The notes beneath the pieces are model-generated. The model had not been told where the DNA came from and did not search any database. It saw only the letters and a program-made list of their open reading frames with translations. The translations under genes and the position numbers were made by a program. Below, piece after piece: positions 1-39,466 of a stretch of 39,466 bases of DNA. The stretch is from a virus (lineage: Duplodnaviria > Heunggongvirae > Uroviricota > Caudoviricetes). Positions within the stretch are counted from its first letter, which is position 1; the number at the start of each line of letters is the position of its first letter. The stretch lies in the IMG/VR virus record IMGVR_UViG_2531839252_000006, one strand, 5' to 3'.

Positions 1-711
1 ATGAAAATTAGAAAAGTTGTTTTAACAAAAGCAGAGAAGTATTCTGATGAAATGGGTAATGAGATCCAGTACGAAGGTAGTTGTGACGTCAAACTAATTC
101 AGTTTAGAGGATCTAATAATAAACTTATCATTCATAAAGATGCATCATTAAAATATTTTGAGATATATTTTGACTGCAACAATGGGTATTTTGAAATTGG
201 CCCATGCCATATCGCAAACAAAGGTATACAAGCCCATATAAGAGTGGGTGAGAATTCCTCCATAAAAATAGGCTCTGATTTCACTTGCACTGGTAAAGGT
301 ATGATTTCTGCTGTAGAAAACTCAAGCATAATTATTGGCGATGACTGCATGTTTTCAAGTGGAAATGAAGTTAAAACTGATGACTCCCACCCTATTTTTA
401 GTGTAGTAACAGGTGAACGTATAAATATGCCAAAATCTATTTATATTGGAAGTCATGTCTGGGTTGGCCGCCGAGCGGCAATACTTGGTGGTGCAGAAAT
501 CGAAAGTGGTAGTGTTATTGGCTATGCAGCTGTTGTTAAAGGACACGTCCCAAATAACTCTATTGCAGCAGGAGTTCCAGCAAGAGTAATAAAAAAAGAC
601 ATTGCCTGGGAAAGACCTCATCTCTCCATACATAAACCTTATGTAAAGCCTAATAAGGACTCCATAAAAACCACAAGTGAATATTGGAACCTAACAAAAG
701 AAAAACAATAA
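1..711 (+). CDS. Hexapeptide-repeat (left-handed beta-helix) O-acetyltransferase; candidate NeuO-like polysaccharide O-acetyltransferase. The ORF starts at window base 1, so the true start may lie upstream.
   Basis: Translation shows tandem hexapeptide motifs typical of the LacA/NodL/CysE acyltransferase family (IGDDCMF, IYIGSHVWVGRRAAILGGAEIESGSVIGYAAVV, AAGVPARVI). It is convergent with the tailspike gene. The region looks AT-rich by eye. Confidence 0.75.
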   Translation: MKIRKVVLTKAEKYSDEMGNEIQYEGSCDVKLIQFRGSNNKLIIHKDASLKYFEIYFDCNNGYFEIGPCHIANKGIQAHIRVGENSSIKIGSDFTCTGKGMISAVENSSIIIGDDCMFSSGNEVKTDDSHPIFSVVTGERINMPKSIYIGSHVWVGRRAAILGGAEIESGSVIGYAAVVKGHVPNNSIAAGVPARVIKKDIAWERPHLSIHKPYVKPNKDSIKTTSEYWNLTKEKQ

Positions 712-745
712 AAACACACCATATATTGAACGACAAGTAAATCAC

Positions 746-784
746 ATGTCACTCCTAGAATGCGGTATCTTTAAGGAGTGACAT
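746..784. terminator. Inverted repeat (11-bp stems atgtcactcct / aggagtgacat, 17-nt loop) between the convergent acetyltransferase and tailspike genes; possible bidirectional terminator, but no clear U-tract.
   Basis: Seen directly in the sequence at 746-756 and 774-784. Confidence 0.3.
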
Positions 785-866
785 TTATCTATAACAAATT
801 ACTAAAACACCCAAAAAACATAGACTTCAATTGGTAATATTGAGACTTAAGGTGTCAGTAAAATAG

Positions 867-3599
867 TTAATTTGCAAGCTTATTTTCCAGTTCTTCAATC
901 CTCTTTATAATATTTTTCTGACGTATACCTAATGCAGCAATCATTAGATACTGTAATTCATCATTTCTGAATGCATAGCGTTCTCCTGCTTCATGCGTAA
1001 TAGTTATAGCCTCACGAACAAGGTTACCTTCATCATCATAAACAGCTGGATCTGTATCTGTATATGCATCCCATCTGTCATAGCAGATCGCTCCGTATTT
1101 AAATGGATCAAGTCCATTCTCTCTGAATATTTCCATTGCCCGTTGCACCGTAAGTCCGGCATGAAGTCTGGCATCAGCTCCCTTATTTTTTACACTATCA
1201 AGCCATTGATAAAAACCAATTTCATCAACAAGAGCTAACCCAACCGCCTGCTCTTTATCGGAAAGAGTTCTGACTTCCGTTTTCTCTGTTGCATCAGATG
1301 TATTTATAGTTGCAGTCCCTGCGTAGACCTGAGAAAAGCGGTTAACGGACCTTCCAAGTGATACCTGGTTATCAGTTGTTGGCCTTAATGTCGTCGTCGC
1401 CCATGTCGATGTAGTATCTTTAGTCGCAGAAAATACTGTTACATTCCCCTGCTTAAGTCTGACGACACCTCCATCTGTAGAGGCAAGTATCAACTCACCA
1501 GCCGCAGATGGACAATCAGCAGCATGGATATCAATATAAGCACCACCCGCAGTATTCCCATCTTTAGAACGGAACTGCATACCTCGAAAGTTTGAGTCGA
1601 ATACTGCTTTCGTACTTACCCATGAATTATTGTCATGTCCGTAATCTGTATCAAACAGGTTAAGGTTATTTCCATAATTCAACTCGAGGGATTTGGTATA
1701 CTCTCCAATGGCTTCGTCAAATATCGCAATAGTAAATGAACCGTGCTCACGGTTAAAGGCGATATCAGTTCCAGCATAATATTGATGCGCGGTTCCGGTA
1801 TACGGATCGGATTCTGCACCATGCACTGGATGGTTGCCAAGAATATCAGACAGGTTTGCTATTCCAAACAGATGCTTATTTCTGCGAGTATAATCACCTG
1901 ATTTATATGTTGCGCCTGAATCCCATTCACCACTTGTCGCTGCAAGCGATGTTTTTAACCAATAAGACCTGTTTGTCGGAAGATTTCCCTTGTTATCACC
2001 AGTAACAATACTTACCCAATTTTTACCACGATGGCTTACAACATCCCCTGCGCTTTTCCATACATCCATAGCACCACAGACAAGTTCATCACCTCTTATT
2101 GCCAGCCCTTCAGGCTCAAAGCTAACCGGAACTCCGATTTTAGAGTCAGAACCATTTAACTGAGTCTCTGTATAAAGTGATGCGGCAAGTGATACAGGAA
2201 ATGAACGTATTAGCGTACCACCCATATCATAAATCTGTACTGTCCTTACGCATCTTGCAGGAACGCCACCCCAAATTGTGTAAATATATCTGCTATCTGA
2301 TGTAATACCCTGAAGTGTTGCACCATACTGACCTTTACCACGGACAAGTGGAACAGGACCATTAATCGGTCTAACTTTCATTGGGTTAGAAGAAGATTCC
2401 ACTTCTTTGCGATCATATACGTATAAAAAGCGGCCAGTCCCAGCGTTTGATGTCGCAATTAATATGACATATCGCCCATCATTAGATACACAAATACTTG
2501 CCCGCTGCGCAAGGTTAATCAGATTATTATCACCCGGCTCACCAAATACTCGGTAATGAGTTATATCTTCAGCAGATGTTGATGCCCCTTTCCATTTTGT
2601 CTTTGAATACCCCTTCCCTCCTAGAGAGGAACCAGTCTCAGCAATTGTTGTTGTAAACAGATATAGTTCACCGTTCTCTATTGTGGCAGAAAGATCTGAA
2701 CCGTGACCAAGAGGCAATGGCTCTGTAAATGTCACAACATAAAGAGTTGAACCATCGCTTGTATAGTGCCACTCACTGATCCTTGTGAGGGTGTCCGTTC
2801 CCCAGTTAGAACCTCCAACCTGTTGAGTGATAAAAACCTTCTCAATACCTTCATGCCTTACACAAGCTATTCCCTGCAATGCATTTTGTGCATTCGCATA
2901 TATAGTTGGCGCATTGATATCATCACCAAAATTCAGGGTCGCAAGTTTTCTTTGTCCAATGGAGAAACTTTGCATCGGCGGATTAACAGAAATGCGAACA
3001 CCATTACTGATTAGAACACCATCACCGGAGAAGCGTGAAATATCTATTTTCGATGCATCAACTATAAACTCACCAGAAGGCACATGAACCAAACCACTAT
3101 TTCCTGCGCTAGATGCGGCGTCAAGAAAAGCCTGTGTTGAATCTCTATTCGCAGAGTCATCCGCCCCCCACCCGCGAACGTCTTTATCATCCCGCCATCG
3201 TGCAATCTGTAATTCAGGGTATTTTTTAGCACCATCAGGATCTTCTAATTGCTGCCGTAACTGATCCGGGTCATACTTCAGCACATTCGGAAAATAGAAC
3301 TGCTGCGTACCATAAGCATCGTACACAGCCATAGAGTGTCCTTTCACAGTAACGAATTTGGCAATCTGTCCGTTATATACAGGATATCCAGCAGCATTGA
3401 TAACGATTGGTTGCGAAACAGGAACGTGAGAACCTTCTTCATTCTCTACATAAACCTGAATCTGGTTTTCAGGATTTACAGGGTCAGTGTCAATTTTACC
3501 GATATAAATTTTGCCATTAGCTACGGCTTTAAAAGAACGAGCCATAGTGAAGAGTTGCGAAGGCATCCCAATTACAACATTTGGAGTTATATCAGGCAT
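867..3599 (-). CDS. Tailspike protein: P22 gp9-type head-binding N-terminal domain joined to a different receptor-binding domain and a C-terminal intramolecular-chaperone-like region; candidate endosialidase.
   Basis: N-terminal about 110 aa ([59 protein letters not shown] ... NVLKYDPDQ) match the remembered P22/Sf6/HK620 tailspike head-binding domain. Asp-box-like motifs ([16 protein letters not shown]) sit in the middle. The C-terminus ([10 protein letters not shown] ... [13 protein letters not shown]) resembles peptidase S74 chaperone domains. The long ORF extends to 3752, but the start was chosen at the ATG at 3599 with AGGA 8 nt upstream; ATG 3608 is an alternative. Confidence 0.8.
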
Positions 3600-3933
3600 A
3601 TTAGTCATCCTGTTTGAAAATTTAGATATTGAAGAAAACGGAATGACTGCAGACAAAGATGCAATTGTTTTGAAAAATAATCTTCTATTCACTTTAAAAC
3701 TATGCAACATGAACAAAACAATTATTTTACAACAAACAAGAATCTTGATCAACAGACATATGCTTTATGCGTTTAATGCGTCATTTAAAAATAACAAGTA
3801 CTACTTTTATTCCTATCGTCCATGATTTTCATTTTCAAATATTATTAAATAACAATTCCTATTTATAATATCTGTCATTTAATTTGCTCCAGATACAAGG
3901 AATCGCCGCAGCATGGCTACGGTGAATTTTGGG

Positions 3934-3962
3934 CATAAAAAAACCCAGCCGAAGCTGGGTCG
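3934..3962 (-). terminator. Rho-independent terminator downstream of ant.
   Basis: Stem acccagc / gctgggt with loop cgaa, followed on the minus strand by a T-run (plus-strand A-run 3936-3943). Confidence 0.6.
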
Positions 3963-3978
3963 TTGCGTTGGTTATCTG

Positions 3979-4881
3979 TCAGTAGTTATGTACTGAAGGA
4001 GGCAATTCTTTATTCTTAAGTCTCATCCATGCGGAAAGATTCGTTGGTCCGTCTGGCTCATTGATATCAACATCTCGTGTGTGATTGATTAAAACGTCTC
4101 TCGCCATTCCGATAACATACGAGAATTCATGACCGTAGTCGTAGCATCTGCCGGAATAGTTCGATTGAATTTGTTTTAGCGCCGGATACAGTTCGCGGAA
4201 TAATGCCTGTGAACGGTTGGCATAATCCCATAACCATACAAGGCTGTTTGCTTCTTTTGCAGAAAGCTCGTTTGCTTTCTTCTCTTGTTTGCCAATAAAC
4301 TCGCCTTCAAGCACTACCCTGTGGATGTACTCTACTGCTTGCGGTATCTGAGATGCATCAAGCTCTTCAATACTTTCCACGTTGAAACGCTGATGAATCA
4401 TTGCATAAGCTTCTGGGTACATTAGATGCTTTTTGCTGACTAGCATATTTACAGCATCACGAAGCGGAGTCCTGTCATCAACAGATGTTTTCTTACGTGC
4501 ATTTTCTTCCTTTCCCTTCGTCCAGTAGTCATGCAGCACGCTAAAGCATTCCTCCTGGTACTGAATCAGTTTATCACGGATGTCAGCACGAACTTTCTCA
4601 GGGTTGATGCTGAACAGCCATCCATTTAACTTCTTCAAAGGAAGGCAGAGTAGCTTACGAAGCTTCCCATCAGCGGCAACCATGTCCATATGAACACAGT
4701 TGAATTTGCTAATCTGCTTCATGAGTTTTGTTTGCTGCGTTGACCAGCTCATTCCAAGGTTTTCAACGATTGGCTTCATCGCAACATATGCAACTCCGGC
4801 AGCCATGGCGGTGATAATTTGCTGACCGTTGAATGGTACGTAAGAGGTGTTCACTGCTTCTAAAATTGCTATACTATTCAT
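3979..4881 (-). CDS. ant: Antirepressor Ant (immI region), 300 aa.
   Basis: Translation from [21 protein letters not shown] gives 300 aa, the length of P22 Ant, with a GGAG 10 nt upstream. Its position downstream of arc matches P22 immI. Confidence 0.85.
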
Positions 4882-4949
4882 GTTGGTTTTTCTCCACGGA
4901 TTTACTGACAACCGAAGCCCTGACTGTTCCCGCAGTTGGGGCTTCAACT

Positions 4950-5111
4950 TTACGCGCCAATGCGCCCTTCCTTCTTAAAGCTTTCCATTACTCTCTGATA
5001 AATCTCAGAGTTAACAGACCGACCATTCTCTTCCGCCACCTTGCGGACCAAATCCAATACTTCTTTAGGCCACCGCAAATTGAACTGCGGCATCTTGCTC
5101 ATTCCTTTCAT
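4950..5111 (-). CDS. arc: Arc repressor, 53 aa.
   Basis: Internal start gives [53 protein letters not shown], which matches P22 Arc except about one residue (from memory). Confidence 0.9.
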
Positions 5112-5125
5112 ATTCACCTCACAAT

Positions 5126-5174
5126 ATAGGTCCACCGTGGACCTATTGAGAATATAGTAGAGTGCTTCTATCAT
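5126..5174. promoter_or_regulatory. immI operator/promoter region: Mnt operator palindrome (ataggtccaccgtggacctat, 5126-5146) and Arc operator (atagtagagtgcttctatcat, 5154-5174), with divergent Pant/Pmnt.
   Basis: Palindromes seen directly; they match the remembered P22 Omnt and Oarc sequences and lie between divergent arc and mnt. Confidence 0.7.
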
Positions 5175-5201
5175 GTCAATACACTAACTTGGAGTGATGG
5201 C

Positions 5202-5453
5202 ATGGCTAGAGATGATCCGCACTTTAACTTCCGTATGCCTATGGAAGTAAGGGAGAAATTAAAATTCAGGGCGGAGGCGAATGGGAGATCAATGAACTCC
5301 GAGTTGTTACAAATCGTCCAAGATGCTCTATCAAAACCATCGCCTGTGACTGGATATCGCGACGATGCAGAACGACTCGCTGATGAGCAGTCAGAGCTTG
5401 TTAAGAAGATGGTGTTTGATACGCTGAAGGATTTGTACAAAAAACCCACCTGA
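5202..5453 (+). CDS. mnt: Mnt repressor, 83 aa.
   Basis: Translation MARDDPHFNFRMPMEVREKLKFRAEANGRSMNSELLQIVQDALSKPSPVTGYRDDAERLADEQSELVKKMVFDTLKDLYKK matches P22 Mnt (ribbon-helix-helix N-terminus). Confidence 0.9.
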   Translation: MARDDPHFNFRMPMEVREKLKFRAEANGRSMNSELLQIVQDALSKPSPVTGYRDDAERLADEQSELVKKMVFDTLKDLYKKPT

Positions 5454-5462
5454 AGGTGGGTC
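5439..5462. terminator. Hairpin cccacc-tgaa-ggtggg flanked by an A-run on plus (T-run on minus); terminator for the minus-strand lipoprotein gene, possibly bidirectional.
   Basis: Seen directly; overlaps the mnt stop codon. Confidence 0.5.
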
Positions 5463-5469
5463 CTATTTA

Positions 5470-5889
5470 TTAGTCTTGCTTTGTTGATGGTATAAGAGAT
5501 GCGTTTGCCTCTTTTGGCTTCAAGGTATACATCCCACCATTAAAAGGATCTACAGCAAGCCAACCAATTAACCCACCAAACACAAGGTTTCCACCAATAT
5601 ACCAGCCATTAGCATTGGCTTTGATTGGCAGGGTAACTGGTTCGTACCCATCCTTTTCCATAGTGATCTGGTAGCTCTTTTTGCCAAAATAACTACCATC
5701 TGACTTGGCAAGAGTTACTCCTTGTGGGGTCTTACCTTGCGCAACAATCACGCCTGATTCGTCTTTTACCTTAAAGCTCGCACCGGAAGGATTGCTGTTC
5801 ACTTGCACAAGCTGCGTTTCGTCACCAACAATAGTTGCGCACCCAGATAACAATATAGCGCCAGCAACGACGCCAATAATCCTCTTCAT
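5470..5889 (-). CDS. Predicted lipoprotein of unknown function (moron at the P22 sieA position).
   Basis: Start chosen at MKRIIGVVAGAILLSGC: signal peptide with lipobox LSGC. Glycine-rich C-terminal segment. Lies between immI and the ejection-protein genes. Confidence 0.6.
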   Translation of the reverse strand: MKRIIGVVAGAILLSGCATIVGDETQLVQVNSNPSGASFKVKDESGVIVAQGKTPQGVTLAKSDGSYFGKKSYQITMEKDGYEPVTLPIKANANGWYIGGNLVFGGLIGWLAVDPFNGGMYTLKPKEANASLIPSTKQD

Positions 5890-6006
5890 ATCAATTTCCA
5901 TATTTAAAAAACCGGAAACATCCTAATGACAAACCATTCAAATGTGAAGTAGGCAAAAGATGTTTACTTTTTTCATGGTATCCTGCTCAAAACTAAGGAG
6001 GTTGGC

Positions 6007-6396
6007 GTGAAGCAATTTCTTACTGCTATGTTCTTATTCATATCTTTTGGGGCTACAGCAGAGTGCTGGGTCGTTGGAGATATGCGCGGAATAAGCTATT
6101 CAGAACGAAATAATTTCCACCCGGAAGAAGATGGTTTTAGTGGAACATTCATCATTAAGACAAACGGTGAAGATGCCAGCATCACATATTCTGGGACAGA
6201 TGCGGGCGGCATGGCTTACAAAGCATTGTCTAAAAACTCCATCATAGGAATCGGCGCGAATGGCGAAACTCAACGCGTTATCGACTCATGGGTAATACAT
6301 CCTACTGGAACAGTTTTAATGTCAAAAACCATTTCCGGTTATGGAAATATGGATTCAACCAAAGCTTTTGTTGGAAAAGTAAAAAGAAAATGTTAG
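6007..6396 (+). CDS. Predicted secreted/periplasmic protein of unknown function (GTG start).
   Basis: AAGGAGG 6 nt upstream of GTG. N-terminal signal peptide MKQFLTAMFLFISFGATA. Divergent from the lipoprotein gene. Confidence 0.55.
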   Translation: MKQFLTAMFLFISFGATAECWVVGDMRGISYSERNNFHPEEDGFSGTFIIKTNGEDASITYSGTDAGGMAYKALSKNSIIGIGANGETQRVIDSWVIHPTGTVLMSKTISGYGNMDSTKAFVGKVKRKC

Positions 6397-6420
6397 CGAT
6401 TGAATCCAATTTCCCATACG

Positions 6421-8247
6421 TTACTGCTGTGTTGCCTCAGTAGCAAACAGCGGTCTGATGGCATTCGCAGCGTTATTTATCGCTCTTTCATAGGCTGGTG
6501 TTCCTGCTTTGGTGTTTGCCAAACGAAGAAGCATATTTCTTGCTGCTTTGGACTCATACAAGCGCATCATTGCACCAAAACCAGCCTCAAGCCCCATTGA
6601 TACGCCAAGGGTCGCAGTTGCGCCAATCGTCCTTATCCTGTTGGCTTGCGATTGCCCCGTCTGAGTTACTACATTTGCGGTGTCTGACCTTGCTGTTTGC
6701 TGTAGAACTTCATGAAGAGCATCAAGCTCTTTCATGTGCTTTCCAGAAAAAATAGTGTTGTAAATTTCACCGCCTGACTGAGATTTCAGCTTATTAACTT
6801 CAGTGATGAACTTGGCTGGAGAGTCCCCGGCCTTTTCCGCTATTTTGCTGACGTAAGCTGCACGCATAGCATCTTTCCCCTTATCATCCAGTGCGCTCCA
6901 GATTCGTTTCACGTCAGATGGTTTTCTGCTTAATACAACGGTATTTATAAGTTCAGGACTGGCTTCGCTGCTTGCCTTGTTGAGCTTGTTGGCAATGTTT
7001 TTATTAAGCACCTTATTATAAACGTTTGCATAATCGGAATTTGCTTTAAGGTATTTTGCTGCGTCTGATGCACCGAGGTTTTTAGCAACTGCGTTACGAA
7101 GGTCTTTTGACATTGCATTCTCTACCATATTGGTAGCTGCTTTTGCCTGGTTGGGGAAGACCATAGCATCTCCCTGAACATTAGATCTAAATGCTGTTCT
7201 GTGCTGACGCAAGAGATCAAACGTAACATCCAAATCAGTTGCAGGGTTTGCTAATTCTTCACGTAGGTTACGCAAGGATGTAAGCAGGCTTTGATTGGCA
7301 GACGTCCCAAGCCGTTCCTGTCTTGCGATCGCTGTATTCAGAGCATTCATGGTATTTGTGGTATCAACTGCGGCATTACCCATTTTATTGGTGACGTCAT
7401 TGATAACAGCGCCAGCGGCATCCTTCCGCCCCCTTAACGTGGTGGTAAGAGATTTCACCACATCATCAGGGTTGTACTCACCAAAACGGTCAAAATAATT
7501 GCTTACCAGCTTACTACGCGTTGCATATTGCTCCGCTCGCTTTGAGCCTGTCCCGAGCAAAGCCCCCTCAGCATCCTGAGTAAGTCCGCGAGTGAAAGCA
7601 TTTTTCGGCGGGATAACATCAGATGTCATTGGTGTCACGCCCATCGATTCTGATGTGGCAATTTTCTTCGCCACTTCTGGCGCAATATCACCTTTTATAG
7701 CCGTTATTCCACGCCCTATTCCCTTTGCTGCTGCGGAAAGAACACCCTGAGCGGCAAGGTTAACTCCGGCATTTTTAGCTGCATTTTGTGCGAAATCACC
7801 TTTCTGATTTGCGGCCTCTGCCAGTGATCCAATAGCCATACTTCCTGCCGTTCCAACTCCTGGAACTAAATACCCGCCAATTGTTTCTCCAGCTTGAGCG
7901 TAGGAGTCTGTCGGTCTGTCTACTGGACGATAGACATCATCCAATACTTTTGGCCCACCAAGCCCCTGACTGATTGCATTAATCAGACTTGCGCCACCCT
8001 GCAATACGTCAAATGGTATGTTTACCAGACCACGACCAGCCTGTTCTGCAATTTGCCCTGCACTTTGACCACCAGTGAGCCAGTCAGTAGCTTTTCCTAC
8101 CAGAGATTGTTCTTCTGGCTGCGATTGGTTTTGGGTGGATTGATCACCAGAAGACAGCATCTGAGCAATGCGACGTGCTCCCTCAGTATCACCAGCAGCA
8201 TCAGCATTCCTTAACGCCGTCATCAATTGTTCACGACTATAAGCCAT
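6421..8247 (-). CDS. Ejection (injection) protein, P22 gp16-like, 608 aa.
   Basis: Size and position immediately downstream of the gp20-like gene match the P22 order 7-20-16; Ala/Gly-rich composition. Confidence 0.75.
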
Positions 8248-9632
8248 TACTGCCCTCCGAGATATTTGCTAATTAATTCGTCATCGGACAATTGCTGTTG
8301 AGGTTGGCTATCGCCATAACTTGAGGAAAGAAAACGTTTTGCCGCAGAGTTCAATGATTCACCCTTCTTAACATCCATCCCCATGATGTTTCGGTTGCGA
8401 TCAGATTGTCCAGGGCTGCCGTTTGCACTCATCCACTCTGACCTAAACTCGTTGAACTTCGCGTTATTACTTTCCATTTTTGCCATACCCCTTAACCATC
8501 GAGCCATTACCATTGGATTATCCGTTTCGCTTGGAATGCCTTTCCTTGCAAACTCAATATCCTTATCTGATGCAGGGCCGGGAGGTAGAAGCTTGGTTGC
8601 CTGCGCATTGGCTAGTTGGTTGAATCTAATCCGCATATCTCGGAGGTAGTTATCTTGCCCCGTAAGCTTAGAGAACATATTTTCAGCGTTACCGAACAAA
8701 CCAGGAGTTGGCTTCTCCTTCTCCAGCGTGTCAGCGAGCGTTGTCATTGAATCGGCAGCATTACGACTAGCTGCCGCATCACCTGCTGATTTTTCTATAG
8801 CCTTTTCCATGTTCACGGATAGTTTTGGCGCAGCATTAATAAGTTCATCGGCCTTCTTTTGTGCCTGTTGTACTTCAAAACCGAATTTCTGCTTATCAAG
8901 TGCCAGTCTTTCTGCTGCAAGTCCGTGTCCAGTCATTGCTGACTGATAGGAAAGGTTTTGCCCTCTCGCCTGAAGTGCCTCGCCAGCCTGATTGCTGCGG
9001 ATTGTCTCTGCCAGCCTGCCTCGGTCAATTTCACGACCAGCCATCTTGTCCTGAACAGCAAACGCCTTTTCTGGCCCAAGTGCACCGAGAGACATAGTAG
9101 TCAGCATGTGTGATAGCTGCTCTGGATTCTGGATACCTGTCTGAATCATCCAGTCAGCATTAGCACCAACGCGATTTAACCTGTCCTTGTTGTCAGTAAT
9201 GAATTTACTGTAGGCTTCCGGTCCCTGAGAAAGAGCGACGTTAGCCCTCATGGCTAAATCGCCCATATCGTTGCGTTGCTGCTCATTAAGACCAGAAAAC
9301 GCCTGTTGTGCCTGTGCAACAAACGCTGGATTTTCCTGGGCAAACTTAAATAGTCCCGATGGATCACCAGAAGCCCATGCATCAGCATGAACCTTATTGA
9401 ACGCACTAATCGCTTTCTGTTGCTGTTCCTGATTGTAAATATCAGCAACTCCAGCCAGGCCACGTAACGCGGTCAGGCCAACGTTATTTGCACCTGAGCG
9501 AGCCAGTTCATTGTTTTCGCGGATCAGACCAAGCGTTGCGTTAATGTCGCTTGCCTTTGGCGCATTCTCATTTTGCGTACCGATGCCAGCCAGAAAACCA
9601 CCAGAATTAATACCCTGTTGCCACGTAGCCAT
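8247..9632 (-). CDS. Ejection protein, P22 gp20-like, 461 aa.
   Basis: Size and synteny with P22 gene 20; start overlaps the upstream gene's stop. Confidence 0.75.
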
Positions 9633-9642
9633 TGATTACCCC

Positions 9643-10338
9643 TTAATAAAGCAGTGAACCAAGCAGACCGATACCAGCACCGATACCAGCACCCCACGGA
9701 GTTGATGAACCAATTAATTTCGCAAGTCCAGCCCCAGCAATGGCACCAGACGCACCTCCACCAATAGCAGATTGCAATGCTGACGGTCGGTTGGCGTTTG
9801 CCGCAGCCAGCGCCGCGCTTTGCTGTGAAATCTGACTCATGTTGTTGGCATATGTTTGCCCGGCATTTGCCTGACCCTGAAGCGCGCCAAGACCAATATT
9901 TGCCAGATTCTGGTAGTTGTTCATCTGACCAGACAGCCACTGCTGACCAAGCGTTGGTGCGATTGTTGCTAACTGATTACTGGTTGCGGTGGAACCCAAT
10001 CCACCTGTTGCTTCCGCTGCCGCCAGACTCTGATAGCGCGCCTGACCAGCAAAGTCTTTGTACTGCTGAGAGTTGTAATACTGGTTAAGCGCCTGACCTT
10101 GCCCCTCCAGAGACGATAAGTTCTCGAGGCTGCCGACATACTTCTCAGCCAGAGGAGTAAACGGTTTCAGGTTGTTCATGATGGTGTTGAACTGCTGATT
10201 TTGCAGGTCTGCGGCATACTTCTGAGCTTCTGCTGCATACTTTGCGCTTTTATCAGAGCTGCCACCTTTCCCGCCTTTTTCAGGGCAATAAGGTTCCTCG
10301 CCGCGCAGTTTTCTGCCCAGCTTAAATGCATATAACAT
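9643..10338 (-). CDS. Ejection protein, P22 gp7-like, 231 aa.
   Basis: Size (P22 gp7 about 229 aa) and synteny. Confidence 0.7.
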   Translation of the reverse strand: MLYAFKLGRKLRGEEPYCPEKGGKGGSSDKSAKYAAEAQKYAADLQNQQFNTIMNNLKPFTPLAEKYVGSLENLSSLEGQGQALNQYYNSQQYKDFAGQARYQSLAAAEATGGLGSTATSNQLATIAPTLGQQWLSGQMNNYQNLANIGLGALQGQANAGQTYANNMSQISQQSAALAAANANRPSALQSAIGGGASGAIAGAGLAKLIGSSTPWGAGIGAGIGLLGSLLY

Positions 10339-10340
10339 GG

Positions 10341-10796
10341 CTATCTCCCGTTATTCAGGAAGTCGATTAGTTCTTCACGTGTGGCGCTGTAAAACGTCAC
10401 GTCATCCACGCCTTTGAAGTATTTCTTGATAGTTCCTACACGCTTAAGGCCAATCATTGCGCAGTACATCTGCCCGTGGCGGAATTTGCGCGCAGCGAAC
10501 GATGTGACGCACTGAACGGTGGTGTTAGTCAGAATGTATCGCCAGAACGCCAGACCGATTTCCTTGCTGAAGCCGCGAACCTCTGGCAGGTACATGGCGT
10601 GGCAATCGAATGTCAGCGGCTGAATCTCCTGATAGTAAACAATGCCGCCAAACTGACCGTGCACGTTAACCTCAAAGTAACGGCATTCAGGCTTGTAGTC
10701 GTATCCATCACCGTTGTTGCTCCCGGCGATAATGTCGGGGTGATTTCCCACGGCTTCTATCAGGTCGATGTTTCGCGTTGGTTTGAATGTAATCAT
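10341..10796 (-). CDS. P22 gp14-like virion protein, 151 aa.
   Basis: Position between the tail needle and gp7 homologues. Confidence 0.6.
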   Translation of the reverse strand: MITFKPTRNIDLIEAVGNHPDIIAGSNNGDGYDYKPECRYFEVNVHGQFGGIVYYQEIQPLTFDCHAMYLPEVRGFSKEIGLAFWRYILTNTTVQCVTSFAARKFRHGQMYCAMIGLKRVGTIKKYFKGVDDVTFYSATREELIDFLNNGR

Positions 10797-11497
10797 CAGT
10801 CAATCAGCCCATGTAATCTAAGTGCTGTTTCAAGCGCCAGAATACGCTGCCGCGACTGCTGCAAACCTGTAGCGAGATCTGCGACTTCGGATTGTGCGTA
10901 CGTAGTGCCGACAGTGTATGACTGGTTAGCGTTGAATGAGCCAAGAAGTGGCGTACCTGTGGCTGCAGTCCATCCGGTATTTCTTGCTCCAACAACCTGA
11001 ATGCCATCAACTGAATATGATGTTTTTACATCCAGCGGTGACGCAAGAGACTGCGATTCGGTTACGGTTTTCGATACGTAATCACTCTTAATGCCAGAGA
11101 CATCGTTTTCTACGTCATCCAGTCTTTGGTCAACAGTGACCAGATGCGCCTGAATATCGATAACCTCATCCAGCAAGTAATCAACATCGCTACGCAGTAC
11201 GACTATCTTCCCTTCGGCAGTTGTTAACCTGACCTCAAGTAGATTTATCGCTTTTGTGTTTGCGGTGATTCTTGCGTCGTGCTCAGCCAGTTCGACATCC
11301 TGTTCATCGTTTTTTACCTGGGCATCGTAAGCGCCCTGACCAGCCTGATTTGCCTTCCCGGCAATTGCGCCGACATCAGCCCCCTGATTAATGACATACA
11401 GCAGGTAAGACTGGCTGAATATATTGCGTGGAAGGATTGATGTATCGAGCCGCGTCGCCTGTACAATAACAGGTGTGTTGAGATTTGAATCAGCCAT
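10796..11497 (-). CDS. Tail needle protein, P22 gp26-like, 233 aa.
   Basis: N-terminus [39 protein letters not shown] and coiled-coil heptads match the remembered P22 gp26; same length. Confidence 0.85.
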
Positions 11498-12915
11498 TAC
11501 TCAATCCTTACCTGGCAACCAGACAAAGTGATAGGTGACTTCGTGATAACGCGCAATTTGAAGCCGACATTTTTCCTGACGCGCCCTACTCGTTTCCACA
11601 AAACGCGTTTGTCGTAAACGAACGGTTCATTCTGCTCAATCATCTGCTCACGTCCGTAATTAATGCCGTCAGTGGTTACCGATAGGAACAGTCGGTCGGC
11701 GTACTGCGCAACGCCAGTTGACGATTCAACCTCAAGGTCAAACACCCTGGCATTATCCGCTTTGAACAGTGGAGTAAACAGCAAGTGTTCCTGTTGCTTG
11801 TCGTACTGGCTGCTGATGTCGAATTGCAATTTCCCGGTCACGGGTTCCAGTTTATCGCCGCACGTTATCTGATTGCCTTCGTAAATGAAGTCGATAGCGC
11901 GGTACACATCGTCATACAGTCCAGTTTTCAGCACACACCATTGTGGGCCATTGGCGCTTGAAGATGCGTCGTAAACAAGAACATGGCGCGGCAGGTGGAT
12001 AATCAGCAACTCATGAGCATCAAAGCGCAACGATTCCATCACACCATCAGCCAGTTCATCAGCAGTGTAGGAGCGGAGGATTTTCTCAATGCTCGCGCTG
12101 GCGATTGGTGACACCTGACCGGATCCGATGATGTATACAGACGGCGCACCTGTTGCCGGATTGCTGATAAACGCATAGGAATCAGCAAACGGCGTTTTGC
12201 AGTAAGTCCCGGCGATGCCTTTTTGCACCATCAGTGATGGCTGTGCGACATACAAAGCAGCACCAACGGTGGTTGCTCCAGTAAGGGAGAAATATTCAAT
12301 AGTCGATGAACCAAAGCAGACGATGAAGTCTCGCCATGTCCCGATACCGATGATGCCGTCCGGCTGCGATTCTGCGCGATATTGTGCACTGTATCGGTCA
12401 GGATGCGATTCGTCTTCAAGGTCAGTGATAAACCATGAATCAGTTCCGTCTTTTGACCACGCATAACGCCCACGTAAGCGCGTAATGTCGCGGACCGAGC
12501 CTAACTCATACTGAGTGAATCCGCTATCAGTAGGCCAGTTTGAGACGGTTTTAACCGTGCCATCATAGCGATACTCTACCAGTTGACCATTAACGCCTAC
12601 CGCCTGTGATGTCCGGCCATGCGCCATTGATACACGACCACTTCCTGAAACATCACCGACTTCACTTTCTCCTTTGTAGAGCTTGCCGCCACACACACGA
12701 TAAACAGCATTCTGCGCCATGTTGTACTCGACGCCGCGAGATACACCGTTCACATCAGAGCGTTTGGCAATGCCAGGGAATGAGCGAAGATATCCGCTGC
12801 TGTTCAGTATTTCTTTGGGTGTAGCCAACATATTCACTGGCAGATAGTCGATATAGTCGGCATTTCGGAAGTCTTTGCCGACACCTTTCATAAGCGGAAG
12901 TTGCTGAATCGGCAT
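11497..12915 (-). CDS. Tail hub / head-completion protein, P22 gp10-like, 472 aa.
   Basis: Exact length match to P22 gp10 and synteny (4-10-26). Confidence 0.8.
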
Positions 12916-13416
12916 TTATTCGCTCCCGTTATCGCAAGGTTCCTTCCGGTGGAAGTAATTCCAACCGTTCCACTTCGCCAACTGATTACCACTACCAACA
13001 GGCATAAGGTTTGGATAACCGGACTTACATTTAGCGGCTTTTGCTCTGTCCATTGCAGACAGTTTGACGAGTCGCTCTTTCCCGTATCTGGCAGTGGTTA
13101 TAAGTTTTGCAGGCGCTTCCAGCGCATAATCCGGTGCAATGCGGCAGGCAAGGTTGAAAATGACAGCATTGATAGCGTTATTTGATAAACCGTGCTCATC
13201 GCCCGGATCTGGAGCGACATCTGCATCAGCGAAAATGTAGCCAACGTTGATACCAGGTGACACATCACCGCCAAGCCATTCAGCCATCATCATTTCAAGG
13301 TCATTGACGCCGTCTTCCATGGACTGCGGTTCGACATCAGTTAACGTGGCATTTGATGCCACACCGAGCTTACGTAATGCCGCAAGAACTAAATCACCCT
13401 TCGTTGTCAGGTTCAT
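12916..13416 (-). CDS. Head-completion / tail adaptor protein, P22 gp4-like, 166 aa.
   Basis: Internal start [21 protein letters not shown] gives 166 aa, the length of P22 gp4; the longer ORF to 13503 overlaps the upstream gene. Confidence 0.8.
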
Positions 13417-13642
13417 CTGCTGCCGCCTTAGGTTTTCGACCAGGCTTTTTACGCTGTTTTTCTTCTGGCTCTGGCTTTGGATCTGGCTCTGGATCTGCAA
13501 CATCCTTCAAAAGGTCATCAGGATGTGAAAACCAACCAGCATCCAGATATTCCTGAAGCTCTTCGGCTTTCACGATTTCAAAGTCGTATCCAACGCCTTT
13601 CCACTTCTTCATGTCGCCATGACGAAAGATCATGTGTGTCAT
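13394..13642 (-). CDS. Small hypothetical protein between coat and gp4 (82 aa, acidic Pro/Glu-rich C-terminus).
   Basis: GGAG 6 nt upstream of the ATG at 13642; overlaps the gp4 start by 23 nt in another frame. Confidence 0.45.
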
Positions 13643-13686
13643 GCTTGTCTCCAGATAAAAAAGGGAGCCGAAGCTCCCTCTGGTTA

Positions 13687-14982
13687 TCACGCGGTCTGGT
13701 TAGGAAGACCAACACCAATTGCCTCTGGTCGTACAGCACATGCTGAATACCACACAGCAATACGGCACTTACCAGACAGAGTGTTGATATCACCCTGCGT
13801 TGCGAAGATGCCGTTAACACCAATACCAGGAATGCTGAAGGAAGACGTTTTCATGCCAGCAAACAGTTCATGGGTTACCGGGATCGGCTGAGACAGCAGA
13901 CGGATTGAGTCATCAGCCCAGAACACATTAGCGGTGGTTGTTGCCACGTTCAGAACGTTTACCGGAGTGGTATCAGCAAGAGAGGTGTTTACGTTAGCGT
14001 AAGCCTTCTCTTCTTTTGTCAGTGACGCGTCATCCAGTGCAATCGGTTTCGGCGTGATTTCGATGTGAGTACCATCGATCACACGGGTGATTGAGAAAGT
14101 CGCATCATCAGTTAGCACGTTCTTCGCCATCTGAGACAGGAATTTCACACCAGTGAAACTGATTTTGTCGCCGCGCTTAAATCCGGTGGTGGAGGATACG
14201 GTCACCGTTGCAACACGGTTGTCGACGTTCTCTTTGTTACCATCGGTATCAAGGGTGTATGCCTGCGGCTTAAACTTCTGCGCACCAGAAACAGTTACAC
14301 CAGTAGCGGTTGACTTGGTAACTGCCGGAAGTTTCGGTGAGCGAAGAATTTCATCAAAGCCAGCAATCTGACGCTGAATAGTACCGTTGCGATACGCTTC
14401 TTCAGGAACGCGACCGAAGATGTCACCATCTACCAGGTTGCGGCCTGCTTTGCGGTAATCGTCAGGGTTCAGGAAGTAACTGATGCCCATGTCGCGGTTG
14501 AGTTCGCGGGAGAACATCAGGCGCTCTGCATCAGACACAAAATCCCAGCCAGACAGGCCAGTAGATGGACCAATTGCGCGGGTATCGTGAACAACAAGTG
14601 AGCCCATTTCAGTTGCCTGTTTGGCAATTGCTGACTCAATGTTATTCGCCAGTTTTTTAGCGGATGCCTGGATGCGGCGACGGTAAGAACGCTCATCACG
14701 CAGGTCATCTGCACGAAGCTCGAAGAAATCGTTATCCGGATCGCCCATGTTGCATTTCACGGAGAGTTCCAGAATCCCAGTTGCGTTGCCAGTTAAATCC
14801 CAGCCAGTCTGGGTTGGCGCTTCCTGCTCAACAGGCATCCACACGGTGTTGCTTGAACGCTGCATGGATTCTGCCGGAGGGGTGTATTTTGTCACTTTGG
14901 ACGCCATTGGCGTCAGATTCTGGACGGTTTCGATGATTTCATCCAGAGCATACGTGACCAGTTGACCTTCATTTAATGCCAT
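13687..14982 (-). CDS. Major capsid (coat) protein, P22 gp5-like, 431 aa.
   Basis: Length and synteny (8-5-4); start overlaps the scaffold stop. Confidence 0.85.
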
Positions 14983-15893
14983 TATCGAATTCCTTTATTC
15001 AGTTGCGCCTTGAGCTTGCGGTACGTCTCTACATCCCCTTTGTTTGCTGCCGCTTCCATCTGCTTTTCAATCGCAGAGATATTTGCAGCAACAGCGTGTC
15101 CCTGAATTGGTTCATCAGGTAACGGGGCTTCTGAAACAGGCTTGGCTCGAGGCTTGAGAGTTAAACGTTCTGACAGTCGAGTGAGTTCAATCAGCGCGGA
15201 TTGCCCGTCCATCGCCAGCAACTGGCGTGTTTTTTCAGGATTAGCACCAAGGTGATACATGAGAGCAGCGGATTTCTCCGGGAAGAGGCGCATGATGTCG
15301 GCACCGACTGCTGGCGGCACCAGTTGCATGAATGCATCCTCTTTCTCCTGATAGTCAGGGATATTGAGCTTTTCCGCTGCGTCGTAGTGCTTACGGGCTG
15401 CCTCGACGTATTGCGCTGATTGCTGGGTGAACTCCTGAGTTTTGCGACCCTGCTCGGCGACAGCCTGGCTTCGTGCGTCCATAGCCTTGATCTGCCATTC
15501 ACTGTTTGCCTGCTGGAAGGCAGCCAGTGCGCGGCTCTGGTCATAGTCGTACTTAGCCAGTGCATCTTCGGAAAGATAATCGTTAGGGTCTGGTTGTTTT
15601 GGTAACTCAGGGTTCACCCGCAGGTGCTCCGGCAACTCTCCACGCTTAACCGCTTCCATCTGCTGCTCAAGCTCACGCTGGCGTTTGCGTTCGATGCGGC
15701 GACGGGCAAATTCAGCATTAGTTGCCGGGTCTTGTTTTGGTTTCTCATCGTCTTTCAGGACAATCTCGAAGCCTTCTTCCTGACCTGCGTTGTCGTTGGC
15801 ATTATCGACAACTAAGCCATCAGCAGATGCCGCTGCATGATTGCCGGGCAGGGTTAATTCTTCAGAAGCCTGAATGTCGGTGGTTTGGTCCAT
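14982..15893 (-). CDS. Scaffolding protein, P22 gp8-like, 303 aa.
   Basis: Exact length of P22 gp8; charged, helical composition; lies between portal and coat. Confidence 0.85.
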
Positions 15894-15906
15894 GATTAAC
15901 TCTCTC

Positions 15907-18072
15907 TTATTGAGGTGTCTCGGCTACTCCGCCGGAGGGGATTTGAACTTGACGCATAAGATTCGCGAAATCCATGCGTTGTGAATGAGTCTGGTCTGCA
16001 TCTTTAAGAAGCAGCTCAGCGTTAGCACGAGCATCTTTGCTGCGCTGTTGCTGGAATTGACCTACTAGCTTGAGGTACTCACGCAGTTCTGCCTGCTTGT
16101 CGAGGTCCATATTGTTGAAGATTTCTGCAATCTTCGCGGCGTTGAGTTGGTTTTGGGCTTCAACCTTGGCGGCTTCAACCTGAATCTGCGCCTGTTGGTT
16201 CTCTGCCTTGAGCAATTCAGCCTGACCTTGCAGAAGGATACCCTGCGCCTGAATTTGCTCTGCTGATGGCTGCTGCGGCTGCTGTTGAGCCTGCTGTACC
16301 ATCTCCATCTCTTCAGGTGTTTCTGGTTTCTTCAGCCCCATCATCACCAGTTGCTTGTTCGCGTACTCTCGCATCATCTCGACGCCTTTACCGTCAAGCA
16401 GCGTGAAGTATTGCAGCATCAGCATCTGGAACTCTGGAGTACCTTGCGGAACCTTGGTTAGCAACTCCTGAATCTCTGCGCGATTCTGTTCCTTCATGCT
16501 CTGGAAGGATGGTCCGACGTCTGTATAGCACTCATAGCGACCGCGAATATCGTTGAGTGTGACCACATTGCCGGACTGGTAATCGACAACTTGCGCGTAG
16601 AGTTGAACGTCTTTCTCGCTACCATCTTCAAGTGTCAGCGTTACATGGCGAGGAACGTCATAAATATCGTTGACCATTGAGGCATAAATCTCGCCATCAC
16701 GTCGCATTGCGGTAGCCAGGTTATCCTGAAACACGTATGTCTCAAGGTCTGCCCGCATGTTCAGTTGATTGACGGTATCGAAAGCGACCTGAGAGTTTGC
16801 TGCCTGCGCATCCACGCCAAGACTAGCCACCTCTTTCACTGCGTTGGTGGCAGCCTCAAGCATGTAAGCGTTGGCTTGCGGCACTTCAGGGTTTTCCATG
16901 TAGGAGATTGGACCAATCGGCAGGTCGTTACCGTTTTCATCGGTCCTGTTCTGCAGATAGTACGGATAGTCATCATTTCCACCGTACATGTATTCGTAGC
17001 CTTCGATTTGCTCAGGGAAGAAGGTCGGTTTCTTCTTCGGTGAACGAGCAACAATATCGGCGTTGAATGACATGATCATGTTACGAAGGCGTTGACCGTC
17101 TTTCGTCAGCCTTACCACTCCTTCGTAGCACTCCTTGTCACCAGCGAATGACCATTCGCCATACACTGGAACGATTGGAATATGCTCTCCGGCTATCTTC
17201 TCGCGGTCTTTCAGTATCTGTGTACAGGTGACGATCGACTTATACACACGCCGACGCTTCACCTTACGCTCTGCTACCTTAATGAATCCACGATTAGCCA
17301 GGTCGTCGATAACGTCTTTAATATCCTGCTGGTAATAGCTGACCGGCTCACCTGTCAGCGGGTCGCGGTAGATGAAGACTTTCTCCTTCTTCTCTTCTAC
17401 CTCGTAATACTCAGCGACGTAGACGACATCATTCGATACCCACGGAAACAGCCATGTGTCGTTCGGATTCTGGAAAGATGGCAGGGTGTCAGGATCAATA
17501 CCGTAATCCTCTGCGAACTCTTTCCAGCCATTGCGTGACAAAGCGTTAATCACCGTGCAATGCTTAGCGTCGCTCTTATCCATCTGCTTGCTGTTGGCGT
17601 CCCATATGACGTGTGAGCAGGCTTCATGGATTGGCAGGCGTCTGATTACCTGATTGTTGCTTGTTGGATCGTTGTCTTCGTACTGTGTGACCAGACGCCA
17701 TGCACCAACGCCGGACTCTATCTGCTCACGAACGCCAACGTTAACGGCAATCTTTGCCGTGTTATGGCGCATATCAGTACGATACATTCCCATCAACACA
17801 TCGGCAGCATCAGGATTAGCGCCGTCTTTTGGTCTGAAGAGAACGTCGATAGGGTTACGGCGCATCTCTGCGACCAGCTTCCTGACCACCGGGCGGACAA
17901 CATCGAATTGTCCGCGATATTGCAGGGTGGTGTAGTTTGATAGCCAGTCATCCCATTGCGACACTCGGCTAAAATACAGGTCATTTGTCGCCTCGGTTCT
18001 GGCTTCATCGCTCGCCATCCAGTCCGCGTCAAACTTACACAGAATGGAATTGAGTCTGTTTTCGTCGGCCAT
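15907..18072 (-). CDS. Portal protein, P22 gp1-like, 721 aa.
   Basis: Translation aligns by eye with the remembered P22 portal ([18 protein letters not shown] ... Gln-rich C-terminal barrel ... SGGVAETPQ). Confidence 0.9.
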
Positions 18073-19572
18073 TTAAGTTCTCCGTGCGATGGGCCTGATT
18101 GGGGCTGGTATCTTTTTCTCTTTTGGTTTTTTGATGTCGCGCATCATTTTGGCGAAGCGGCGCATCATGTATGCATAGCGAACGGCTGAGAGAACGTCGT
18201 CGTTAAGCTTGACGATCTTCCCGTTTTCATCACGGTGATAGAGGCGGAATTCCTCAAAGAATGGTTCACAGGTGTTGAATACCTTGAAGCGACCATCTAG
18301 CATCATGTCGCGCAATTCAGTGATTCCAGGCTCAACAGCATTACCGCCATCAGGCCATGTCGCATGCTCCTGCAACATCATAAATCCAGCGTCCGCATAC
18401 TGCCCTTTGAGCTGCTCACCGCCGCCCTTCTCGTGCTGGTTTCCGTCATGGGGCCATGCGGTTGGCACTTTATGCGCCCATGGTTTAACGGCTCCCCACG
18501 CCTGAACGGCTGTCTTTTCTTTCGCCTTCCACACGCGTGAAAGGTAGATTATGTCTGCGTCCTTATCCCACCAAAGCTGAACCTGCGCCTGTGGGTGATC
18601 CCATCCGAAATCCATCCCGCCAATTACGTAGAAGTGATCAGGACACTCGAACGGCTGACACTTAATCGTCTCTTCAGGTATCTGGAAGATTCGACCACTA
18701 CCCATCGTAGGAATACCGCGAGCACGCGCCTCTCTCTCATGCTCGGGATAGGATGCGATGATTTGCTCTTTCTGCTCGTCGGTGTAGTGCTCAGCGTCGT
18801 AGATGGTCATGTTGACCACTTTCTGCGACTTGCTGGGATTCTTCAGGAACTTGGTAACAACGTCAGACATCCCCATCAGCGGGGTAAACGTCAGAATTGA
18901 GAATTGCCCGTATTTGTTGGTACGGGTAAGGCCTTCGCCATAAATGCTGTATGGTGGTTCTTCGTCAAACCACACGCCGTGGATTGTGTCACCCTGCCAG
19001 CGAGCACGGCCTTGCGAGTATGGCTTGAAGTAGCAGATTGAAATGCCATCTTCAACGCCATCAGCCGTGTGATGCTTAACCAGAAGATGATCAACAAGGT
19101 TCGGAAAGAAAGGAGACTTCTTCCAGCTAATGATGTCTTCTTTCGGTATGGAACCGTAGCCAGGTTCACCATTCTCTTCGATACGACCGCACAGGATGCG
19201 TTGAGTCGTTTTGGTTACAGTCTCGTTTGTCTCGCCACCAATCCAGAAGACAACAGGCTCATAGAAACGCTTACCTTTCCACTCACCGCCATATTTACCA
19301 TCAGCAGGATAGCCTTTTGTGCCCGGATAACGCCCGGTAAGGTGAAACGCGACTTCAGCAGCACCAGTAAATGACTTACCAAGCTGGTTACCAGCCATAA
19401 AACATCGCTCTGGATAGTCATGCCCGGCGTCGATGAACTCACGCTGTTTGCTGTATGGCGTAAATTCATATAGCAGGTGTGTGTTCCGGTAGCTCTCTTC
19501 TTCTTCGAGTAGCTCGAGCAATTCGATTTGCTCTTCGTCGCTCAGGTTATCAAGAATCGCGTCCAGTTCCAC
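18073..19572 (-). CDS. Terminase large subunit, P22 gp2-like, 499 aa.
   Basis: Exact length of P22 gp2; the N-terminal region ([12 protein letters not shown]) resembles a Walker A ATPase motif. Confidence 0.9.
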
Positions 19573-20038
19573 GGTTGAATAGCTCCTTGATACGAGAGCG
19601 TCGCTTATCGCGATCTCCCTTATCAGGTGTCACGTCTTCAACTTGCGACTGCTCTTTGAGGCCCAAATCACGGGCGATGATGTTAGCATTGAGAAGGTCA
19701 GCGGCTGCGCCAGAAAATTTCTGGTCGTAGATGACCTGTTCTGCTCGCGTAACGACTTCAGATAAATCTTCTCGCAGGCGATATGTGCGCCATGTTTCAA
19801 GCGTCACATCAATGAACAGAGTGAGGCCGGTAATGGTCATCGCTCGCATCTTGGCGATAGGCTCTTGTATCACTTCACCCTGATACGAGAACGCCTTCAT
19901 CTCCCATAGCGGGTTAGCTTCTACCCACTCGAAGTATTCACAACAAGCAGCCCACAGCGCCTCAGGCGATTCGAATTTAGGATTTCGCCCATGACTACTG
20001 CGGGCCTCCCAAAATCGGTTGCCCTTTGGTGCCGCCAT
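19550..20038 (-). CDS. Terminase small subunit, P22 gp3-like, 162 aa.
   Basis: From [47 protein letters not shown] the translation matches remembered P22 gp3; contains the pac sequence. Confidence 0.9.
19741..19772 (-). other. pac (packaging initiation) site inside the small-terminase gene.
   Basis: Minus-strand sequence agaagatttatctgaagtcgttacgcgagcag matches the remembered P22 pac site. Confidence 0.6.
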
Positions 20039-20061
20039 ATTCATCTCACTTAATTGTCATT

Positions 20062-20241
20062 TCAGGTTGAGGACTCTTTCGTGCTTTCAATCAATGACTG
20101 CTTCAGCAATTCGAGTGTGCCAATCGCCTCGCATAAACTGATTTCACCATCGTAATCATGGATGACGCTTTCCATCCGCTCGTATAGCTCTTGAGTAATT
20201 GGGAATTTCTTCTCCTTACCCAAATTGATTACGCGGCTCAC
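20062..20241 (-). CDS. Small hypothetical protein (59 aa, GTG start), probably the P22 ORF59a equivalent; below the ORF-track size cut-off.
   Basis: Hand translation (M)SRVINLGKEKKFPITQELYERMESVIHDYDGEISLCEAIGTLELLKQSLIESTKESST, with GGAG 7 nt upstream of the GTG. Confidence 0.4.
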   Translation of the reverse strand: MSRVINLGKEKKFPITQELYERMESVIHDYDGEISLCEAIGTLELLKQSLIESTKESST

Positions 20242-20242
20242 A

Positions 20243-20485
20243 TCATGCTCCGGTAGTGAACAGGTCTAACGCTTCCTTCGATTTACGCACCGCTTCGATA
20301 GTGCGAGATGTGAAGTCTGGATTTGCACCGCCATCGTTGTAGTGCAACTTGAACAATTCCAGTTTCAGTTGGTCGGCACTAATGAATGCAAAAGCTTCCT
20401 CTGCCGCTGAATTGTTCTTAGATAGCAGTCGGTAAATTTCTAACTTGAATTTCTGTTCTTCAGTCATGGGAATAATCTCTGCCAT
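20243..20485 (-). CDS. Hypothetical protein, 80 aa (P22 ORF80-like position).
   Basis: GGAG 6 nt upstream; position between Rha and terminase. Confidence 0.5.
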   Translation of the reverse strand: MAEIIPMTEEQKFKLEIYRLLSKNNSAAEEAFAFISADQLKLELFKLHYNDGGANPDFTSRTIEAVRKSKEALDLFTTGA

Positions 20486-20588
20486 TGTTGGCTCCGTTTA
20501 TCCGTTAAAAGGGATATCAGTTAAGTTATCCCGTGTAGGGTATAAGCCATTATCAAAGCCACTCTGTAGGGAATGGCTTTTGTAATAA

Positions 20589-20945
20589 CTACTGTTCGCT
20601 TAGCTTCTGCTTCAGCAAGTAACCTTCGAGCATCCAGATTTTGTTTACAGCATTCTGCCGGGCAATCTTCCGACCAATTTCTGCATCAAAATTTTCCGGA
20701 CTTGCACAGGCGCTCTCTCCGGTGACGGTGAAGCCATTCTTCAGCACCAGTACGCAGAAAGTCAGGAGGTCTGTAGATTTATGCGCTGTCCATGAATCGC
20801 CAACGCCCATATTGGCAGCACGAATGCCGTCATAAGCAGTAAAGAAATGCTCTTCAAGAATGATGCTTTCGATATATTGAAGCGTAACTCGCGGAGCGGT
20901 TTTGCCTTTCTCAACGATTTCTTTTTCGATTTGCTGGTCGTTCAT
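20589..20945 (-). CDS. Conserved phage hypothetical protein, 118 aa.
   Basis: Intact ORF in the late operon; family not confidently recognised. Confidence 0.5.
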   Translation of the reverse strand: MNDQQIEKEIVEKGKTAPRVTLQYIESIILEEHFFTAYDGIRAANMGVGDSWTAHKSTDLLTFCVLVLKNGFTVTGESACASPENFDAEIGRKIARQNAVNKIWMLEGYLLKQKLSEQ

Positions 20946-21103
20946 AATTATGACCCTGTGGAGTGGTTGCTTGATTAGGATGTCTTTCCATCAGTCCGCC
21001 ACCACAAAGAATCTTTTTTGCCATAAGGCAGGAGGTTCATCTTTCAGTGGCTGCCAGTGTTATTTCCCCACTTACTGGCTTGGGTTGTTTCGCTGTACTG
21101 CCG

Positions 21104-21646
21104 TTAATTAGTGAGTCCGGGGATTACGGTTTGCCCGTGCTGTTCAAGGCGTTCAATTCTCGCCAGTAGCTGAGGCTTCTTAATTTTTCCCCAGCGATTA
21201 AGCAGGCGACCTGACATGCTGGCAACATCCTTCTCTTTCATGTACTCCAGCATTACGGCATTTCTCTCTTCTTCAAATTGACGATGACCAACCTGAAGCA
21301 TGGCGTACATCCAGTTAAATGCGTTGATGTAAGCAATTTTGATACGCATTGCTTCTTTTTTGGTGTAGGACATAACCAAAAGCATCAACCCATCCTTGCG
21401 GAGACGGTAGAATTTTTGCGGCTTACCATTCTGTAACTCATTGTTTTTATAGCAAAGCTCAAAGTTGAGCTTTGTATCAAACTCAGGAGGGCAAGCTTCT
21501 ATGGTTCGTTCAATGTCACGAACTACGTTCTTCGGCAGCTTTCCAAATGCTTTTGCCACCATAAAAGAATCTGTAACCGGATCGTTGTTTGCCACAAAAA
21601 TCAGATCTCGGAAATCAATGCCGTTAACGATAGTTGGATAATGCAT
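21104..21646 (-). CDS. rha: Rha-family phage regulatory protein.
   Basis: N-terminal region (DSFMVAKAFGKLPKNVVRDIERTIE) is typical of the Rha domain; position matches P22 ORF201. Confidence 0.7.
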   Translation of the reverse strand: MHYPTIVNGIDFRDLIFVANNDPVTDSFMVAKAFGKLPKNVVRDIERTIEACPPEFDTKLNFELCYKNNELQNGKPQKFYRLRKDGLMLLVMSYTKKEAMRIKIAYINAFNWMYAMLQVGHRQFEEERNAVMLEYMKEKDVASMSGRLLNRWGKIKKPQLLARIERLEQHGQTVIPGLTN

Positions 21647-21790
21647 CAGTGATCACCTTTTAGTGATGAACCTTGTCACACAGGATTCCGGCCCACAGAA
21701 AGGCACCGATCACCAAACCGGCATCCTCAAGGGTCATCCTGAAAGGTTCTGTGTTCATAAGTCGCGCGTGTGAAGCGCGTTTACTGCGGA

Positions 21791-21818
21791 CATAAAAAAG
21801 CCCCGCATCGCGAGGCTC
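21791..21818 (-). terminator. Possible rho-independent terminator downstream of Rz.
   Basis: Minus-strand hairpin gcctcgcgatgcggggc followed by ttttttat. Confidence 0.4.
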
Positions 21819-21849
21819 ATTAAATGGACTTTGTGATTTGCAAAAAAAT

Positions 21850-22287
21850 TTATTTCAGGCACTGAGTCCTGATGTACTCCTGCAGGTAGTTAACCTGCGC
21901 GGTTATCCTGTCGATTCCACTTCGGAGACGGTAATAATTGAGTTCAGCATCTGCTGTAAGTCTTGGGCTTTCTCCATCGCCCATGCCGCTGGCTCCGGTC
22001 GTTGACTTTGCACAGGTGGCGGCGACTTGCAGGCGCTTACGCCCAGCAGAAACATCAGCACGGAGACTTTCGATAGTCGCGTTAGCATCAGCAAGCTCCT
22101 TTGTATATCTGGCATCGAGTTCTGCTACGTCACGTTGACGCTTCTGCATATCAGCGATGATGGATGTGGCTTTATCGCGCTGGTCTTTGTAGGCGATGGC
22201 GTTATCACGGTAATGATTAACAGCCCATGACAGGCAGACGATGATGCAGATAACCAGAGCGGAGATAATCGCGGTTAACCGACTCAT
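21850..22287 (-). CDS. Rz: Rz i-spanin, 145 aa.
   Basis: N-terminal transmembrane segment [19 protein letters not shown] followed by a coiled-coil periplasmic domain; contains embedded Rz1. Confidence 0.8.
21903..22088 (-). CDS. Rz1: Rz1 o-spanin lipoprotein embedded in the +1 frame of Rz.
   Basis: Lipobox LLGVSAC followed by a proline-rich short mature peptide; entirely inside Rz. Confidence 0.6.
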
Positions 22288-22375
22288 GACATCAACACCC
22301 CAACAGCCAGAAAACACGGCCACGCATCGTTGCCATTAAATGCGAGCAACGCTGCCATGAAAAAGCAAATCATGC

Positions 22376-22873
22376 TCATTGCTGCCCCCACAAACAGACT
22401 TCACGCTCAATCTCACGACGAGTCATCAGCCCTTTCCATTGCTTACCGCCAGCGTATGTCCAGCGACGTAGCTGGTCACATGCGCCTTTGATATCGCCCT
22501 GGTTTATTTTGCGAAGAAGCGTCGATGTTCTGAAATTGCCTGCGCCCACGTTGTAGACGAACGAGTAAAGAGCGCCGCGCGTTGTTTCCGGTATATCGAC
22601 TTTGATGTACGGGTTAATTTGTCTGGCGACCGTGGCAAGGTCTTTATTCAGGAGGGCTTTGCATTCTGCTTCGGTATACGTTTTACCGGGAATGATGTCT
22701 TTTCCGGTGTGTCCGTGACATACAGTCCATACACCAACGATATCTTTATATGGTATGTAGCTGACGCCTTCCAGACCATCGTTACCACTTGGGCCAGTGA
22801 TTAACACAGATGCTATAGCAATAGCCCCGCCACCAATAGCCGCAGCAACGGCTTTTCGTAATGATGGAGGCAT
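22376..22873 (-). CDS. R: SAR (signal-arrest-release) endolysin, phage 21 R-like lysozyme, 165 aa.
   Basis: Weakly hydrophobic Gly/Ala-rich N-terminal SAR segment ([20 protein letters not shown]) followed by a lysozyme domain; start overlaps the holin stop (TAATG). Confidence 0.85.
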
Positions 22874-23088
22874 TATTCACCTCTCGCAGCCTTTCTTCTG
22901 TCTTCTCTGATTTTGAAGTACAGATTTGTCAGATAGGTGAGAAAGCCCAACACAAGGCTTCCAAGCACTCCAATCGCAGCCCACTGTGATGGACTGACCT
23001 GATCCAACCACTGCAAAAACCAGTATCCCGCACTACCAGCGGATGTTCCGTAAGCAATGCCAGTTGAGATTTTGTCCATTGATTTCAT
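22873..23088 (-). CDS. S: Pinholin, phage 21 S21-like, 71 aa with dual start.
   Basis: [30 protein letters not shown] ... matches remembered S21; the MKSM dual-start motif gives antiholin and holin forms. Confidence 0.85.
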
Positions 23089-23377
23089 AGCAACGCCTCC
23101 GCCAGTAACGGATTGCGTAGTTCTTATATTGGGAAGGGGAAAAGAAGGCCGCAGCGTAACTATCGCTGATGAGTTCAGGATAGTCAGTGGCTACGGCTCA
23201 GTTTGGGTTGTGCTGTTGCTGGGCGGCGATGACGCCTGTACGCATTTGTTGATCCGGTTCTGCTTCCGGTATTCGCTTAATTCAGCACAACGGAAAGAGC
23301 ATTTATGGCTCGCATCGCGGGAAAAAGCCCACGGTAGAGAGTCGAACTCTACAAATGCTCTTACCTGTTGCACAGAT

Positions 23378-23440
23378 ATAAAAAATCCCGAAACCGTTAT
23401 GCAGGCTCTAACTATTACCTGCGAACTGTTTCGGGATTGC
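23378..23440 (-). terminator. tR' terminator (end of the 6S late leader).
   Basis: Minus-strand aatcccgaaac ... gtttcgggatttttttat matches the remembered lambda tR'. Confidence 0.7.
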
Positions 23441-23572
23441 ATTTTGCAGACCTCTCAGCCTGCGATGGTTGGAGTTCCAGACGATACGTCGAAGTGACCA
23501 ACTAGGCGGAATCGGTAGTAAGCGCCGCCTCTTTTCATCTCACTACCACAACGAGCGAATTAACCCATCGTT
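23380..23572 (-). ncRNA. Lambda-type 6S late leader transcript (PR' to tR'), including the qut site.
   Basis: The minus-strand sequence from the promoter to the terminator reads like the remembered lambda PR'-qut-tR' segment; predicted length about 190 nt. Confidence 0.5.
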
Positions 23573-23574
23573 GG

Positions 23575-23610
23575 GTCAAATTTACCCAACTTTATTCAAA
23601 TAGTCAATAT
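23575..23610 (-). promoter_or_regulatory. Late promoter PR' (-35 TTGACT at 23602-23607, -10 TAAATT at 23579-23584) with the overlapping Q-utilisation site.
   Basis: Hexamers seen on the minus strand with 17-bp spacing, immediately downstream of Q; same as remembered lambda PR'. Confidence 0.7.
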
Positions 23611-23649
23611 TATGCCGTTAATATGTTGCCATCCGTGGCAATCATGCTG

Positions 23650-24273
23650 TTAACGTGTGACCGCATTCAAAATGTTGTCTGCGATTGACTCTTCCTTGTG
23701 GCATTGCACGACCAGAGCGTCATACAGCGGCTTAACAGTGCGTGACCAGGTGGGTTGAGTAAGGTTTGGGATTAGCATCGTTACAGCGCGATATGCGGCG
23801 CTTGCTGGCATCCTGGAATAGCCGACTCCTTTGCATCTTCCGCACTCTTTCTCAACAACTCTCCCCCATTGCTCTGTTTTGGCTATATCAACCGCACGGC
23901 CTGTACCGTGGCAATCTCTGCATCTTGCGCCCGGCGTCGCGGCACTACGGCAATAATCCGCATAAGCGAATGTTGCGAGCACTTGCAGTACCTTTGCCTT
24001 AGTATTTCCTTCAAGCTTTGCAACGCCACGGTATTTCCCCGATACCTTGTGTGCAAATTGCATCAGATAGTTGATAGCCTTTTGTTTGTCGCTCTGGCTG
24101 AGTTCGTGCTTACCACAGAATGCAGCCATTCCGAATCCGGCTTGTGATTGCGCCATCCCCATAGCAGCCATCACATCAGTACCGGAAAGAGAGTCAGAAG
24201 CCGTAGCCCGTGGTGAGTCGCTCATCATCGGGCTTTTTGGCGAATGAAATTTAGCTACACTTTCGAGTCTCAT
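23650..24273 (-). CDS. Q: Late-gene antiterminator Q (lambda type), 207 aa.
   Basis: Translation MRLESVAKFHSPKSPMMSDSPRATASDS ... with zinc-binding cysteines (CRDCHGTG ... CGRCKG) matches remembered lambda Q, same length. Confidence 0.9.
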   Translation of the reverse strand: MRLESVAKFHSPKSPMMSDSPRATASDSLSGTDVMAAMGMAQSQAGFGMAAFCGKHELSQSDKQKAINYLMQFAHKVSGKYRGVAKLEGNTKAKVLQVLATFAYADYCRSAATPGARCRDCHGTGRAVDIAKTEQWGRVVEKECGRCKGVGYSRMPASAAYRAVTMLIPNLTQPTWSRTVKPLYDALVVQCHKEESIADNILNAVTR

Positions 24274-24458
24274 CGTCTTCCCTTTTTGCCTGGCGTGACC
24301 ATCAGGACGCCGTTAACTATTACGTGACGCTCGCCTTTGCTGTCTCGGTTGTACTTGAGCACTGTTCCTCTTGCGCAGGAAAGCATCCTTGCCACTTCGG
24401 TCTGATTGCCTCGTGTCTGGATAAGAAGCTCTGGTATCGTTTGAATTGTGGCGTTCAT
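24270..24458 (-). CDS. ninH: NinH-like protein.
   Basis: Motif GNQTEVARMLSCARGTVLKY resembles lambda NinH; overlaps neighbouring genes by 4 nt. Confidence 0.65.
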   Translation of the reverse strand: MNATIQTIPELLIQTRGNQTEVARMLSCARGTVLKYNRDSKGERHVIVNGVLMVTPGKKGRR

Positions 24459-24817
24459 ACGTTCTCCAGTTCGGTGATTTTTATTCCAAGCCTTCCGCCT
24501 GGTACTTTCACGCCACGAATTACGCGAATGTCATCGAATTGCTCGTCGTCTTCTGCAAATCCGGCGTGGATAAGGGAGTCGAGTAAACCTTTCAGGATGT
24601 TATCGAGGTCGCGGCGGCGGGAGTCTGGAACGTCTGCGATGACTTTGATGCGGAGTCGTGATTTGGTGAAAATATCTAACTTGAGTTGGCGGATTATTTG
24701 CTGTACATCTTTTCGGTATTTCTGGCCTTTATCGCTGATGTAGTATTGGCTTCCCCGTCTTCGCCAGTAGGTGTTCAGCGACGGCGGATATGGAAGCACA
24801 AACTGATATTCGTTCAT
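24455..24817 (-). CDS. rusA: RusA Holliday-junction resolvase, 120 aa.
   Basis: LPYPPSLNTYW and DLDNILKGLLD motifs are typical of RusA. Confidence 0.85.
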   Translation of the reverse strand: MNEYQFVLPYPPSLNTYWRRRGSQYYISDKGQKYRKDVQQIIRQLKLDIFTKSRLRIKVIADVPDSRRRDLDNILKGLLDSLIHAGFAEDDEQFDDIRVIRGVKVPGGRLGIKITELENV

Positions 24818-25104
24818 GACTTAATCTTCCCCTCCTTCAGCAGTATCACCTGCGTCCTGATCACGCCTTCGAGGTGGTAAAGTCTGGCGTCTTTGTTGTC
24901 GAGATTATGGGTGCGTCGGTCGATTTCATCGTGACACGCGCTACAAGCCCATGCACCGATCAGGTCGTCAGGCTTCATTCCAGTTCCGCAAATTCCAGCC
25001 ATCCGGTAATGTGCCAGAACTGTAGTTTCAGGATTGCCATTGCATATGCCGTAAATACGTACCTGGCATTCTCTGCCGCGCGCTTCTTTGCGTAGGTTAG
25101 CCAT
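24814..25104 (-). CDS. DUF1364-family (YbcO-like) nin-region protein, 96 aa.
   Basis: Cys/His-rich small protein; start chosen at the ATG at 25104 (AAGGAAA 7 nt upstream) rather than the GTG at 25125. Confidence 0.55.
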   Translation of the reverse strand: MANLRKEARGRECQVRIYGICNGNPETTVLAHYRMAGICGTGMKPDDLIGAWACSACHDEIDRRTHNLDNKDARLYHLEGVIRTQVILLKEGKIKS

Positions 25105-25444
25105 TGTGATTTTCCTTTTCGTCACATTTGCATTTGCAACATTCCATATGGTATGGGAATGAGCTATCCAGTTCGGTAAACCATTCCCTGCATTCAGGGC
25201 AATACAAAACCTCCCATGGAACTCCGTATTCCGTTATCCATTCGAGGACCTGCTTTGTCATTGGAATTGGCGGTATTGCTGAAACATCGTAATTTTTTAT
25301 GGATAATTCTTTCAAAGCCATGTCGTAACGATGCTGAACTGTCGAAAGGTGTCGATTTGTTATGACTAGCTGGCGTCTTAACTGGTAATTGGCTTCGATT
25401 AAATCGTTAATCCTTTTTCCTGGATGGGAAAGTGTTTTCATCAT
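25097..25444 (-). CDS. Hypothetical nin-region protein, 115 aa, Cys-rich C-terminus.
   Basis: Intact ORF with GAGG upstream; CPECREW ... CCKCKC motifs suggest metal binding. Confidence 0.5.
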   Translation of the reverse strand: MMKTLSHPGKRINDLIEANYQLRRQLVITNRHLSTVQHRYDMALKELSIKNYDVSAIPPIPMTKQVLEWITEYGVPWEVLYCPECREWFTELDSSFPYHMECCKCKCDEKENHNG

Positions 25445-25610
25445 CTTCTTCCTCGTACATTGAGCTATTCGGATCGCTCATCAGTTCTGCGCAGCAATCG
25501 GAGCACACGTGAACTTCCAGCACATGCAGCTTCTGACCGCAGTTAGCGCACGTTAAAGCCCGCTCGACGCTTTCTTTCTGGTATTGAAGAGATTGGGATG
25601 GACTAAGCAT
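25407..25610 (-). CDS. ninF: NinF-like protein.
   Basis: [36 protein letters not shown] matches remembered lambda NinF. Confidence 0.7.
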   Translation of the reverse strand: MLSPSQSLQYQKESVERALTCANCGQKLHVLEVHVCSDCCAELMSDPNSSMYEEEDDENTFPSRKKD

Positions 25611-26010
25611 GGCTTTCACCATTAAAAAGTCGCTTGTAAGCATCAATGTCTCGTTTTGCTTCACCAAGCTTTCGTCTTAATTCCATGTTTTCTGATTCAA
25701 GCTTTTCCATGTCTTGCTGGTATCGATCGCGGTGTTCTTTCCATGCTTTTCGATACGCCTTCATGTATGTCGTATTGGCCTTTCTCTTTGCCTGACGAAC
25801 TGCGTGGTGGTTTTTCACAAACCAGTCAGGGTCGTTAAATGCTGCTCTGGCGCATGTATACCAATAATTTGTTGCCTCCCTGTTTAGCCAATAAATACTG
25901 ATAAATGGCAACTGGATAGACACCATTTTTCGTTGAGACTCTTTCTCGCCAAACATGTGCCCTTTTTTGATGCTAAGGCCAAATCCAGGTTGAATTAAAA
26001 GCATTGTCAT
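25603..26010 (-). CDS. Hypothetical nin-region protein, 135 aa.
   Basis: ATG overlaps the ninE stop (ATGA); the start of the longer ORF track entry (26046) would overlap ninE. Confidence 0.5.
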
Positions 26011-26183
26011 TTCCTCGCACGATGTCTTAGCCACCGGATATCCCACAGGTGAGCCGTGTAATTGAAGGTTTTTACGTCAGATTCTTTTGGGATTGGCTTG
26101 CGTTTATTTCTGGAGCGTTTCGTTGGAAGGTATTTGCAGTTTTCGCAGATTATGTCGGTGATACTTCGTCGCTGTCGCCTCAT
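26007..26183 (-). CDS. ninE: NinE-like protein, 58 aa; not in the ORF track.
   Basis: Hand translation [58 protein letters not shown]; its ATG overlaps the ninB stop (ATGA). Confidence 0.65.
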
Positions 26184-26590
26184 TCATACCTCCTGTCGGT
26201 AAATCTGACACCCTGACCAATAGCCCAGGCTGTTGTGTACTCGATCAGACTTGCCATACGCTTCACGCTCATCTGTGCGCTACTCTCCCGAATGTTGACG
26301 AATTCGCCTTCAAGGCCGGGCAAAACATCAGCTTCCTGTTTTGTTGCCACTGCATGACCGCTGATCAACAAAACCTTCCATTGTTCTGGTTTTAACCATT
26401 TATCGCACCATTGAACCTGACGAGCGATATCCGCCAGCATCGCGTGAAATTTTGCGTTCTGGTCAAGATTTCGCTTGTAGTCAGTAATGCGGATGGTGAC
26501 TGGCTTGTCTTTATCGAGAGGAGTTGAGAGGATGGCATTTATTGCGGCTTGCTGTTGTTGCTTACTTCGGAGGAAGATTGTTTGCTTCAT
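26180..26590 (-). CDS. ninB: NinB (Orf-family recombination mediator), 136 aa.
   Basis: Size and position at the start of the nin region; similarity to lambda NinB from memory. Confidence 0.75.
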
Positions 26591-26592
26591 CG

Positions 26593-26907
26593 TTACTCCT
26601 TCACTTTGACTCCGGCAGCGCGGATGTTTTCCTCATAAGCATCCATTGCATCACCGAAGCCATTGGAATAATCAACAGTAAACCCTTTGGCTAATGCTTC
26701 TCTGCTGTCGATAAACTTTGGCGCGGTTATTTCAATAGCTGCTCGCGATGCCTGCCATAAAGCCCACCACTCATTTAAGGAGTGACGAATATCCATGCTT
26801 GAAAATGCGAAGTACCTATCACCATTTCTTGCCTCGGTTATCATCTCGAATGGTAATCTCAATTTTTTGGCAACGTATTCCTCAAACTTCTTTCTTGATT
26901 CGTCCAT
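26593..26907 (-). CDS. Hypothetical protein, 104 aa.
   Basis: Intact ORF in the early-right operon between helicase and ninB. Confidence 0.5.
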   Translation of the reverse strand: MDESRKKFEEYVAKKLRLPFEMITEARNGDRYFAFSSMDIRHSLNEWWALWQASRAAIEITAPKFIDSREALAKGFTVDYSNGFGDAMDAYEENIRAAGVKVKE

Positions 26908-26918
26908 ATCAATCCCCG

Positions 26919-27119
26919 TTATGACAGGTTAATTTTCACCCAACCCTTCCCACGCACATTTGCAACAAGCCCTTTCTTTCTCAGGTATTGCATACGGCGA
27001 TCGATGGTTTCGATATACATTCCATTGCTCCGCCATTTAAGCCAGATATCAAAAACAGGTGTTGGTCTTTCACTCAGCATTGAAAGAATGTTTTGATCTA
27101 ATTTTTCGTACTTGCTCAC
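26919..27119 (-). CDS. Hypothetical small protein, 66 aa (possibly a winged-helix DNA binder).
   Basis: Intact ORF; basic C-terminus. Confidence 0.45.
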   Translation of the reverse strand: MSKYEKLDQNILSMLSERPTPVFDIWLKWRSNGMYIETIDRRMQYLRKKGLVANVRGKGWVKINLS

Positions 27120-27442
27120 AAATACCCTCTCTCACTTAATCGCGCCCACGCTTCGTTAAACTCTTCTCGGGTTGCGCCGGATTTTCTTTCTTCAAACATC
27201 ACGCATTCGCTGATGTCTCCCCATGACTTTGGTCGCTTTTCAGCGAACAGATCATCCCATTCGAATACCCAGCGGCCTGATTTTCGGTAGTGGTAAATGG
27301 TCAGCCATGTTGTGCTGTTCGCTGGATACCCATAGAGAACTTCGACTTTTTGATCACGGTCTTTATGCTTTTTCAGAAGGATAAAGCCAGCAACCAGCGA
27401 AGCTCCGGCAAGAATGATGATTGGAATTTGCCAGTCAGCCAC
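27116..27442 (-). CDS. Hypothetical membrane protein, 108 aa (GTG start, N-terminal transmembrane helix).
   Basis: N-terminus IPIIILAGASLVAGFILL is hydrophobic; overlaps neighbouring genes by 4-8 nt. Confidence 0.5.
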   Translation of the reverse strand: MADWQIPIIILAGASLVAGFILLKKHKDRDQKVEVLYGYPANSTTWLTIYHYRKSGRWVFEWDDLFAEKRPKSWGDISECVMFEERKSGATREEFNEAWARLSERGYL

Positions 27443-27518
27443 ACTTCCCTCTCCCCCAAATAAAAAGGCCTGCGATTACCAGCAGACCTGTTATTAGCTC
27501 AGTGATGTAGATGGTCAT
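27435..27518 (-). CDS. Possible 27-aa hydrophobic peptide ([27 protein letters not shown]), coupled to flanking genes.
   Basis: Its ATG overlaps the upstream stop (ATGA) and its stop overlaps the downstream GTG start; a single transmembrane-like segment. Confidence 0.25.
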   Translation of the reverse strand: MTIYITELITGLLVIAGLFIWGRGKCG

Positions 27519-27784
27519 TGCTTCATCTCCCTTTCCATTTCATCAATGTCAACGTCATCAGGAAGATGGGAGCAATACGCCGCTATACCATGATGATTTA
27601 TCTCATACCCTTTGAACGTTACCATCTGATGCGTAATCTCAACTTCGTTCAGGAATCCGTCATCGCATAACTGCCTGGCTATTTTCGATTTGGTCTGGAT
27701 TATTGGTAGTGCCTGTTCTTTCAAAGCGCATGATATTTGTGCATCCCATGCCTTTTCGAGAATGGCTAATTGTTTTTTATTCAT
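27515..27784 (-). CDS. Hypothetical protein, 89 aa.
   Basis: Intact ORF immediately downstream of the helicase gene. Confidence 0.5.
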
Positions 27785-29156
27785 ACGTCAGCCCCTTGTG
27801 CATATCGTCTGCCACGCGCAGCAGGTGCATTTGATGCTGTGCAAATCTGTCTGGCTTCATCCTGGTCACATGCAACAAAGTGTCCGTTGCAGAACCGCTG
27901 GTAAACCGTACCAAGCGAGCCAAAACGGTTTTTCGTCACAATGATTTCAGCAAAGGGCGCGGCGCTACTGTTCTCGTCATATACCGCTTCCCGATAGAGC
28001 ATGATGATTGAGTCTGCGTCCTGCTCAATGCTTCCTGAATCACGCAAATCTGCGTTTGTCGGGCGTTTGTTTGGTCGCTTCTCAACATCGCGTGAAAGCT
28101 GGCTTAGGGAGATAACAGGCGTTTTCAGGTCTTTCGCCATCGCCTTCAGGCTTCCGGAGATGTGAGCAATTGCAAGGTCGTTGCGGTCTGCTTTCGGCTT
28201 CTCAATCAGGCCAAGATAATCCGCCATGATGAGTGACAGGTTTGGATTTTCCTGTTTGTGCCGTTCTGCGATTGAGCGAATTTCTTCGACCGATAACCGC
28301 GAGGCATCGACTACCCATACATCCAAATCTGCAAGCTGACTCATGCCGTTAGCAACACGCGCCCAGCCTTCGTCATCCATCGATGCAGGATTTCGCAGCA
28401 CGCTAACCACATCCTCCCGGCGTTGGCAATACTTCGCTCTGCAATCTGCAATGCGCTCATTTCCATTGAGAAAATCAATACTCCGCGCCGGACGTCAGAA
28501 CCAGGAATAACACGACTTGCAACGCCTTCGGCAATCTTCAGCGCCAGTTCGGTTTTCCCCATACCAGGACGAGCGGCGATAATCACCAGGTCTTCTGCGT
28601 TCATCCCTCCGGTGATTGCGTCAAGTTCTTCGATTCCGGTCTTCAGGGTATCTGACTCTTCTCCGTTCCTCAGACGCCTGTCAAGCGTGTCAGTGTAGTC
28701 AGTGATGATTTCCCCTAACCGTACAGGTTTAACCTCGTCACGGGGCTTTCTGATAGCTGAAAGACGCTTTACAAGTTCATCCATCGCCTGACTCGATGCG
28801 TCGATGGTTCCGCTCTGAATTGGTTCACGCATTTCATCCATGATTTCCAGCACCAGACGGCGGTGATAGTTATCCGCGACCATTCCAGCATATCCCTTCA
28901 GGTTTGCGGCACTCGGGCAGTTTTTGCTGGTCATCAGGATTGACGTGAAATGCTCCTCTCCGCACTCCTCGGCAACCATCAGCGCATCGATTAGGTTTCT
29001 GTTTCTCGCCTGCTTGCGGATAACCTCGAAGGCTTTCCTGTAGAGCGGAATTGAAAACGCTTCCGGCTCCAGCGTTGCCAGAACGTCGCTGGCGGTTGGA
29101 GTTAATCCACCAATCAGCAGGCCACCGATAACGCTCGCTTCGATATCCTGTCTCAT
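27781..29156 (-). pseudogene. DnaB-family replicative helicase (P22 gene 12 equivalent), split into two ORFs by a frameshift near 28400-28420.
   Basis: ORF 28341-29156 carries Walker A ([12 protein letters not shown]) and [21 protein letters not shown]; ORF 27781-28410 in another frame carries the downstream helicase motifs ([42 protein letters not shown]). Combined length about 458 codons. Confidence 0.8.
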
Positions 29157-29974
29157 GCAATTCCCCTGTCTGCAAACTTCCCTTCACGAACTCCCGTTAA
29201 CGAATCTTCTCTCAGCAGGTAATCAAAATCAGCCGTCCAGCCCGTGTCGTTGTCTCCGAAGTAAAACGGCTTGGCCTGATGCACAAACGCCCTGACATAC
29301 GCCCTGAAACCGTCCACGTTTGGCGTTTTCAGTTGCGGGATGATTTTTTTCAGGCGGCGTTTGCGTTTCTCGTTGACCGCAACAGCGTGTGGAAGTCTGT
29401 CACCGACTTCGGTGTTGTAGGCGTTCAGGAAGGATTCGTAGTCGATTCGTTCTGCCTTGCGACGTTCAGGTTTAACCTGCCCATCGCCGCCCCCGTTAGG
29501 GGGTAAGGGGGTATTTGTATTTATTGTCTTTTGTATATTGTCTTTTGTGTTTAGCTGACTTGGCTTATACCCATTAGCTGACTTGGCTAATGTTTTATTA
29601 GCTGTTTTAGCTAATGTTAAGCTGTCCTGGCTAATCCACTGCGAAACCACCTTGTTCACTCCGATTTTCACGCCATCAGCAATGAGGAATTTACGCTCAA
29701 TAAGCTGGCGCTTGGCAGCGCAAACATGAGTGTGATGAATACCTGTCATGGCTGCTATCTGCGTGTTTGTGAGTCGATCCATCGGCTTATTGAATCCGTA
29801 TGTCTTGCGCATGATAGCGAGCATCACCTTCAACTGCCGGACGGTTAAATCAGCCATCAGCAGACTGTCGGTAATCTCGTTAGCAACGCGCATGAAACCA
29901 TCTTCGGTATCTGCCACGCGATGCTCCACGACCTCAAGTTGAGGCCTGTAATCAGCTAACTTAACGACGCCCAT
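29153..29974 (-). CDS. Replication initiator, lambda O / P22 gene 18 family, 273 aa, containing the origin.
   Basis: Size and position upstream of the helicase; iterons and an AT-rich tract lie inside the coding sequence. Confidence 0.8.
29511..29640. repeat. Origin of replication: iterons (tagctgacttggct x2 plus degenerate copies) next to an AT-rich tract with attgtcttttgt x2, embedded in the O-like gene.
   Basis: Direct repeats seen at 29551-29636 and the AT-rich repeat at 29511-29550; same arrangement as lambda ori within O. Confidence 0.65.
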
Positions 29975-30122
29975 GTTTCACTCCTGCTTTGGCTAGTCTG
30001 TAAACACCAACAAGGCGCTCTGCGAACGCCCTGTTATTTGCTGCGGCTACCACTAATCCCTCAGGTGAATCAGGGTGTCGAATCTCTTCTTTTTCCTGGT
30101 ATTTCTTACGACGTTTTGTCAT
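29961..30122 (-). CDS. Small basic hypothetical protein, 53 aa, between cII and O.
   Basis: AGGAG 6 nt upstream of the ATG at 30122. Confidence 0.4.
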   Translation of the reverse strand: MTKRRKKYQEKEEIRHPDSPEGLVVAAANNRAFAERLVGVYRLAKAGVKHGRR

Positions 30123-30156
30123 AATTACTCCTGTGGATTGATCCAGTCTTTCTACA

Positions 30157-30435
30157 TCAGGCCTCAAAACTGTTGCAGCAGTCTTGAGGCTTTTCTTTTG
30201 TCAGCACCTTGGCTACTTTCTTTGCCAGTTCCGCCAATTCCTCGTCTTCAACACCCCACTCCAGCACAGCCAGAAGCATGGCCATCTTTGGGATAAAGCT
30301 GTCTTTCCATCGCGAAATTTGCGATTCATTAATCCCTAACGCGTCGGCAACCTTTCGCTGACCACGTACAGCAATTCGATTTAGGATGTTGCTTGTAATT
30401 GCATTCGCTTTCTTGCGAGTACTTGTAAGTTGCAT
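30157..30435 (-). CDS. cII: CII-type transcriptional activator (P22 c1 equivalent), 92 aa.
   Basis: GINESQISRWK and MLLAVLEWGV motifs match the lambda CII / P22 C1 helix-turn-helix region. Confidence 0.8.
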   Translation of the reverse strand: MQLTSTRKKANAITSNILNRIAVRGQRKVADALGINESQISRWKDSFIPKMAMLLAVLEWGVEDEELAELAKKVAKVLTKEKPQDCCNSFEA

Positions 30436-30493
30436 ATGTAAGTATTTCCTTAACAAATAAGAAGTTATACGCACCAACTGATGCGCGTTGTAT

Positions 30494-30537
30494 TCCCGCA
30501 TTTCGGCGGGAATGAGGACCATGACTGTTAAAGAGCA
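30494..30537 (-). promoter_or_regulatory. nutR: boxA (TGCTCTTTAACAG) followed by the boxB hairpin (tcccgc-cgaaat-gcggga) on the minus strand.
   Basis: Seen directly; the boxA matches the rrn/lambda boxA consensus and the same boxB sequence recurs at nutL. Confidence 0.55.
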
Positions 30538-30543
30538 ATTTGC

Positions 30544-30729
30544 TTATGCCGCTTTGCGATAAGCACTTTCTTGATACTTCAGGGCGCCAGCTGTAACGAC
30601 TTCCAGTCGATAGGCGTCTTTCTCTGGGATGACTTCCTTCCACTGAGAGACTGCTGCATCGCTAATGCCTAACGCTTTAGCTACCGCACGCTGGGTTCCG
30701 AAGTGGTCGATAACATCTTTCTTGTACAT
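30544..30729 (-). CDS. cro: Cro repressor, 61 aa.
   Basis: MYKKDVIDHFGTQRAVAKALGISDAAVSQWKEVIPEKDAYRLEVVTAGALKYQESAYRKAA matches remembered P22 Cro. Confidence 0.9.
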   Translation of the reverse strand: MYKKDVIDHFGTQRAVAKALGISDAAVSQWKEVIPEKDAYRLEVVTAGALKYQESAYRKAA

Positions 30730-30743
30730 AGACTCGCTCCGAA

Positions 30744-30808
30744 ATTAAAGAACACTTAAATTATCTATCAAAGGAATCTTAAGTCAAGTTTATTTAAGAT
30801 GTCTTAAC
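30744..30808. promoter_or_regulatory. OR operator region with PR/PRM: 18-bp operator attaaagaacacttaaat (30744-30761) plus two more ATTTAAG/CTTAA-type half-site pairs.
   Basis: Palindromic operators of the P22 type seen between divergent cro and c2. Confidence 0.7.
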
Positions 30809-30809
30809 T

Positions 30810-31460
30810 ATGAATACACAACTGATGGGTGAGCGTATTCGCGCTCGCAGAAAAGAACTCAAGATTAGGCAGGCTGCCCTTGGCAAGATGGTTGGCGTGT
30901 CTAATGTTGCTATTTCCCAATGGGAGCGTTCTGAAACTGAGCCCAATGGCGAAAACCTATTGGCCTTAGCCAAGGCTTTGCAGTGCTCCCCTGATTACTT
31001 GTTGAAAGGAGAAGATAGTCTTTCAAACATTGCCTATCACAGCAGGCATGATCCAAGAGGTTCGTATCCTCTAATTAGTTGGGTAAGCGCAGGATGTTGG
31101 ATGGAAGCTGTAGAGCCATATCATAAGCGTGCAATAGATAACTGGTACGATACAACCGTAGATTGTTCAGAAGATTCGTTTTGGCTGGACGTAAAGGGTG
31201 ATTCGATGACGGCTCCAGCCGGTCTTAGCATCCCGGAAGGGATGATAATACTAGTCGATCCTGAAGTAGAACCTCGTAATGGGAAGCTGGTAGTGGCAAA
31301 GCTCGAAGGAGAAAACGAGGCAACTTTCAAGAAGTTAGTTATTGATGCTGGCAGAAGGTTTCTAAAACCACTTAACCCACAATATCCGATGATTGAGATC
31401 AACGGGAACTGCAAAATCATCGGTGTAGTTGTCGATGCAAAAATAGCAAACCTTCCATAA
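30810..31460 (+). CDS. c2: Prophage repressor C2 (CI-type, LexA-like S24 autopeptidase fold), 216 aa.
   Basis: Translation MNTQLMGERIRARRKELKIRQAALGKMVGVSNVAISQWERSE ... GDSM ... matches remembered P22 C2; same length. Confidence 0.9.
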   Translation: MNTQLMGERIRARRKELKIRQAALGKMVGVSNVAISQWERSETEPNGENLLALAKALQCSPDYLLKGEDSLSNIAYHSRHDPRGSYPLISWVSAGCWMEAVEPYHKRAIDNWYDTTVDCSEDSFWLDVKGDSMTAPAGLSIPEGMIILVDPEVEPRNGKLVVAKLEGENEATFKKLVIDAGRRFLKPLNPQYPMIEINGNCKIIGVVVDAKIANLP

Positions 31461-31482
31461 GGGGCATTCGCCCCTTTTTTCT
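31461..31482 (+). terminator. Rho-independent terminator directly after c2.
   Basis: ggggc-attc-gcccc followed by tttttt. Confidence 0.7.
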
Positions 31483-31499
31483 TTCCTTTAAAAATCAAA

Positions 31500-31600
31500 G
31501 CAAAACTTAAACTTCGCAATAAAATTTAAGTTTTCTTCAAAAACACTCTCGACCACCAATTAAAGAAATCTTAAATTTAAGTCATCAGCAGGACGCTGGT
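31500..31600. promoter_or_regulatory. OL/PL region: 18-bp operator attaaagaaatcttaaat (31559-31576) and further CTTAAA/TTTAAG half-sites.
   Basis: Operator palindromes seen directly; position upstream of nutL and N. Confidence 0.5.
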
Positions 31601-31622
31601 AGCCAAACGGAACAGATTGGCA

Positions 31623-31664
31623 GGCTCTTTAACATTGATGGGATTGTCCCGCCGAAATGCGGGA
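31623..31664 (+). promoter_or_regulatory. nutL: boxA (GCTCTTTAACA) plus the boxB hairpin (tcccgc-cgaaat-gcggga).
   Basis: Seen directly; boxB is identical to the nutR copy. Confidence 0.55.
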
Positions 31665-31771
31665 ACCAAAGAGTAGTTGGCTTTGGGGTGACGTGAAGTG
31701 CAGCTGCACGACGGCAACCGGAAGATAAGCACCCGGCGCGTCACCGCCAAAGTCAATCATCGGAGGTCAAC

Positions 31772-32044
31772 ATGACAGTAGTCATTACATATCTGGCTGA
31801 CGATAACGCCAGAAATAGCCGCAGAGCACGCAGACAGGCTCAACGTGAACAGGCAATGCAAGAGCAGCGACTGGCGCGAAAGATTGCGCTAAAGCTCTCT
31901 GGTTGCGTCAGAGCAGATAAAGCAGCATCACTCGGAAGCCTTCGCTGTAAGGAAGAAGATGAACGCAGTGGAAGTATTTGCCTGCCAAACGTAGCTCTTT
32001 ACGCGGCAGGCTACAGGAAATCAAAACAACTGACGGCGAGGTAA
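31772..32044 (+). CDS. N: N-type transcription antiterminator, 90 aa.
   Basis: Arg-rich N-terminal motif (NARNSRRARRQAQREQ) and first gene downstream of PL/nutL; GGAGG 5 nt upstream. Confidence 0.7.
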   Translation: MTVVITYLADDNARNSRRARRQAQREQAMQEQRLARKIALKLSGCVRADKAASLGSLRCKEEDERSGSICLPNVALYAAGYRKSKQLTAR

Positions 32045-32046
32045 TT

Positions 32047-32340
32047 ATGGATATTTCATGTATTGAACAATTACTAATTGAGAAAACGAAAGAAATGCTT
32101 GATGTATTGGACATAAAAATATCTGAGTTAAAAGATACACCCGCGACACAACTTATTCTCGAACGTAGTCGAAATAAATTCTTAGAGTTAAACCCTGACG
32201 TTCAAAATATAGCATCTAAACTGCTGGCTACATTGATTGAGAGAAATGCATTGTTATCGATGTCATCAGATGAACGAAAAAAACTGGCGAACGAAGATGC
32301 TGCAACCATCCGCCAGGCATTCGAAATTTTGTTTTCTTAA
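32047..32340 (+). CDS. Hypothetical protein, 97 aa, in an AT-rich segment after N.
   Basis: GAGG 6 nt upstream of the ATG at 32047; the longer ORF-track start would overlap N. Confidence 0.5.
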   Translation: MDISCIEQLLIEKTKEMLDVLDIKISELKDTPATQLILERSRNKFLELNPDVQNIASKLLATLIERNALLSMSSDERKKLANEDAATIRQAFEILFS

Positions 32341-32505
32341 TTACTTACTGTTTATTCTGATAATCTCATCAAGAATTTTTTCATAAACAACTGTGATTGG
32401 CTTTCCGTCAATGCCAGGGGCAAGATTACCGGCTCTGATAAGCTCAACAATAATCTGTTGAGCGGCTTCGTGTGGGTTGGTTTTAGGATTAACAATATCT
32501 GTCAT
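32341..32505 (-). CDS. Hypothetical small protein, 54 aa, convergent with the preceding gene.
   Basis: GAAGGG upstream of the ATG at 32505; stop abuts the stop of the plus-strand 97-aa gene. Confidence 0.4.
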   Translation of the reverse strand: MTDIVNPKTNPHEAAQQIIVELIRAGNLAPGIDGKPITVVYEKILDEIIRINSK

Positions 32506-32715
32506 AACAAAGCCCTTCTTTTGACTGTGGAAACAACAGTCTACCCATTTCCTTTGACTGTGGAAAGTGAAGGAACCACCGAGCCTGATGTGGTTAAAAG
32601 ACAGGCACAATCTTTACTACCGCAATCCACTATTTAAGGTGATATATGGAAGAAGAATTTGAAGAGTTCGAAGAGCATCCTCAGGATGTGATGGAACAAT
32701 ACCAGGACTATCCGT

Positions 32716-32916
32716 ATGACTACGACTATTGATAAAAATCAATGGTGTGGACAATTCAAGCGATGCAATGGATGCAAGCTGCAATCGGAATGCATGGTTA
32801 AGCCTGAAGAAATGTTTCCTGTAATGGAAGATGGGAAATATGTCGATAAATGGGCAATACGAACGACGGCAATGATTGCCAGAGAACTTGGTAAACAGAA
32901 TAACAAGGCTGCCTGA
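32716..32916 (+). CDS. ral: Ral-like restriction-alleviation protein, 66 aa.
   Basis: Length and sequence (MTTTIDKNQWCGQFKRCNGCKLQSECMVKPEEMF ...) resemble lambda Ral as remembered; position after N. Confidence 0.6.
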   Translation: MTTTIDKNQWCGQFKRCNGCKLQSECMVKPEEMFPVMEDGKYVDKWAIRTTAMIARELGKQNNKAA

Positions 32917-33052
32917 TGGTGGCCTTTATTTTTGGCATAAACAACAGAATAAACACTGCACTGTGTATTCATTCCAACGAGTGAATACACGGAGCAATGT
33001 CGCTCGTAACTAAACAGGAGCCGACTTGTTCTGATTGTTGGAAATCTTCTTT

Positions 33053-33080
33053 GCCCTCCAATGTGAGGGCGATTTTTTAT
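33053..33080 (+). terminator. Rho-independent terminator in the PL operon (tL-like).
   Basis: gccctc-caatgt-gagggc followed by gattttttat. Confidence 0.55.
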
Positions 33081-33098
33081 CTATGAGGATATGAATAG

Positions 33099-33467
33099 AT
33101 GTCAAACATCAAAAAATACATCATTGATTACGACTGGAAAGCGTCAATAGAAATTGAAATCGACCATGACGTAATGACAGAGGAAAAACTTCACCAGATT
33201 AATAATTTCTGGTCAGACTCTGAATACCGACTCAATAAACACGGCGCTGTATTAAATGCTGTATTAATCATGCTGGCGCAACATGCTCTGCTTATAGCAA
33301 TTTCGAAAGACTTAAATGCATATGGTGTTGTTTGTGAGTTCGACTGGGATGATGGAAATGGTCAGGAAGGATGGCCTCCAATGGATGGTAGTGAAGGAAT
33401 AAGAATTACCGATATCGATACATCAGGAATATTTGATTCAGATGATATGACTATCAAAGCCGCCTGA
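33099..33467 (+). CDS. Acidic hypothetical protein, 122 aa, at the lambda ea10 position.
   Basis: Position between ral and cIII, and the same length as lambda Ea10; no sequence similarity was checked. Confidence 0.45.
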   Translation: MSNIKKYIIDYDWKASIEIEIDHDVMTEEKLHQINNFWSDSEYRLNKHGAVLNAVLIMLAQHALLIAISKDLNAYGVVCEFDWDDGNGQEGWPPMDGSEGIRITDIDTSGIFDSDDMTIKAA

Positions 33468-33542
33468 GCGCGGCTTTACCGCATACCAATAATGCTTCAC
33501 GAGAGGCATTTTCGTTATGCAATCAAATATAAGGAGTTACCC

Positions 33543-33677
33543 ATGATGCACTTTCAGCTCGCGGGTAGCGGCGTCATGTCCGCTTTCTACCCGCACGAAT
33601 CTGAATTATCACGCCGAGTTAAACAATTAATCAGAGCAGCAAAGAAACAACTGGAGGCGTTATGCGCAATGAAATAG
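33543..33677 (+). CDS. cIII: CIII-like protein (FtsH inhibitor), 44 aa.
   Basis: MMHFQLAGSGVMSAFYPHESELSRRVKQL resembles the lambda CIII core; AAGGAG 6 nt upstream. Confidence 0.6.
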   Translation: MMHFQLAGSGVMSAFYPHESELSRRVKQLIRAAKKQLEALCAMK

Positions 33678-33814
33678 CCATTAATCACCAGATGCTTCGT
33701 GCTGCACAGAACAAAGCAGTAATAGCCAGATTTATTGGTGATTCAAAAATGTGGCTTGAAGCAAATAAAGCGATGAAATCAGCTATCAACCTTCCGTGGT
33801 ATCGCAGGAAATGA
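33662..33814 (+). CDS. kil: Kil-like host-killing protein, 50 aa; not in the ORF track.
   Basis: Hand translation MRNEIAINHQMLRAAQNKAVIARFIGDSKMWLEANKAMKSAINLPWYRRK resembles lambda Kil; GGAGG 5 nt upstream; overlaps the cIII end. Confidence 0.5.
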   Translation: MRNEIAINHQMLRAAQNKAVIARFIGDSKMWLEANKAMKSAINLPWYRRK

Positions 33815-33970
33815 GTTTTACAGATAACTGGTCAGACGAAGAATTCATTCGTCAGATGAAAGAATTAATCGGTAACGAAGGAGATATTCATGTCACTTGC
33901 AACCACAGTGAAGGAGAGCAAGTTACAGAGACGCATGTACACGCAGAAAGCTCTCTGGTATCGCCATAAT
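33812..33970 (+). CDS. Possible small protein, 52 aa, coupled to kil (ATGA overlap).
   Basis: Hand translation MSFTDNWSDEEFIRQMKELIGNEGDIHVTCNHSEGEQVTETHVHAESSLVSP. Confidence 0.3.
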
Positions 33971-34068
33971 GGTGACCGCGAAGGAATGCGGGTATGCCTT
34001 AATTTGTCCCGAGTCGAAGTATTAAATCAGCGTTATTTCCTTGGGCCGTGTCCATTCTGAGGTGAATT

Positions 34069-34776
34069 ATGGATTTGAACAAATTCGATGAGCCATTCAG
34101 CCCTGAAGATATCGAATGGCGAATACAGCAAAGCGGTAAAACACGCGATGGCAAGGTGTGGGCTATGGTGCTGGCTTATGTCACGAACCGGGCAATCATG
34201 AAACGCCTGGACGATGTTTGCGGCAAAGCAGGATGGCGCAATGAATACCGCGATATTCCCAACAACGGCGGAGTTGAATGCGGCATATCAATCAAGATTG
34301 ATTCCGAATGGGTAACCAAATGGGATGCTGCTGAAAACACGCAGGTAGAAGCCGTCAAAGGTGGTCGTTCAGGTGCAATGAAGCGTGCTGCCGTTCAGTG
34401 GGGAATCGGTCGGTATCTGTATAACCTTGAGGAAGGTTTCGCACAAACATCTCTCGATAAAAAGCAGGGGTGGCACAGGGCAAAACTGAAGGATGGAACA
34501 GGATTTTACTGGCTCCCTCCATCGCTGCCGGGATGGGCAATCCCAGCATCAGATAACAAACCATCACCAGAAAATACCAACCAGAAATCTCCATCGGTTG
34601 ACTGCGAACAAATCCTGAAAGACTTCAGCGATTATGCGTCAACAGAAACTGATAAGAAAAAACTCATCGAGCGTTATCAGCGTGACTGGCAATTAATGGC
34701 TGGCAACGAGGAGGCGCAGGCTAAATGCGTTCAGGTAATGAACATCAGAGTTAACGAACTAAAACAGGCGGCATAA
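34069..34776 (+). CDS. Single-strand annealing recombinase, Rad52/Rad22-like, 235 aa.
   Basis: Motif GAMKRAAVQWGIGRYLY resembles the Rad52-family signature; followed by ssb and an exonuclease. Confidence 0.6.
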   Translation: MDLNKFDEPFSPEDIEWRIQQSGKTRDGKVWAMVLAYVTNRAIMKRLDDVCGKAGWRNEYRDIPNNGGVECGISIKIDSEWVTKWDAAENTQVEAVKGGRSGAMKRAAVQWGIGRYLYNLEEGFAQTSLDKKQGWHRAKLKDGTGFYWLPPSLPGWAIPASDNKPSPENTNQKSPSVDCEQILKDFSDYASTETDKKKLIERYQRDWQLMAGNEEAQAKCVQVMNIRVNELKQAA

Positions 34777-35283
34777 ATGGCAAGCAGAGGCGTAAATAAG
34801 GTGATTATCCTTGGTCGGGTAGGACAAGCCCCGGAAGTTCGATACTCACCATCAGGAACAGCGTTAGCTAACCTGACAATAGCCACATCAGAACAATGGC
34901 GAGATAAAAATACTGGCGAGCAAAAGGAATTGACTGAATGGCATCGTGTTGCTGTATCCGGGAAACTGGCTGAGGTCGTGGGGCAGTATGTGAAAAAAGG
35001 TGATCAGATTTATTTCGAGGGAATGCTGAGAACCAGAAAGTGGAAAGACCAGTCAGGGCAAGACCGTTACACAACCGAGGTTCATGTCGGAATTAATGGC
35101 GTGATGCAAATGCTTGGCGGCATTGGCGACAGCAAACAACAAGCAGCCAGCAGGCAATCACAGAAGCCACAGCAGCAATCATCACCAGCACAACACAACG
35201 AACCTCCGATGGATTTTGACGACGATATACCCTTTGCACCAGTAACTCTCCCCTTCCCTCGTCACGCTATTCACGCAATTTAA
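34777..35283 (+). CDS. ssb: Single-stranded DNA-binding protein (OB fold), with a 15-aa extension after the DDDIPF motif.
   Basis: N-terminus [41 protein letters not shown] is a typical SSB; Gln-rich linker; DDDIPF is followed by [15 protein letters not shown] before the stop. Confidence 0.85.
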
Positions 35284-35291
35284 GGACTTAC

Positions 35292-35840
35292 ATGAATCAC
35301 TTAATGGTTGACCTTGAAACAATGGGCAACGGGCCATACTCGCCAGTTATTTCTATTGGGGCGGTATTCTTTGACCCGAATACCGGAGAAACAGGAGAAG
35401 AGTTCTCGGTAAATATCTCGCTTGAGTCATCAATGCGATATCGGGCGCGTCCTGACGCTTCAACGATTTTATGGTGGATGGAACAGAGTGAAGAAGCCAG
35501 AAAATCGCTAACCAGCAACACTCAAGAGCTTTCAACGGCTCTTTCATGGTTATCTGAATTCATCATAAAGAACGCCAACCACAAATTCGTTCAGGTTTGG
35601 GGGAATGGAGCATCATTTGACTGCGTTATTCTCCGCAACAGTTATTCGCTGACAGGGCAGCCAGTTCCGTGGCAGTGGTGGAATGACCGCGACGTAAGAA
35701 CAATCGTCGAACTTGGGAAGGTAATAGGATTCGACCCTAAGCGAGATATGCCATTCAAAGGAACTCGCCACAACGCGCTTGATGATGCCATTCACCAAGC
35801 CAAATACGTTTCAGCGATCTGGAAAAAGTTAGCTAAATAA
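35292..35840 (+). CDS. DEDDh-type 3'-5' exonuclease, 182 aa.
   Basis: Motifs VDLETMG (D-x-E), WGNGASFDCVIL and HNALDDA (H-x4-D) are present. Confidence 0.75.
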   Translation: MNHLMVDLETMGNGPYSPVISIGAVFFDPNTGETGEEFSVNISLESSMRYRARPDASTILWWMEQSEEARKSLTSNTQELSTALSWLSEFIIKNANHKFVQVWGNGASFDCVILRNSYSLTGQPVPWQWWNDRDVRTIVELGKVIGFDPKRDMPFKGTRHNALDDAIHQAKYVSAIWKKLAK

Positions 35841-35856
35841 TCAACAGGAGAAAACC

Positions 35857-36150
35857 ATGCCAGCGCCTCTGTATGGTGCGGACGACGCGCGCCGCTGTTC
35901 CGGCAATTCCGTATCGGAGGTGCTGGATAAATTCAGAAAAAACTACGACCGGATAATGTCGCTACCGCAGGAAACGAAAGAGGAAAAGGAATTTCGCCAC
36001 TGTATATGGCTTGCAGAGAAAGAAGAACGCGAGCGAATTTACCAGACATCAATCCAACCATTCCGCAAAGCCACATATACCCACTTCCCTGAAATTGACC
36101 CGCGCCTGCGTAATTACCGCTCACGTTATGGCGCTATCAGTAATGACTGA
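35857..36150 (+). CDS. Hypothetical protein, 97 aa.
   Basis: Intact ORF in the PL operon. Confidence 0.45.
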
Positions 36151-36160
36151 GGAATTTACC

Positions 36161-36325
36161 ATGAGAGGACTTGCATACAATCCCGGCATTCTTCCGGCAG
36201 AAATGATTATTCGCCAACGCGTAAAGCCAATGCCATCGAGAGAGGAATTGCTTAAGAGAAATTCTTTTCCATCAGTAAATCAAAACAAATATCTGAATGC
36301 GATGTGGCGGAGTGGGAAGAAATGA
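36161..36325 (+). CDS. Possible small protein, 54 aa.
   Basis: GAGG 8 nt upstream of the ATG at 36161; overlaps the next gene start. Confidence 0.3.
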
Positions 36326-37227
36326 AACAAATGTCACTAATTGAGATGGATGGATTTCTGAAAGGTAAATGCATCCCACGAGATTTAAAGGTTAACGAAA
36401 CAAACGCTGAATATCTTGTCCGTAAGTTCGGTGAACTTGAATCAAAACTCAACGAGCAGCGTGAGTATTACGAGGGCGTTATCTCGGATGGGAGTAAGCG
36501 TATTGCTGAACTGGAGAAAAGCGAAGAGCAACTCATCAACGAGCGTGACCATGCTGAGTATGCTTTAGCTGATATGTATTTTGCAGCAACCGGGAACAGG
36601 CCGGAATGGAGTAACTGTTTCAGTTTTTCAGATGCAGTAGATGCCGTAGTTGACAGAATTGCTGATTTAGAAGTTAAACAGCCATCGCCAGTAGTACCGG
36701 AAGAAAAACCAATGCCGAACCCTCTTAGCATGTATGCGGTTGATGCGGTTGCAGCTATTGCAGAGGTGAGAGGCTGGAACGCCTGTCGTGCCGCCATGCT
36801 TCATGGTGCCAAACCTGTAAGCCAAACTTACAACTTGCCACAAACGGAGTTTGAACAGGTTGCTGACCTCTACAAAATGCAATTTGATGACGGTCGCACT
36901 TGTGCCTTTCACACTGATGCGCAAAAGGCTGCTCAATGGCTTCAGACGTGCGACGGAAACAGAGTTCAGGAATACGTGAAGCTGGAACGGTTGCAGAATG
37001 CGCTGTCTGGCAACTATCCGGTAACTCCGGATGGTTGGATAAGCTGTAGTGAGCGAATGCCAGATGATGGTCAGCACGTAATTATTTTATGTGATGGCGC
37101 ATTCGTTCTTTATGCGCAATATCGAGACGGTGAGTTTTTTGATGTTGTCCGCAATGGTGAGGAGTTCTTCGAAACGCAGAGCCGCAATGTAACCCACTGG
37201 ATGCCGCTACCAGAACCGCCGCTCTGA
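36322..37227 (+). CDS. DUF551-domain phage protein.
   Basis: C-terminal [18 protein letters not shown] ... [10 protein letters not shown] is the DUF551 hallmark; start chosen at the ATG at 36322 rather than the GTG at 36304. Confidence 0.55.
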
Positions 37228-37323
37228 TAGCGAATCTTATACATATCTTTTACATCAACAATATATTGTTAATTTCCAATCAATGTTACGTTGTCATCTC
37301 ACTCATGCTTTGGAGGTAGTGAT

Positions 37324-37503
37324 ATGTCTTGTCCAAAATGCGGTTCTGGAAATATTGCAAAAGAAAAAACAAGGCGTGGATGGTCTGGAGATTATGTGTG
37401 CAGTGATTGCGGATACAACAACTCTAAAGACGCATTTGGAATGCGCGGTAAAAACGAGTTTAGTAAAAATAATAAAGAACGCGGAAGCAACGAAAAAAGC
37501 TAA
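37324..37503 (+). CDS. Small zinc-ribbon protein, 60 aa.
   Basis: CPKCGSG ... CSDCGY motifs; GGAGG 7 nt upstream. Confidence 0.5.
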   Translation: MSCPKCGSGNIAKEKTRRGWSGDYVCSDCGYNNSKDAFGMRGKNEFSKNNKERGSNEKS

Positions 37504-37569
37504 ATTATTTATTCATATATGAAAACAATGTAACCAATATTCGAATTGAAGAACTGAAAGAACACTAAG

Positions 37570-37592
37570 CCGCCTGATGGCGGTTTTTTATT
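37570..37592 (+). terminator. Rho-independent terminator.
   Basis: gccgcc-tgat-ggcgg followed by ttttttatt. Confidence 0.5.
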
Positions 37593-37603
37593 GGAGACAA
37601 GAA

Positions 37604-37948
37604 ATGTCAGATTTGGCTATGAAGATTTTGAAATGGCAAACGACTGGCGATGTCGGCATCAGTAGCGCAACTCTTGCCTCAATCGCATGTGGACTGAAAA
37701 AGAATATCTATGGTCATCACTTCGGCGCTCCACATGACGCAGCCGATTTCCGACGATGCGTTGCACTTGTTGAGCAGATTCCAGAAATCAGAGATTCATT
37801 CGACAAGGTTGCAAAGCGCGTTCCGGCATTCAAAGGCATCCTCAACGAATGGGATTCTCTCGTTGCTCTGTTGAAGTCTGAAATGAAGATACACGGAAAC
37901 AAAGCACCAGAGACTTACAGAAGAATCAGAGAACTACGCAAGGACTAA
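37604..37948 (+). CDS. Hypothetical protein, 114 aa.
   Basis: GGAG 8 nt upstream of the ATG at 37604. Confidence 0.5.
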   Translation: MSDLAMKILKWQTTGDVGISSATLASIACGLKKNIYGHHFGAPHDAADFRRCVALVEQIPEIRDSFDKVAKRVPAFKGILNEWDSLVALLKSEMKIHGNKAPETYRRIRELRKD

Positions 37949-38069
37949 CTATGGAATCATACAGCCTCACACTCGATGAGGCCTGACAGTTTCTCAAGAT
38001 CGCCAGATCTACCGCAACCGACAATAACCGCCACTGAACGGTTTATTTCTTTATGGAGAAACCATACAA

Positions 38070-38300
38070 ATGACAATCAATATTCAGCCGATTCTAATAA
38101 ACCGCGAGCGTGTTCAGGAGATGCTTGGTGGTATCTCCAGAACTACTTTTTACCGGAAGCGTAAACAGTGGGAGCAATCAGGGACACCATTCCCTCGGGA
38201 AGTGGAAGAAATCCACCCACCGAAAGGCGGCGCCCTCTTTCGCTACAAGGAAGTTATTCAGTTTTGCAAAGATAAAGGATTGATTTCCGAACACTCTTGA
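38070..38300 (+). CDS. xis: AlpA-family DNA-binding protein; putative excisionase.
   Basis: Small helix-turn-helix protein (LINRERVQEMLGGISRTTFYRKRK) adjacent to the integrase; convergent with it and overlapping by 43 bp. Confidence 0.55.
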   Translation: MTINIQPILINRERVQEMLGGISRTTFYRKRKQWEQSGTPFPREVEEIHPPKGGALFRYKEVIQFCKDKGLISEHS

Positions 38301-39466
38301 ATTTTCTTAGCCCATAATTCTGCTGCGTCCTGCTGCTCGGGGATGTAGTCATACTGGTCATAAACAGCCAGCATCCCCGTGAGTTTATGCCCGAGAATTT
38401 TCTCCGAAACATGAGGTGCTACTCCAAGTTCAGCCATTTTTGTTTTGCACGTTCTGCGCAGATCGTGCAATGACCAGTGCTCGCCCCCCATAACATCTTC
38501 TACCTGTTCTGCAATAGAAATTAGGGTGCTGGCAGACATTGGGCGATTTTCCTGTAACTTAGCCGGAGGAAATACGATTGACAGATCAGGGTATAGATCA
38601 AATACCTGCTGCAAATAATCTGCTGCGAGTTTTGAAATACCGCGAACAAATCGCTTACGCGTTTTTGAGTTCTCTTTCGGTATAGTCCATTCTCTAGACT
38701 TCAGATCAAAATCAGTCTTCTTAGCCAACCGCAATTCAACACCACGACAACCAGTTAACGCAACAATTCGAATAAACATTTTGTTTTGCCACGACATTTT
38801 CGTTTTGTCGATGGCATTCCAGAATGCGCCTATCTCAACATCGTTAAGAAAACGTTCGCCATTATTAGGTCTACTGCCGATATCATTAATCTCAAGAAGC
38901 ATCAGTGCATTTGATGTTATGCGTTTTCTGCGTAACGCATAGCGGATCACTTGCTTCATCTTCACCAGTACATTTCCCGCCTGTACGGGTGACCCACCTT
39001 TTGTTATGCGAATGAATATTTGCTCCCACTCTACAGGACTCATTTCATCTGCAATCAGCTTACCGTAATTGTCGGTGATGTGAAGTTTCAGCATCCGCTT
39101 CCAGTATTCGTACTTCACCATCTCTTTTACTGAAGGAGTATCAAACCACTCGTCAACTAGGGTACTGATGCTTGGGGAACTTGATGCAATATCTTTGGCT
39201 TTCTTCCTTTGCATGGCTGGGTCTTTACCCTTCTCCAACCACCCTTTACACTCTTCCAATGCATCGCGAGCTTCCTTAAGCGACATCTTCCCGTACGTTC
39301 CGAGCTTTAACCTGGCGGGTTTTCCATTGAAACGATAGCGGTATTGAAAGGTGATAAGTCCCTTCGGGCTGATCCTGACAGAAAGTCCGCCTCCGTCAGC
39401 TATCTCCTCAGGTCCCTCATATGCTTTTCCGGATATACGTCGCAGCTTTGTATCGTTGAGTGCCAT
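38258..39466 (-). CDS. int: Tyrosine integrase (P4-type, arm-binding N-terminus); its start coincides with the window end, so the true start and the att site may lie beyond it.
   Basis: C-terminal catalytic motifs HDLRRTCKTKMAELG ... LGHKLTGMLAVYDQYDY; N-terminus GGGLSVRISPKGLITFQYRYRFNGKPARLKLGTYG is typical of P4-like integrases. Confidence 0.9.
   Translation of the reverse strand: MALNDTKLRRISGKAYEGPEEIADGGGLSVRISPKGLITFQYRYRFNGKPARLKLGTYGKMSLKEARDALEECKGWLEKGKDPAMQRKKAKDIASSSPSISTLVDEWFDTPSVKEMVKYEYWKRMLKLHITDNYGKLIADEMSPVEWEQIFIRITKGGSPVQAGNVLVKMKQVIRYALRRKRITSNALMLLEINDIGSRPNNGERFLNDVEIGAFWNAIDKTKMSWQNKMFIRIVALTGCRGVELRLAKKTDFDLKSREWTIPKENSKTRKRFVRGISKLAADYLQQVFDLYPDLSIVFPPAKLQENRPMSASTLISIAEQVEDVMGGEHWSLHDLRRTCKTKMAELGVAPHVSEKILGHKLTGMLAVYDQYDYIPEQQDAAELWAKKIQECSEINPLSLQN

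Follow-up and report, generated by a model that had tools for sequence, protein, structure and literature searches.

Does the acyltransferase gene beside the tailspike of a P22-like prophage encode a second NeuO, the polysialic acid O-acetyltransferase carried by prophage CUS-3 in Escherichia coli K1, or does it act on another polymer of its host? The 39,466-nucleotide stretch of viral DNA analyzed here (the window) raises this question at its first position. A preliminary description, made from the letters of the window, had read the gene found there as a NeuO-like enzyme for O-acetylation of a capsule or O antigen, possibly with a phase-variable repeat tract hidden just upstream.

Gene, spacer, and prophage borders

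The gene at positions 1 to 711 (plus strand) is an intact ORF of 236 aa with an ATG start in the ORF listing of the window, and its product matches the Pfam family Hexapep (PF00132; E = 5.8e-07, above the gathering score), as expected of the hexapeptide-repeat acyltransferase first proposed. The impression that the segment is AT rich was also correct: GC content is 36.1% in the ORF and 31.6% in the spacer at 712 to 866, versus 42.4% in the tailspike gene and 47.4% in the remainder of the window. The tailspike gene at 867 to 3599 (minus strand) faces the acetyltransferase ORF, so that the two are convergent, as described. Within the 155-bp spacer that separates the two convergent stop codons lies an inverted repeat, ATGTCACTCCT...AAGGAGTGACAT (746 to 784), with 14 paired positions per arm (an 11-bp outer helix, a 3-nt bulge, and a 3-bp inner helix). 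In an RNA fold of positions 705 to 870 this element folds better than shuffled sequence (z = −2.2), and it was not called by a consensus terminator scan; a function as a bidirectional terminator is plausible.

Consensus scanning for promoters and terminators around the acetyltransferase gene gave no excess over shuffled sequence and called no upstream site; no sigma-70 consensus promoter upstream of the gene passed the scan, and no Shine-Dalgarno sequence is recognizable before the ATG. By eye, a weak TTGCAT-17-TAAATT is seen about 40 bp 5′ of the ATG, and it is not relied on here. Two poly-C tracts lie at −127 and −84.

The window corresponds to a P22-like prophage trimmed at a gene start on either side. 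It runs from the acetyltransferase ATG, correctly recognized as the window start, to the ATG of a tyrosine integrase gene at the opposite prophage end (38258 to 39466, minus strand, ATG at 39466; Arm-DNA-bind_3 and Phage_integrase domains). Its content is P22-like: a Head_binding tailspike, gp16, gp7, ant/arc/mnt, P22-type virion genes, and int. In all 11 E. coli loci that were read, 373 bp separate the acetyltransferase gene from the start of thrS, from which it diverges, and the prophage is integrated upstream of thrS. In strain E4, the copies of a 107-bp imperfect direct repeat (89% identity) lie outside both window ends, one 239 to 345 bp upstream of position 1 and the other 181 to 286 bp past the integrase ATG. 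Because this att repeat flanks both the acetyltransferase gene and the integrase gene, the former and its upstream region are prophage DNA; the enzyme gene belongs to the tailspike end of the prophage, with the tailspike on one side of it and the att site on the other. The suggested placement beside the tailspike of a P22-like phage is therefore right, and the analogy drawn to the position of neuO in CUS-3 survives in part. Both genes adjoin a tailspike, but neuO is codirectional with its tailspike and next to int, whereas here the arrangement is convergent and int is at the far end.

Protein family, predicted fold, and active site

Searching the PDB with phmmer ranked NeuO first among solved relatives (3JQY; E = 2.7e-32, 38.5% identity) and OatWY second (E = 5e-25, about 30% identity), with maltose and galactoside acetyltransferases far weaker at about 1e-13 (6e-14 or weaker). 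The expectation that a protein search against NeuO and other left-handed beta-helix (LbH) enzymes would favor NeuO was thus upheld among solved proteins. An AF2 monomer model (pLDDT, 93.5) consists of all-beta coils, and Foldseek searches with it gave NeuO (3jqy; E = 3e-11, TM 0.64 to 0.69) and then OatWY (2wl*; E = 2e-10), each with a probability of 1.0, and all others at 6e-6 or weaker, the same ranking of solved relatives as that from phmmer. Among the named families of NCBIfam, none reaches its curated cutoff for this protein; the best scores were for maltose acetyltransferase (56 bits; cutoff, 314), WbbJ (54; 243), and galactoside acetyltransferase (51; 347).

The structural study of NeuO identified six active-site residues common to NeuO and OatWY, which in NeuO numbering are Met134, His147, Trp171, Arg174, Trp220, and Arg222 (PMC3046976). 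In the phmmer alignment this set corresponds to M117, H130, W154, R157, W203, and R205, so that all six are present, and M117, H130, W154, W203, and R205 are invariant among 24 homologs. NeuO Arg137, the proposed oxyanion residue, is replaced by Ser120 in the prophage enzyme. Sequence and predicted fold place the protein in the NeuO/OatWY branch of the LbH O-acetyltransferases. It is not a neuO ortholog: identity to NeuO is 38.5% and dozens of closer, uncharacterized relatives are found at 45 to 64%.

Absence of a NeuO-type phase switch

In CUS-3, the heptanucleotide tract of neuO begins 5 nt after the ATG and lies inside the ORF, as ATG-TT-(AAGACTC)19. The acetyltransferase ORF of the window begins ATGAAAATTAGAAAAGTT, without the repeat. 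This removes the idea of a tract concealed by the window edge, since a neuO-type tract sits within the ORF and would have shown in the window. The sequence was nevertheless extended upstream of position 1, where a look for AAGACTC repeats had been suggested; the 370 to 400 bp upstream of the ORF in 11 genomes contained neither AAGACTC nor any other tandem repeat. Tandem Repeats Finder (TRF), run on the ORF together with 600 bp of upstream and 289 bp of downstream sequence, detected no tandem repeat, a pattern search with AAGACTCAAGACTC on the ORF and its flanks gave no match, and the protein has neither N-terminal RLKTQDS heptads nor a poly-psi domain. The NeuO-type phase switch is absent, and no heptanucleotide repeat turns expression on and off.

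A tailspike with a predicted propeller

Counted from the RefSeq start, the tailspike (867 to 3599, minus strand) has 910 aa; the mechanical ORF extends to 3752. It comprises a P22-type head-binding domain (3255 to 3599, minus strand; PF09008 Head_binding, E = 9e-65), a receptor-binding or depolymerase part predicted from AF2 and Foldseek to be a beta-propeller (1410 to 3242, minus strand), and a C-terminal intramolecular chaperone (1113 to 1298, minus strand; Peptidase_S74, PF13884, E = 2e-07). DNA-level similarity to the tailspikes of CUS-3, Sf6, and HK620 is confined to the head-binding domain, for which the PDB matches were the Sf6 and P22 N-domains; those of the Peptidase_S74 domain were the chaperone domains of the T5 L-shaped fiber, endoNF, and phi29 gp12. 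For the receptor part, sequence searching of the PDB found no solved relative. Nor did Pfam find the endosialidase domains PF12217, PF12218, and PF12195 anywhere in the tailspike.

The tailspike model (pLDDT, 75) matched best, by Foldseek, the receptor-binding proteins of Staphylococcus aureus phages phi11, 80alpha, P68, and NF5 (E = 1e-9 to 1e-10; TM 0.31 to 0.41). The receptor-binding proteins of phi11 and its relatives bind wall teichoic acid, and the likeness of the modeled tailspike to these propeller proteins is suggestive. A CUS-3-like endosialidase partner for the acetyltransferase is contradicted both by the domain content and by this fold match.

An E. coli P22-like tailspike paralog (36% identity) was found in 44 genomes; no fewer than 35 of these fall among the 61 genomes with a K24-type capsule region 2, a type assigned by gene lengths and domains (a TagF-like protein of 396 aa and a TPR protein of 385 aa); the set includes the O83 strains LF82 and NRG857C. 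Because the paralog is concentrated in K24-type genomes, the tailspike family tracks CDP-glycerol-type capsules. The acetyltransferase is absent beside this K24-associated paralog and beside a tailspike homolog in a Mu-like prophage. These two other phages lack the enzyme, and it is therefore not obligatory for phages with such a tailspike fold. In an unrelated prophage, a 64% identical acetyltransferase homolog is again convergent with a tailspike, which is 32% identical; in the 11 E. coli loci, the acetyltransferase and tailspike genes are always next to each other, with identities of 99.3% or more, and the remaining prophage is mosaic. The pair moves as a cassette.

Distribution and host capsule

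The first 900 bases of the window are present at ≥99.3% identity in 5 of 5,426 complete E. coli genomes, and the exact acetyltransferase protein is encoded on 358 public-assembly contigs; the index places it in 717 collection blocks, and about 700 public assemblies carry the gene. Strains E4, EC24, and MS 16-3 are among the lysogens. This breadth bears on the idea that the lysogen makes no use of the gene, which would be a mere passenger, silent or in decay. The lack of a recognizable Shine-Dalgarno sequence and of a promoter passing the scan would fit such a gene, but the ORF is unbroken and almost every copy of it is identical, the catalytic residues have been retained, and the copy in the GMF065 prophage remnant has only 2 synonymous changes and 1 nonsynonymous change. 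We regard a mere passenger as highly improbable.

Host strain E4 carries a group 2 kps locus between yghD and pheV. Its region 2 encodes a 131-aa cytidylyltransferase (TagD/GCT-like; CDP-glycerol), a 369-aa TagF/CpsA-like glycerophosphotransferase, a 701-aa protein with TPR and KpsS-family parts, and a 294-aa GT8 protein. This 5-kb region is found full-length at ≥99.9% identity in exactly 5 of the 5,426 complete genomes, and these are the same five that carry the acetyltransferase (hypergeometric P = 2.6e-17, a value that ignores relatedness); the other four hosts match E4 there at 99.9 to 100%. The carriers represent at least two core backgrounds and are not one clone (thrS-pheT divergence of 0% versus 1.3 to 1.5%). 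The five-of-five co-occurrence rests on few lineages and could partly reflect shared ancestry; a phage infecting only this K type could also, by itself, yield the same pattern without any action of the enzyme on the capsule.

Region 2 of E4 contains no neu genes, and the locus is not K1. The preliminary description had named polysialic acid as an acceptor to try, a choice that falls with this result and with the shared region 2 of the other four carriers. The same evidence bears on the possibility that the gene is a functional equivalent of neuO, that is, a phase-variable polysialic acid O-acetyltransferase with a K1 or K92 capsule as its acceptor. Of the solved relatives, NeuO is the closest, and neuO likewise lies beside the tailspike of a P22-like prophage in CUS-3. 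Against this, the closer homologs occur in nonsialic contexts, the tailspike is devoid of endosialidase domains, the gene possesses neither the poly-psi domain nor the AAGACTC tract, and the hosts lack neu genes in region 2. Equivalence to neuO in this sense is exceedingly improbable. What stands of the NeuO-like reading is the family, the fold, and the active-site residues; the repeat switch, the endosialidase tailspike, and the K1 host do not.

In both gene lengths and domains, region 2 agrees with K117_7 to K117_10 in kTYPr (294, 701, 369, and 131 aa). This capsule type, recently added to the catalogue, has no known structure (PMC13171606 supplements), and its kTYPr reference is NZ_JADNBZ010000002.1:172757-187575 of GCF_015551035. 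The host accessions had no match in the kTYPr supplements, and the assignment was therefore made by gene length and domain only; on that basis the host capsule is probably K117. Several other capsule types were considered and set aside. A K2a-to-K2ab conversion was rejected since region 2 of the hosts is not K2, and the K2a/K2ab difference has been ascribed to an in-locus acetyltransferase (PMC13171606). A K22-to-K18 conversion was rejected since the E4 locus is CDP-glycerol-type and not ribitol-phosphate-type, and K13, K20, and K23 were rejected as host types since those loci encode KrkA and VatD (PMC12887879).

An O-antigen target, with acetylation of the undecaprenyl-PP-linked repeat unit and serotype conversion as in P22 or Sf6, was the other half of the original proposal. 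P22-like phages usually convert O antigens, WbbJ and similar soluble LbH acetyltransferases act on O units, and the protein has weak NCBIfam similarity to WbbJ. However, the O antigens of the hosts differ (O7 in E4 and EC24, O23 in GMF065), and O7 is found in at least 95 genomes, including E. coli B, of which most (about 90 or more) lack the acetyltransferase gene. Homologs in other bacteria lie in ABC-transporter capsule loci or teichoic-type loci, and the phage O-antigen acetylases known to us are membrane Acyl_transf_3 proteins, not LbH enzymes. An O-antigen acceptor is therefore very unlikely, and of the two targets originally named, the capsule, which co-occurs with the gene in five of five genomes, is the one that the distribution favors.

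Homologs in polysaccharide loci of other species

In an Acidovorax metagenome-assembled genome (MAG), a 59% identical homolog directly follows orthologs of the cytidylyltransferase, TagF-like, and KpsS-family trio in a kps-like locus; these orthologs share 72%, 44%, and 39% identity with their E. coli counterparts. The same trio-then-homolog order is seen in an Alcaligenaceae genome, with the homologs across Acidovorax and Alcaligenaceae at 55 to 59%. A 61% homolog lies inside a K24-like capsule locus of Pusillimonas that has TagF-type genes, so that capsule loci of betaproteobacteria hold homologs at 55 to 61%, and Ewingella has a 50% homolog in a kps region 2 that also encodes a Stealth protein and a polymerase of TagF type. 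Overall, homologs of Acidovorax, Alcaligenaceae, Pusillimonas, Ewingella, and Rahnella are found inside kps-like capsule loci, those of Actinomycetota are found inside teichoic-acid-type loci (45 to 61% identity for all these relatives), and a TagF-like gene is ≤10 kb away in 32 of 80 homolog loci of other species. To judge from these sequence comparisons, the true nearest relatives of the enzyme are uncharacterized acyltransferases of polysaccharide loci. They differ from it in being encoded in cis in the polysaccharide locus, whereas the gene in the window is phage-borne.

These loci also weigh on whether the enzyme might act on something other than the capsule polymer, such as a glycerol-phosphate/Kdo intermediate (the poly-Kdo/Gro-P linker) or a small molecule (a sugar or xenobiotic), with the link to the capsule reflecting phage host range. 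The family lies within the maltose, galactoside, and xenobiotic acetyltransferase (MAT/GAT/xenobiotic acetyltransferase) superfamily, and the association data fit a K-type host range of the phage as well as they fit K-type action of the enzyme. On the other side, all named NCBIfam families score far under their cutoffs, the presence of homologs in cis by the same capsule gene orthologs in at least four unrelated bacteria points to the polymer, and the gene is intact in a decayed prophage remnant of a strain that still carries the capsule locus. We consider another acceptor unlikely.

Proposed function

We infer that the gene probably encodes a lysogenic-conversion enzyme of the NeuO/OatWY subfamily that O-acetylates the CDP-glycerol-type group 2 capsule of the host. 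It would be a moron gene of a P22-like prophage at thrS, and its product would be a soluble enzyme that depends on acetyl-CoA and is probably a trimer. If the residue roles in NeuO carry over, the base would be His130, the CoA site would be bordered by Trp154 of the adjacent subunit, and the form of the acceptor pocket would be set by Met117, Trp203, and Arg205. The reaction would take place in the cytoplasm, where acetyl-CoA would donate its acetyl group to the growing teichoic-acid-like capsule polymer ahead of export by KpsMT. The acetyl group could be placed on glycerol, hexose, or Kdo, which are indistinguishable here.

The convergent tailspike would be the adsorption and depolymerase protein for this same capsule. 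Since the tailspike would target the polymer that the enzyme modifies, acetylation would change the antigen and would probably hinder superinfecting phages, as NeuO does for K1. NeuO is reported to shield K1 strains from K1 phages (PMC9659370).

A broader reading could well be correct, and we put it forward tentatively. In it, the NeuO/OatWY family is not limited to sialic acid capsules, the prophage copy is the sole in-trans O-acetylation determinant of a teichoic-acid-like E. coli capsule (probably K117), and the acetyltransferase-tailspike cassette is mobile between phage types with CDP-glycerol-type specificity.

Comparison with known conversion systems

To our knowledge, NeuO of CUS-3 is the only characterized prophage modification of an E. 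coli capsule. A targeted full-text literature search by protein accession and topic found no paper on the acetyltransferase gene described here, which most likely represents a second, distinct prophage-borne capsule O-acetyltransferase beside NeuO, with the capsule as the presumed substrate. The two share the left-handed beta-helix (predicted here) and the Met/His/Trp/Arg/Trp/Arg active-site set, a P22-like prophage, and a position immediately next to a capsule-specific tailspike that bears an S74 chaperone, and the enzyme of the window would, like NeuO, be a soluble cytoplasmic protein acting on a capsule exported by an ABC transporter. They differ in the AAGACTC repeat and RLKTQDS heptads, which only NeuO has, and in the attachment site, which in the prophage described here is at thrS. 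The CUS-3 tailspike is an endosialidase, whereas the one in the window is of a predicted propeller type, and the NeuO acceptor is polysialic acid, whereas the host capsule locus here is CDP-glycerol-type.

OatWY (CssF) of Neisseria meningitidis W/Y (PDB 2WLC to 2WLG), the second-best solved relative, has the same active-site residues, modifies a heteropolymeric group 2-type capsule, and has no coding-repeat phase variation. In contrast to the prophage gene, it is chromosomal, is encoded in cis in the capsule locus, and has a sialic acid acceptor. The conversion systems of P22, Sf6, and epsilon15 (GtrABC and Oac) offer a parallel of another kind, in which the polysaccharide recognized by the tailspike of a prophage is modified by means of a gene at the tailspike-att end of that same prophage. 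GtrABC and Oac are membrane proteins acting on periplasmic O antigen, whereas the enzyme here is a predicted soluble LbH protein linked to a capsule.

A 2026 catalogue of E. coli capsules (kTYPr) noted that for some serotype pairs, K18/K22 among them, an acetyltransferase encoded outside the capsule locus is required (PMC13171606). The acetyltransferase described here is not the K18/K22 enzyme, but it is a concrete example of that out-of-locus class. If the broader reading is true, prophage-borne acetyltransferases would be a candidate class for such out-of-locus enzymes, including that of K18/K22 (PMC13171606). A second case beside NeuO would make phage-driven capsule conversion more general, extending it to other chemistry, to a gene without a phase switch, and to another tailspike fold. 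In silico K typing from the kps locus alone could then miss antigenic variation, and a testable pairing of enzyme, capsule, and tailspike would be at hand for a capsule type of unknown structure. Such a case would also matter to the design of vaccines and to phage therapy for encapsulated E. coli, as O-acetylation can block depolymerases and alter epitopes.

Acetyltransferase in a decayed prophage and homologues in other phages

E. coli GMF065 carries only a remnant of the prophage (locus L002, NZ_CM183923.1 2190327-2195031), in which ISEc31 truncates the tailspike and the integrase persists only as a fragment. The acetyltransferase is intact, differing by two synonymous changes and S151N, and the capsule locus common to carriers of the gene is still present. 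Because the gene remains intact in a decayed remnant of a strain that has retained this capsule locus, the arrangement hints at selection for the acetyltransferase by itself.

Homologues also occur in other phage settings. One (64%) comes from a metagenomic prophage unrelated to this one, where it converges on the gene for a 952-aa tailspike carrying an S74 chaperone domain (loci L004/L005, 10001-13546), and another (47%) occupies a P2-like prophage of Aeromonas veronii, flanked by the repressor on one side and the integrase on the other (locus L022, 10001-10690).

Capsule loci and a K24-associated tailspike

A sister capsule locus, probably kTYPr 'K122', is present in E. coli SE15 and SCU-102 (loci L024 and L025). 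Its first three region-2 genes are 94-96% identical to those of the acetyltransferase hosts, and the GT8 gives way to two proteins, one a TPR protein and the other a 555-aa glycosyltransferase. Neither genome has the acetyltransferase or the window's tailspike. The capsule loci of Acidovorax (L020, 4999-5988) and Ewingella (L037, 10811-11809) both encode a NosD/right-handed beta-helix protein, roughly 330 aa long, which lies near the acetyltransferase homologue in the former and adjoins it in the latter.

A paralogous P22-like tailspike (36% identity; locus L106, 6001-8400, from E. coli CP088722.1) was found in 44 complete genomes, almost exclusively those with a K24-type capsule locus. At least 35 of the 44 have this locus, versus 0.5 expected, including the O83 strains LF82 and NRG857C. 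This protein appears to be a prophage tailspike specific to K24, and no acetyltransferase adjoins it.

Tailspike of the window

The tailspike receptor domain (window 1410-3242, minus strand) is predicted by structural modeling to be a beta-propeller. The structures that match it best are those of receptor-binding proteins from the Staphylococcus phages phi11, 80alpha, P68, and NF5, and no known E. coli tailspike fold is among them. A mechanically called tailspike open reading frame adds 51 codons upstream of the annotated ATG, beginning at a TTG (window 3600-3752, minus strand); since the conserved head-binding domain begins exactly at the annotated start, this extension is probably untranslated.

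Prophage ends and flanking DNA

Sequence from upstream of thrS is present at both prophage ends and marks them as an imperfect direct repeat of 107 bp whose copies share 89% identity; one lies at 5656-5762 of the left-flank locus L001, the other 181-286 bp past window position 39466 (locus L023). Part of the thrS promoter region is swapped by the phage for its own copy. Within the left repeat lies a 25-bp element, AAATTGGTACACAAT(C/T)TGGTACACA, which contains TTGGTACACA twice in tandem. A diverged form lies within the right repeat, a further occurrence is found 25-49 bp past the integrase ATG, and these copies are probably integrase arm sites.

In the immI region, beside mnt/arc, a 143-aa open reading frame with a lipoprotein-type signal (…LLSGC…) and no Pfam match (window 5470-5901, minus strand) may be a further moron gene.

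Beyond the window, the phage DNA that precedes the acetyltransferase gene contains two poly-C tracts, 84 and 127 bp before position 1 (L001 5874-5880 and 5917-5924). Their lengths depend on the strain (7/8, 7/7, or 6/6) and could reflect slippage-based regulation or a sequencing artifact; the differences go with sequence lineage.

Follow-up and report, generated by a model that had tools for sequence, protein, structure and literature searches.

A P22-like Escherichia coli prophage encodes a mosaic propeller tailspike that probably targets a rare, non-K1 capsule

The window, by which we mean the whole stretch of 39,466 nucleotides analysed (IMG/VR record IMGVR_UViG_2531839252_000006), derives from a P22-like (Lederbergvirus-type) prophage that adjoins thrS in E. 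coli. At positions 867-3608 (minus strand) it encodes a mosaic tailspike in which a P22/Sf6 head-binding domain is joined to a centre unrelated to P22 and to a peptidase S74 chaperone. We think it fairly likely that this protein is a capsule-targeting propeller tailspike that matures with the help of its own chaperone, uses a capsule as receptor and is partnered by an acetyltransferase encoded beside it. To our knowledge, there is essentially one known example of a capsule-specific temperate E. coli podovirus, CUS-3 on K1, and the window locus seems to provide another, independent one. The fold family that supplies its receptor module is otherwise linked with the recognition of teichoic acids by Gram-positive phages, and its target is itself predicted to be teichoic-acid-like.

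A P22-type attachment domain fused to an unrelated body

The tailspike gene is a single open reading frame of 913 codons plus stop, as judged from the ORF list and its translation, and residues are numbered here from position 3608. Since an AGGA lies 8 nt 5' of an ATG at 3599, RefSeq gives a 2733-nt CDS with a 910-aa product (named 'phage tailspike protein') and the homologues start at the equivalent residue, the true start is probably this ATG, which yields a CDS of 867-3599 and a protein of 910 aa. A search of PHROGs with the tailspike returned only 'tail spike' or unknown families, and a search of NCBIfam returned no match.

Residues 4-116 (3261-3599, minus strand) form the P22/Sf6-type head-binding (tail-attachment) domain that a reading of the sequence alone had already placed at the N-terminus. 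Pfam PF09008 (Head_binding) matches at E 8.4e-65 (216.5 bits against a cut-off of 24), residues 1-118 of Sf6 gp14 (7sg7) align with residues 4-121 of the tailspike with few differences (E 5.6e-64), and the N-terminal domains of P22 tailspikes match at E 1e-42 to 1e-48. It is the standard domain of this kind, which plugs the spike trimer into the tail hub. It is followed by a linker and a small alpha/beta neck domain (residues 117-205; 2994-3260, minus strand), which we delimited by the end of DNA similarity, the CUS-3-type alignment, profile matches and AF2 secondary structure. The neck carries a conserved 20-residue junction and a degenerate pectate-lyase_3-like start motif, and profile matches to 9vvr and to the opening rungs of beta-helix proteins are confined to it.

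The mosaic boundary falls near residue 150. Over nucleotides 6-446 the gene shares 86-95% identity with tailspikes in upwards of 1,100 E. coli genomes. Its similarity at the DNA level to other tailspikes of the species stops at nucleotide 446, and the remainder of the gene was found in just 5 of the 5,426 complete genomes; the CUS-3-type protein alignment to the N-terminus likewise reaches about residue 150. The tailspikes of P22, Sf6 and HK620, which are O-antigen endoglycosidases with a right-handed beta-helix and have no cleaved S74 chaperone, possess the same head-binding domain and mode of attachment but show no similarity to the window spike beyond about residues 150-200. Apart from a short 'GAxGDGxTD'-type motif near residues 147-190, sequence and profile searches of the PDB found nothing covering residues ~150-725, which bears out the earlier view that the remainder of the protein is unrelated to the P22 endorhamnosidase.

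The receptor domain is modelled as a five-bladed propeller

The central receptor domain (residues 206-600; 1809-2993, minus strand) is modelled as a five-bladed beta-propeller, the number of blades being read from the AF2 strand pattern and from fold matches. The AF2 model of residues 131-740, built on a 96-sequence alignment, reached a pLDDT of 91 and a pTM of 0.88, while an earlier full-length model from 11 sequences (pLDDT 61 overall) was usable for residues 135-595 only. The sequence-only reading had anticipated a propeller, and in this the model and fold matches agree with it. It had, however, proposed a sialidase-type propeller with Asp-box-like motifs, and neither proposal survives: a regular-expression scan found no canonical S-x-D-x-G-x-T-W/F, the sole 'S.DG.T' (SKDGNT at 681) is not in the propeller, the stretches 'SDGST' (284) and 'SNDG' (375) belong to normal turns of the blades, the endosialidase Pfam domains are absent, and the model has five blades rather than six.

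A comparison can be made with the CUS-3 spike, siaK1. The two proteins share the order of their parts (attachment domain, propeller, stalk, chaperone), with head-binding domains 74% identical over the first ~190 aligned residues and homologous S74 chaperones at 32% identity, but the catalytic part of siaK1 is a six-bladed GH58 sialidase propeller with Pfam domains of its own that are absent from the window spike. Indeed, BLASTP against a CUS-3-type spike (P0020) aligns only residues 4-193 and 741-910, and the domains PF12218 (End_N_terminal), PF12217 (End_beta_propel) and PF12195 (End_beta_barrel), all three found in P0020, are not detected in the tailspike at E <= 0.1.

The best-conserved propeller residues in the family are Q245, R276, H302, K332, Q433, E498 and E500. 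Across 96 homologues of 22-51% identity, E498 never varies and E500, H302, Q245 and Q433 hardly ever do (Q245 is kept in 95 and Q433 in 91 of the 96), and Q245, H302, Q433 and E498/E500 mark the starts of inner strands of blades 1, 2, 4 and 5. This Gln/His/Gln/Glu/Glu set is a candidate ligand or catalytic site, but it could instead be a structural or metal site. Blade 5 harbours a CBM5/12-like insertion (residues 520-572; 1893-2051, minus strand), which Pfam CBM_5_12 matches at E 1.8e-4 with 21.9 bits, under the cut-off of 26.2. Within it at least 88 of the 96 sequences retain V524, G528, P544, W550 and Y568, and two homologues (P0122 and P0135) are without this stretch (profile positions about 408-458).

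On the model, the propeller shares its fold family with the wall-teichoic-acid-binding platform of Staphylococcus aureus phage phi11, Gp45, whose five-bladed propeller is the closest fold. Sequence identity to Gp45, as to its equivalents in 80alpha, P68 and NF5, is only about 11-19%. In Gp45 a coiled-coil stem and a C-terminal tower are present, and a head-binding domain, a stalk and an S74 chaperone are missing (PMC4901313); the protein belongs to the baseplate of a Gram-positive siphovirus, whereas the window spike is that of a Gram-negative podovirus. Alignment of the family profile to Gp45 with hhalign gave E 0.0049 at a probability of only 7%, and this statistically weak alignment pairs Q245, S304 and Q433 with Gp45 Q165, T211 and Q330, residues proposed to line a GlcNAc pocket that is itself only modelled (PMC4901313). 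PF21311 ('Phage 5-bladed beta propeller receptor binding platform') had no match to the window tailspike itself at E <= 1. Two family members, P0117 (26.5 bits) and P0109 (24.5 bits), exceed its cut-off of 23.7 bits and two others (P0120 and P0009) fall under it, while the family profile, compared by hhalign with a PF21311 protein, gave a probability of 97% (E 3.6e-11).

The top match in a BFVD structure search was gp12 of Bacillus phage GA-1 (E 1.1e-40). This neck appendage protein precursor is a true sequence homologue over propeller, stalk and chaperone (28.7% identity over residues 156-893 by tblastn, E 9e-66), but its N-terminal attachment domain is a different one, of the phi29-like collar appendage, and its host is Gram-positive. 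A further propeller homologue is a secreted protein encoded within E. coli polyol-phosphate capsule loci. Literature searches on PF21311 or Bcs4 yielded nothing useful.

A stalk and a predicted self-cleaving chaperone complete the spike

Residues 601-770 (1299-1808, minus strand) comprise a beta-sandwich, with AF2 strands at 625-728, and then a stalk, presumably a trimeric beta-helix; the AF2 monomer models have low confidence over residues 700-770. The end of the stalk matches Pfam End_tail_spike below its cut-off (residues 733-770, E 1.3e-4), and the segment before the predicted cleavage site aligns to 7y5s, 4uw8 and 3gw6.

The C-terminal intramolecular chaperone of the peptidase S74 type spans residues 771-913 (870-1298, minus strand). 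Pfam PF13884 (Peptidase_S74) matches residues 771-832 with 31.7 bits against a cut-off of 22, and phmmer relates the chaperone to 7y5s and to the chaperones of T5 pb1 (4uw8), EndoNF (3gw6) and GA-1 gp12 (3gud) at E 2e-35 to 9e-17. Its identity had been called correctly from the sequence, and only its extent needs revision: because it starts at Ser771, 10 residues upstream of 'TLSDKEQ', it measures 143 aa rather than ~130. The Ser/Lys dyad is present as Ser771 and Lys776 in the motif SDATEK (1281-1298, minus strand), in which the usual Arg of 'SDxRxK' is Thr. This motif aligns with 'SDERHK', which stands at residue 1 of the crystallised GA-1 chaperone (3gud), and with the corresponding position of the T5 pb1 (4uw8) and EndoNF (3gw6) chains, where an Ala is found. 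Self-cleavage is predicted from the sequence to occur at T770|S771: the chaperone would drive trimerisation of the stalk and then cut itself off between these two, so that about 767 residues would be left in the mature spike. The earlier reading had named a non-sialidase fold together with a missing S74 dyad as observations that would speak against it; we found the former, and the dyad in its place.

The tailspike co-occurs with a rare group 2 capsule locus

Among 5,426 complete E. coli genomes the tailspike occurs in five, over 89-100% of its length at 99.1-100% identity. Exactly five genomes contain region 2 of the kps locus of one of these carriers, MS 16-3, over its full length (100% coverage) with an identity of 99.9% or more, and these are the same five. 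We read the kps locus in full in MS 16-3 only: it is a rare locus of group 2 (ABC-transporter-dependent), and its region 2 has four genes, encoding a TagD-like cytidylyltransferase, a TagF-like glycerophosphotransferase, a GT8 glycosyltransferase and a protein with a Capsule_synth domain. This gene content predicts a poly(glycosyl-glycerol-phosphate), that is, a teichoic-acid-like capsule. The kps locus and the prophage lie about 1.37 Mb apart. Since the spike is found only in strains carrying this locus, it most likely targets the rare teichoic-acid-like capsule; the receptor is thus probably a capsule other than K1, on the evidence of co-occurrence in five genomes, with the caveat that lysogens record past infection by the phage and not necessarily what the spike binds.

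The pairing is replicated by a sister tailspike (799 aa in E. coli 7/2), known from the LF82 prophage Gally, vB_EcoP-683R2 and E. coli 7/2, which combines the same head-binding domain with the same propeller family, is 45% identical to the window spike over residues 4-724 (for cluster P0009 the central domain is 33-37% identical) and also sits in a P22-like prophage. It differs in having a short, different C-terminus in place of the S74 chaperone, a GDSL esterase as neighbour where the window spike has an acetyltransferase, and another K locus in its hosts. This 7/2-type (Gally or 683R2) spike is present in 44 genomes, at least 40 of which carry a TagD/TagF-type region 2 that is itself found in only 61 genomes, and one further carrier has a CDP-ribitol/TagF-type locus. 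The sister spike thus likewise pairs with polyol-phosphate K loci other than that of the window spike. A literature search for the receptor of Gally or 683R2 gave nothing useful, and the LF82 prophage paper reports none.

Nearly all characterised P22-like tailspikes target O antigen, and the neck carries the motif that begins O-antigen beta-helix spikes, so that an ordinary O-antigen tailspike in the manner of P22, Sf6 and HK620, with an incidental link to the capsule, had to be considered. Yet the O loci of the five carriers are O4, O7, O7, O11 and O23, four different clusters, only 1 of 36 O4 genomes has the spike, the fold is not a beta-helix, and the overlap with the K locus is perfect (5/5). 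We rejected O antigen as receptor after typing the carriers and finding O4 genomes generally without the spike, and regard this reading as very improbable; the capsular receptor proposed from the sequence is the one that the genomes favour. That proposal had gone on to suggest K1 polysialic acid, and a K1 endosialidase, consisting of a GH58-type propeller with a NeuO-type polysialic acid O-acetyltransferase, would agree with the CUS-3-like layout of the spike, with a neighbour 38.5% identical to NeuO and with the presence of O7, a classical K1-associated O group. It is contradicted by the absence of endosialidase domains and Asp-boxes and by region 2 of the MS 16-3 kps locus, which has no neu genes and holds genes for a glycerol-phosphate polymer instead, and which the other four carriers share at 99.9% identity; we give it next to no credence.

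The co-occurrence might also arise without receptor use, through retention of a prophage whose acetyltransferase is of benefit to strains with this capsule, or through the sampling of a few related strains, while the spike binds some other, widespread structure. Only five genomes are involved, and all five K-locus carriers are lysogens, which could reflect selection for the acetyltransferase moron. The five carriers represent about four lineages (E4 and EC24 are near-clonal), with core genes 1.5-2.3% different between them. Against this reading, the strains with the spike come from no fewer than four core-genome backgrounds and have four O types, a pairing of this kind is also seen for the independent sister spike in 44 genomes, and structural relatives of the spike recognise teichoic acids, which leaves it improbable, if less so than an O-antigen receptor.

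Binding or cleavage of the capsule

Taking the rare group 2 capsule rather than O antigen as receptor, the polymer would be bound in the central pocket of the propeller, lined by Q245, S304/H302, Q433 and E498/E500. As a guess, the same pocket may also cleave the polymer, probably at a phosphodiester or glycosidic bond, and so let the short-tailed virion reach the outer membrane. CUS-3 offers a close parallel, with a group 2 capsule as receptor and a NeuO-type acetyltransferase at the prophage end beside the spike, but with polysialic acid as substrate instead of the predicted glycerol-phosphate polymer.

Alternatively, the spike may be a capsule-binding adhesin only, which binds reversibly, as is thought for Gp45, but does not depolymerise the capsule, so that getting through it would depend on something else. 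The closest solved relatives, Gp45 and NF5 Gp17, are receptor-binding proteins with no enzymatic activity reported (PMC4901313 for Gp45), and Pfam and profile searches found no known catalytic motif. The conservation of E498, E500, H302, Q245 and Q433, however, fits a shared chemistry better than it fits sites for different glycans, and the secreted homologue in polyol-phosphate capsule loci may recall the polymer-trimming enzymes of other exopolysaccharide operons. Moreover, the spikes of short-tailed phages specific for capsules, CUS-3 among them, are depolymerising, siaK1 being recorded as an endo-alpha-sialidase. We hold a pure adhesin to be rather unlikely, though a serious contender.

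More tentatively, and with no greater confidence than we place in the adhesin, we propose that the Gp45-type propeller (PF21311 and the divergent branch of the window spike) may be more than a lectin, namely an unrecognised enzyme fold that cleaves polyol-phosphate polymers (wall teichoic acids and capsules resembling them) through a Gln-His-Gln-Glu-x-Glu pocket. It would be shared by Gram-positive phage receptor-binding proteins, the capsule tailspikes of P22-like E. coli phages and the secreted K-locus protein, with the module swapped across the Gram divide and the prophage forming a second system of the CUS-3 kind, with a depolymerase spike and an O-acetyltransferase for a capsule other than K1. 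If the capsule assignment is true, a rare, untyped K locus gains a specific probe or depolymerase, one receptor-binding fold family tracks surface-polymer chemistry across the Gram divide, and phage receptor proteins of the "n-bladed propeller" class, functionally uncharacterised so far, gain a defined pocket to mutate. The genome co-occurrence test is reusable for assigning receptors to other prophage tailspikes.

A NeuO-like acetyltransferase adjoins the tailspike

The last prophage gene before thrS (positions 1-711, plus strand) is convergent with the tailspike gene and encodes a NeuO-like hexapeptide-repeat O-acetyltransferase, of the left-handed beta-helix type. Pfam Hexapep matches with 29.4 bits against a cut-off of 27, and the NCBIfam sugar O-acetyltransferase families all score below their cut-offs. 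Its best homologue in an E. coli phage is NeuO, the K1 capsule O-acetyltransferase of CUS-3 (38.5% identity over residues 33-206, 74% of the length, E 3e-30). By analogy with NeuO on K1, the cytoplasmic enzyme would O-acetylate in lysogens the same capsule that the spike recognises, and such modification would alter the receptor. The functional partnership suggested by the earlier reading is plausible on these grounds, and, if true, would provide a candidate with which prophage-driven O-acetylation can be tested on a capsule other than K1. No phase-variation (AAGACTC-type) tandem repeats were found in or upstream of the gene, whereas CUS-3 neuO has 19 AAGACTC copies at its 5' end and is co-directional with the spike gene. 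The GC content of the acetyltransferase gene is 0.36, as against 0.43 for the tailspike gene.

A mosaic tailspike gene near the end of a P22-like prophage

The tailspike is encoded by a single open reading frame of 913 codons (window 867-3608, minus strand, from the ORF list and its translation), and residues are counted from nt 3608 throughout. An AGGA precedes the ATG at 3599 by 8 nt, and this ATG coincides with the start of the RefSeq 910-aa 'phage tailspike protein' and that of Sf6 gp14; the true start therefore probably lies 9 nt inside the ATG 3608 chosen in an earlier, sequence-only reading. A longer TTG-initiated frame reaching 3752 (minus strand) was rejected as a mechanical artefact of ORF calling. 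Of the possible starts, ATG 3599 offers the better ribosome-binding site and accords with RefSeq and with homologues. A sigma-70-like site is located upstream of the gene at 3752-3724 (minus strand). The tailspike gene is the last but one of the prophage, whose order from the interior outward is DNA-transfer proteins, Arc-family DNA-binding proteins, antirepressor Ant, tailspike, acyltransferase and chromosomal thrS. Directly downstream of ant (3979-4947), between it and the tailspike gene, stands a strong hairpin resembling a terminator (GACCCAGC-TTCG-GCTGGGTT, then a run of T; 3942-3961, minus strand). The immunity I region contains, amid its Arc/Mnt-like genes, a 143-aa ORF starting MEIDMKRIIGVVAGAILLSGC (5470-5901, minus strand) with a lipoprotein-type signal and lipobox, possibly a moron or a lipoprotein for superinfection exclusion.

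Pfam assigns residues 4-116 to Head_binding (E 8.4e-65), and they differ little from the N-terminus of Sf6 gp14, in agreement with the P22/Sf6-type head-binding domain proposed earlier. At the other end, residues 771-832 score above the Pfam cut-off for Peptidase_S74, and the final 184 residues resemble the solved intramolecular chaperones 7y5s, T5 pb1 (4uw8), EndoNF (3gw6), 9vvr and GA-1 gp12, a Bacillus phage neck appendage (3gud), with E-values from 2e-35 to 9e-17. The proposed S74-type chaperone is thus confirmed as a domain, but its boundary moves from 'TLSDKEQ' to Ser771, 10 residues earlier. Since S771-D-A-T-E-K776 aligns with 'SDERHK', the first residues of the GA-1 crystal construct, the Ser/Lys dyad sought by chaperone alignment is present (S771/K776), and self-cleavage is predicted between T770 and S771. 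Only nt 6-446 of the gene resemble other E. coli tailspikes at the DNA level (86-95% identity, >1,100 genomes), the remainder being found in just five of 5,426 complete E. coli genomes. The gene is therefore a mosaic, and the chimera suspected from the sequence is borne out by its common 5' part and rare remainder.

The central domain is modelled as a five-bladed propeller

Sequence and profile searches placed the central part in no Pfam family and turned up no relative by sequence in the PDB. A search of 1.8 billion representatives returned a family of 156 clusters at E <= 1e-30, in which N-terminal adaptors vary and some members lack the S74 tail. An AlphaFold2 model of residues 131-740, built on an alignment of 96 homologues, is confident (pLDDT 91.1, pTM 0.88); in it a small neck domain is followed by five blades of four strands each, the fifth holding an insertion, and then by a beta-sandwich. 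In Foldseek, bacterial glutaminyl cyclases and GH43/32/62/130 enzymes, all five-bladed folds, rank just under two phage proteins, Gp45 (the receptor-binding protein of S. aureus phage phi11) and NF5 Gp17; the search of the PDB with the first model gave hits in the same order. Among viral models (BFVD), GA-1 gp12 ranks top (E 1.1e-40), and it is also a sequence homologue (28.7% identity, residues 156-893, E 9e-66).

The sequence-only reading had suggested here a sialidase-type propeller with Asp-box-like motifs. The tailspike has no canonical Asp-box, the endosialidase Pfam domains of the CUS-3-type protein are absent from it, and the two proteins align only at their termini. Structure prediction upholds the propeller, with five blades, but not the sialidase type.

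Among the 96 homologues, which share 22-51% identity with the window protein, conservation of polar residues is highest for Q245, R276, H302, K332, Q433, E498, which is invariant, and E500. The strand map of the model would place Q245, H302, Q433 and E498/E500 on or immediately ahead of the inner strands of blades 1, 2, 4 and 5, around the entrance to the central channel. Alignment of the family profile with the Gp45 sequence has little statistical weight (E 0.0049, probability 7%), yet the motifs line up: LQ245G with M164-Q165, GH302GS304 with GHGT211, LQ433G with M329-Q330, and FEPEG with QEAEG. In Gp45, Q165, T211 and Q330 have been proposed to form a GlcNAc/teichoic-acid pocket (PMC4901313). 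Two family members score above the cut-off for PF21311 ('Phage 5-bladed beta propeller receptor binding platform') and the window protein itself has no match to it in the Pfam scan; we therefore treat the family as a divergent branch of Gp45-type propellers, with a direct fold match and indirect Pfam membership.

The spike co-occurs exclusively with one capsule locus

The five spike carriers among the 5,426 genomes have differing O-antigen loci: O4 in MS 16-3, O11 in TUM10008, O7 in EC24 and E4, and O23 in GMF065. Only one of 36 genomes with an O4 locus carries the spike, and an O-antigen-specific spike is accordingly poorly supported. By contrast, megablast with region 2 of the MS 16-3 group 2 capsule locus found it complete, at >=99.9% identity, in exactly five of the 5,426 genomes, the same five. 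The kps locus and the prophage are ~1.37 Mb apart, and the carriers are not one clone: core genes diverge by 2.3% between MS 16-3 and TUM10008 and by 1.5% between E4 and TUM10008, with E4 and EC24 alone near-identical. If the two features, each in 5/5,426 genomes, were independent, we calculate a chance of full overlap of ~1 in C(5426,5), roughly 3e-17, or ~4e-11 when only three independent lineages are counted. This pairing supports the capsular specificity proposed earlier.

Region 2 of MS 16-3 encodes a TagD-like cytidylyltransferase, a TagF-like Glyphos_transf protein, a Capsule_synth-domain protein and a GT8, a gene content that predicts a glycosyl-glycerol-phosphate, teichoic-acid-like polymer. 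Teichoic-acid-like capsules are known from E. coli K2 and other Gram-negative bacteria. A K1 endosialidase, for which CUS-3, a K1-specific P22-like prophage, would be the model, is poorly supported as well: region 2 of the spike carriers holds no neu genes, which excludes K1 for these hosts and speaks against the suggested polysialic acid target.

SE15 and SCU-102 have 74% of region 2 at 94-96% identity, with its TagD-like, TagF-like and Capsule_synth genes; another gene replaces GT8 as the last one, and neither genome carries the window tailspike, so that the two would suit as a natural specificity control. Near sbcB, the O4 lysogen MS 16-3 also has a gtr-like O-antigen glucosylation cluster (L004:41102-43657; yfdG, yfdH and one more gene) with a degraded integrase next to it; a further serotype-converting prophage has left this remnant.

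A sister spike pairs with related K loci

A 799-aa sister spike with the same head-binding domain, 45% identity over residues 4-724 and no S74 tail is found in phage vB_EcoP-683R2, LF82 prophage Gally and a prophage of E. coli 7/2 (L012:4004-6403). At least 40 of its 44 carriers, by comparison of lists by eye, have the 7/2-type kps region 2 (TagD-like, GT29, TagF-like, TPR protein and propeller protein), which occurs in 61 genomes; these counts overstate independence because many of the genomes are clonal. With that caveat, the pairing replicates that of the window spike in direction. The O83:K24:H31 probiotic strain A0 34/86 is among the carriers, with a 96% identical variant of the TagD/GT29/TagF-type locus. 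In 7/2 (L012:6523-7059), as in phage vB_EcoP-683R2, a convergent GDSL/SGNH esterase gene follows the spike in place of the window's acetyltransferase.

One carrier outside the overlap, WCHEC4533, bears a different polyol-phosphate locus (L018:38972-41715), with a TagF-like gene and a bifunctional cytidylyltransferase/SDR suggestive of CDP-ribitol synthesis. WCHEC4533 and 7/2 have identical flanking gsp proteins and the same 7/2-type tailspike with different kps regions 2. Either the capsule changed while the prophage was already in place, or the spike accepts either polyol-phosphate polymer.

A probably secreted propeller protein inside the K loci and the proposed action of the spike

The last gene of region 2 in 7/2 (L013:16554-17522), and likewise in WCHEC4533 (L018:43464-44423), is annotated 'phage baseplate protein'. 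Its 322-aa product carries a segment resembling a signal peptide at its N-terminus, scores against PF21311 with E 1.7e-15 and aligns with the tailspike family profile in hhalign (probability 97%, E 3.6e-11), sharing its Q, GH, Q and EPEG motifs. It is a cell-encoded and probably exported relative of a phage receptor domain, whose gene lies within the locus for synthesis of the presumed receptor, and its place in polyol-phosphate capsule loci ties the propeller type once more to that polymer class. Because trimming enzymes occur in other exopolysaccharide operons, it also hints, speculatively, at an enzymatic role for the propeller type.

Around the demonstrated domain composition, receptor-domain fold, Ser/Lys dyad and exclusive K-locus co-occurrence, we picture a trimeric spike whose S74 domain would help the stalk to fold and then remove itself, and whose three propellers would bind the teichoic-acid-like capsule through the conserved central pocket. 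Whether the pocket also cleaves the polymer is a guess at about even odds, the main rival being a spike that binds the capsule and leaves it intact.

The P22 head-binding domain, the S74 chaperone and propeller receptor proteins are all known kinds. In the searchable literature we found no E. coli tailspike placed in the Gp45/GA-1 propeller family, no link of that family to teichoic-acid-like K loci and no functional characterisation of the window spike or its Gally sister; the Gally paper is silent on the receptor. For n-bladed propellers in the receptor proteins of phages, a 2025 study notes that their properties 'remain unclear' (PMC12491483).

A NeuO-like acetyltransferase beside the spike

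The adjacent gene (window 1-711, plus strand) encodes a hexapeptide-repeat acyltransferase by its Pfam Hexapep match, with NCBIfam sugar O-acetyltransferase matches below cut-off. Among E. coli-phage proteins its nearest homologue is CUS-3 NeuO (38.5% identity along 74% of the length, E 3e-30), the K1 capsule O-acetyltransferase, whose gene also adjoins the tailspike gene at the prophage end; in CUS-3, a P22-like prophage with capsule specificity and an acetyltransferase is already known. The functional pairing of spike and acetyltransferase suggested earlier stays plausible, though not for K1, whose neu genes are absent from region 2. NeuO is soluble and its capsule substrate is assembled in the cytoplasm, whereas the Sf6 O-antigen acetylase is a membrane protein; a capsule target fits a soluble enzyme of the NeuO class, and the acetyltransferase would modify in lysogens the same capsule that the spike binds. 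All five genomes with this K locus are lysogens for the window spike, and selection for the acetyltransferase might lie behind the pattern. In contrast to neuO, the gene is convergent with the spike gene, and no heptanucleotide or tandem repeats were found at 1-711. Its GC content is ~0.36, against ~0.43 for the tailspike gene.

Follow-up and report, generated by a model that had tools for sequence, protein, structure and literature searches.

A Hex-like gene and a predicted lipoprotein gene as two independently mobile accessory cassettes in the gene 16–mnt interval of a P22-like Escherichia coli prophage

Layout of the gene 16–mnt interval

The stretch of DNA analysed here, at its full length of 39,466 nucleotides (hereafter the window; IMG/VR record IMGVR_UViG_2531839252_000006), is a P22-like E. 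coli prophage in which the gene block at positions 5470–6396 sits between mnt and gene 16. On one side it is flanked by mnt, the immI maintenance repressor gene (5202–5453, + strand), whose end overlaps a bidirectional intrinsic terminator (5444–5461) common to mnt (+) and to the first gene of the block (−). This first gene, recognised by its signal peptide, lipobox and homologues, encodes a lipoprotein of 139 aa (5470–5889, −). It is followed by a sigma-70-like promoter assigned to the lipoprotein cassette (5920–5948, −), by a 47-nt segment referred to below as the 'sieA leader' (5960–6006, +), and by a Hex-family gene of 129 aa (6007–6396, +). On the other side the block is flanked by a homologue of gene 16, encoding the DNA ejection protein (6421–8247, −) and convergent with the Hex-like gene.

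An initial annotation of this region had described a lipoprotein with an LSGC lipobox and a signal-peptide protein, and both ORFs (called at 5470–5901, −, and 6007–6396, +) were recovered together with these motifs, as was the flanking terminator, a hairpin found both by terminator scan and by RNA folding. The same annotation had placed the genes in the slot of the superinfection-exclusion gene sieA, which agrees with the order and orientation of P22: mnt(+), orf59(+), sieA(+), gene 16(−), compared with mnt(+), lipoprotein(−), Hex-like(+), gene 16(−) in the window. Its description of the two proteins as unrelated also held, our searches finding no similarity between them or to SieA. The further statement that both genes run against the strand logic of the late operon was correct for the Hex-like gene but not for the lipoprotein gene, which, like the late operon with genes 20 and 16 and the tailspike gene, is on the (−) strand. 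The GC content of both the Hex-like gene (0.41) and the lipoprotein gene (0.448) is below that of the late genes (0.506). Among natural lysogens, E. coli MS 16-3 shows 100% identity, and FORC_031 and A35 show 99.8%. The region between gene 16 and mnt has been reported to be in rapid flux (PMC2629481), and the locus consists of two independently mobile accessory cassettes that adjoin one another in this hypervariable interval (the 'ant moron').

A Hex-family gene behind the sieA leader

The Hex-like gene starts at a GTG codon (6007), preceded by an AAGGAGG Shine–Dalgarno sequence (5995–6001). The GTG start is common to P22 sieA, and 44 of the 47 nucleotides upstream, i.e. the sieA leader, are identical between the two, with identity collapsing beyond position −47. 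Judged from this alignment, the Hex-like ORF is a precise allelic replacement of sieA from the start codon onward, with leader and orientation kept. Inside the leader, an extended −10-like element, TGgTATCCT (5976–5984), forms a candidate extended −10 promoter that lacks a −35 element and whose hexamer (TATCCT) is weak, and we infer that the promoter of the Hex-like gene would lie at this position; PsieA was reportedly defined by Hofer in 1995. In P22, sieA with 85 bp of upstream sequence, present in a single copy, gives at least 1e8-fold exclusion (Leavitt et al. 2024, PMC10883804).

The leader is found in front of other genes as well. It is 89/90 identical in epsilon34, where hkcB lies downstream, and a census of 136 non-identical sites with an exact 28-nt leader returned at least 12 unrelated ORF families behind it. 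The Hex-like gene was the commonest (42 of the 136 sites) and SieA type A was also present; for all but one of the families a signal peptide or transmembrane segment was predicted.

While slot, orientation, 47-nt leader and GTG start are shared with P22 sieA, and both products are predicted to belong to the envelope, the proteins themselves differ. SieA, which is polytopic and sits in the inner membrane, carries an FxRYPxEAxxFNK motif (PMC10883804). The motif is absent from the Hex-like protein, for which export and a soluble beta-barrel fold are predicted, with no membrane-spanning segment apart from the signal peptide, and BLASTP against SieA (type A, of types A, B and C) gave an E-value of 0.99.

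A profile search, which had been suggested in the initial annotation for both proteins, assigned the plus-strand product to phrog_2651, the family of phage 434 Hex and Sf6 gp38. The profile was matched by the Hex-like protein at 2.9e-61 and by 434 Hex at 1.4e-58; a direct hhalign comparison of the two gave 98.2% probability (E 6e-14, 128 columns), and tblastn aligned them over 100% of the length, with only 27% identity (E 8e-5 to 2e-5). On this homology, the product of 6007–6396 (+) is a member of the 434 Hex/Sf6 gp38 family. Besides full-length homology and similar size, its members share a signal peptide ending just before E-C-W, an ETW/SW motif and a C-terminal FVG...G.C containing a second Cys, the termini of 434 Hex reading MIRIAALLSILLTTSANS|ECW...GTCNQ. 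Both 434 hex and the window gene lie in lysogen-expressed prophage regions known for exclusion genes. Their positions are different: 434 hex directly follows cI, shares the PRM transcript and has a 4-nt overlap with the cI stop codon, and Sf6 gene 38 also follows a repressor gene, whereas the window gene occupies the sieA slot, ~24 kb from the repressor gene (30810–31460). Pfam, NCBIfam and PADLOC searches returned no family for the Hex-like protein; PDB sequence searches returned no significant match, a BFVD search was uninformative, a third homologue search with the family profile made few additions, and literature searches by protein accession and PHROG id found nothing. A genome scan with a distant Hex-family member led to one marine MAG only.

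Several features point to export of the Hex-like protein. Residues 1–18 (6007–6060) form a predicted Sec-type signal peptide, MKQFLTAMFLFISFGATA|EC, which is the only hydrophobic segment, and the mature chain is an all-beta protein of 111 aa (~12 kDa) with conserved Cys20 and Cys129. It is predicted to fold into a beta-barrel of 8 strands, and a single conserved Cys lies close to either terminus. An integral outer-membrane barrel of the Lom/OmpX type was considered and rejected, the strands being mostly short (5–9 residues), the last strand charged on both faces and lacking the C-terminal aromatic residue, and the mature chain having a Cys close to both termini. Across 45 diverse family members, all 45 have a signal-peptide-like N-terminus (n-region and hydrophobic core) and all 45 have small residues at −3/−1 directly before the conserved Cys; Cys20 is invariant, Cys129 is present in at least 90%, and each mature chain contains either 2 or 4 Cys. 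Given a family-wide signal peptide and an even number of Cys, the native protein should leave the cytoplasm. In 434 Hex, cleavage is predicted at ANS|E, and the residue that follows, E19 in the numbering of the 134-aa protein, coincides exactly with the start of 'sHex', a stable fragment reported to begin at E43 of a 158-aa Hex ORF (PMC3564112). Overexpressed full-length Hex was found to be toxic in the same study. Family-wide signal peptides, as predicted here, are in conflict with the published cytoplasmic mechanism of Hex.

The lipoprotein cassette and its independence from the Hex-like gene

The likely true start of the lipoprotein gene is ATG 5889 (139 aa, MKRII...), since the PHROG profile and all homologues begin there and ATG 5901 is not conserved. 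Its signal peptide ends in a lipobox, LLSG|C, with the codon of Cys17 at 5839–5841, Ala at +2 and Thr at +3. The lipobox Cys and the +2 Ala are invariant in 42 homologues, LPAM_1 is matched in 6 members of the family, and sorting to the outer membrane is predicted, there being no Asp at +2. The C-terminal part contains a conserved Gly-rich segment (NGWYIGGN-FGGLIGW-VDPFNGGMYTL-P). In the profile search the protein matched phrog_6823 and is equivalent to epsilon34 gp15; its only Pfam/NCBIfam matches, PEGA (PF08308) and LEPBI_I2678, were sub-threshold. The mature part is a putative PEGA/transthyretin-like beta-sandwich.

Upstream of the gene, the promoter scan identified a candidate promoter with −35 TTCACA, a 17-nt spacer and −10 TAGGAT (9/12 matches), the −35 hexamer of which marks the upstream limit of gene-linked conservation in every lipoprotein context examined. 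Downstream, RNA folding of the terminator gave a 9-bp stem followed by U6 on the minus strand, GGACCCACC-UUCA-GGUGGGUUUUUU (−14.5 kcal/mol), and a 7-bp stem on the plus strand (−12 kcal/mol), and this terminator is kept 3' of the lipoprotein gene also at loci in which a gene other than mnt comes next. With promoter, gene and terminator retained as a unit in different neighbourhoods, the lipoprotein gene is, on the evidence of its sequence contexts, a self-contained moron in the sense of Juhala et al. 2000 and Cumby et al. 2012. Presence or absence of both genes varies among otherwise syntenic phages. The initial annotation had regarded both genes as autonomously expressed morons; the lipoprotein gene has the full promoter–gene–terminator anatomy. 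Neither terminator scan nor RNA folding found a canonical terminator 3' of the Hex-like gene (+).

About 2% of complete E. coli genomes carry the lipoprotein gene, which is also widespread in prophages of other Enterobacterales. Homologues with 68–78% identity are inserted between the genes for tail chaperone and tape measure in HK97-like prophages of E. coli and in prophages of Proteus, and those of Pseudescherichia lie between tail genes I and J. The exclusion moron gene 15 of HK97 occupies the same chaperone/tape-measure interval (PMC3594210). Insertion point, promoter–gene–terminator anatomy and the existence of host chromosomal relatives are thus common to HK97 gp15 and the lipoprotein, while the proteins are unrelated, gp15 being a small, YebO-related inner-membrane protein and the window product a predicted outer-membrane lipoprotein. 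Other outer-membrane lipoproteins are also known from phages: Cor (phi80, N15) and T5 Llp block the receptor FhuA, and the lambda Bor moron, expressed from the prophage, confers serum resistance. The window protein resembles Cor and Llp in being phage-encoded and a predicted envelope-acting lipoprotein, yet the match to Cor (phrog_1119, E 0.0036) covers only residues 5–24, i.e. the signal peptide and lipobox, the mature domains being unrelated, and the target of Cor and Llp is FhuA, as opposed to the O-antigen used by P22-like phages. No search detected a sequence relationship with Bor.

The initial annotation had treated the two genes as a pair sharing a divergent control region, and one could accordingly envisage a single two-component envelope system, co-regulated from the spacer. 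Adjacent and divergent copies are indeed present in 45 complete E. coli genomes as well as in the window, 105–117 bp apart (105 bp counted from ATG 5901 and 117 bp from ATG 5889 in the window), and a search for operator-like repeats found one weak, imperfect inverted repeat of 15 nt (80% complementary) spanning the spacer. Their distribution argues against such a system: among 5426 E. coli genomes, 124 carry the lipoprotein gene and 147 the Hex-like gene, with both side by side in only the 45, each gene thus occurring mostly without the other. In viral contigs, the Hex-like gene neighbours mnt, orf59 or the Emek orf149/161 genes, whereas the lipoprotein gene neighbours hkcB, a third ORF, or gene 16 directly; in L152 and L069 the order of the two is reversed, and the lipoprotein homologues of siphovirus prophages have no Hex-like neighbour. 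A distance of 28 bp separates the promoter-like elements of the two genes, and either element is kept where its gene occurs alone. The supposed control region consists of the abutting ends of two cassettes, the genes assort independently, and the distribution largely rules out a two-gene functional system; we hold a co-regulated pair to be very improbable.

Proposed roles in the lysogen and competing explanations

Our preferred reading, to which we assign a probability of roughly 60%, is that the locus holds two independent mobile cassettes, one encoding a Hex-like periplasmic exclusion factor in the sieA slot and the other an outer-membrane lipoprotein moron. Both products probably act in the envelope of the lysogen, where each gene would be transcribed from its own weak promoter, with transcription starts predicted near 5913 (−) and 5991 (+); late transcription may also read through the lipoprotein gene, as this runs in the direction of the late operon. 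The sieA slot and leader, combined with homology to Hex, make an exclusion role for the Hex-like gene a well-grounded hypothesis. SieA excludes P22-like phages, and Hex, too, is reported to exclude P22: in the account given in PMC3564112, which cites Susskind and Botstein 1980, Hex is defined genetically by Salmonella(lambda imm434 hex-), which no longer excludes P22.

The Hex-like protein would most likely be a periplasmic superinfection-exclusion factor directed against P22-like phages, and it would probably interfere with assembly of the trans-envelope conduit for DNA delivery, a step that SieA blocks from the inner membrane. P1 Sim and T4 Sp are exported or periplasm-acting exclusion proteins, and T4 Imm/Sp are listed in PMC11436027; by analogy only, Sim and Sp offer precedents for exclusion at DNA entry from the periplasmic side. 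The lipoprotein may, less certainly, change the outer-membrane surface or a receptor so as to limit phage entry, or provide some other envelope fitness trait. If the Hex-like protein does exclude from the periplasm, it would extend the short list of proteins known to block podovirus DNA delivery by a soluble periplasmic class, and would provide a handle, complementary to SieA, on the poorly understood gp7/gp20/gp16 conduit. The 'Hex' phenotype of 1980 would then be explained, and the only mechanistic paper on Hex (PMC3564112) would need re-examination. The lipoprotein represents an uncharacterised surface-modifying candidate with a bearing on phage therapy host range.

A more far-reaching version, which we advance tentatively and consider rather less probable, sees the sieA locus as a plug-in 'socket' (the ~47-nt leader plus GTG) in which recombination exchanges one unrelated envelope protein for another, each with a different exclusion specificity; at least 12 such families are represented in the small sample surveyed. 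The Hex family, including 434 Hex, would then be soluble periplasmic exclusion factors that intercept the gp7/gp20/gp16 ejection conduit or the tail needle in the periplasm, and the lipoprotein would constitute a second, outer-membrane exclusion layer moving freely between podovirus and siphovirus prophages. Periplasmic Hex proteins of this kind would overturn the published cytoplasmic mechanism of 'repressor protection'. The shared leader with interchangeable cargo offers a simple, sequence-based way of collecting candidates for exclusion genes across thousands of P22-like prophages.

Alternatively, one or both genes might be lysogenic-conversion or host-fitness factors acting, for example, in serum or complement resistance, envelope-stress tolerance, adhesion, or protection from colicins and periplasmic toxins. 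Such roles are common among morons (PMC3594210), and no PADLOC-DB 2.0 model matches either protein at E ≤ 1. Members of the lipoprotein family without phage genes nearby occur on the chromosome of Kosakonia, next to pmrD, and, as a 168-aa form, beside pepN, and a Spongiibacteraceae genome carries a Hex-family member with no phage genes within 5 kb; an anti-phage role is therefore not obligatory for either family. We nevertheless regard this alternative as unlikely, if the most serious of those considered, in view of the reported genetic exclusion phenotype of 434 Hex, of the exact substitution of the Hex-like gene for a proven exclusion gene, and of the repeated insertion of the lipoprotein gene beside DNA-delivery genes (gene 16, the tape-measure gene and J), with proven exclusion genes, P22 sieA and HK97 gene 15, at two such sites.

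434 Hex is annotated as a 'repressor protection protein', and the Hex-like protein might likewise act in the cytoplasm, blocking RecA-stimulated autocleavage of the repressor and so stabilising lysogeny. Deletion of hex raises spontaneous induction ~30-fold in a recA-dependent manner, in vitro sHex acts as an inhibitor of repressor cleavage for both 434 and P22 (PMC3564112), and the window prophage carries a LexA-like repressor. Against this, the signal peptide and even Cys number are kept across the whole Hex family, and sHex is a 61-residue piece of the beta-barrel, purified with GuHCl and used in micromolar excess, in a study that did not consider export (PMC3564112). Unlike 434 hex, the window gene is also unlinked to its repressor gene, and the family has members in a non-phage context. 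Taken together, we find cytoplasmic repressor protection improbable for the Hex-like protein and retain periplasmic exclusion as its preferred role.

Finally, it is scarcely credible that the two ORFs have no current function and are mere filler, decaying or hitch-hiking at a hot spot of recombination: the rapid flux of the locus and a common frameshifted Hex-like allele (cluster P0132, with 642 member sequences; O111 strains carrying it match at 926/927 nt) would speak for it, but in the window neither gene is disrupted, and purifying selection acts on both (dN/dS 0.2–0.27 for the Hex-like gene; dN 0.13–0.27 with saturated dS for the lipoprotein gene), their expression signals are conserved, and their key motifs are invariant in homologues that are 25–50% (Hex-like) and 56–81% (lipoprotein) identical.

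The mnt–gene 16 interval of the prophage

The window covers an entire P22-like (Lederbergvirus-type) E. coli prophage. Strain MS 16-3 matches its locus at 5470–6396 with 100% identity, and several other strains do so with 99.8%. The tailspike gene (867–3677, − strand) is followed by ant (3979–4881, −), the sar antisense RNA (4882–4949, +; Rfam RF00262, 95.6 bits), arc and mnt (5202–5453, +), so that sar, mnt, arc and ant make up a complete P22-type immI region. Beyond the locus lie gene 16 (6421–8247, −) and gene 20, the late operon occupying the − strand. The equivalent interval in P22 reads mnt(+), orf59(+), sieA(+), gene 16(−). Villafane et al. 2008 (PMC2629481) named it the 'ant moron'; in their description no other part of the late region changes as fast, and they placed in it genes 14 and 15 of epsilon34, of unknown function.

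Prophage exclusion or conversion morons in this well-known variable region of P22-like phages are a kind already known. Our literature searches found no report linking the Hex-like gene of the window to Hex or describing its exact substitution for sieA, none of Hex-family export signals in conflict with the published mechanism, and none of a wide range of interchangeable envelope cargos behind a common sieA leader.

Both envelope-targeted genes described by the initial annotation are present at the coordinates it gave: a − strand ORF (5470–5889/5901) encoding a lipoprotein with the lipobox LLSG|C, and a + strand ORF (6007–6396), here called Hex-like, whose product carries a classical signal peptide ending in ATA|EC. 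Elsewhere in the prophage, the tailspike combines a P22 head-binding domain with an endosialidase-like stalk and a C-terminal Peptidase_S74 intramolecular-chaperone domain, suggesting an auto-processed spike specific for capsule or O-antigen. Just past its gene, an edge ORF (1–711, +) encodes a hexapeptide-repeat acyltransferase at the position where P22-like phages have O-antigen conversion genes, and its product may therefore be a serotype-converting acetyltransferase.

The sieA leader and its cargo genes

The Hex-like gene starts at GTG 6007, with AAGGAGG five bases 5′. The RefSeq/PGAP model (WP_001334102, 122 aa) uses an internal ATG that truncates the signal peptide; GTG 6007 and AAGGAGG are retained across differing contexts, and the shorter call is probably wrong. 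Upstream of the GTG, 44 of 47 nt (5960–6006) are identical to the leader of P22 sieA, and identity is lost past −47, which, together with the P22 gene order, bears out the placement of the locus at the sieA position. In epsilon34, 89 of 90 upstream bases equal those of the window, with hkcB following the GTG.

A search of IMG/VR with the exact 28-nt leader core, GGTATCCTGCNCAAAACTAAGGAGGTTG (from 5960–6006), together with loci gathered elsewhere in the analysis, gave at least 136 non-identical sites at which the ORF behind the core belongs to at least 12 unrelated families. Among the matches listed, the core is kept in more than 119 viral contigs (loci L179–L297), and the ORF behind it is Hex-like at 42 sites, hkcB-like at 24, a 109-aa protein combining a transmembrane segment with a coiled coil at 17, either of two small proteins, both with a pair of transmembrane segments, at 11 and 9, and SieA type A at 7, alongside several further families; every leader-linked family but one, among these matches, has a signal peptide or transmembrane segment. 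The leader resembles a recombination 'socket' that accepts envelope-protein cargo, and the Hex-like gene is an allelic replacement of sieA. As a single copy of sieA, with just 85 bp of the DNA before it, gives at least 1e8-fold exclusion (Leavitt et al. 2024, PMC10883804), the expression signals must lie close to the gene. The sole promoter-like element visible inside the shared 47 nt is an extended −10, TGgTATCCT (5976–5984), which may serve as the promoter.

Hex homology and export signals

The Hex-like protein has no matches in Pfam, NCBIfam or PADLOC, and none by sequence in PDB. In a tblastn search of the phage collection, it aligned over its full length at 27% identity to 434, lambda imm434, Sf6 (gene 38), HK446, HK633 and Sf101. 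The match in 434 is the CDS directly 3′ of cI, annotated 'repressor protection protein'; this CDS is Hex. The profile search proposed by the initial annotation proved informative for both proteins, assigning the lipoprotein to phrog_6823 and the Hex-like protein to phrog_2651 (2.9e-61), which Hex itself matches at 1.4e-58. Direct hhalign comparison of the Hex-like protein with Hex gave 98.2% probability (E 6e-14, 128 columns).

According to PMC3564112, the name hex, given by Susskind and Botstein, stands for 'heterologous exclusion': a Salmonella(lambda imm434) lysogen excludes P22 unless its prophage is hex−. Shkilnyj, Colon and Koudelka 2013 (PMC3564112) found that deleting hex raises spontaneous induction ~30-fold in a recA-dependent manner, that overproduced full-length Hex is toxic, and that a 6-kDa fragment, 'sHex' (E43–N103 of a 158-aa ORF), is an in vitro inhibitor of RecA-stimulated cleavage for both the 434 and the P22 repressor; signal peptide, membrane, periplasm and export are not mentioned in that paper. 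On translation, the 158-aa ORF (phage 434, OL657227; L004 2429–2905) resolves into 24 residues overlapping cI and a 134-aa protein whose N-terminus is a clear signal peptide, and E43 of sHex is E19 of the latter, the first residue past the predicted cleavage site ANS|E.

Exhaustive HMMER searching recovered 89 same-length cluster representatives of the family. In an alignment of 45 of these, Cys20 and Gly123 never vary, and Gly28, Trp95 and Cys129 hardly do; all 45 have a signal-peptide-like N-terminus directly before the first Cys and either 2 or 4 Cys in the mature chain. Because signal peptide and cysteines are conserved family-wide, action of the native protein in the cytoplasm seems unlikely, and the predicted export signals are at odds with the published mechanism.

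The central argument is one of convergence: a homologue of the P22-excluding Hex has replaced, codon for codon, P22's own gene for excluding P22-like phages. From this substitution we infer an exclusion function that would act from the periplasm, with DNA delivery most plausibly the step blocked.

A frameshifted Hex-like allele is widespread (cluster P0132, 134 aa, 642 member sequences; 926/927 nt matched in E. coli O111 strains); its last strand is replaced and the C-terminal Cys lost, and it is probably an inactivated copy. A distant member with signal peptide and 4 Cys occurs in a Spongiibacteraceae MAG (L303 4288–4668), beside genes for a type II secretion pseudopilin-like and a cyclic-nucleotide-binding protein and with no phage genes within 5 kb; the family extends beyond enteric phages.

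The lipoprotein gene and its independence

The initial annotation had treated the two genes as a pair sharing a ~100-bp divergent control region, a view that did not hold up. Among 5426 complete E. coli genomes, 124 carry the lipoprotein gene and 147 the Hex-like gene, with both side by side in 45. Across 160 viral-contig loci, both genes combine freely with other cargo or stand alone, and their order is reversed in two (L152, L069). Their promoter-like elements, 28 bp apart, each move with their own gene, and the spacer holds a single weak inverted repeat; the 'control region' is the point at which two cassettes abut. Purifying selection acts on both genes, and both fall below the late genes in GC. 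The proposal of envelope-acting morons, expressed in the lysogen and possibly involved in exclusion, is partly supported; it becomes much more specific for the Hex-like gene and is not supported where it implied a functional pair, and for both genes any such role is a prediction. Contrary to the initial annotation, only the Hex-like gene lies off the late-operon strand; the lipoprotein gene is co-oriented with the operon, so that late transcripts running on towards the tailspike gene would include it.

The true lipoprotein start is almost certainly ATG 5889 (139 aa), where the PHROG profile and all homologues begin, ATG 5901 being non-conserved. Epsilon34 gp15 is a counterpart, and more than 700 homologues occur across Enterobacterales. 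In 42 homologues the lipobox Cys and the Ala at position +2 are invariant, and Thr is conserved at +3; under the +2 rule this predicts sorting to the outer membrane. A beta-sandwich, scoring slightly below the PEGA threshold, matches transthyretin, CnaB and carboxypeptidase-regulatory folds; a highly conserved Gly-rich segment (NGWYIGGN-FGGLIGW-VDPFNGGMYTL-P) is modelled at low confidence, with hydropathy under transmembrane level. The match of Cor to the lipoprotein is confined to the signal peptide.

The cassette's conserved block runs, in contigs with different neighbours, exactly from the −35 hexamer of the promoter-like site TTCACA-17-TAGGAT (5948–5920, −) to the flanking terminator that had been anticipated, a hairpin at 5444–5461 that makes a good intrinsic terminator on the − strand (9-bp stem then U6, −14.5 kcal/mol) and weaker on the + strand, where it serves mnt. 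The lipoprotein gene is a self-contained moron. Homologues of 68–78% identity occupy the tail-chaperone/tape-measure gap of siphovirus prophages (HK97-like E. coli, Proteus), the same site as the exclusion moron HK97 gene 15 (PMC3594210), and, in Pseudescherichia, lie between tail genes I and J. Two members lie in chromosomal surroundings that lack phage genes: one in Kosakonia, flanked by pmrD and a metal-repressor/ADH pair (L298 6001–6411), and a longer, 168-aa form beside pepN (L302 2384–2890). A host lipoprotein may therefore be the source of the phage copies, paralleling the proposal made for HK97 gp15 and YebO. HK97-like E. coli prophages with a lipoprotein homologue (L006, L008, L010) have a further envelope moron among their clustered tail genes, an OmpC-like porin gene between tail genes M and L (~10261–11424).

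Follow-up and report, generated by a model that had tools for sequence, protein, structure and literature searches.

A probable late-operon leader of lambda-type and phage 21-type modules, with a stem-framed RNA cassette, in a P22-like coliphage

Genes and signals from Q to the endolysin

The region described here lies on the minus strand of the window (the whole stretch of 39,466 nucleotides that was analysed) and contains a lambda-type Q gene, phage 21-type lysis genes and the leader between them. The predicted layout runs from Q through PR', the pause element, the 6S-type unit and tR' to an 87-nt cassette, module D, box E and a 21-type leader, and then to a pinholin and a SAR endolysin (Table 1). 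The genome backbone is P22-like, unlike that of lambda; judged from sequence comparison, the region is very probably the late-operon leader of a P22-like coliphage built from interchangeable lambdoid modules.

Table 1. Positions of the genes, signals and RNA elements discussed in the text
Feature	Position	Strand	Basis or remark
Q antiterminator gene, lambda type, 207 aa	23650..24273	-	Identity to lambda Q; Pfam PF03589 (191 bits)
PR' late promoter	23579..23607	-	Promoter scan: -35 TTGACT (23607..23602), 17-nt spacer, -10 TAAATT (23584..23579)
Predicted start (+1 = 23572) and sigma70-dependent pause element, AACGAT then GGG	23564..23572	-	Identical to lambda
6S-type terminated transcript unit, 194 nt, predicted	23379..23572	-	193/194 identical to lambda 44587-44780
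tR' intrinsic terminator	23380..23438	-	Long hairpin (23438..23384) and six T (23385..23380)
Stem-framed RNA cassette, 87 nt	23286..23372	-	Fold -38.9 kcal/mol
Cassette cargo (non-lambda patch)	23305..23352	-	Unalignable with lambda
Module D, lambda-type leader segment	23207..23291	-	Closed by inverted repeat GUUGUGCUG...CAGCACAAC; about 98% identical to lambda
Box E, 59 bp, common to lambda-type and 21-type leaders	23145..23203	-	Overlap of lambda and phage 21 BLAST matches
Phage 21-type proximal leader, RBS GGAGG (23100..23096)	23089..23144	-	Aligns with phage 21, not lambda
S21-type pinholin/antiholin, dual start Met1 23088, Met4 23079	22873..23088	-	Pfam PF04971, 122 bits
SAR-type endolysin, R21-like	22376..22873	-	Pfam PF00959, 156 bits
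Antisense ORF, 146 aa	23057..23497	+	Judged not a gene

Q agrees with lambda Q at 205 of its 207 residues (99%), the two differences being N61S and L135Q, and in the BLAST comparison the lambda-like DNA begins at the Q ATG. The L135Q substitution adjoins the tip of the DNA-contacting arm.

The promoter scan places PR' at the lambda position as a sigma70-type TTGACT-17-TAAATT promoter. Between the Q stop codon and +1, 72 of 77 bases are those of lambda, with mismatches at -39, -29, -28, -18 and -2; the spacer, which holds the predicted Q-binding element, therefore differs only at -29, -28 and -18 (14/17 identical, and an 18/21 match to the lambda qut 21-mer given in the mEp234 annotation). The -35, the 17-nt spacer length, the -10 and AACGATGGG at +1 to +9 are all intact as in lambda, where AACGAT occupies +1 to +6, a GGG discriminator-like sequence follows and the pause falls at +16 (PMC4005639). 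The roles of the QBE, the SDPE and the terminator in such Q cassettes have been described (PMC9388147). Binding of Q to the PR' spacer of the present phage, with three substitutions in the spacer and two in Q itself, is assumed here.

The predicted 6S-type unit differs from lambda at a single position (+116, A to T). In lambda lysogens the abundant short PR' transcript named 6S RNA is the terminated product of PR' and has no known function, and other short RNAs of lambdoid prophages likewise arise when a constitutive PR' transcript stops at tR' in the lysogen; one of these, StxS, derives from a 258-nt unit of an Stx phage, processed by RNase E to 74 nt (PMC7547250), whereas the unit in the window is of the lambda 6S type. 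The tR' sequence is that of lambda and folds at -26.9 kcal/mol. It was not called by a simple terminator scan, the loop exceeding the limit of the scan, and its assignment therefore rests on lambda identity and folding. Overall, the segment with PR', the Q-binding spacer, the pause element, the 6S unit and tR' is a 98% identical copy of that of lambda.

From lambda biology we infer how start, pause, termination and read-through would proceed in this phage. PR' would fire constitutively and RNA polymerase would pause at +16 on AACGAT; without Q, transcription would stop at tR' and leave an RNA of about 194 nt, while Q bound between the -35 and the -10 would be loaded onto the paused polymerase, which would then read through tR' and the structured leader and reach the lysis and morphogenesis genes. 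The order and spacing of the lambda late cassette (Q, PR', the qut site composed of QBE and pause element, 6S RNA and tR') are all retained; the departures from lambda are the substitutions in Q and the spacer, the replaced interior of the hairpin downstream, and the last 56 nt before the holin together with holin and endolysin, which are 21-type instead.

The lysis genes have another affinity. The stretch 23203..22373, comprising box E, the proximal leader, S21 and R21, has 95.6% nucleotide identity to phage 21, whose record (OL657228) has the RBS annotated at the same place and lists S21-71 and S21-68, matching the Met1 and Met4 starts found here. Phage 21 and the window have in common box E, the proximal leader of 56 nt and its RBS, the pinholin with dual start, and the SAR endolysin; upstream of box E phage 21 differs, with a Q21 and QBE of its own, a short terminator and two tRNA genes. 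The 21-type homology ends at 22373, at the endolysin, and Rz/Rz1 are not 21-type (76.6% identity to phage 21, 77% to lambda and 92.6% to Dewey). Only the holin and endolysin are 21-type, with Rz/Rz1 coming from a third source.

The joint between the two blocks

BLAST resolves the minus strand into a lambda-like block, 24280..23145, and a phage 21-like block, 23203..22373, in agreement with the proposal of the initial annotation that a lambda-like Q/PR' region has been joined to 21-type lysis genes. When the reverse complement of 23089-23650 was compared by megablast with a database of 50,697 phage records, query positions 2-506 matched lambda (J02459, 44510-45003; 91.3% over the whole span, E = 0) and positions 445-562 matched phage 21 (OL657228, 39744-39865; 93.4%), so that the suspected extended identity to lambda is indeed found. 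Base-by-base comparison gives 297 nt of continuous lambda identity, in agreement with the 300 bp or so that the initial annotation gave for the lambda-like promoter, qut and terminator. A 52-nt non-homologous patch (23353..23302) then interrupts the identity, after which it resumes at about 98% over about 157 nt. Lambda similarity finally stops at 23145, which is 56 nt upstream of the S21 ATG (23088); the claim that lambda likeness is lost shortly before the holin is therefore correct for the end of the block, but the internal patch had been missed.

These alignments support the joining of a Q/PR'/tR' module of lambda type to a lysis module of 21 type. What had been overlooked is that phage 21, too, has the last 59 bases of the lambda-like block: since the lambda and phage 21 matches overlap at 23203..23145, the joint is this shared 59-bp box, and on sequence comparison the exchange point lies somewhere within box E with no clean break.

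Box E is found upstream of holins in lambda, 21, Dewey and many prophages. Its 79 instances comprise 27 variants, each of which continues as either the lambda type or the 21 type. Its hairpin (23197..23148), which is a prediction, is followed by CUUCUUUU and folds with this tail at -28.2 kcal/mol. Besides a possible role as a recombination linker, box E could act in the late leader as an attenuator or as an additional intrinsic terminator, as would be suggested by its GC-closed hairpin and the sequence after it, CUUCUUUU in the window and CUUCUUUUUUU in phage 21 (runs of four and seven U, respectively); terminators in tandem have been described for the late leader of lambda. This role is less likely than not: where the sequence continues as the lambda type, the hairpin is followed by no more than UUUU or CUAC, the otherwise detailed annotation of phage 21 has no terminator at box E, the terminator scan did not call one, and the 27 variants, which differ little, show almost no covariation.

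Module D, immediately before box E, has its 9-bp closing stem in the minimum-energy fold. In phage 21 and K71-77 its place is taken by tRNA-Asn and tRNA-Thr. The idea that module D is a decayed tRNA-Thr was examined by global alignment and gave a weak score (z = 2.55), with 24 of 2000 shuffles as good.

The stem-framed cassette and its interior

The 52-nt break in lambda identity lies inside a hairpin of 87 nt (23372..23286) and forms its interior. The stem of this hairpin has about 19 bp, 23372..23353 pairing with 23304..23286 around a bulged A at 23366 and a U.U mismatch (23363/23294). The corresponding lambda cassette lies at 44787-44862; that lambda element carries no annotated function. 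Between the window, lambda and MLI108K3 the interior, or cargo, has been swapped while the flanks are otherwise nearly identical.

In sampled phage contigs at least 141 distinct cassette elements were found. Their interiors are of at least 85 unrelated kinds, among them T-loop RNAs, a tRNA-like sequence and a hammerhead core, and the cargo classes number at least 56 of 29-57 nt and at least 32 of 56-86 nt. Nine matches, all in environmental contigs, are candidate "empty" frames whose stem halves stand no more than 24 nt apart. Among the matches listed, the 97 distinct frames are paired at 98.3% of stem positions, with compensatory change in 11 of 18 pairs; none of 500 shuffles paired as highly and slid controls reached 38-60%, figures to be read with the knowledge that part of the stem was fixed by the search patterns and that related sequences inflate the shuffle statistics. 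The bulged A, the U.U mismatch and a U.G pair are conserved, and the cassette occurs with three unrelated Q families. Also among the matches listed, the cassette is on the strand of Q in 71 of 71 cases and on that of the lysis genes in 69 of 69. Through this covariation the comparisons show the cassette stem to be a conserved RNA helix of the sense strand, within which many unrelated structured interiors are found.

The cargo of the window is predicted to form two hairpins, the first T-loop-like (GUAGAG-UUCGACU-CUCUAC, 23352..23334) and the second at 23333..23316, followed by single-stranded AUGCGAGCCAU (23315..23305). Copies with 100% identity exist in E. coli prophages and in the tRNA arrays of plasmids of about 95 kb, where the cassettes lie on the tRNA strand. 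Nine diverged homologues of the cargo keep 98.1% of positions paired, with compensatory change in 12 of 30 pairs and none of 500 shuffles as good.

Could the 52-nt patch be a tRNA gene, or the decayed remnant of one, comparable to tRNA-Asn and tRNA-Thr in the phage 21 leader? The T-arm-like hairpin with its UUCGACU loop, and the position of the identical copies directly after tRNA-Thr inside the plasmid arrays, would fit such an origin. Further, other cargos carry GGUUCGAnUCC T-arms beside the 3' strand of the frame, and one 70-nt cargo is called tRNA-Ala(ggc) by ARAGORN with the frame serving as the acceptor stem. However, ARAGORN called neither a tRNA nor a tmRNA anywhere in the window, and in 22800-23800 nothing matched the tRNA model of Rfam at E = 10; the T-like arm lies on the 5' side, the wrong order for a tRNA, and the cargo has no anticodon arm. 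Furthermore, both inner helices are kept by compensatory changes, which would not be expected of a decaying pseudogene, and most cargo classes have no tRNA-like feature. A tRNA origin of this cargo is thus doubtful.

It could also be argued that the inverted repeat works at the DNA level only, as a MITE-like element, a cruciform or a recombination linker, with RNA structure irrelevant. Both the sequence and the pairing of the frame are conserved, the borders of cargo replacement coincide with it, and a few frames are perfect palindromes. Against this, the wobbles are one-sided (237 G.U against 33 A.C, with most A.C outside the stem), the cassette is oriented with the late transcript in every case listed, the bulge, mismatch and U.G pair are maintained, and the cargos have covarying helices of their own; a purely DNA-level role is improbable. 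Inversion of the DNA, which three reverse-complement pairs of cargos had seemed to indicate, was rejected, these being the same loci read on both strands of perfectly palindromic frames.

To return to the RNA helix, its stem may act as an RNase III-type processing stalk that frees the interior as a small RNA and parts the 5' leader from the lysis mRNA; we regard this as quite possible, though short of an even chance. Its length of about 19 bp together with a possibly coaxial inner helix was counted in favour. Daniels et al. (1988) are said to have described RNase III sites in lambda late RNA. The stems of rRNA operons and the sites of T7 early mRNA likewise combine a long flanking helix with conserved bulges or mismatches in a polycistronic transcript, an analogy of function only; a point of difference is that the cassette stem has about the minimum length for RNase III.

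The niche downstream of PR' is shared with AgvB and AsxR, anti-sRNAs of a moron site 3' of PR' (PMC4104026; Rfam RF02702 and RF02703), which are likewise modular with a conserved and a variable part. The seed of AgvB, CACAACA, also opens the common form of the cassette stem, where the window reads UGCAAC. The architecture differs, however: AgvB and AsxR are Hfq-binding RNAs of 51-60 nt with a variable 5' end and a conserved 3' end and terminator, whereas in the cassette the ends are conserved and the middle varies. Identification of the cassette with AgvB/AsxR was rejected on this ground and because neither model matched at E = 10 in the window region. At that threshold Rfam gave two chance-level matches in 22800-23800 and none for the cassette, and nothing was found at the cassettes of lambda, MLI108K3, L006-L008 and L123 (AgvB/AsxR models to E = 1). 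A search of the literature for the frame sequence as printed text returned three irrelevant matches.

We tentatively propose that the 87-nt hairpin belongs to a large and apparently undescribed class, "framed RNA cassettes", of late leaders and tRNA arrays in phages of Enterobacterales. The stem of about 19 bp would be the universal holder, perhaps as an RNase III stalk, within which the interior is exchanged for one of the at least 85 unrelated structured RNAs (T-loop three-way junctions, tRNA mimics, a hammerhead core), so that lytic transcription would deliver a phage-specific small RNA, perhaps as a decoy or regulator directed against host factors or defences. Such a cassette may explain at the sequence level why the interval from Q to the holin is a hotspot for insertion of non-coding RNA; it predicts that small RNAs appear only once Q has acted, and is directly testable in lambda, the best-studied phage.

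The antisense frame and the recurrence of the joint

The ORF on the plus strand, set aside as most likely spurious by the initial annotation, looks spurious on the present evidence also. It has 146 codons and an ATG start, in lambda and Dewey the same antisense frame likewise runs without a stop over modules D and E (156 and 129 codons, respectively), and residues 1-24 match phrog_19985. The D/E sequences are, however, about 95% identical, such that the open frames amount to a single observation with a chance of about 8% for 52 codons. No Pfam family matches, the frame is interrupted in the closest relative, MLI108K3, to stretches of 69 codons or fewer, and the promoter scan found no sigma70 promoter-like site on the plus strand in 22800..23900. 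Since the ORF also spans four modules of different origin, including the freely swapped cargo, and runs across RNA helices that evolve by compensatory changes, a real antisense gene is very unlikely.

The order module D, box E, 21-type leader recurs in eight of 5,426 complete E. coli genomes at 91-97% identity, and also in viral contigs L014, L026 and L106. Because it is found in these genomes and contigs, the lambda/21 joint is, as far as alignment can tell, old and recurrent and not particular to the present genome. Although it sits in a repeat-like box common to many prophages, where assemblers can switch templates, an artefactual joint from chimeric assembly is extremely improbable given the same joint in eight complete chromosomes and several independent viral contigs.

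The combination of late switch and 21-type lysis genes is ordinary phage mosaicism, and adds one more lambdoid case: a P22-like coliphage with the lambda Q/PR'/tR' switch and phage 21 pinholin lysis, in which the exchange can be placed within a 59-bp linker. In phage 434B the block of Q, late promoter and lysis genes has been naturally replaced by recombination with DLP12 (PMC9119081). In the leaders compared here the mosaic joints fall on the T-run of the terminator, on the cassette stem and on box E, all of them short and conserved, and we infer that these sequences may act as recombination linkers. In K71-77 the switch from lambda type to 21 type lies exactly in the tR' T-run.

Late promoter, 6S unit and overlapping reading frames

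When the interval between Q and the holin (23089-23650) was used as a megablast query, lambda and its laboratory derivatives aligned to query positions 2-506 at 91.3%, and phage 21 to 445-562 at 93.4%. The initial annotation had described the promoter, qut and terminator as lambda-like and had proposed a transcript of about 190 nt. The pairwise alignment to lambda (J02459) gives extended identity, far beyond chance: 72 of 77 positions match between the Q stop and +1, as do 193 of 194 across the PR'-to-tR' transcript unit (6S unit), and the Q protein is identical to lambda Q at 205 of 207 residues. The PR' hexamers TTGACT and TAAATT are in place with 17-nt spacing, AACGATGGG is present at +1..+9, and the tR' hairpin has a predicted fold of -26.9 kcal/mol with six U at its end. 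Since the identities, hexamers, pause element, terminator and Q all match, that description is confirmed, and the predicted terminated RNA of 194 nt agrees with the proposed length.

Features of the region and of the elements within the leader
Feature	Coordinates	Strand	Remark
Q	24273..23650	minus	
Leader, 561 nt	23649..23089	minus	between Q and holin
Class II holin, 71 aa	23088..22873	minus	PF04971
Phage lysozyme	22873..22376	minus	PF00959
Rz/Rz1-like ORFs	21850..22323	minus	after lysozyme
Q codon 135	23869..23871		
PR' spacer	23600..23589		
6S unit	23572..23379	minus	lambda 44587-44780
Cassette hairpin, 87 nt	23372..23286	minus	outer stem is the frame
52-nt patch	23353..23302	minus	unalignable with lambda
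Module D	23291..23207	minus	lambda-type
Box E, 59 bp	23203..23145	minus	
Antisense ORF	23057-23497	plus	

In lambda, AACGAT at +1..+6 is a -10-like element that holds sigma70 and brings about the +16 pause needed for Q loading (PMC4005639), and the general order of a Q cassette is gene Q, PR', Q-binding element, sigma-dependent pause element and terminator (PMC9388147). By identity to lambda, PR' would initiate constitutively at 23572, polymerase would pause at +16, termination at tR' would give a 6S-type RNA, and Q-dependent read-through would let polymerase reach the lysis genes. Lysogens make lambda 6S RNA in abundance, and it is not known to have a function; the Stx-phage counterpart is processed to the regulator StxS (PMC7547250).

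The 6S unit departs from lambda only by an A-to-T change at +116 (window 23457), which turns AGA into TGA at codon 28 of the lambda sense-strand orf-64 and shortens it to 27 codons. The change speaks against orf-64 being a gene, and the truncation fits a reading of this stretch as a non-coding RNA. The antisense ORF, already suspected to be spurious, most likely is so: it has no Pfam match, its PHROG match is confined to the first 24 residues, and in MLI108K3, the nearest relative that shares the joint, antisense open stretches reach at most 69 codons. Long open antisense frames do lie over modules D and E in lambda and in phage Dewey, which count as one observation because the sequences are nearly identical. 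The lambda frame (44656-45124) is a 156-codon stop-free stretch that crosses the late leader, in the same frame as the window ORF.

In 32 of the 36 lambda-type Q/PR' pairs from the fetched loci, the spacer variant at -28/-18 goes with the identity of Q residue 135 (L or Q). Residue 135 adjoins E134 at the DNA-contacting arm tip of Q (PMC9388147); the tracking may reflect linkage, or Q and its binding element may have co-adapted.

The joint between lambda-type and 21-type modules

Taken over its full extent, the window is the genome of a P22-like podophage, and its nearest relatives are coliphages HZ41 and IME10 (~95% identity over 49-61% of the length). Similarity to lambda had been expected to run for about 300 bp and to cease near the holin; it is indeed continuous for 297 nt and ends at 23145, but it is interrupted by the 52-nt patch, past which identity resumes at ~98%. 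Similarity to phage 21 begins at 23203, a position that in phage 21 is immediately 3' of tRNA-Thr, and extends at 95.6% across S21 and R21 as far as 22373. The two homologies overlap over box E, which bears out the proposed joining of a lambda Q/PR' segment to a 21 lysis module. Rz/Rz1 is ~77% identical to lambda and to 21 and 92.6% to Dewey; this third source therefore limits the 21-type block to holin and endolysin.

Box E is carried by lambda, 21, Dewey, MLI108K3 and E. coli K71-77. Across 79 instances in the fetched loci, it is preceded by a lambda-type segment or tRNA-Thr and followed by a lambda-type or 21-type continuation, as would be expected of a short patch of homology through which modules are exchanged. 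Over the full Q-to-endolysin stretch no complete E. coli genome exceeds 96.2% identity, and the full-length combination occurs in 8 of 5,426 at 91-97%. It is also found in several viral contigs. Such repeated occurrence marks the joint as genuine, old and recurrent, and not as an assembly artefact. In K71-77 (L005:1880-1900), lambda Q/PR'/6S passes into a 21-type tRNA-Asn/tRNA-Thr leader exactly in the terminator T-run TTTTTTAT, which makes this run a second site of recurrent exchange. In phage 434B the entire Q/late-promoter/lysis block was swapped by recombination with a cryptic prophage (PMC9119081). The mosaicism is of the ordinary, well-understood lambdoid kind.

A framed cassette in the leader

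The further interest of the interval lies in the 52-nt patch, which begins and ends within an inverted repeat, CAACAGGUAAGAGCAUU...AAUGCUCUUUCCGUUG. Lambda (44787-44862), the window and MLI108K3 share this repeat around three unrelated interiors, and its innermost stem pair covaries (G-C, U-A and C-G, respectively). We found no description of such a framed RNA cassette: no Rfam family matches the window, lambda or other cassettes examined, and a text search of the literature for the frame sequence gave nothing relevant.

IMG/VR was scanned with both repeat halves and again with only the outermost bases anchored, leaving the inner stem free. Cassettes with interiors of 25-55 nt were found at more than 120 loci, as were those of 56-86 nt; interiors of 24 nt or less occurred at only 9 loci, all environmental. 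There are at least 141 distinct short-interior elements in at least 56 interior classes without detectable mutual similarity, leaving out three double counts from palindromic frames, and at least 32 further classes among longer interiors. Across 97 distinct frames, 98.3% of stem cells are paired and 11 of 18 pairs have changed on both sides; 0 of 500 shuffles scored as high, a test inflated by the kinship of the sequences, and slid controls were 38-60% paired. On the late-transcript strand G.U outnumbers A.C by 237 to 33. The cassette lies on the strand of a recognisable nearby Q or lysis gene in 71 of 71 cases upstream and 69 of 69 downstream, and its neighbours include three unrelated Q families and holins of several types. 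The search patterns between them fixed about 20 frame bases, the bulged A included, whose conservation is therefore uninformative; the slid controls, the G.U/A.C asymmetry and the strand bias are independent of fixed bases, scan extent and kinship. Of the 141 elements listed, 105 retain a U.U mismatch and 105 a U.G pair. As comparative data, these results show a selected sense-strand RNA helix holding interchangeable structured RNAs, and the framed cassette in the Q-to-holin interval appears real.

The frame also occurs in many Enterobacterales genera among GTDB representative genomes. The matches from distant taxa (loci L228, L256 and L265 and others) are lambda-type and 63 nt long; in Pseudomonas and Shewanella they sit on contigs of ~48.5 kb, some at roughly 1x coverage, and in Oceanobacillus, Bradyrhizobium and other taxa on shorter contigs. 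We read these as lambda spike-in contamination.

Cassette interiors and possible role

Copies at 100% identity to the window interior are present in 35 E. coli genomes and in 68 genomes overall, some of them in tRNA arrays of ~95-kb plasmids directly 3' of tRNA-Thr; an 82% identical version lies close downstream of Q in an Enterobacter phage. Nine diverged homologues have 98.1% of cells paired and compensatory change in 12 of 30 pairs; the loop UUCGAYU is conserved throughout (Y is C in 8, U in 1) and the GAG of an AUGCGAG segment is constant. One such plasmid array also holds an STnc100-like sRNA (L006:3134-3271; 40.8 bits, gathering score 47).

The frame may be an RNase III-type processing stalk that frees the interior RNA, and its cleavage would also trim the 5' leader off the lysis mRNA. 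The title of a 1988 paper cited in PMC7547250 reports sites at which RNase III processes the late transcript of lambda in vivo. Alternatively, the cassette could be a tRNA-derived mimic or decoy, or act as a folding insulator. The processing stalk is the reading we prefer. Some other interiors have T-arm-like hairpins adjoining the 3' strand, and ARAGORN takes one for a tRNA-Ala whose acceptor stem is the frame. At L123:7751-7981 (minus), a 176-nt interior opens with a complete type I hammerhead core in the order CUGACGAG, stem II, CGAAAC, stem III, GUC (Rfam RF00163, 24.7 bits, E = 0.003, under the gathering score of 34).

Module D is closed by a 9-bp stem, as the cassette is closed by its own, and its resemblance to tRNA-Thr is weak (z = 2.55). 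In some late leaders other than that of the window, a module of ~340 nt lies between two cassettes (L007:2140-2480, L008:2075-2400 and L123:~7990-8330 (minus)). ARAGORN calls no tmRNA in it; Rfam tmRNA_permuted matches are sub-threshold at 23-26 bits, and it carries a tmRNA-like tag frame, GCA AAC GAU GAU ... UAA, with the tag peptides ANDDLMLMAA*, ANDDQFLAVA* and ANDDVVLMAA*.

Follow-up and report, generated by a model that had tools for sequence, protein, structure and literature searches.

The interval between the helicase gene and ninB of a lambdoid prophage is probably a mosaic nin-region segment carrying NinA and tR2

The DNA analyzed here is a 39466-nt viral stretch (IMG/VR record IMGVR_UViG_2531839252_000006), referred to as the window, and the interval under study comprises its positions 26593–27784. 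With a probability of about 80%, we consider this interval to be the part nearest the promoter in the nin region of a P22-like/lambdoid prophage, composed of mosaic modules that would be expressed as delayed-early, N-dependent genes, and not a system. Because its 27-codon ORF corresponds in sequence to lambda NinA with the classic tR2 terminator, the interval is ordinary and points to no new system. Its architecture is that of ordinary lambdoid nin regions, and every product is already present in databases.

Gene order and coding potential

Pfam searches of the window identified a CI-type repressor, Phage_rep_O, DnaB, NinB, NinE, YbcO, RusA and antiterminator Q. The gene order on the minus strand is O (Phage_rep_O; 29153–29974), a DnaB-type replicative helicase (27781–29156, stop at 27781), the interval, the recombination mediator gene ninB (orf; 26180–26590, Pfam NinB, E = 7.8e-55), ninE through rusA, and Q (23650–24273), which confirms the earlier placement of the interval between a helicase gene and ninB. 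Both this position between the replication genes and Q and the linkage of successive small genes through overlapping stops and starts are those of nin regions, whose genes are closely packed with ATGA overlaps in all lambdoids (PMC8022706). The sar RNA of the P22 immI region is the sole Rfam match in the whole window and is distant from the interval. With a GC content of 41–48%, the interval is similar to the remaining nin region and slightly lower than the helicase gene, which is not distinctive. An apparent 1-nt deletion near position 28409 divides the helicase gene into two ORFs, and this copy may therefore be a decaying prophage from which the interval is not productively expressed.

All five ORFs described in the first-pass annotation were found on the minus strand at the limits given there, and their tight coupling was evident at every junction. 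The 89-aa ORF (27515–27784), an accessory gene between the helicase stop and NinA/tR2, overlaps both the helicase gene and the 27-aa ORF (27435–27518) by ATGA, as read from the sequence. The 27-aa ORF shares 8 nt (GTGGCTGA) with the 108-aa ORF (27116–27442, GTG start), with its stop located 5 nt inside the latter gene. The 108-aa and 66-aa ORFs (the latter 26919–27119, GTG start) overlap by GTGA, and 11 nt containing GGGGA separate the 66-aa ORF from the 104-aa ORF (26593–26907). Finally, the 104-aa ORF ends 2 nt ahead of ninB (TAA-CG-ATG), with AAGGAG within its final codons. All these junctions are of the tight type usual for nin regions. The report of two products with hydrophobic N-termini was also upheld: the maximum mean Kyte-Doolittle hydropathy over 19 residues was 2.04 for the 27-aa product (residues 2–20) and 2.28 for the 108-aa product (residues 5–23), and below 0.5 for the 89-, 66- and 104-aa products.

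Each of the five products is an exact match to a public protein, and each belongs to a PHROG family without assigned function. The four larger ORFs match their PHROG families from end to end (E = 1e-34 to 4e-75), and alignments contain homologues of down to 40–50% identity that retain invariant core residues; we therefore regard these four as real genes. An explanation of the ORFs, in part or as a whole set, as chance frames without coding function is hardly credible. The lack of a match to any function-bearing family or solved structure would be in line with such frames, but the full-length PHROG matches argue against them, as do the invariant cores and hydrophobic N-termini of the diverged homologues, a confident AF2 model for the domain of the 108-aa protein, and the presence of a Shine-Dalgarno sequence or a stop/start overlap at each junction. 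For the four larger ORFs this explanation is effectively refuted, leaving NinA alone to be considered.

The NinA mini-ORF and the tR2 terminator

None of the products had been recognizable at first sight, a statement that does not extend to the 27-aa ORF. Judged by its sequence, this ORF is the lambda NinA mini-ORF with tR2 embedded in it: 74 of 76 nt are identical to lambda 40567–40642 in the alignment, and the two differences are silent in NinA. The product belongs to phrog_5907 (E = 1.8e-19) and is identical to the protein of gene 45 of Shigella phage Sf6, described as "similar to phage 21 NinA." The Sf6 record annotates the same element as gene 45, tR2 and boundary sequence bsq6, and labels the tR2 sequence "terminator, homology to phage lambda tR2." Clear homology to nin genes of known function, which had been named as evidence against an exclusion or host-takeover role, was thus found for one of the five ORFs (NinA/tR2) and not for the other four.

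The terminator scan and the Sf6 annotation place tR2 at 27457–27489 on the minus strand. Its hairpin consists of an 8-bp stem (AGGUCUGC/GCAGGCCU) with five GC pairs and an 8-nt loop, followed by the U-tract UUUUUAUUU; the sequence 3' of the loop and stem in the scan reads TTTTTATTT, and the arrangement is that of an intrinsic terminator. A C>U change in the 5' arm of the stem produces one G.U pair, and the predicted folding energy is -13.0 kcal/mol vs. -15.7 kcal/mol for lambda, 2.7 kcal/mol weaker here. The hairpin is the sole helix retained in the centroid fold.

To collect further copies of NinA/tR2, viral contigs were scanned with a 14-nt pattern, and chance matches were removed by demanding a terminator downstream. 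The reading frame, 24–31 codons long, is uninterrupted in each of the 68 copies, and the copies share its layout: a place in the pR operon bounded by the replication genes and ninB, and an ORF start overlapping the upstream stop. The flanks are unrelated: upstream lie Ren, the helicase directly, the 89-aa gene or others, and downstream ninB, the 108-aa gene, another gene with a hydrophobic start or others. The 76-nt element at 27443–27518 on the minus strand, which runs from the ATG through tR2 to GGGGGAGAGGGAAGT and is common to lambda 40567–40642 and Sf6 bsq6, is a conserved linker that joins differing upstream and downstream modules; its end supplies the Shine-Dalgarno sequence for the gene that follows.

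Among 67 linker copies there are 18 distinct 70-mers. Eight variant types fall in nt 15–28, upstream of the hairpin, and the 16 stem positions of tR2 show only one G.U-compatible C>T and one C>A type. In codons 11–20 of NinA the synonymous sites are frozen except for this C>T change, which indicates that NinA is conserved mainly by constraint on the RNA. A functional membrane micro-protein, such as a small toxic or regulatory peptide, would be more than a by-product of the terminator or a bridge for ribosomes, and we consider it unlikely for NinA. It would agree with the open frame in 68/68 copies (24–31 codons), with the Shine-Dalgarno sequence GGGAG located 8 nt upstream of the start, with the activity of this start site in lambda constructs (PMC4824070), with five synonymous vs. 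three conservative non-synonymous variant types upstream of the hairpin, and with a hydrophobic core followed by basic residues that resembles a membrane anchor. However, besides the frozen synonymous sites, the hydrophobicity derives in part from translation of the GC-rich stem and the U-tract (LFI from CUUUUUAUU), and the C-terminus varies with the next module and with the length of the T/G run (L13Q, G22E and frameshifted tails occur). In addition, fusions to the 108-aa protein exist, and NinA is rarely called as a gene (nine contigs vs. at least 1000 for the neighboring 89-aa gene). A hydrophobic 27-aa peptide in this position should be recognized as lambda NinA/tR2 before it is pursued as a toxin.

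Products and assortment of the accessory genes

Comparison of the five products with Pfam, NCBIfam, PADLOC and PDB sequences gave nothing significant, and PDB searches with the profiles of three of the families gave no match. Within PADLOC there was no match below E = 0.015 and none over the full length, and no Pfam match reached the curated cut-offs, so that these searches provided no indication of defense or exclusion. The four larger proteins accordingly stay without assigned function, as first described. Structure prediction, which had been proposed as a check, led to no functional match and depicts the 108-aa product as a membrane-anchored domain without a PDB neighbor.

The 89-aa product is soluble and acidic (pI 5.2) and belongs to phrog_2239 (E = 2.8e-63). 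The exact protein is present on at least 1000 contigs; it is also found in 115 phage records, those of Stx2a phages and phi24B among them, and is invariably labeled "hypothetical" there. Its family is small (25 clusters, 25 invariant residues), and the named matches are all from Enterobacterales. Homology to lambda Ren was rejected, as a BLASTP comparison yielded nothing at E ≤ 100. A relationship between the 89-aa and 66-aa products as small winged-helix proteins was dismissed at an hhalign probability of 1%, and a winged-helix assignment of the 89-aa product is wholly unsupported.

The 108-aa protein, a homologue of Sf6 gene 46, is a predicted single-pass membrane protein. A variable N-terminal transmembrane helix (residues 5–23) is followed by a KKHKDRDQK stretch and by a strongly conserved C-terminal domain of approximately 75 residues with a beta-beta-beta-beta-alpha order. 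The predicted topology is N-out, C-in, with residues 31–108 on the cytoplasmic side. The invariant surface of this domain reads YGYP...WLT.YH.R...FEWDDLF...RP. The domain is found in temperate lambdoid phages, in virulent siphophages and in Goslar, a nucleus-forming jumbo phage; its relatives in virulent phages fit a role in the lytic cycle.

The 66-aa product, a homologue of Sf6 gene 47, is basic (pI 10.2) and belongs to phrog_7185 (E = 1.2e-34). Among 1.84 billion proteins, only 19 representatives were found. Residues Y4, D8, I11, D40, R42, Q44, L46, G59, and W60 are conserved. Sub-threshold matches to Rrf2 (best E = 0.025, 5/13 members), LexA_DNA_bind (0.03), HTH_Crp_2 (0.067), MarR_2 (0.071) and HxlR suggest that it is possibly a winged-helix protein; a PDB sequence search and a PDB profile search gave no match for it.

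The 104-aa ORF, related to Sf6 gene 48 and 933W L0091, encodes a helical protein and is an intragenic mosaic with reassorting cassettes. A protein to which PGAP gives the name "phiTE_015 family" shares 96% identity with its product. PF26207 is precomputed on all listed homologues, including the 97%-identical representative of its own 90% cluster; this link runs via the annotation of the homologues, and PF26207 and the phiTE_015 name may refer to one family or to two. A literature search for phiTE_015 and PF26207 returned no papers. We raise only as a speculative proposal that the 108-aa protein (Sf6 gp46 family) is a host-directed effector, with a single-pass inner-membrane anchor and a cytoplasmic domain, and that the 104-aa cassettes are specificity determinants in an arms race between phage and host or between phages.

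Among 5426 complete E. coli genomes, one has the complete arrangement of the interval and 2075 have parts of it. Loci with the 89-aa gene may have or lack the 108-aa gene (it is missing from locus L090), and the 108-aa gene in turn may or may not be accompanied by the 66- and 104-aa genes; it lies directly before ninB in loci L022 and L095. Genes of the 104-aa type are located directly upstream of ninB in at least 12 loci. In all five loci of the sample that hold the 66-aa gene, it immediately follows the 108-aa gene, and the products of these two genes could therefore work together. As judged from these arrangements, the modules appear to assort independently around the conserved tR2 linker and the genes form no unit; the "five-gene block" does not stand as a functional entity, since its modules occur separately and in other combinations.

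Expression and comparison with lambdoid phages

A promoter scan of the interval, covering sigma-70 consensus sites only, found two sites, vs. 3.6 expected by chance; a weak or non-canonical promoter could still lie inside it. As no promoter signal exceeds chance and an N-type antiterminator (Pfam N_peptide; 31772–32044, plus strand) is encoded in the window, expression of the interval is likely to be delayed-early and N-dependent. RNA polymerase started at pR would halt at tR2 unless modified by this antiterminator. The three genes past tR2 would then be delayed-early genes of the lytic cycle, silent in the repressed prophage, and the 89-aa gene would be so to a lesser degree. Translation would be handed from gene to gene via the overlapping stop and start codons, and the NinA ORF would bridge the terminator and keep the chain of translation unbroken. 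In lambda, translation initiates at the NinA start site, and tR2, located 30 bp further on, retains most of its termination efficiency of about 0.9 (PMC4824070). We infer termination at the present tR2 variant and N-dependent read-through from these data, from the lambda literature (PMC10695390) and from the N_peptide-family gene.

This arrangement bears on a proposal that builds on the first-pass annotation, in which the five ORFs would be one cassette for exclusion or host takeover, possibly expressed from the prophage, with membrane proteins that act jointly. The tight translational coupling, the two hydrophobic products, the adjacency of the 108- and 66-aa genes in 5/5 loci with the 66-aa gene, and lambda ren, a gene in a comparable slot that is annotated as exclusion-related, all speak for this proposal. 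We nevertheless regard it as improbable. Such coupling is a general property of nin regions (PMC8022706), the modules are freely reshuffled (the whole set in 1/5426 genomes, with L022, L095, and L090 as exceptions to joint occurrence), there is no PADLOC match, and the NinA/tR2 linker, which lambda also has, accounts for one of the two "membrane proteins." That three genes are preceded by an N-suppressible terminator and show no promoter signal of their own beyond chance argues against exclusion expressed from the prophage and for roles in the lytic cycle. Based on their co-occurrence patterns, the four larger proteins are most likely dispensable accessory factors that act singly during lytic growth and modulate the host or a competitor.

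As a discovery the interval is of small value, its architecture being textbook for lambdoid genomes and all its products being in databases. The families of the 108- and 104-aa proteins occur commonly among enterobacterial phages, and selection clearly acts on them; the shuffling of cassettes in the 104-aa gene is typical of conflict genes, and the 108-aa domain combines a confident model with the absence of a known fold neighbor. Both are reasonable, though not urgent, candidates for a screen of accessory genes.

The interpretation as part of a nin region is in agreement with what is known from related phages. A high degree of mosaicism and terminators that N can suppress are features of lambdoid nin regions (PMC8022706; PMC5630979; PMC10695390). 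Their genes are non-essential and drawn from a pool of 30–50 (PMC5630979), and the nin region of lambda is dispensable for plaque formation (PMC10695390; PMC5630979). As in lambda (ren-ninA to ninI) and P22 (ninA, B, D, E, F, G, H, X, Y, Z), the interval is located between the replication genes and Q and consists of small genes in a chain of ATGA overlaps, whereas its module set (89, 108, 66, and 104 aa) is a rare combination, found in a single E. coli genome out of 5426.

A close counterpart is found in genes 45–48 of the P22-like phage Sf6 (AF547987/NC_005344), with DNA 98.7% identical over window positions 26735–27518. Genes 45, 46, and 47 correspond to the 27-, 108-, and 66-aa products at about 98–100%, and the gene order, the overlaps and the tR2/bsq6 annotation are the same. 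In contrast, the 89-aa gene is absent from Sf6, where the helicase stop directly abuts gene 45. Gene 48 is 68% identical overall to the 104-aa gene, having the N-terminal cassette alone in common and differing in the C-terminal cassette, and Sf6 has an additional gene 49 ahead of ninB. The labels "phiTE_015 family" and PF26207 are borne by close relatives of the 104-aa protein.

The NinA/tR2 element of lambda (40567–40647, ren to ninB) shares with the present one the ATGA overlap with the upstream gene, the hairpin, loop and U-tract, the Shine-Dalgarno run GGGGGAGAG and the place in the pR operon. It differs in lacking the C>U change in the 5' stem arm and in ending in KS vs. KCG, as the 108-aa gene follows here in place of ninB. 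On the upstream side, lambda has ren where the 89-aa gene is located here. The two genes occupy the same slot, directly after a replication gene, ATGA-linked to NinA and upstream of tR2, but share no sequence similarity. The earlier remark that lambda carries ren at this position therefore applies to the 89-aa gene only, and not to the 108-, 66-, and 104-aa genes, which lie between tR2 and ninB at a position that is empty in lambda.

Genomic setting and gene order

The window represents the genome of a P22-like/lambdoid phage or prophage. A match at 4882–4949 (plus strand) to sar, an antisense RNA from the immI (ant/arc/mnt) region of P22 (Rfam RF00262, 95.6 bits), marks the element as P22-like, and Pfam matches identify a CI-type repressor (30810–31460, plus strand), an N-type antiterminator (31772–32044, plus strand), replication protein O (29153–29974, minus strand) and antiterminator Q (23650–24273, minus strand), as well as NinE, YbcO and RusA. 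Together, these matches place the interval 26593–27784 at the beginning of the nin region in the early-right operon. Two further ORFs of this region, located between ninE and the YbcO/RusA genes, encode 147 aa (25603–26046, minus strand) and 115 aa (25097–25444, minus strand) and lack a Pfam match at E ≤ 0.001.

All interval genes read on the minus strand. The DnaB-type helicase gene (stop at 27781) is joined by ATGA to the 89-aa gene (27784–27515), and the latter, again by ATGA, to a 27-aa ORF (27518–27435) that overlaps the 108-aa gene (27442–27116, GTG start) by 8 nt (GTGGCTGA). A GTGA junction leads to the 66-aa gene (27119–26919, GTG start), and an 11-nt spacer with GGGGA precedes the 104-aa gene (26907–26593), which carries AAGGAG inside its final codons and runs through TAA-CG-ATG into ninB (26590–26180, minus strand; Pfam NinB, E = 7.8e-55). 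The first-pass annotation was exact in the coordinates and lengths of the interval ORFs, and the two products it credited with an N-terminal hydrophobic segment are the 27-aa and 108-aa products (Kyte-Doolittle 19-residue maxima of 2.04 and 2.28; below 0.5 for the other three). Its observation of these ORFs is confirmed, and its interpretation is partly supported. [quoted passage not shown]

The helicase gene itself (27781–29156, minus strand) is broken into two overlapping ORFs of 271 and 209 aa by a 1-base deletion near 28409 (GGATGT-GGTTAG, vs GGATGTCGGTTAG in E. coli NZ_CP195371, whose 1377-nt gene is intact), reflecting either a replication-defective prophage or a sequencing error.

The NinA/tR2 element

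By sequence comparison, the 27-aa ORF is identified as NinA/tR2 of lambda, a classic element known since 1982. Alignment of 27518–27443 with lambda 40567–40642 gives 74 of 76 identical positions, and gene 45 of phage Sf6, annotated as "similar to phage 21 NinA", is an identical ORF, inside which the Sf6 record marks bsq6, a boundary sequence, and a terminator with "homology to phage lambda tR2". This is the only interval feature with a recognizable function: the earlier statement that none of the proteins is recognizable fails for this ORF and stands for the other four, and homology to nin proteins of known function was likewise found for NinA/tR2 and for none of the four larger proteins. In lambda, the NinA ORF overlaps the ren stop at its start and the ninB start at its end, in both cases by ATGA. 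Translation is initiated at the lambda NinA start site in vivo, and tR2, 30 bp 3′ of the NinA AUG, retains most of its termination efficiency of ~0.9 (PMC4824070).

A terminator scan places the hairpin AGGTCTGC-TGGTAATC-GCAGGCCT, followed by TTTTTATTT, at 27489–27457, and this is the sole helix retained in the centroid fold. In the window, a C>U change at 27486 in the 5′ stem arm turns one G-C pair into G·U (ΔG −13.0 vs −15.7 kcal/mol in lambda), a variant present in 3 of the 67 surveyed copies only (window, L004, L114).

Viral contigs, reference phages and genomes of E. coli yielded 68 NinA/tR2 copies. Just 18 distinct 70-mers occur among the 67 gap-free copies. In these, substitutions at the 16 stem positions are limited to the G·U-compatible C>T of the window and one C>A, codons 11–20 have this same C>T as their only third-position change, and variation clusters at nt 15–28, 5′ of the hairpin (eight variant types, five synonymous and three conservative). 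Such a pattern is characteristic of a constraint at the RNA level, namely the terminator. The ORF is open in 68/68 copies (24–31 codons), and its C-terminal residues vary with the downstream module and with length changes in the T/G run. We consider a function of NinA as a peptide unlikely; rather, NinA would mainly ferry ribosomes over the terminator-containing spacer, leaving the translational chain unbroken.

NinA and the 108-aa protein form a single in-frame fusion in several genomes of E. coli, E. fergusonii and Salmonella (P0064–P0074, 133–149 aa; P0064 has 133 aa), presumably because the T/G runs that follow the hairpin changed in length. The fused product would carry two hydrophobic helices.

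The four larger proteins

Public proteins match all five products exactly, invariably under the label hypothetical, and PHROGs of unknown function take in all five. The 108-aa family has a hydrophobic, variable N-terminus and a strongly conserved domain, with invariant residues including Y37 G38 Y39 P40, W46 L47 T48, Y50 H51, R53, F60–F66 and R70 P71. From KKHKDRDQK, a basic segment that follows the helix, the positive-inside rule predicts that the protein is oriented N-out, C-in. The AF2 model (pLDDT 83.5; domain mostly 90–98 per 10-residue block, one block 85) consists of a TM helix, four strands and a helix. Structure prediction, proposed earlier as a check, gave a confident domain and no fold neighbor of assigned function: the BFVD matches are uncharacterized proteins of jumbo phage Goslar (A0A482GDX9, E = 2.8e-8) and Salmonella phage IME207 (A0A1B1W285). 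Domain identity is 36–54% over the jumbo phage and other Salmonella/E. coli phages, with 41–54% (tblastn) for records that include seszw, CF-SP1, S192 and HC6, which we take to be virulent siphophages. The family is therefore not restricted to temperate lambdoid phages, and its presence in presumably virulent phages points to a lytic-cycle role.

The 89- and 66-aa products each occur on at least 1000 contigs. The former belongs to a small family (25 clusters, 25 invariant positions) whose named matches are all from Enterobacterales; its gene is found in 115 phage records, among them those of Stx2a-converting phages and of phi24B, and family and structure searches gave no match. The 66-aa protein is basic (pI 10.2), has only 19 representatives in a library of 1.84 billion proteins and conserves the pattern KY.ELD..IL ... 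DRRLQALRKKGLI ... GKGW. Its matches to several winged-helix families all stayed below threshold, and a winged-helix fold is no more than a plausible guess.

Mosaicism extends into the 104-aa gene itself (loci L001, L002, L011, L027, L090). Three linkers of ~30 nt, near-identical in DNA between phages, encode its start (MDESRKQFEE), middle (WQASRAAIEI) and end (IRAAGVKVKE, with the ninB ribosome-binding site). Between them lie two segments of unrelated cassettes that reassort independently: A+alpha in the window, A+beta in Sf6, A+gamma in phi330, B+alpha in L027 and C+delta in L011.

Modular organization and expression

NinA/tR2 is a universal linker between independent modules. The upstream neighbor differs among the 68 copies: it may be Ren (96 aa), the 89-aa gene (window, L004, L090), a 458-aa helicase that directly precedes the element and shares the ...RRYAQGADV end of the window helicase, or another gene. 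Downstream lies ninB, which is the lambda arrangement, or the 108-aa gene, or a further GTGGCTGA-start gene whose product is hydrophobic at the N-terminus, or yet another gene. In L005 (2653–2859, minus strand; 68 aa) and in many viral loci (e.g., L009, L027, L033), NinA/tR2 is followed by a different small ORF that shares the GTGGCTGA start and likewise encodes a hydrophobic N-terminus (VAEFMLVALKCVGVGWIL.../VAELIFSALRILGAMWMV...). As hydrophobic-start ORFs recur there, the post-tR2 slot is repeatedly occupied by small membrane proteins.

Module co-occurrence was read from a tblastn search of all loci in which the window proteins served as queries. The 108-, 66- and 104-aa genes occur together in L001, L004, L005, L011 and L120; the 108-aa gene adjoins ninB directly in L022 and L095; 104-type genes lie just 5′ of ninB in at least 12 loci, whatever precedes them; and the 89-aa gene is found with the 108-aa gene in L004 and without it in L090. 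Module independence is qualified by the 66-aa gene, which was found only directly 3′ of the 108-aa gene (5/5 loci). Among 5426 finished E. coli genomes, NZ_CP195371 alone has the complete 1.4-kb arrangement (99.1%), and 2075 hold parts of it. The five-gene block described previously is not a conserved unit.

A sigma-70 scan found 2 promoter-like sites in 26000–28500, vs 3.6 expected. As tR2 precedes the 108-, 66- and 104-aa genes and the window encodes an N-type antiterminator, these three genes would be expressed only when antiterminated pR transcription reads through tR2, during lytic growth or induction. They would be silent in a repressed prophage, which argues against the suspected exclusion function if expressed in the lysogen; defence-system models (PADLOC) gave no match to the interval products. 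Lytic expression fits a general view in which fast-evolving phage accessory genes mostly target host defences or competitor viruses (bioRxiv 10.1101/2023.04.06.535777). The nin region is transcribed under N antitermination and is dispensable when Q is supplied (PMC10695390), and its non-essential genes are drawn from a pool of 30–50, about ten per phage (PMC5630979). We take the four larger proteins to be independent, dispensable, delayed-early accessory factors. Our confidence is high for the architecture and expression logic of the interval and low for any specific activity of these four proteins.

The interval is ordinary lambdoid architecture, already annotated (Sf6 genes 45–48 are relatives of the 27-, 108-, 66- and 104-aa products), and the remaining novelty lies in the 108-aa domain, with no known fold neighbor, and the cassette-shuffling 104-aa family. 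The earlier remark that lambda holds ren at this position applies to the 89-aa gene, which lies 5′ of tR2 and encodes a protein in which no similarity to Ren was found; it does not apply to the 108-, 66- and 104-aa genes, which in the window lie between tR2 and ninB, whereas lambda has nothing there.

Follow-up and report, generated by a model that had tools for sequence, protein, structure and literature searches.

Analysis of the window, a stretch of 39,466 nucleotides that represents a complete P22-like prophage of E. coli, revealed a gene for a DnaB-type replicative helicase that is interrupted by the loss of a single base. We consider it very likely that this frameshift is a genuine, recent and inherited loss-of-function mutation and that the prophage is replication-defective. 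The protein family and the kind of phage are both known, and the mutation is of the most ordinary kind; no new kind of element or mechanism is involved. The gene was identified as the orthologue of gene 12 of Salmonella phage P22 by its similarity over the full length and by its position directly downstream of an O-like initiator gene containing iterons. The intact parent allele shows 90.6% protein identity to the P22 gene product over all 458 amino acids (100% coverage; tblastn, NC_002371.2, positions 33300 to 34673), and the order of O-like initiator with internal iterons, helicase and nin region is shared with P22. In contrast to P22 gene 12, the window copy is interrupted at codon 249 and does not encode a full-length protein. 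The features discussed here are listed in Table 1.

Table 1. Positions of the disrupted helicase gene and of further prophage features in the window
Feature	Position	Strand	Description and basis
Disrupted DnaB-type replicative helicase gene, P22 gene 12 orthologue	27781..29156	minus	1376 nt; intact gene 1377 nt
N-terminal ORF, 271 aa	28341..29156	minus	248 native residues, 23-residue out-of-frame tail, TGA stop
C-terminal reading frame, 209 aa	27781..28410	minus	native residues 250-458, with Walker B and the rest of the RecA-like core
1-nt deletion site	between 28408 and 28409		G on the plus strand, C on the gene strand, second base of the Ser249 codon TCG; alignment to MS 16-3
O-like replication initiator gene (P22 gene 18 type), intact	29153..29974	minus	Pfam Phage_rep_O, E=5.8e-33; PHROG replication initiation O-like
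Four direct repeats (iterons) of ~22 nt inside the initiator gene	29550..29638		repeat analysis
89-aa gene, phrog_2239	27515..27784	minus	ATG overlaps the helicase stop (ATGA at 27781-27784)
Hexapeptide-repeat (left-handed beta-helix type) acyltransferase gene, 236 aa	1-711	+	Pfam Hexapep, E=5.8e-07; adjoins the tailspike gene at the far prophage end

An earlier note on this DNA had described DnaB-type helicase motifs split over two overlapping frames, and both the list of open reading frames and the Pfam searches agree with this description. The DnaB N-terminal domain (PF00772) was found on residues 3 to 95 of the 271-aa ORF (E=7.6e-14), which also carries positions 2 to 73 of the DnaB_C profile; positions 82 to 247 of the same profile fall on the 209-aa ORF. 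The native part of the 271-aa ORF comprises the DnaB N-terminal domain, the linker, the Walker A motif GMGKT at residues 198 to 202 and the H1a motif FSMEM. The intact allele aligns with E. coli DnaB (PDB 6BBM) over residues 5 to 428 (E=3e-66), and the motifs Walker A, H1a, Walker B and SQLSR are conserved. In this alignment, GMGKT and FSMEM lie upstream of the break, and IMADYLGL (Walker B), SQLSR and the remaining RecA-like core lie downstream of it. Since the cut separates H1a from Walker B, each fragment lacks part of the ATPase site for nucleotide binding and hydrolysis. Pfam (PF03796) and motif alignment likewise located a complete RecA-like ATPase domain with Walker A, H1a, Walker B, H3 and H4 on no single polypeptide of the window. 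In the intact allele, which belongs to PHROG 19 (DnaB-like replicative helicase), both Pfam domains are present and DnaB_C is continuous (E=9.3e-78). Judged by its reading frames, the window copy is a pseudogene of the DnaB family (PF00772 and PF03796). With respect to E. coli DnaB, it is a frameshifted phage paralogue and not the host gene.

The lesion was defined by comparison with the closest public record, the prophage of E. coli MS 16-3 (NZ_CP146667.1), in which the gene is one uninterrupted ORF of 1377 nt with the annotation replicative DNA helicase. This comparison with an intact gene of a related prophage, which had been suggested in the earlier note, revealed a deletion of exactly 1 nt, and the missing base is the sole difference between the window and the MS 16-3 helicase region over 1552 nt. 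On the gene strand, the intact allele reads GGATGTCGGTTAGC and the window GGATGT-GGTTAGC. The deletion lies inside the interval of 28400 to 28420 near which the switch of frames had been placed, and the length of the intact relative matches the anticipated frame of about 458 codons. The short G-run next to the switch, which the earlier note had pointed to, proved not to be involved: the run (cctcccgg at 28413-28420) is equally long in the intact allele, and the lost base, a C with T on one side and G on the other, belongs to no homopolymer. Slippage in the G-run was therefore rejected as the cause. The intact helicase of MS 16-3 (WP_001248398.1) is identical to the helicase in the record of Escherichia phage HZ41, which thus shares 100% identity with the intact allele; overall, HZ41 is only a mosaic relative with 49% coverage of the window from 20000 to 39466, i.e., the early and regulatory half.

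Two alternatives had been put forward for the missing base, a real inactivating frameshift and a single-base assembly error. To distinguish between them, the exact aberrant 271-aa product was looked up in a public protein collection and in independent assemblies. It was found on at least 18 separate contigs of different assemblies with lengths from <2 kb to >1 Mb, including Logan contigs of SRR6160962, ERR11813043 and ERR11500512 and the ENA metagenome ERZ28629703, and it is also present at NCBI under EFC9354903.1, ELH08373.1, ELI18706.1 and HDX5650352.1. Four carrier loci were compared and show 99.92 to 100% identity to the window over 1.3 to 21 kb. They can be told apart by individual substitutions: position 24848 is a C in two of the carriers (L004 and L005) and a T in the window, and the metagenome carrier (L007, ENA ERZ28629703) has a C-to-T change at its position 1207 (window 28263) that corresponds to R298W. 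The carriers share the alleles of the window at positions 31679 and 31550. The exact intact parent protein, in turn, was found on 307 contigs; as the local sequence was assembled there with the base, its context does not provoke a systematic deletion. A comparison with 622 complete E. coli genomes, which contain 652 homologous sites, revealed the deletion at none of these sites, the best matches reaching 80 of 81 positions. The deletion allele is rare.

If the missing base were an error in the assembly of the window and the real gene were intact, this would account for a difference of a single base from a prophage with 99.98% identity and for the occurrence of the extra base in all 622 complete genomes holding a homologue. 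It would, on the other hand, have to be reconciled with a frameshifted product that was called independently in sequencing runs, a metagenome and NCBI submissions, with the same context having been assembled with the base on 307 other contigs, and with a site that is no homopolymer in 39.5 kb of DNA free of any further indel. We therefore regard an assembly error as very unlikely. The occurrence of the same product in many assemblies, carriers that are distinguishable by SNPs and the lack of another indel argue for an inherited mutation, and of the two original alternatives the inactivating frameshift stands. The near identity of the carriers points to repeated sampling of one small, young clone and not to a mutation that arose many times. 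The possibility that the window is an earlier assembly of MS 16-3 was also considered; this is unlikely, as the two are seven substitutions apart and two of these are common to other frameshift carriers. With regard to annotation, the exact aberrant product in independent assemblies allows a frameshift to be separated from an assembly error without reads.

Two side observations concern the substitutions themselves. The two shared alleles at 31550 and 31679 belong to the seven substitutions that separate the window from MS 16-3 and are common to all frameshift carriers covering this stretch; they lie in non-coding DNA bordered by the N-like gene and the repressor gene, presumably in the leftward operator/promoter region. 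The R298W change of the metagenome carrier lies C-terminal to the break, where the helicase is no longer read, and is compatible with relaxed constraint, but one change proves nothing.

A true one-base difference in the DNA might still be bridged during expression, by programmed -1 ribosomal frameshifting of the dnaX type or by transcriptional slippage, so that a full-length helicase is made. The two frames indeed overlap, and a Shine-Dalgarno-like GGGAGG is located just upstream of the break. However, the intact allele has GGGAGG as well, merely as the codons for Gly-Arg, and the two-frame layout is shared by none of the 652 homologous sites, the parent allele being a single ORF on its 307 contigs. 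Restoration of the frame would require a -1 shift, since one base is missing, and the 154 nt that are open in both frames (28341-28494) contain neither an X XXY YYZ heptamer in any phase nor a homopolymer of at least five bases. As heptamer, long homopolymer and conservation are all lacking, programmed frameshifting and transcriptional slippage were rejected; we give recoding next to no chance.

Apart from the helicase gene, the prophage is well preserved. The window extends from the start codon of the acyltransferase gene (position 1) to the start codon of the integrase gene (position 39466), and the only differences between its 39,466 bases and the MS 16-3 prophage are seven substitutions and, as the one indel, the deletion in the helicase gene (99.98% identity). 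In MS 16-3, the prophage is flanked on one side by a frameshifted ShET2-like gene, which is adjacent to yniD, and on the other by thrS. When the 63 annotated coding sequences of MS 16-3 were mapped onto the window, 62 were found to be open and only the helicase gene was disrupted. The encoded proteins are identical in 60 cases, and two have one missense change each (A86V in the DUF1364 protein and N66D in Ant). Widespread decay of the prophage was therefore rejected. As everything else is intact, the helicase deletion appears as the first lesion of a prophage that starts to decay, and the best reading is a young, replication-defective prophage with a single lesion, in an ordinary early stage of decay. 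The repressor was considered as well, because in one carrier (L004) it is called with 119 aa instead of 216 aa, and a truncation could allow loss of immunity. Its DNA and protein are identical to those of the window and only the start chosen by the gene caller differs, so this candidate was dropped.

We next considered what the break means for phage replication. The P22-type module consists of an origin-binding initiator and a phage DnaB-type helicase that stands in for the host helicase (PMC8022706). Gp12 of P22 is described as a DnaB-type helicase that works with gene 18, and gene 18 itself as containing four repeats of ~20 bp (PMC8022706, citing Wickner 1984 for the former). The window shows the same arrangement: the iterons within the initiator gene match the origin described inside P22 gene 18 (PMC8022706) and are the probable phage replication origin. 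The TGA stop of the intact initiator gene overlaps the ATG of the helicase gene (ATGA at 29153-29156). A lambda-P-type loader for host DnaB is not annotated in the window. In classical P22 genetics, mutants in gene 12 are defective in phage DNA synthesis, and P22-type headful packaging needs concatemers. For the essentiality of gene 12, no open-access statement was found, the literature searches yielding genomic descriptions only.

Based on this knowledge of P22 gene 12 and on the position of the break, a replication defect with the following consequences is most likely. Ribosomes starting at the normal ATG would produce a protein of 271 residues that ends after 23 wrong residues, and Walker B and the remaining motifs would lie in a frame that is not read from this start. 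As neither piece has a complete ATPase site, no working hexameric helicase would be formed. The initiator would still bind to the iterons in its own gene, but it would have neither a phage helicase to recruit nor a loader for host DnaB. Induction would then lead to derepression and probably to excision of the prophage, without amplification of its DNA, and consequently to few or no particles and essentially no progeny. Rescue would require help in trans, or one of the many related prophages as a recombination partner for repair. The deletion may also affect the 89-aa gene downstream, whose translation may be coupled to the now unread helicase frame under normal conditions; loss of this coupling may lower its expression.

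The gene could be broken and the phage nevertheless not functionally dead, if the helicase worked in two pieces, if another resident lambdoid prophage with a near-identical gene supplied it in trans or if recombination with such a prophage repaired the gene. Of 5426 complete E. coli genomes, 874 carry helicase genes with 97 to 98% DNA identity, some of them in several copies, and the remaining prophage is intact. The C-terminal frame, moreover, has possible start codons: it is open from a GTG at 28410 that is preceded by GGGAGG, and some C-terminal fragment might be made from there. Sequence analysis gave no indication, however, that the 209-aa frame is translated. A cut at this place in the RecA-like core, past H1a but ahead of Walker B, is also unfavorable for complementation by fragments, and a helicase supplied in trans would presumably need specificity for this initiator. 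A two-piece helicase is thus conceivable but improbable, and taken together we consider it unlikely that the phage has remained functional by any of these routes.

With a replication-defective prophage as the preferred reading, the prophage, complete in all other respects, probably stays confined to the chromosome of this strain and would spread as infectious particles only after complementation or recombinational repair of the helicase. Its cargo includes the hexapeptide-repeat acyltransferase as a candidate conversion gene. This 236-aa protein is not a membrane O-antigen acetylase of the Oac type, and its gene was the only candidate conversion gene seen.

One could further speculate that the frameshift has been kept since the 271-aa protein helps the host, by dominant-negative poisoning of the helicase hexamers of incoming P22-type phages, i.e., by superinfection exclusion. 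This idea is based on the domains that the 271-aa protein retains, namely the N-terminal domain, the linker and the P-loop; in E. coli DnaB, the N-terminal domain is the primase-binding part. If it were true, the resident prophage would be disarmed as well, and the small carrier clone would be selected and not merely neutral. We regard such a benefit as highly improbable.

A split helicase annotation was also encountered in other phages, there with a different cause. Stx2a-converting prophages, e.g., those of E. coli O157:H7 ECP19-798 and of O121 strains, carry the same helicase gene with about 97% nucleotide identity. In ECP19-798 (NZ_CP066756.1; locus L003, 595-2988), it contains an in-frame insertion of 1017 nt inside Walker A (ARPGMGK / AMALSEG...VTHN / TELALK). 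The inserted sequence has LAGLIDADG-like blocks and ends with HN followed by Thr, and the ORF is open for 797 codons. The same arrangement was found in dozens of records of Stx2a-converting phages. By these features, the insertion is very probably an intein in the P-loop of DnaB, with Ala as its first residue, and would be removable at the protein level. The window gene has no insertion of this type, being collinear with the intein-less allele except for one base. The split annotation of the Stx2a homologues thus results from an in-frame insertion, a probable intein, in contrast to the frameshift in the window.

Some further annotations of this gene and its surroundings deserve mention. Despite the uninterrupted ORF, PGAP divides the helicase gene of ECP19-798 into three pseudogene fragments, each annotated as incomplete. 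The PHROG families phrog_23150 and phrog_11530, both labeled 'unknown function', match only residues 1 to 211 (E=1.8e-99) and 276 to 458 (E=8.3e-96) of the intact helicase, respectively. These matches suggest that both families derive from split annotations of the same helicase, either intein-containing or frameshifted, and do not represent distinct proteins. The DUF551 gene (locus L008, 4240-5145; about 36322 to 37227 in the window) is annotated by PGAP with 165 aa in MS 16-3, leaving an unannotated gap of 400 nt, and the gene caller behind the Logan contigs assigns it 301 aa on identical DNA. Finally, the MS 16-3 chromosome contains a gene for a type III effector of the ShET2/EspL2 family, annotated as frameshifted (locus L008, 295-1326), which lies outside the window on the integrase side, about 670 bp beyond the integrase gene.

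Follow-up and report, generated by a model that had tools for sequence, protein, structure and literature searches.

The two hairpins that flank the immunity region of this viral genome are, with high probability, the boxB elements of nutR and nutL of a P22-like (Lederbergvirus) E. coli phage, one which carries imm21-type immunity together with an N/nut specificity of the HK620 type. The window, by which we mean the whole stretch of DNA that was analysed (39,466 nt), has P22-like structural genes, as is characteristic of Lederbergvirus. An earlier note on this DNA had described identical boxA-boxB pairs at the canonical nutR and nutL positions, and the sites are as it described them: the 18-mer TCCCGCCGAAATGCGGGA (TCCCGC-CGAAAT-GCGGGA) occurs in two exact copies in the 39.5-kb window, a count that does not change when 2 mismatches are allowed and that compares with 0 copies across 100 shuffles, and the 11-mer boxA GCTCTTTAACA is matched exactly at 30526-30536 on the minus strand and at 31624-31634 on the plus strand. 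A scan for GCTCTTTAACA with 1 mismatch is expected to return about one chance match, and as such the boxA 11-mer is not significant by itself; the non-random feature is that boxA recurs with boxB behind a spacer of 12 or 14 nt, this unit having the same orientation relative to transcription at both sites. Conservation between the nutL and nutR copies is limited to boxA and boxB, the spacers being different. When preceded by T, GCTCTTTAACA reads TGCTCTTTAACA, which we take to be the rrn-type boxA consensus.

The genes surrounding the two sites are likewise those that had been named. Directly after cro (30544..30729, minus strand; Pfam P22_Cro, 96 bits), which is transcribed from pR, lies nutR, with its boxA (30526..30536, minus strand) 8 nt past the cro stop codon and its boxB at 30494..30511 on the same strand. 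A pR-like promoter (TTGACT, 16 nt, GATAAT; 30760..30787, minus strand) matches the consensus at 10/12 positions, and its location fits the operator/promoter annotations in the phage 21 and HK620 records. The boxA of nutL (31624..31634, plus strand) is found roughly 40 nt into the pL transcript, and the boxB of nutL (31647..31664, plus strand) precedes the gene for the N antiterminator (90 aa; 31772..32044, plus strand). The promoter consensus scan returned no match for pL, whose position was taken from the homologous pL start annotated for phage 21 (putative pL at 31549..31584, plus strand, with a -35 element TCGACC at 31549-31554, a -10 element TTAAAT at 31572-31577 and +1 near 31584). Between the nut sites is an imm21-like gene for a cI/C2-type, LexA-like repressor (30810..31460, plus strand; Pfam HTH_3 and Peptidase_S24). 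The two sites occupy the pL-N and cro-cII intervals, each on the strand that is transcribed.

The first gene downstream of nutR is cII-like (30157..30435, minus strand; Pfam Phage_CII, 151 bits), and its start determines whether boxB-R is coding or intergenic. An ATG-initiated open reading frame of 121 aa (30157-30522) spans boxB-R, and the CUS-3 record annotates an equivalent long cII, in which case the hairpin would simply be part of a protein-coding sequence. We consider this highly improbable, given that positions 1-91/91 of the Phage_CII profile align from Met 30435, so that the longer frame from 30522 is not the gene and boxB-R is intergenic between cro and cII; moreover, the short form is the one annotated in JEP4, HK620 and phage 21, and in phage 21/HK629 it is precisely the upstream extension that has been exchanged or lacks conservation.

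When folded as RNA, the hairpin with its 6-nt loop CGAAAU is present in both MFE and centroid folds at both sites, with 6 bp at nutL and 8 bp at nutR, where the core stem TCCCGC/GCGGGA (6 bp) lengthens to ATTCCCGC/GCGGGAAT across 30492-30513. As the hairpin is short, folds of the 66-nt nut segments are not significant alone (z = -0.41 and -1.45), and Rfam, searched in E-value mode over 29500-33000, returned no nut/boxB family, its chance matches being far below gathering scores. The simplest interpretation of the C-GAAA-U loop is a GNRA tetraloop, GAAA, with a C.U mismatch at its base, which would make it a shorter relation of the P22 nutR loop (C-GACAA-C). The arrangement of a boxA 5' of a boxB hairpin with a 6-8 bp stem and CGAAAU loop places the sites among lambdoid N/nut systems. 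GC-rich stem-loops in intergenic leaders might instead be transcription terminators or generic RNA stability elements that are unrelated to N. We find this scarcely credible, as neither copy is followed by a T-run (AACCAAAG and AAUACAAC are found instead), the terminator scan called neither hairpin, and across related phages such hairpins always come after boxA and track the class of the arginine-rich motif (ARM) of N, not the flanking genes.

N itself scores 55.8 bits against the Pfam family PF25694 N_peptide (cut-off 27.9; E = 6.9e-15), of which it is a member. It carries an arginine-rich motif of its own, as had been claimed, with NSRRARRQAQREQ at residues 15-27; the N-terminal ARM core, ARNSRRARRQAQREQ (aa 13-27; codons at 31808..31852, plus strand), aligns in register with the ARMs of the lambda, P22 and phi21 N proteins, and the arginine spacing A-x-x-R-R-x-x-R-R is common to the window N, lambda and P22. 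Beyond the ARM the protein is a mosaic, phage-21-like over aa 34-60 and P22-like over aa 61-90, where it shares with P22 N the C-terminus ..LPxVALYAAGxRKSKQxTAR.

The clearest view of how the hairpins relate to N comes from comparison with the nearest relatives of the immunity region, which is ~87% identical to phage 21 and HK629 and ~93% identical to CUS-3, JEP4, N7 and IME10. The phage 21 record annotates boxA-R, nutR, pL, boxA-L and nutL at window-homologous positions, and phage 21/HK629 share with the window, at 84-100% identity, the immunity region together with boxA, the leader and residues 34-60 of N. In a 15-nt sliding comparison of the window with HK629, boxA-R and boxA-L are both 100% identical (the former is equally conserved in phage 21, CUS-3 and JEP4, the latter in phage 21), cro and cI are 94% and 91% identical, N aa 34-60 are 96-98% identical to HK629/phage 21, and N aa 61-90 are 92% identical to HK629; nucleotide identity to the phage 21 genes is also 94% for cro and 91% for cI, the N-terminal half of the latter reaching ~100%. 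Set into this background, boxB-R shows 33% identity to phage 21/HK629 in surroundings of 90-100%, boxB-L shows 39% in a leader that is otherwise conserved, and the codons for N aa 1-33 show 43% identity to HK629 against 92-96% for the remainder of the gene. At the protein level, residues 34-60 are identical to phage 21 whereas residues 1-33, with the ARM, are unrelated, the phi21 motif GTAKSRYKARRAELIAERR having been replaced by DNARNSRRARRQAQREQ. Strong divergence from HK629/phage 21 is confined to three patches, boxB-R and boxB-L (with some adjoining sequence) and the ARM codons; both hairpins and the RNA-binding tip of N have been swapped in nature within a near-identical region. Most likely, recombination in the conserved flanks that contain boxA exchanged the immunity cassette; a history of three coordinated replacements, one per patch, is less likely. 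The phage 21 hairpins, CUCAAC-CUAACC-GUUGAG at boxB-L and UCACCU-CUAACC-GGGUGA at boxB-R, have the geometry of those in the window (a 6-7 bp stem, a 6-nt loop and pyrimidine flanks) but differ in loop and stems, so that despite the same loop length the window boxB does not belong to the phi21 type with its CUAACC hexaloop; in aligned columns, the stem differences between HK620-type and phi21-type boxB are compensatory.

The same association extends across lambdoid phages, in which boxB identity co-varies with the N ARM. We assembled 400 IMG/VR loci from HK620-, phi21-, mEpX2-, P22- and lambda-type N queries, along with reference phages, and 302 unique loci were left once duplicate sequences had been removed. 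At nutL, HK620-type ARMs occur with the C-GAAA-U boxB in 104 loci, and phi21-, P22- and lambda-type ARMs with the boxB of their own class in 59, 59 and 62, respectively, with 0 off-diagonal pairs among the 302 unique loci; at nutR the ARM class likewise predicts the boxB class in these 302 loci, with no true exception. Two loci with an HK620-type ARM seemed to have a nutR of the P22 type, but the matches there were chance hits of a loose 9-mer in coding sequence, without boxA. The HK620-type loci in which no boxB was found have truncated flanks or large immunity regions that extend beyond the retrieved DNA, or represent the orphan second N of mEp213, a phage with lambda-type N, nutL and nutR at canonical sites and, further downstream, an HK620-type N preceded by only a decayed boxB remnant without boxA. 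The HK620-type ARM retains its boxB on other N bodies, such as that of mEpX2 with its P22-like middle and that of CUS-3 with its lambda/21-like C-terminus, and the boxB is constant over several immunity cassettes, the boxB-R copy lying 1217-2261 nt upstream of N. The association could in part reflect linkage, as nutL is situated ~110-580 nt from the ARM; nutR is parted from the ARM by exchangeable immunity cassettes.

These data also bear upon whether the repeat acts as DNA or as RNA. An 18-bp inverted repeat that flanks the immunity region on both sides, as operators do, might be taken for an operator-like palindrome recognized by a phage or host protein. The chance of this appears to us to be minimal, since the repeat is unaltered in phages with other repressor/cro cassettes between the sites, and changes where only the N ARM changes; its loop is asymmetric and has the same sense in both transcripts, and one variant retains its pairing only via a U.G wobble, a pair that makes sense in RNA but not in duplex DNA. 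This wobble, at the stem base of the nutR boxB in 8 loci, and a lower-stem covariation in nutR of the Pantoea phage PA-1 are the only informative variants of the HK620-type boxB core, which is otherwise nearly invariant (>100 unique loci; at nutL, boxB is invariant among the 104 unique HK620-type loci) and for that reason offers little within-class covariation. The signals which suggest that boxB acts at the RNA level are, on these sequence comparisons, modest but consistent.

The earlier note had further held that this boxB differs from those of lambda and P22, which is borne out by the actual records, phi21 (CUAACC loop) being different as well. In lambda boxB, a GAARA pentaloop sits on a 5-bp stem (GCCCU/AGGGC) whose closing pair is U-A, and with 10-11/18-19 aligned positions matching, another stem and another loop length, the window hairpin is not of the lambda type; nor is lambda boxA (CGCTCTTA) an rrn-type sequence, and W18 of lambda N aligns with Ala in the window N. 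In common, the two systems have a purine-rich loop that starts with GAA, the arginine spacing A-x-x-R-R-R-x-R-R of the lambda ARM, another hairpin beyond the nutL boxB along with a GGGGUG (boxC-like) tract, and presumably the overall mechanism. With P22 the window shares a boxA of the GCTCTTTA type. The P22 ARM (GNAKTRRHERRRKLAIERD) and nutL boxB (GCGCU-GACAA-AGCGC) differ from those of the window, and the P22 nutR boxB (CCGC-C-GACAA-C-GCGG) is the one that comes closest, its core being a 1-nt deletion and one substitution removed from that of the window and identical at 13/15 positions. In the published P22 complex, one base of the loop is extruded to give a GNRA-like fold. The window loop already holds the 4-nt GAAA and, as CGAAAU without GACAA, falls outside the P22 pentaloop type.

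This closeness to the P22 nutR core makes cross-recognition with P22 or lambda N possible, and the sites might be genuine nut sites without a separate specificity, the HK620-type, P22 and lambda N proteins recognizing one another's boxB and the sequences having drifted within a single GNRA-like mode. The core CCGC-C-GAAA-U-GCGG, with GAAA in its loop and so few changes from P22 nutR, is consistent with such a view, as are the ARM spacing A-x-x-R-R-x-x-R-R common to lambda and P22 and the title of Cocozaki et al. 2008, according to which the requirements of P22 boxB overlap those of lambda. It is nonetheless rather doubtful in light of the survey, in which not one of the 302 unique loci, including 59 of the P22 type and 62 of the lambda type, was off-diagonal, and in light of mEpX2, in which N has a P22-like body but an HK620 ARM, and the boxB is that of HK620, not that of P22. 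The divergence islands and the 302 loci support the main reading, in which N and boxB of the window form a cognate pair whose sequences set it apart from those of lambda, P22 and phi21. The proposal of a distinct N-boxB recognition pair, as originally made, stands with respect to sequence, and co-segregation suggests that recognition may be distinct as well. A stronger form of this proposal, to which we give something less than even credence, is that the HK620-type ARM and boxB constitute a fourth, functionally orthogonal recognition class, in which a pre-formed GAAA tetraloop with a C.U mismatch would serve without an extruded base. In lambda boxB, the extruded loop base has been implicated in contact with NusA. 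Were this stronger form true, the pair would yield a further orthogonal peptide-RNA tether, and would put to a natural test whether antitermination needs an extruded base.

The nut sites are real and had been correctly interpreted, and they are also already known, having been catalogued in 2001 in HK620, whose genome paper is Clark et al. 2001 (J Mol Biol). On comparison with catalogued nut sites, both match those of HK620 exactly: the GenBank record (NC_002730) lists 'nutL; putative N-utilization leftward' and 'nutR; putative N-utilization rightward', with boxA, spacer and boxB identical to the window at both sites. The note had stated that a match to a known nut site in a phage with an identical N would count against it; the hairpins are indeed identical in HK620, and its N is 92% identical to the window N, not identical, the ARM differing by one residue (residue 16 is S in the window and R in HK620; R16S). 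As regards novelty, the record essentially settles the question, since the sites were known beforehand. The layout is also that of HK620, with cro, nutR, (tR1) and cII on one side and pL, nutL and N on the other, although a different immunity cassette separates the sites, with its own cI/cro and an extra gene in HK620 where the window is imm21-like. The window, with UCCCGC-CGAAAU-GCGGGA at both sites and an ARM that fits A[RK]N[RS]RRARRQAQREQ, is a member of the HK620-type class, and the same N/nut type is found in CUS-3, JEP4, N7, IME10, HK140, mEpX2 and several Stx phages.

The segment from nutL to N is widespread, with a match in 1160/5,426 complete E. coli genomes and a near-complete one in 352/5,426. 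A contig scan found the exact unit from boxA to boxB in one Escherichia genome and two short MAG contigs, a result which, with one genome per species, says little beyond 'Escherichia'. In the literature searched, we found no experimental characterisation of the HK620-type N/boxB pair and no paper that prints this boxB sequence in a phage context. The genome paper of epsilon34 does put forward the general principle that a divergent N terminus of N implies a different or new boxB specificity (PMC2629481).

By analogy with lambda, P22 and phi21, a mechanism may be proposed in which the pR transcript (through cro) and the pL transcript (the N leader) would each present an rrn-type boxA followed 12-14 nt on by boxB. 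The N-terminal arginine-rich helix of N (~aa 11-30, ..DNARNSRRARRQAQREQ..) would bind the boxB loop and upper stem, NusB/NusE(S10) would bind boxA, and the central and C-terminal parts of N would contact NusA and RNA polymerase. Rightward, the elongation complex so modified would read through a candidate tR1 ahead of cII, a hairpin (GCGCAUC-AGUU-GGUGCGU; 30469..30486, minus strand) that folds in the interval from nutR to cII and has a U-rich tail behind it. At the corresponding position the HK620 record has its tR1, and the differences between the window and CUS-3/HK620 preserve pairing via wobbles; this would probably be the first terminator for N to override in that direction. The modified complex would also pass two intrinsic-terminator-like hairpins with T-runs, identified by consensus scan downstream of N in the pL operon (32905-32926 and 33051-33072, within 32905..33072, plus strand), which are candidate tL terminators.

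Between nutL and the ribosome-binding site of N, the leader forms a long-range stem (31676..31757, plus strand; 5' arm at 31676-31695 and 3' arm at 31737-31757) with a fold z of -3.1 and multiple compensatory pairs over 43 unique leaders. Its role may, by analogy, resemble that of the lambda N leader. A pairing of boxA-R with the cII Shine-Dalgarno region was also considered, and is not relied upon because it is confined to one shared leader module and absent in phi21, P22, lambda and PA-1.

As a discovery the result amounts to little, being a re-identification of nut sites that are annotated in HK620 and widespread in E. coli prophages. The HK620-type class is, however, common and apparently has never been biochemically characterised, which makes it a candidate for an extra orthogonal peptide-RNA pair alongside those of lambda, P22 and phi21, which are already used for RNA tethering. 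For the phages themselves, the comparisons provide an unusually clean natural swap, which indicates that the N ARM (~aa 1-33) is passed on together with both boxB hairpins as one unit of specificity, independently of the rest of N and of the immunity cassette.

One distinguishing feature of the window's antiterminator is found in the arginine-rich motif of N (gene at 31772-32044, plus strand), where codon 16 (31817-31819) encodes serine rather than the arginine found in nearly all other HK620-type N proteins (ARNSRR versus ARNRRR). Only the window and one IMG/VR contig (L005/L194) carry this serine in a comparison covering more than 100 unique sequences, and residue 16 of HK620-type N aligns with Arg6 of lambda N.

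The RNA surrounding the nut sites offers several further pairings. A 10-bp pairing is predicted between boxA of nutR (30525-30534, minus strand) and the Shine-Dalgarno region of cII (30447-30456, minus strand), with a z-score of -3.07. HK620, HK140 and mEpX2, three phages that have one leader module in common, show the pairing in identical form, and it is absent from the four other phages compared (phi21, P22, lambda and PA-1); it may be a product of chance, or it may represent a type-specific alternative structure of the NUT RNA. At nutL, the boxA segment CUCUUU (31626-31631, plus strand) is complementary to AAAGAG (31668-31673, plus strand), situated directly 3' of boxB. A few nucleotides 3' of the nutR boxB lies a second, conserved hairpin with a U-rich tail (30469-30486, minus strand), in which three stem positions differ between the window and CUS-3/HK620 and yet all still pair, through wobbles or a new pair; phi21, P22 and the Pantoea phage PA-1 likewise have a hairpin at the equivalent place. 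An ATG-initiated long open reading frame (30157-30522, minus strand) carries cII upstream across this boxB, and the CUS-3 record annotates such a long form as cII (310-690 of our CUS-3 locus, L002). The Phage_CII profile and other records favor a shorter gene starting at 30435, and by this comparison the long cII of CUS-3 probably reflects a mis-annotated start.

On the pL transcript, the interval from the nutL boxB to the N ribosome-binding site contains a long-range stem (31676-31695 with 31737-31757, plus strand; fold z = -3.1). Many of its pairs differ on both sides among the 43 unique leaders compared, which come from HK620-type and phi21-type phages; examples are UA in 24 leaders and GC in 17, UA in 24 and AU in 19, and GC in 20 and CG in 17. 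The stem is similar to that of the lambda N leader, a structure that is targeted by RNase III and modulates the translation of N. The leader evidently tolerates insertions, since CUS-3 carries approximately 200 nt between nutL (boxA at ~1796) and the N start (2150), inside an annotated 502-nt 'bsq5 boundary sequence' (L002 1629-2130), and since the spacing is variable in other loci as well, with boxB located 78-577 nt upstream of N.

Phage mEp213 (NC_019720) has two N genes (3016-3348 and 4501-4773 of locus L413). The lambda-type N is the one in the canonical position, and the nutL and nutR that go with it are lambda-type too. The HK620-type N is an orphan lying ~1.5 kb further downstream; before it come a degenerate boxB (GCCCTC-CGAAAT-GCGGGA) and an inserted segment, with no boxA upstream. 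Separately, the exact boxA-boxB unit of the window, an E. coli-phage type, was found on two short MAG contigs labeled Bacillales and Segatella copri (L251, L252), where it is most likely binning contamination.

Within 30544-31460, cro is 94% and cI 91% identical overall to phage 21, and the N-terminal DNA-binding half of cI is a ~100% nucleotide match; imm21 immunity is therefore probable. In classical imm21 hybrids the immunity cassette and N specificity are carried together. Judging from these alignments, the window's phage probably combines imm21 immunity with a non-21 N/nut specificity, and N specificity and the immunity cassette are separable.

Follow-up and report, generated by a model that had tools for sequence, protein, structure and literature searches.

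A convergent pair of small genes beside a variant sieB/sas-type control region in place of sieB in a lambdoid prophage

In a lambdoid prophage, the segment between N and orf28/ral—the 'sieB slot'—appears, on balance, to be a modular replacement of sieB/esc that has kept a variant of the control region. The segment encodes two small proteins, ORF97 and ORF54, from convergent genes, and the sequence upstream of ORF54 (32501–32623, numbered in the 39,466-nucleotide stretch of DNA analysed here, hereafter the window) is very probably, as judged by homology, the counterpart of the P22 and lambda sieB promoter, leader and sas antisense RNA. Two near-identical repeats within it belong to one of three motif types found across about 130 loci, and the relatives of ORF54 and ORF97 are maintained together under purifying selection. 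The principle of sieB/sas control is already known; the locus shows a control region that is conserved, has diversified into motif types and has been reused for unrelated pairs of small proteins that databases do not recognize.

In phage P22, sas is an antisense RNA of 127 nt made in the PL direction, the sequence of which is given by an RNA-seq study from 2026 (PMC13397905, Table 2), and its control of sieB has been published for that phage (summarized in PMC12197685). The P22 RefSeq record annotates both a sieB promoter and a sieB RNA start. Ranade and Poteete reportedly described the P22 sieB–esc–sas system in 1993 and predicted sas control for lambda. To our knowledge, the mode of action of SieB has been unclear since the 1970s, and sas antisense control is known essentially from one phage. 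We found no description in the searchable literature of the type II motif variant, of the ORF54 and ORF97 families, of recurrent convergent two-gene modules in the sieB slot or of the complementarity between a hairpin loop and an mRNA 5′ end that we report below, and the RefSeq protein identifiers of the two open reading frames occur in no paper that we found.

A mosaic block in the sieB slot

The window is a prophage of the lambda/P22 type with its PL operon on the plus strand. In the listed gene order, cII and cro (minus strand) come first, followed by a P22 c2-like repressor (30810–31460) and the N antiterminator gene (31772–32044, plus strand; Pfam N_peptide, E = 7e-15). ORF97 (97 amino acids; 32047–32340, plus strand) continues the PL operon, its ATG lying 2 nt after the N stop codon and served by a GAGG Shine–Dalgarno sequence. 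ORF54 (54 amino acids; 32341–32505, minus strand; PGAP WP_000129979.1) converges on it, such that the two stop codons abut. To the right of this cassette lie orf28 (32646–32732, plus strand; 100% identity to lambda) and ral (32716–32916, plus strand; lambda-identical; Pfam Ral, E = 2e-48), and a DUF2528 gene is listed after these, further along the PL operon. An initial sequence-only reading of the window had drawn attention to an AT-rich segment immediately after N with a 97-residue gene and a convergent 54-residue gene, a description that holds in full, the G+C content being 34.5–36% over 32000–32400 compared with 52–55% in N.

The same reading had named sieB and rex as the occupants of the equivalent slot in lambda. 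The lambda annotation bears this out for sieB (34482–35036), which fills the interval from N to orf28 and is read against N, with abutting stop codons; rex is located beyond N, in the cI–N interval. ORF54 sits exactly where lambda sieB does and points the same way. In a megablast search against phages, identity to lambda (100%) picks up again at window position 32573, corresponding to lambda 34430, and the cassette itself was present in no phage record. It is also rare in hosts, occurring in 6 of 5,426 complete E. coli genomes; a copy in E. coli MS 16-3 (NZ_CP146667) is 100% identical, and both open reading frames are annotated there as hypothetical proteins. Because at least two different N alleles precede the same cassette (one in the window and in loci L001 and L131 of our collection, another in L112), we regard it as a mosaic block. 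Its left junction is the conserved C-terminal end of N and its right boundary a conserved core.

A sieB-type promoter, leader and antisense region

P22 sas extends from the start codon of the cargo gene to ...CUUUACUACCGC and aligns with positions 32501–32623 or thereabouts on the plus strand of the window. Over the 3′ half of sas, the two are nearly identical (positions 32573–32623 of the window). In the 5′ half they differ in sequence and keep the same layout, with CTGTAGGGGT occurring twice in P22 and lambda where the window has TTGACTGTGGAAA twice.

The sites annotated in P22 can be transferred to the window through this alignment. A predicted −10 element, TAGACT (32538–32543, minus strand), corresponds in the alignment to TAAACT, the 3′-terminal hexamer of the sieB promoter as annotated in P22; TAAACT is the −10 of both P22 and lambda, and the T, A and final T of the TAnnnT pattern are invariant in all 14 of 14 diverse leaders. 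Ranade and Poteete are said to have inactivated the P22 promoter with a two-base mutation in this hexamer (1993). The predicted −35 element, TTTCCA (32561–32566, minus strand), falls in the distal repeat, 17 bp from the −10, and the P22 sieB RNA start aligns to about position 32531, within the proximal repeat. The ORF54 transcript would thus have a leader of about 26 nt carrying the Shine–Dalgarno sequence AAGAAGGG (32513–32520, minus strand; read from the sequence), which ends 7 nt 5′ of the ATG; AAGGAG or AAGGA is found at the equivalent place in other cargo variants. A generic sigma-70 scan called no promoter in the leader, and homology to P22 was used instead to position it; promoter, start and leader are accordingly predictions that depend on the transfer of P22 sites. 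Two features weigh against them: transcription would begin at a pyrimidine, and the −35 element matches at only four of six positions.

On these placements, the proximal repeat would have two roles: on the minus strand the ORF54 mRNA would begin in it, and on the plus strand it would form part of a sas-like antisense RNA. No Rfam family covers the region in either the window or P22, and sas is absent from Rfam 15. ORF54 has no internal methionine or in-frame start, so no Esc-type product is expected from it; for want of an internal in-frame product of the SieB-to-Esc kind, we file the region as a variant of the PsieB/sas-type control region and not as a full member.

Paired motifs of three types

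The proximal repeat (TTCTTTTGACTGTGGAAA, 32516–32533) and the distal repeat (TTCCTTTGACTGTGGAAA, 32549–32566) are 18-mers of the pattern TTCYTTTGACTGTGGAAA, identical at 17 of 18 positions and 33 bp apart from start to start. They contain an exact 13-mer, TTGACTGTGGAAA, at 32521–32533 and 32554–32566. The sequence-only reading had recognized two copies upstream of the 54-residue gene; they are present, at a spacing of 33 bp and not the 34 bp then given. The window holds no other match to the 13-mer at two or fewer mismatches. A 13-mer in two copies is not statistically striking within one window, and the evidence beyond chance comes from other loci, of which about 130 were gathered via the conserved core and the type II junction described here, together with phage records. 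When species representatives were scanned genome-wide, the type II junction had no match.

Across these loci, the motif occurs in three types, each as two copies: type I (CTGTAGGGG; spacing of 34–35 bp), type II (CTGTGGAA; 33 bp) and type III (TGTTGGGG; 33–35 bp). Both copies match in type within every locus and no mixed pair was seen among the roughly 130, an absence that could partly reflect tight linkage, the copies being only 33 bp apart. The comparison strongly supports the view that, in the window, the repeats represent the type II form of a pair of motifs found on either side of the −10 in all such regions. Five type II leaders were compared, drawn from E. coli, Citrobacter, Edwardsiella and a metagenomic phage: the invariant columns number 12 of 13 and 13 of 13 in the two copies (25 of 26 together) and 2 of 15, 9 of 20 and 3 of 16 in the flanks; the genes that adjoin these leaders have diverged at synonymous sites to a dS of about 0.7–1.0. 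Two loci (L006 and L117) are single-copy variants in which the 33-bp unit with the −10 is missing. Some type II leaders (L013, L132 and L117) are accompanied by other plus-strand genes or have no minus-strand gene. Control region and proteins can thus occur apart, a point against the module proposed below.

A plus-strand promoter with TTGACT as its −35 element was considered as well and rejected: no type II leader has a usable −10 at 16–19 bp downstream, and type I leaders lack TTGAC.

Conserved hairpins on the PL strand

The plus strand of the region is predicted to fold into hairpins. Hairpin 2 (32549–32575) presents the loop GUGGAA (32560–32565), which derives from the distal repeat, and hairpin 3 (GCCUG...CAGGC, 32583–32606) is inside the highly conserved core. 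For the PL strand, the fold of these two hairpins recurs in 13 of 14 diverse leaders, as assessed by RNAalifold and independent minimum-free-energy folds. In the alignment of hairpin 2, 96% of cells are paired, as against 37–56% in controls with slid partners, and three pairs show compensatory changes, although with only three motif lineages the covariation statistics are modest. Fifteen cells are G–U pairs that would become A–C mismatches on the other strand, so hairpin 2 would work as a PL-strand (plus-strand) RNA only. Hairpin 3 reads GCCGGG...CCCGGC in Citrobacter and Edwardsiella. A further candidate, hairpin 1 (GACUGU...ACAGUC), was rejected: it is not conserved in L144b, and its alignment columns differ from those of type I.

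The loop of hairpin 2 is GGGG in types I and III and GUGGAA in type II, and it complements the first nucleotides of the cargo transcript, whose 5′ end is ACCCCUACAG from the mapped start in P22 and is predicted to be UUCCAC in the window. Such pairing between the loop and the mRNA 5′ end would provide a reason for the two copies of the repeat evolving together, with the reservation that there are just three lineages and that the copies are closely linked.

The repeats might instead be operators for a DNA-binding protein that regulates the promoter, a host factor such as DnaA or a phage regulator, bound at two sites that share a helix face and are separated by about three turns; any role of the RNA would then be secondary. 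The 33–35-bp spacing conserved in all three motif types, the bracketing of the −10 and the strong conservation of both copies while the spacer drifts would all suit such sites. On the minus strand, moreover, nTTTCCACA in both copies matches the relaxed DnaA consensus TTWTNCACA at eight of nine positions, and a DnaA box or an operator had indeed been the earlier suggestion. Matches of this quality are nevertheless at chance level in the window (73 found, 85 expected), and types I and III do not resemble DnaA boxes. No cargo protein co-varies with motif type, and both ORF97 and ORF54 are acidic and without a match to a DNA-binding domain; the same repeats also precede unrelated cargo genes, which counts against an operator specific to this cassette. 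The stem around the distal copy, finally, has the compensatory changes and G–U pairs that fit a PL-strand RNA only. We consider operator function quite improbable, and the comparison of leaders supports an RNA-level role for the repeats. The idea that the cassette is independently regulated survives in one respect, in that the minus-strand gene has a predicted sieB-type promoter of its own, and lacks support in the other, the repeats as its dedicated operator.

Two orphan families inherited as a pair

ORF97 is acidic (pI 4.8) and lacks a transmembrane segment; its AlphaFold2 model has four helices (pLDDT 75, pTM 0.34). It belongs to an orphan family, here called family X, with forms of 97, 99, 138–150 and 58 amino acids. 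Homologues at 26–31% identity are found in E. coli, Salmonella, Citrobacter and Edwardsiella, and a profile search of 1.84 billion proteins returned only 13 representatives, all unannotated. ORF54, likewise acidic, is modelled as a two-helix hairpin (pLDDT 80, pTM 0.62) and has no hydrophobic segment (maximum KD19 0.85). Its family, family 1, is also an orphan and comprises 54- and 60-residue forms; ORF54 is 26% identical to the 60-residue proteins, with which it shares P11, A14, A15, Q17, A25, D33 and G34.

ORF54 matches PHROG 27767 (E = 1e-9) and PHROG 17494, both of unknown function, and its 60-residue relative matches the same two. Neither ORF54 nor ORF97 has a match in Pfam, NCBIfam or PADLOC, and when both proteins and the alternative cargo proteins were searched against Pfam, NCBIfam, PHROGs and PADLOC, the only matches were PHROGs of unknown function; the profiles of catalogued anti-phage defence proteins in PADLOC-DB v2 gave none. 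A sequence-profile search of the PDB with ORF97 and ORF54 found nothing, as did Foldseek with both models against the PDB at E ≤ 0.001. A tblastn search of ORF54 against phages produced noise only, and a word-indexed search with the single ORF97 and ORF54 sequences retrieved near-identical proteins only. Profile and structure searches, which had been proposed as a check on the two proteins, therefore returned no match to known PL-operon proteins.

Despite this isolation in databases, both families behave as real genes. The dN/dS ratio is 0.05–0.17 for the 60-residue relatives of ORF54 and 0.13–0.30 for the 99-residue relatives of ORF97; control frames for the 60-residue gene gave values above 1.1 in four of five cases and 0.21–0.29 in the fifth (rc1). 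Both genes of the relatives' pairs are thus under purifying selection. ORF54 itself, compared with its only diverged copy (L135), yields an omega of 1.27 from 11 changes, a value that carries no weight because the L135 contig is hypermutated by transitions only; the dN/dS of ORF97 against L135 is unusable for the same reason.

The two families also travel together. In E. coli (L002) and Citrobacter (L143), a 99-residue plus-strand gene paired with a 60-residue minus-strand gene follows N; such a pair stands between cI and N in Edwardsiella piscicida (L141), and a 58/60-residue pair in the same orientation sits beside the lysis genes of a metagenomic phage (L144). All four pairs are convergent with a slight overlap, and in every 97/54, 99/60 and 58/60 pair the convergent arrangement is accompanied by type II repeats upstream of the minus-strand gene. 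These data strongly support the relatives of ORF54 and those of ORF97 as genuine selected genes that are inherited as a convergent pair. The discrete two-gene cassette seen in the initial reading is in this sense supported, as a mosaic block in the sieB slot with genes that stay paired across genera and genomic positions.

The same convergent layout is found with unrelated proteins, namely 150(+)/84(−), 133(+)/83(−) and HK620p17(+)/HK620p16(−), none of which belongs to a known family. The HK620 genes, present in HK629 too, resemble those of the window in forming a convergent pair in the same slot with a sieB-type leader, a 120-residue gene lying on the PL strand after N and a 164-residue gene opposite; they differ in encoding unrelated proteins (a coiled-coil plus zinc-ribbon protein and its partner) and in having a type I leader. 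Both are annotated as hypothetical only.

These observations bear on whether ORF97 and ORF54 have anything to do with each other. They could be functionally unrelated passengers, paired by virtue of sharing a mosaic block with a sieB-type control region. ORF97 would then be a PL accessory protein, such as an acidic anti-defence or host-takeover factor like Ral, and ORF54 a lysogenic-conversion gene that acts on host physiology and not on phages. Small, acidic, helical proteins are a common form of protein-binding inhibitor, ORF97 is encoded in the early operon beside ral, and family X is seen with another minus-strand partner of 84 residues or, as in L117, with none. Hitch-hiking alone, however, hardly explains a pair of family X and family 1 that is kept in three positions (after N, between cI and N, and beside the lysis genes) and across four host groups at a dS of about 1, and the plus/minus convergent layout recurs with unrelated protein pairs. 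We think the passenger explanation unlikely.

A possible exclusion module on sieB/esc/sas logic

We favour, with moderate confidence, a reading in which ORF54 is a sieB-type cargo protein expressed in the lysogen and ORF97 its early-operon partner, the two forming an exclusion module built on the logic of sieB, esc and sas; function is here inferred from context. In a lysogen, PL would be repressed and the PsieB-type promoter would express ORF54, as it does sieB. When PL fires, either on induction or from an incoming phage of this type, N-modified read-through would make ORF97 and would then transcribe ORF54 and its leader in the antisense direction. The resulting stable sas-like RNA would capture the ORF54 mRNA at its 5′ end and ribosome-binding site, block the start of translation and shut ORF54 off. 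ORF54 would most likely be a prophage-expressed effector against superinfecting phages, and ORF97 a lytic-phase partner that protects the development of the phage itself, the part that Esc plays for SieB.

The elements of this model differ in strength. An exclusion-type system, one of two possibilities raised in the sequence-only reading, and lysogen-specific expression may both reasonably be inferred from the slot, the linkage of the pair and the sieB-type promoter. The particular roles of exclusion for ORF54 and self-immunity for ORF97, assigned by analogy, are possible rather than probable. The antidote role of ORF97 is deduced from linkage and expression logic only, and ORF54 is small, soluble and acidic, unlike the membrane-bound SieB, which counts against the reading. 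No match to SieB was obtained with Pfam, PHROG or NCBIfam, and the maximum KD19 of the cassette proteins is 0.85–0.88 compared with 1.73 for lambda SieB.

Comparison with P22 and lambda makes both the likeness and the departure plain. In common with the window, their sieB systems occupy the slot from N/gene 24 to ral with the cargo gene opposed to PL and its stop codon abutting, and have a homologous promoter, leader and antisense region with a conserved −10, a motif pair 33–34 bp apart around it, and hairpins 2 and 3 on the PL strand. The motif itself differs (TTGACTGTGGAAA in the window, CTGTAGGGGT in P22 and lambda), as does the cargo, a soluble acidic protein of 54 residues in place of a membrane protein of about 190. 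The internal in-frame product Esc has no counterpart in ORF54, and ORF97 is an extra PL-strand gene where lambda and P22 have only the antisense of sieB.

IS10 RNA-OUT/RNA-IN and hok/sok are examples of cis-antisense control. The model proposed here resembles them in that the loop of a stable antisense hairpin would be complementary to the extreme 5′ end of the target mRNA and pairing would cover the ribosome-binding site, a likeness that is a mechanistic analogy and not homology. In the model for the window, the antisense RNA would come from read-through of a large operon, with a complementary loop that repeats the target sequence at a displaced site; the target, moreover, is neither a transposase nor a hydrophobic toxin.

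The resemblance to hok/sok raises a toxin–antitoxin or addiction module, the other possibility of the sequence-only reading, either of type II, in which both partners are proteins, or resembling type I, ORF54 being the toxin and the sas-like RNA the antitoxin. The two genes are small and tightly linked, and by homology a cis-antisense RNA would overlap the ORF54 ribosome-binding site, formally as in hok/sok. Against this, neither protein matches a toxin or antitoxin family (the best match was NCBIfam VapB, with E = 0.077 and only in the case of the L002 relative), the genes are convergent and not co-transcribed as an operon, and the cassette encodes no hydrophobic peptide, ORF54 being hydrophilic (maximum KD19 0.85, against 1.73 for SieB). 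The antisense RNA would be expected only when PL is derepressed, the opposite of what an antitoxin needs in a resting lysogen. We regard a toxin–antitoxin module as very improbable and retain the sieB-type reading.

If ORF54, ORF97 and their analogues were exclusion effectors with self-immunity, the slot would be a practical hunting ground for new prophage defence genes and a compact model for antisense-gated discrimination of self from non-self, and there would be a reason for the two repeat copies to change together. Should the two genes not be an exclusion pair, the locus still neatly illustrates lambdoid mosaicism, with a regulatory 'socket' that stays conserved.

A broader generalization, which we offer tentatively and consider less likely than not to hold as a whole, is that the sieB promoter and sas form a portable platform, on in the lysogen and off in the lytic phase, that exists in at least three specificity types and carries unrelated, hitherto undescribed two-component exclusion modules. 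Each type would be defined by a motif present twice, one copy supplying the mRNA 5′ end of the cargo gene and the other lying in the loop of the antisense hairpin. Each module would consist of an effector read in the direction opposite to lytic transcription and a self-immunity partner read along with it, ORF54 and ORF97 being one new pair of this kind. Different motif types could let two modules coexist in one phage, as may be the case in L144, where two control regions that differ in motif type lie in tandem.

Alternative hairpins and an upstream reading frame in the ORF54 leader

The core, the highly conserved right part of the sieB-type leader that precedes the minus-strand ORF54 (window 32575-32606), has two alternative folds, a CCAC...GUGG hairpin and a GCCUG...CAGGC hairpin, each of which excludes the other. 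Both options are kept, with other sequences (CACGC...GCGUG or GCCGGG...CCCGGC), in the Citrobacter locus L143 and the Edwardsiella locus L141, and the retention of both alternatives is suggestive of a site at which the RNA switches conformation or is processed. The leader also holds an upstream ORF of 19 codons (MGRLLFPQSKEGLCYDRYC) on the minus strand (window 32489-32548), the ATG of which lies between the predicted -35 and -10, ahead of the position where the transcript is predicted to begin. In three loci with other cargo variants (L002, L004 and L013), the equivalent ATG shares the reading frame of the cargo ORF, the minus-strand gene behind the leader, and would extend it by 14 residues. 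These observations may point to an additional transcript that is longer.

Repeat copy number among related leaders

In the leaders of L006 (2460-2530) and L117 only one repeat copy is present. They lack the 33-bp unit that separates the direct repeats and includes the -10, which is the outcome expected from recombination between direct repeats. The cargo gene of L006 is probably silent; that of L117 is lost. 'Class D' leaders (L010, L020 and relatives) have only the distal motif copy, with a CCCCCTGACAAAATAAGGGGG hairpin in place of the proximal one; at these loci the minus-strand gene is absent and a plus-strand gene resembling HK620 gp17 stops just upstream.

Internal repeat and a diverged copy of the cassette

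ORF54 contains a 26-nt direct repeat (window 32356-32381 and 32434-32459; 81% identical), the copies of which encode KILDEIIR and QIIVELIR within the two predicted helices, so that the ORF54 protein has the look of a single helix duplicated internally. In the cassette of L135, a contig from Logan SRR9067158, nearly all differences from the window are transitions, which are scattered across ORF54 and the leader; in its ORF97, the convergent plus-strand gene, 2 of 294 nucleotides are changed, both synonymously. This pattern resembles that of hypermutation or of an error in assembly.

Gene-pair arrangement at other loci and hairpins beyond ral

On a metagenomic phage contig (L144, 1-1450), holin and lysozyme genes are preceded by two tandem sieB-type control regions: in the first a type I leader drives a 173-aa coiled-coil/zinc-ribbon gene, and the second has a type II leader and a 58-aa(+)/60-aa(-) pair. 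In Edwardsiella piscicida CP084428 (L141, 2501-3481), a 99/60-aa pair and its type II repeats are placed between a cI-like repressor gene and an N-like gene rather than after N. The convergent ORFs of the 150-aa/84-aa variant (L004, 2237-2336; L006, 2237-2334) share about 100 nt in antiparallel overlap, and the 84-aa ORF is unannotated in RefSeq.

In the window, two terminator-like hairpins with T-runs and, between them, an inverted repeat with 22-nt arms lie 3' of ral (32905-32926, 32953-33000 and 33051-33072); together they are probably the counterpart of the lambda tL2 cluster.
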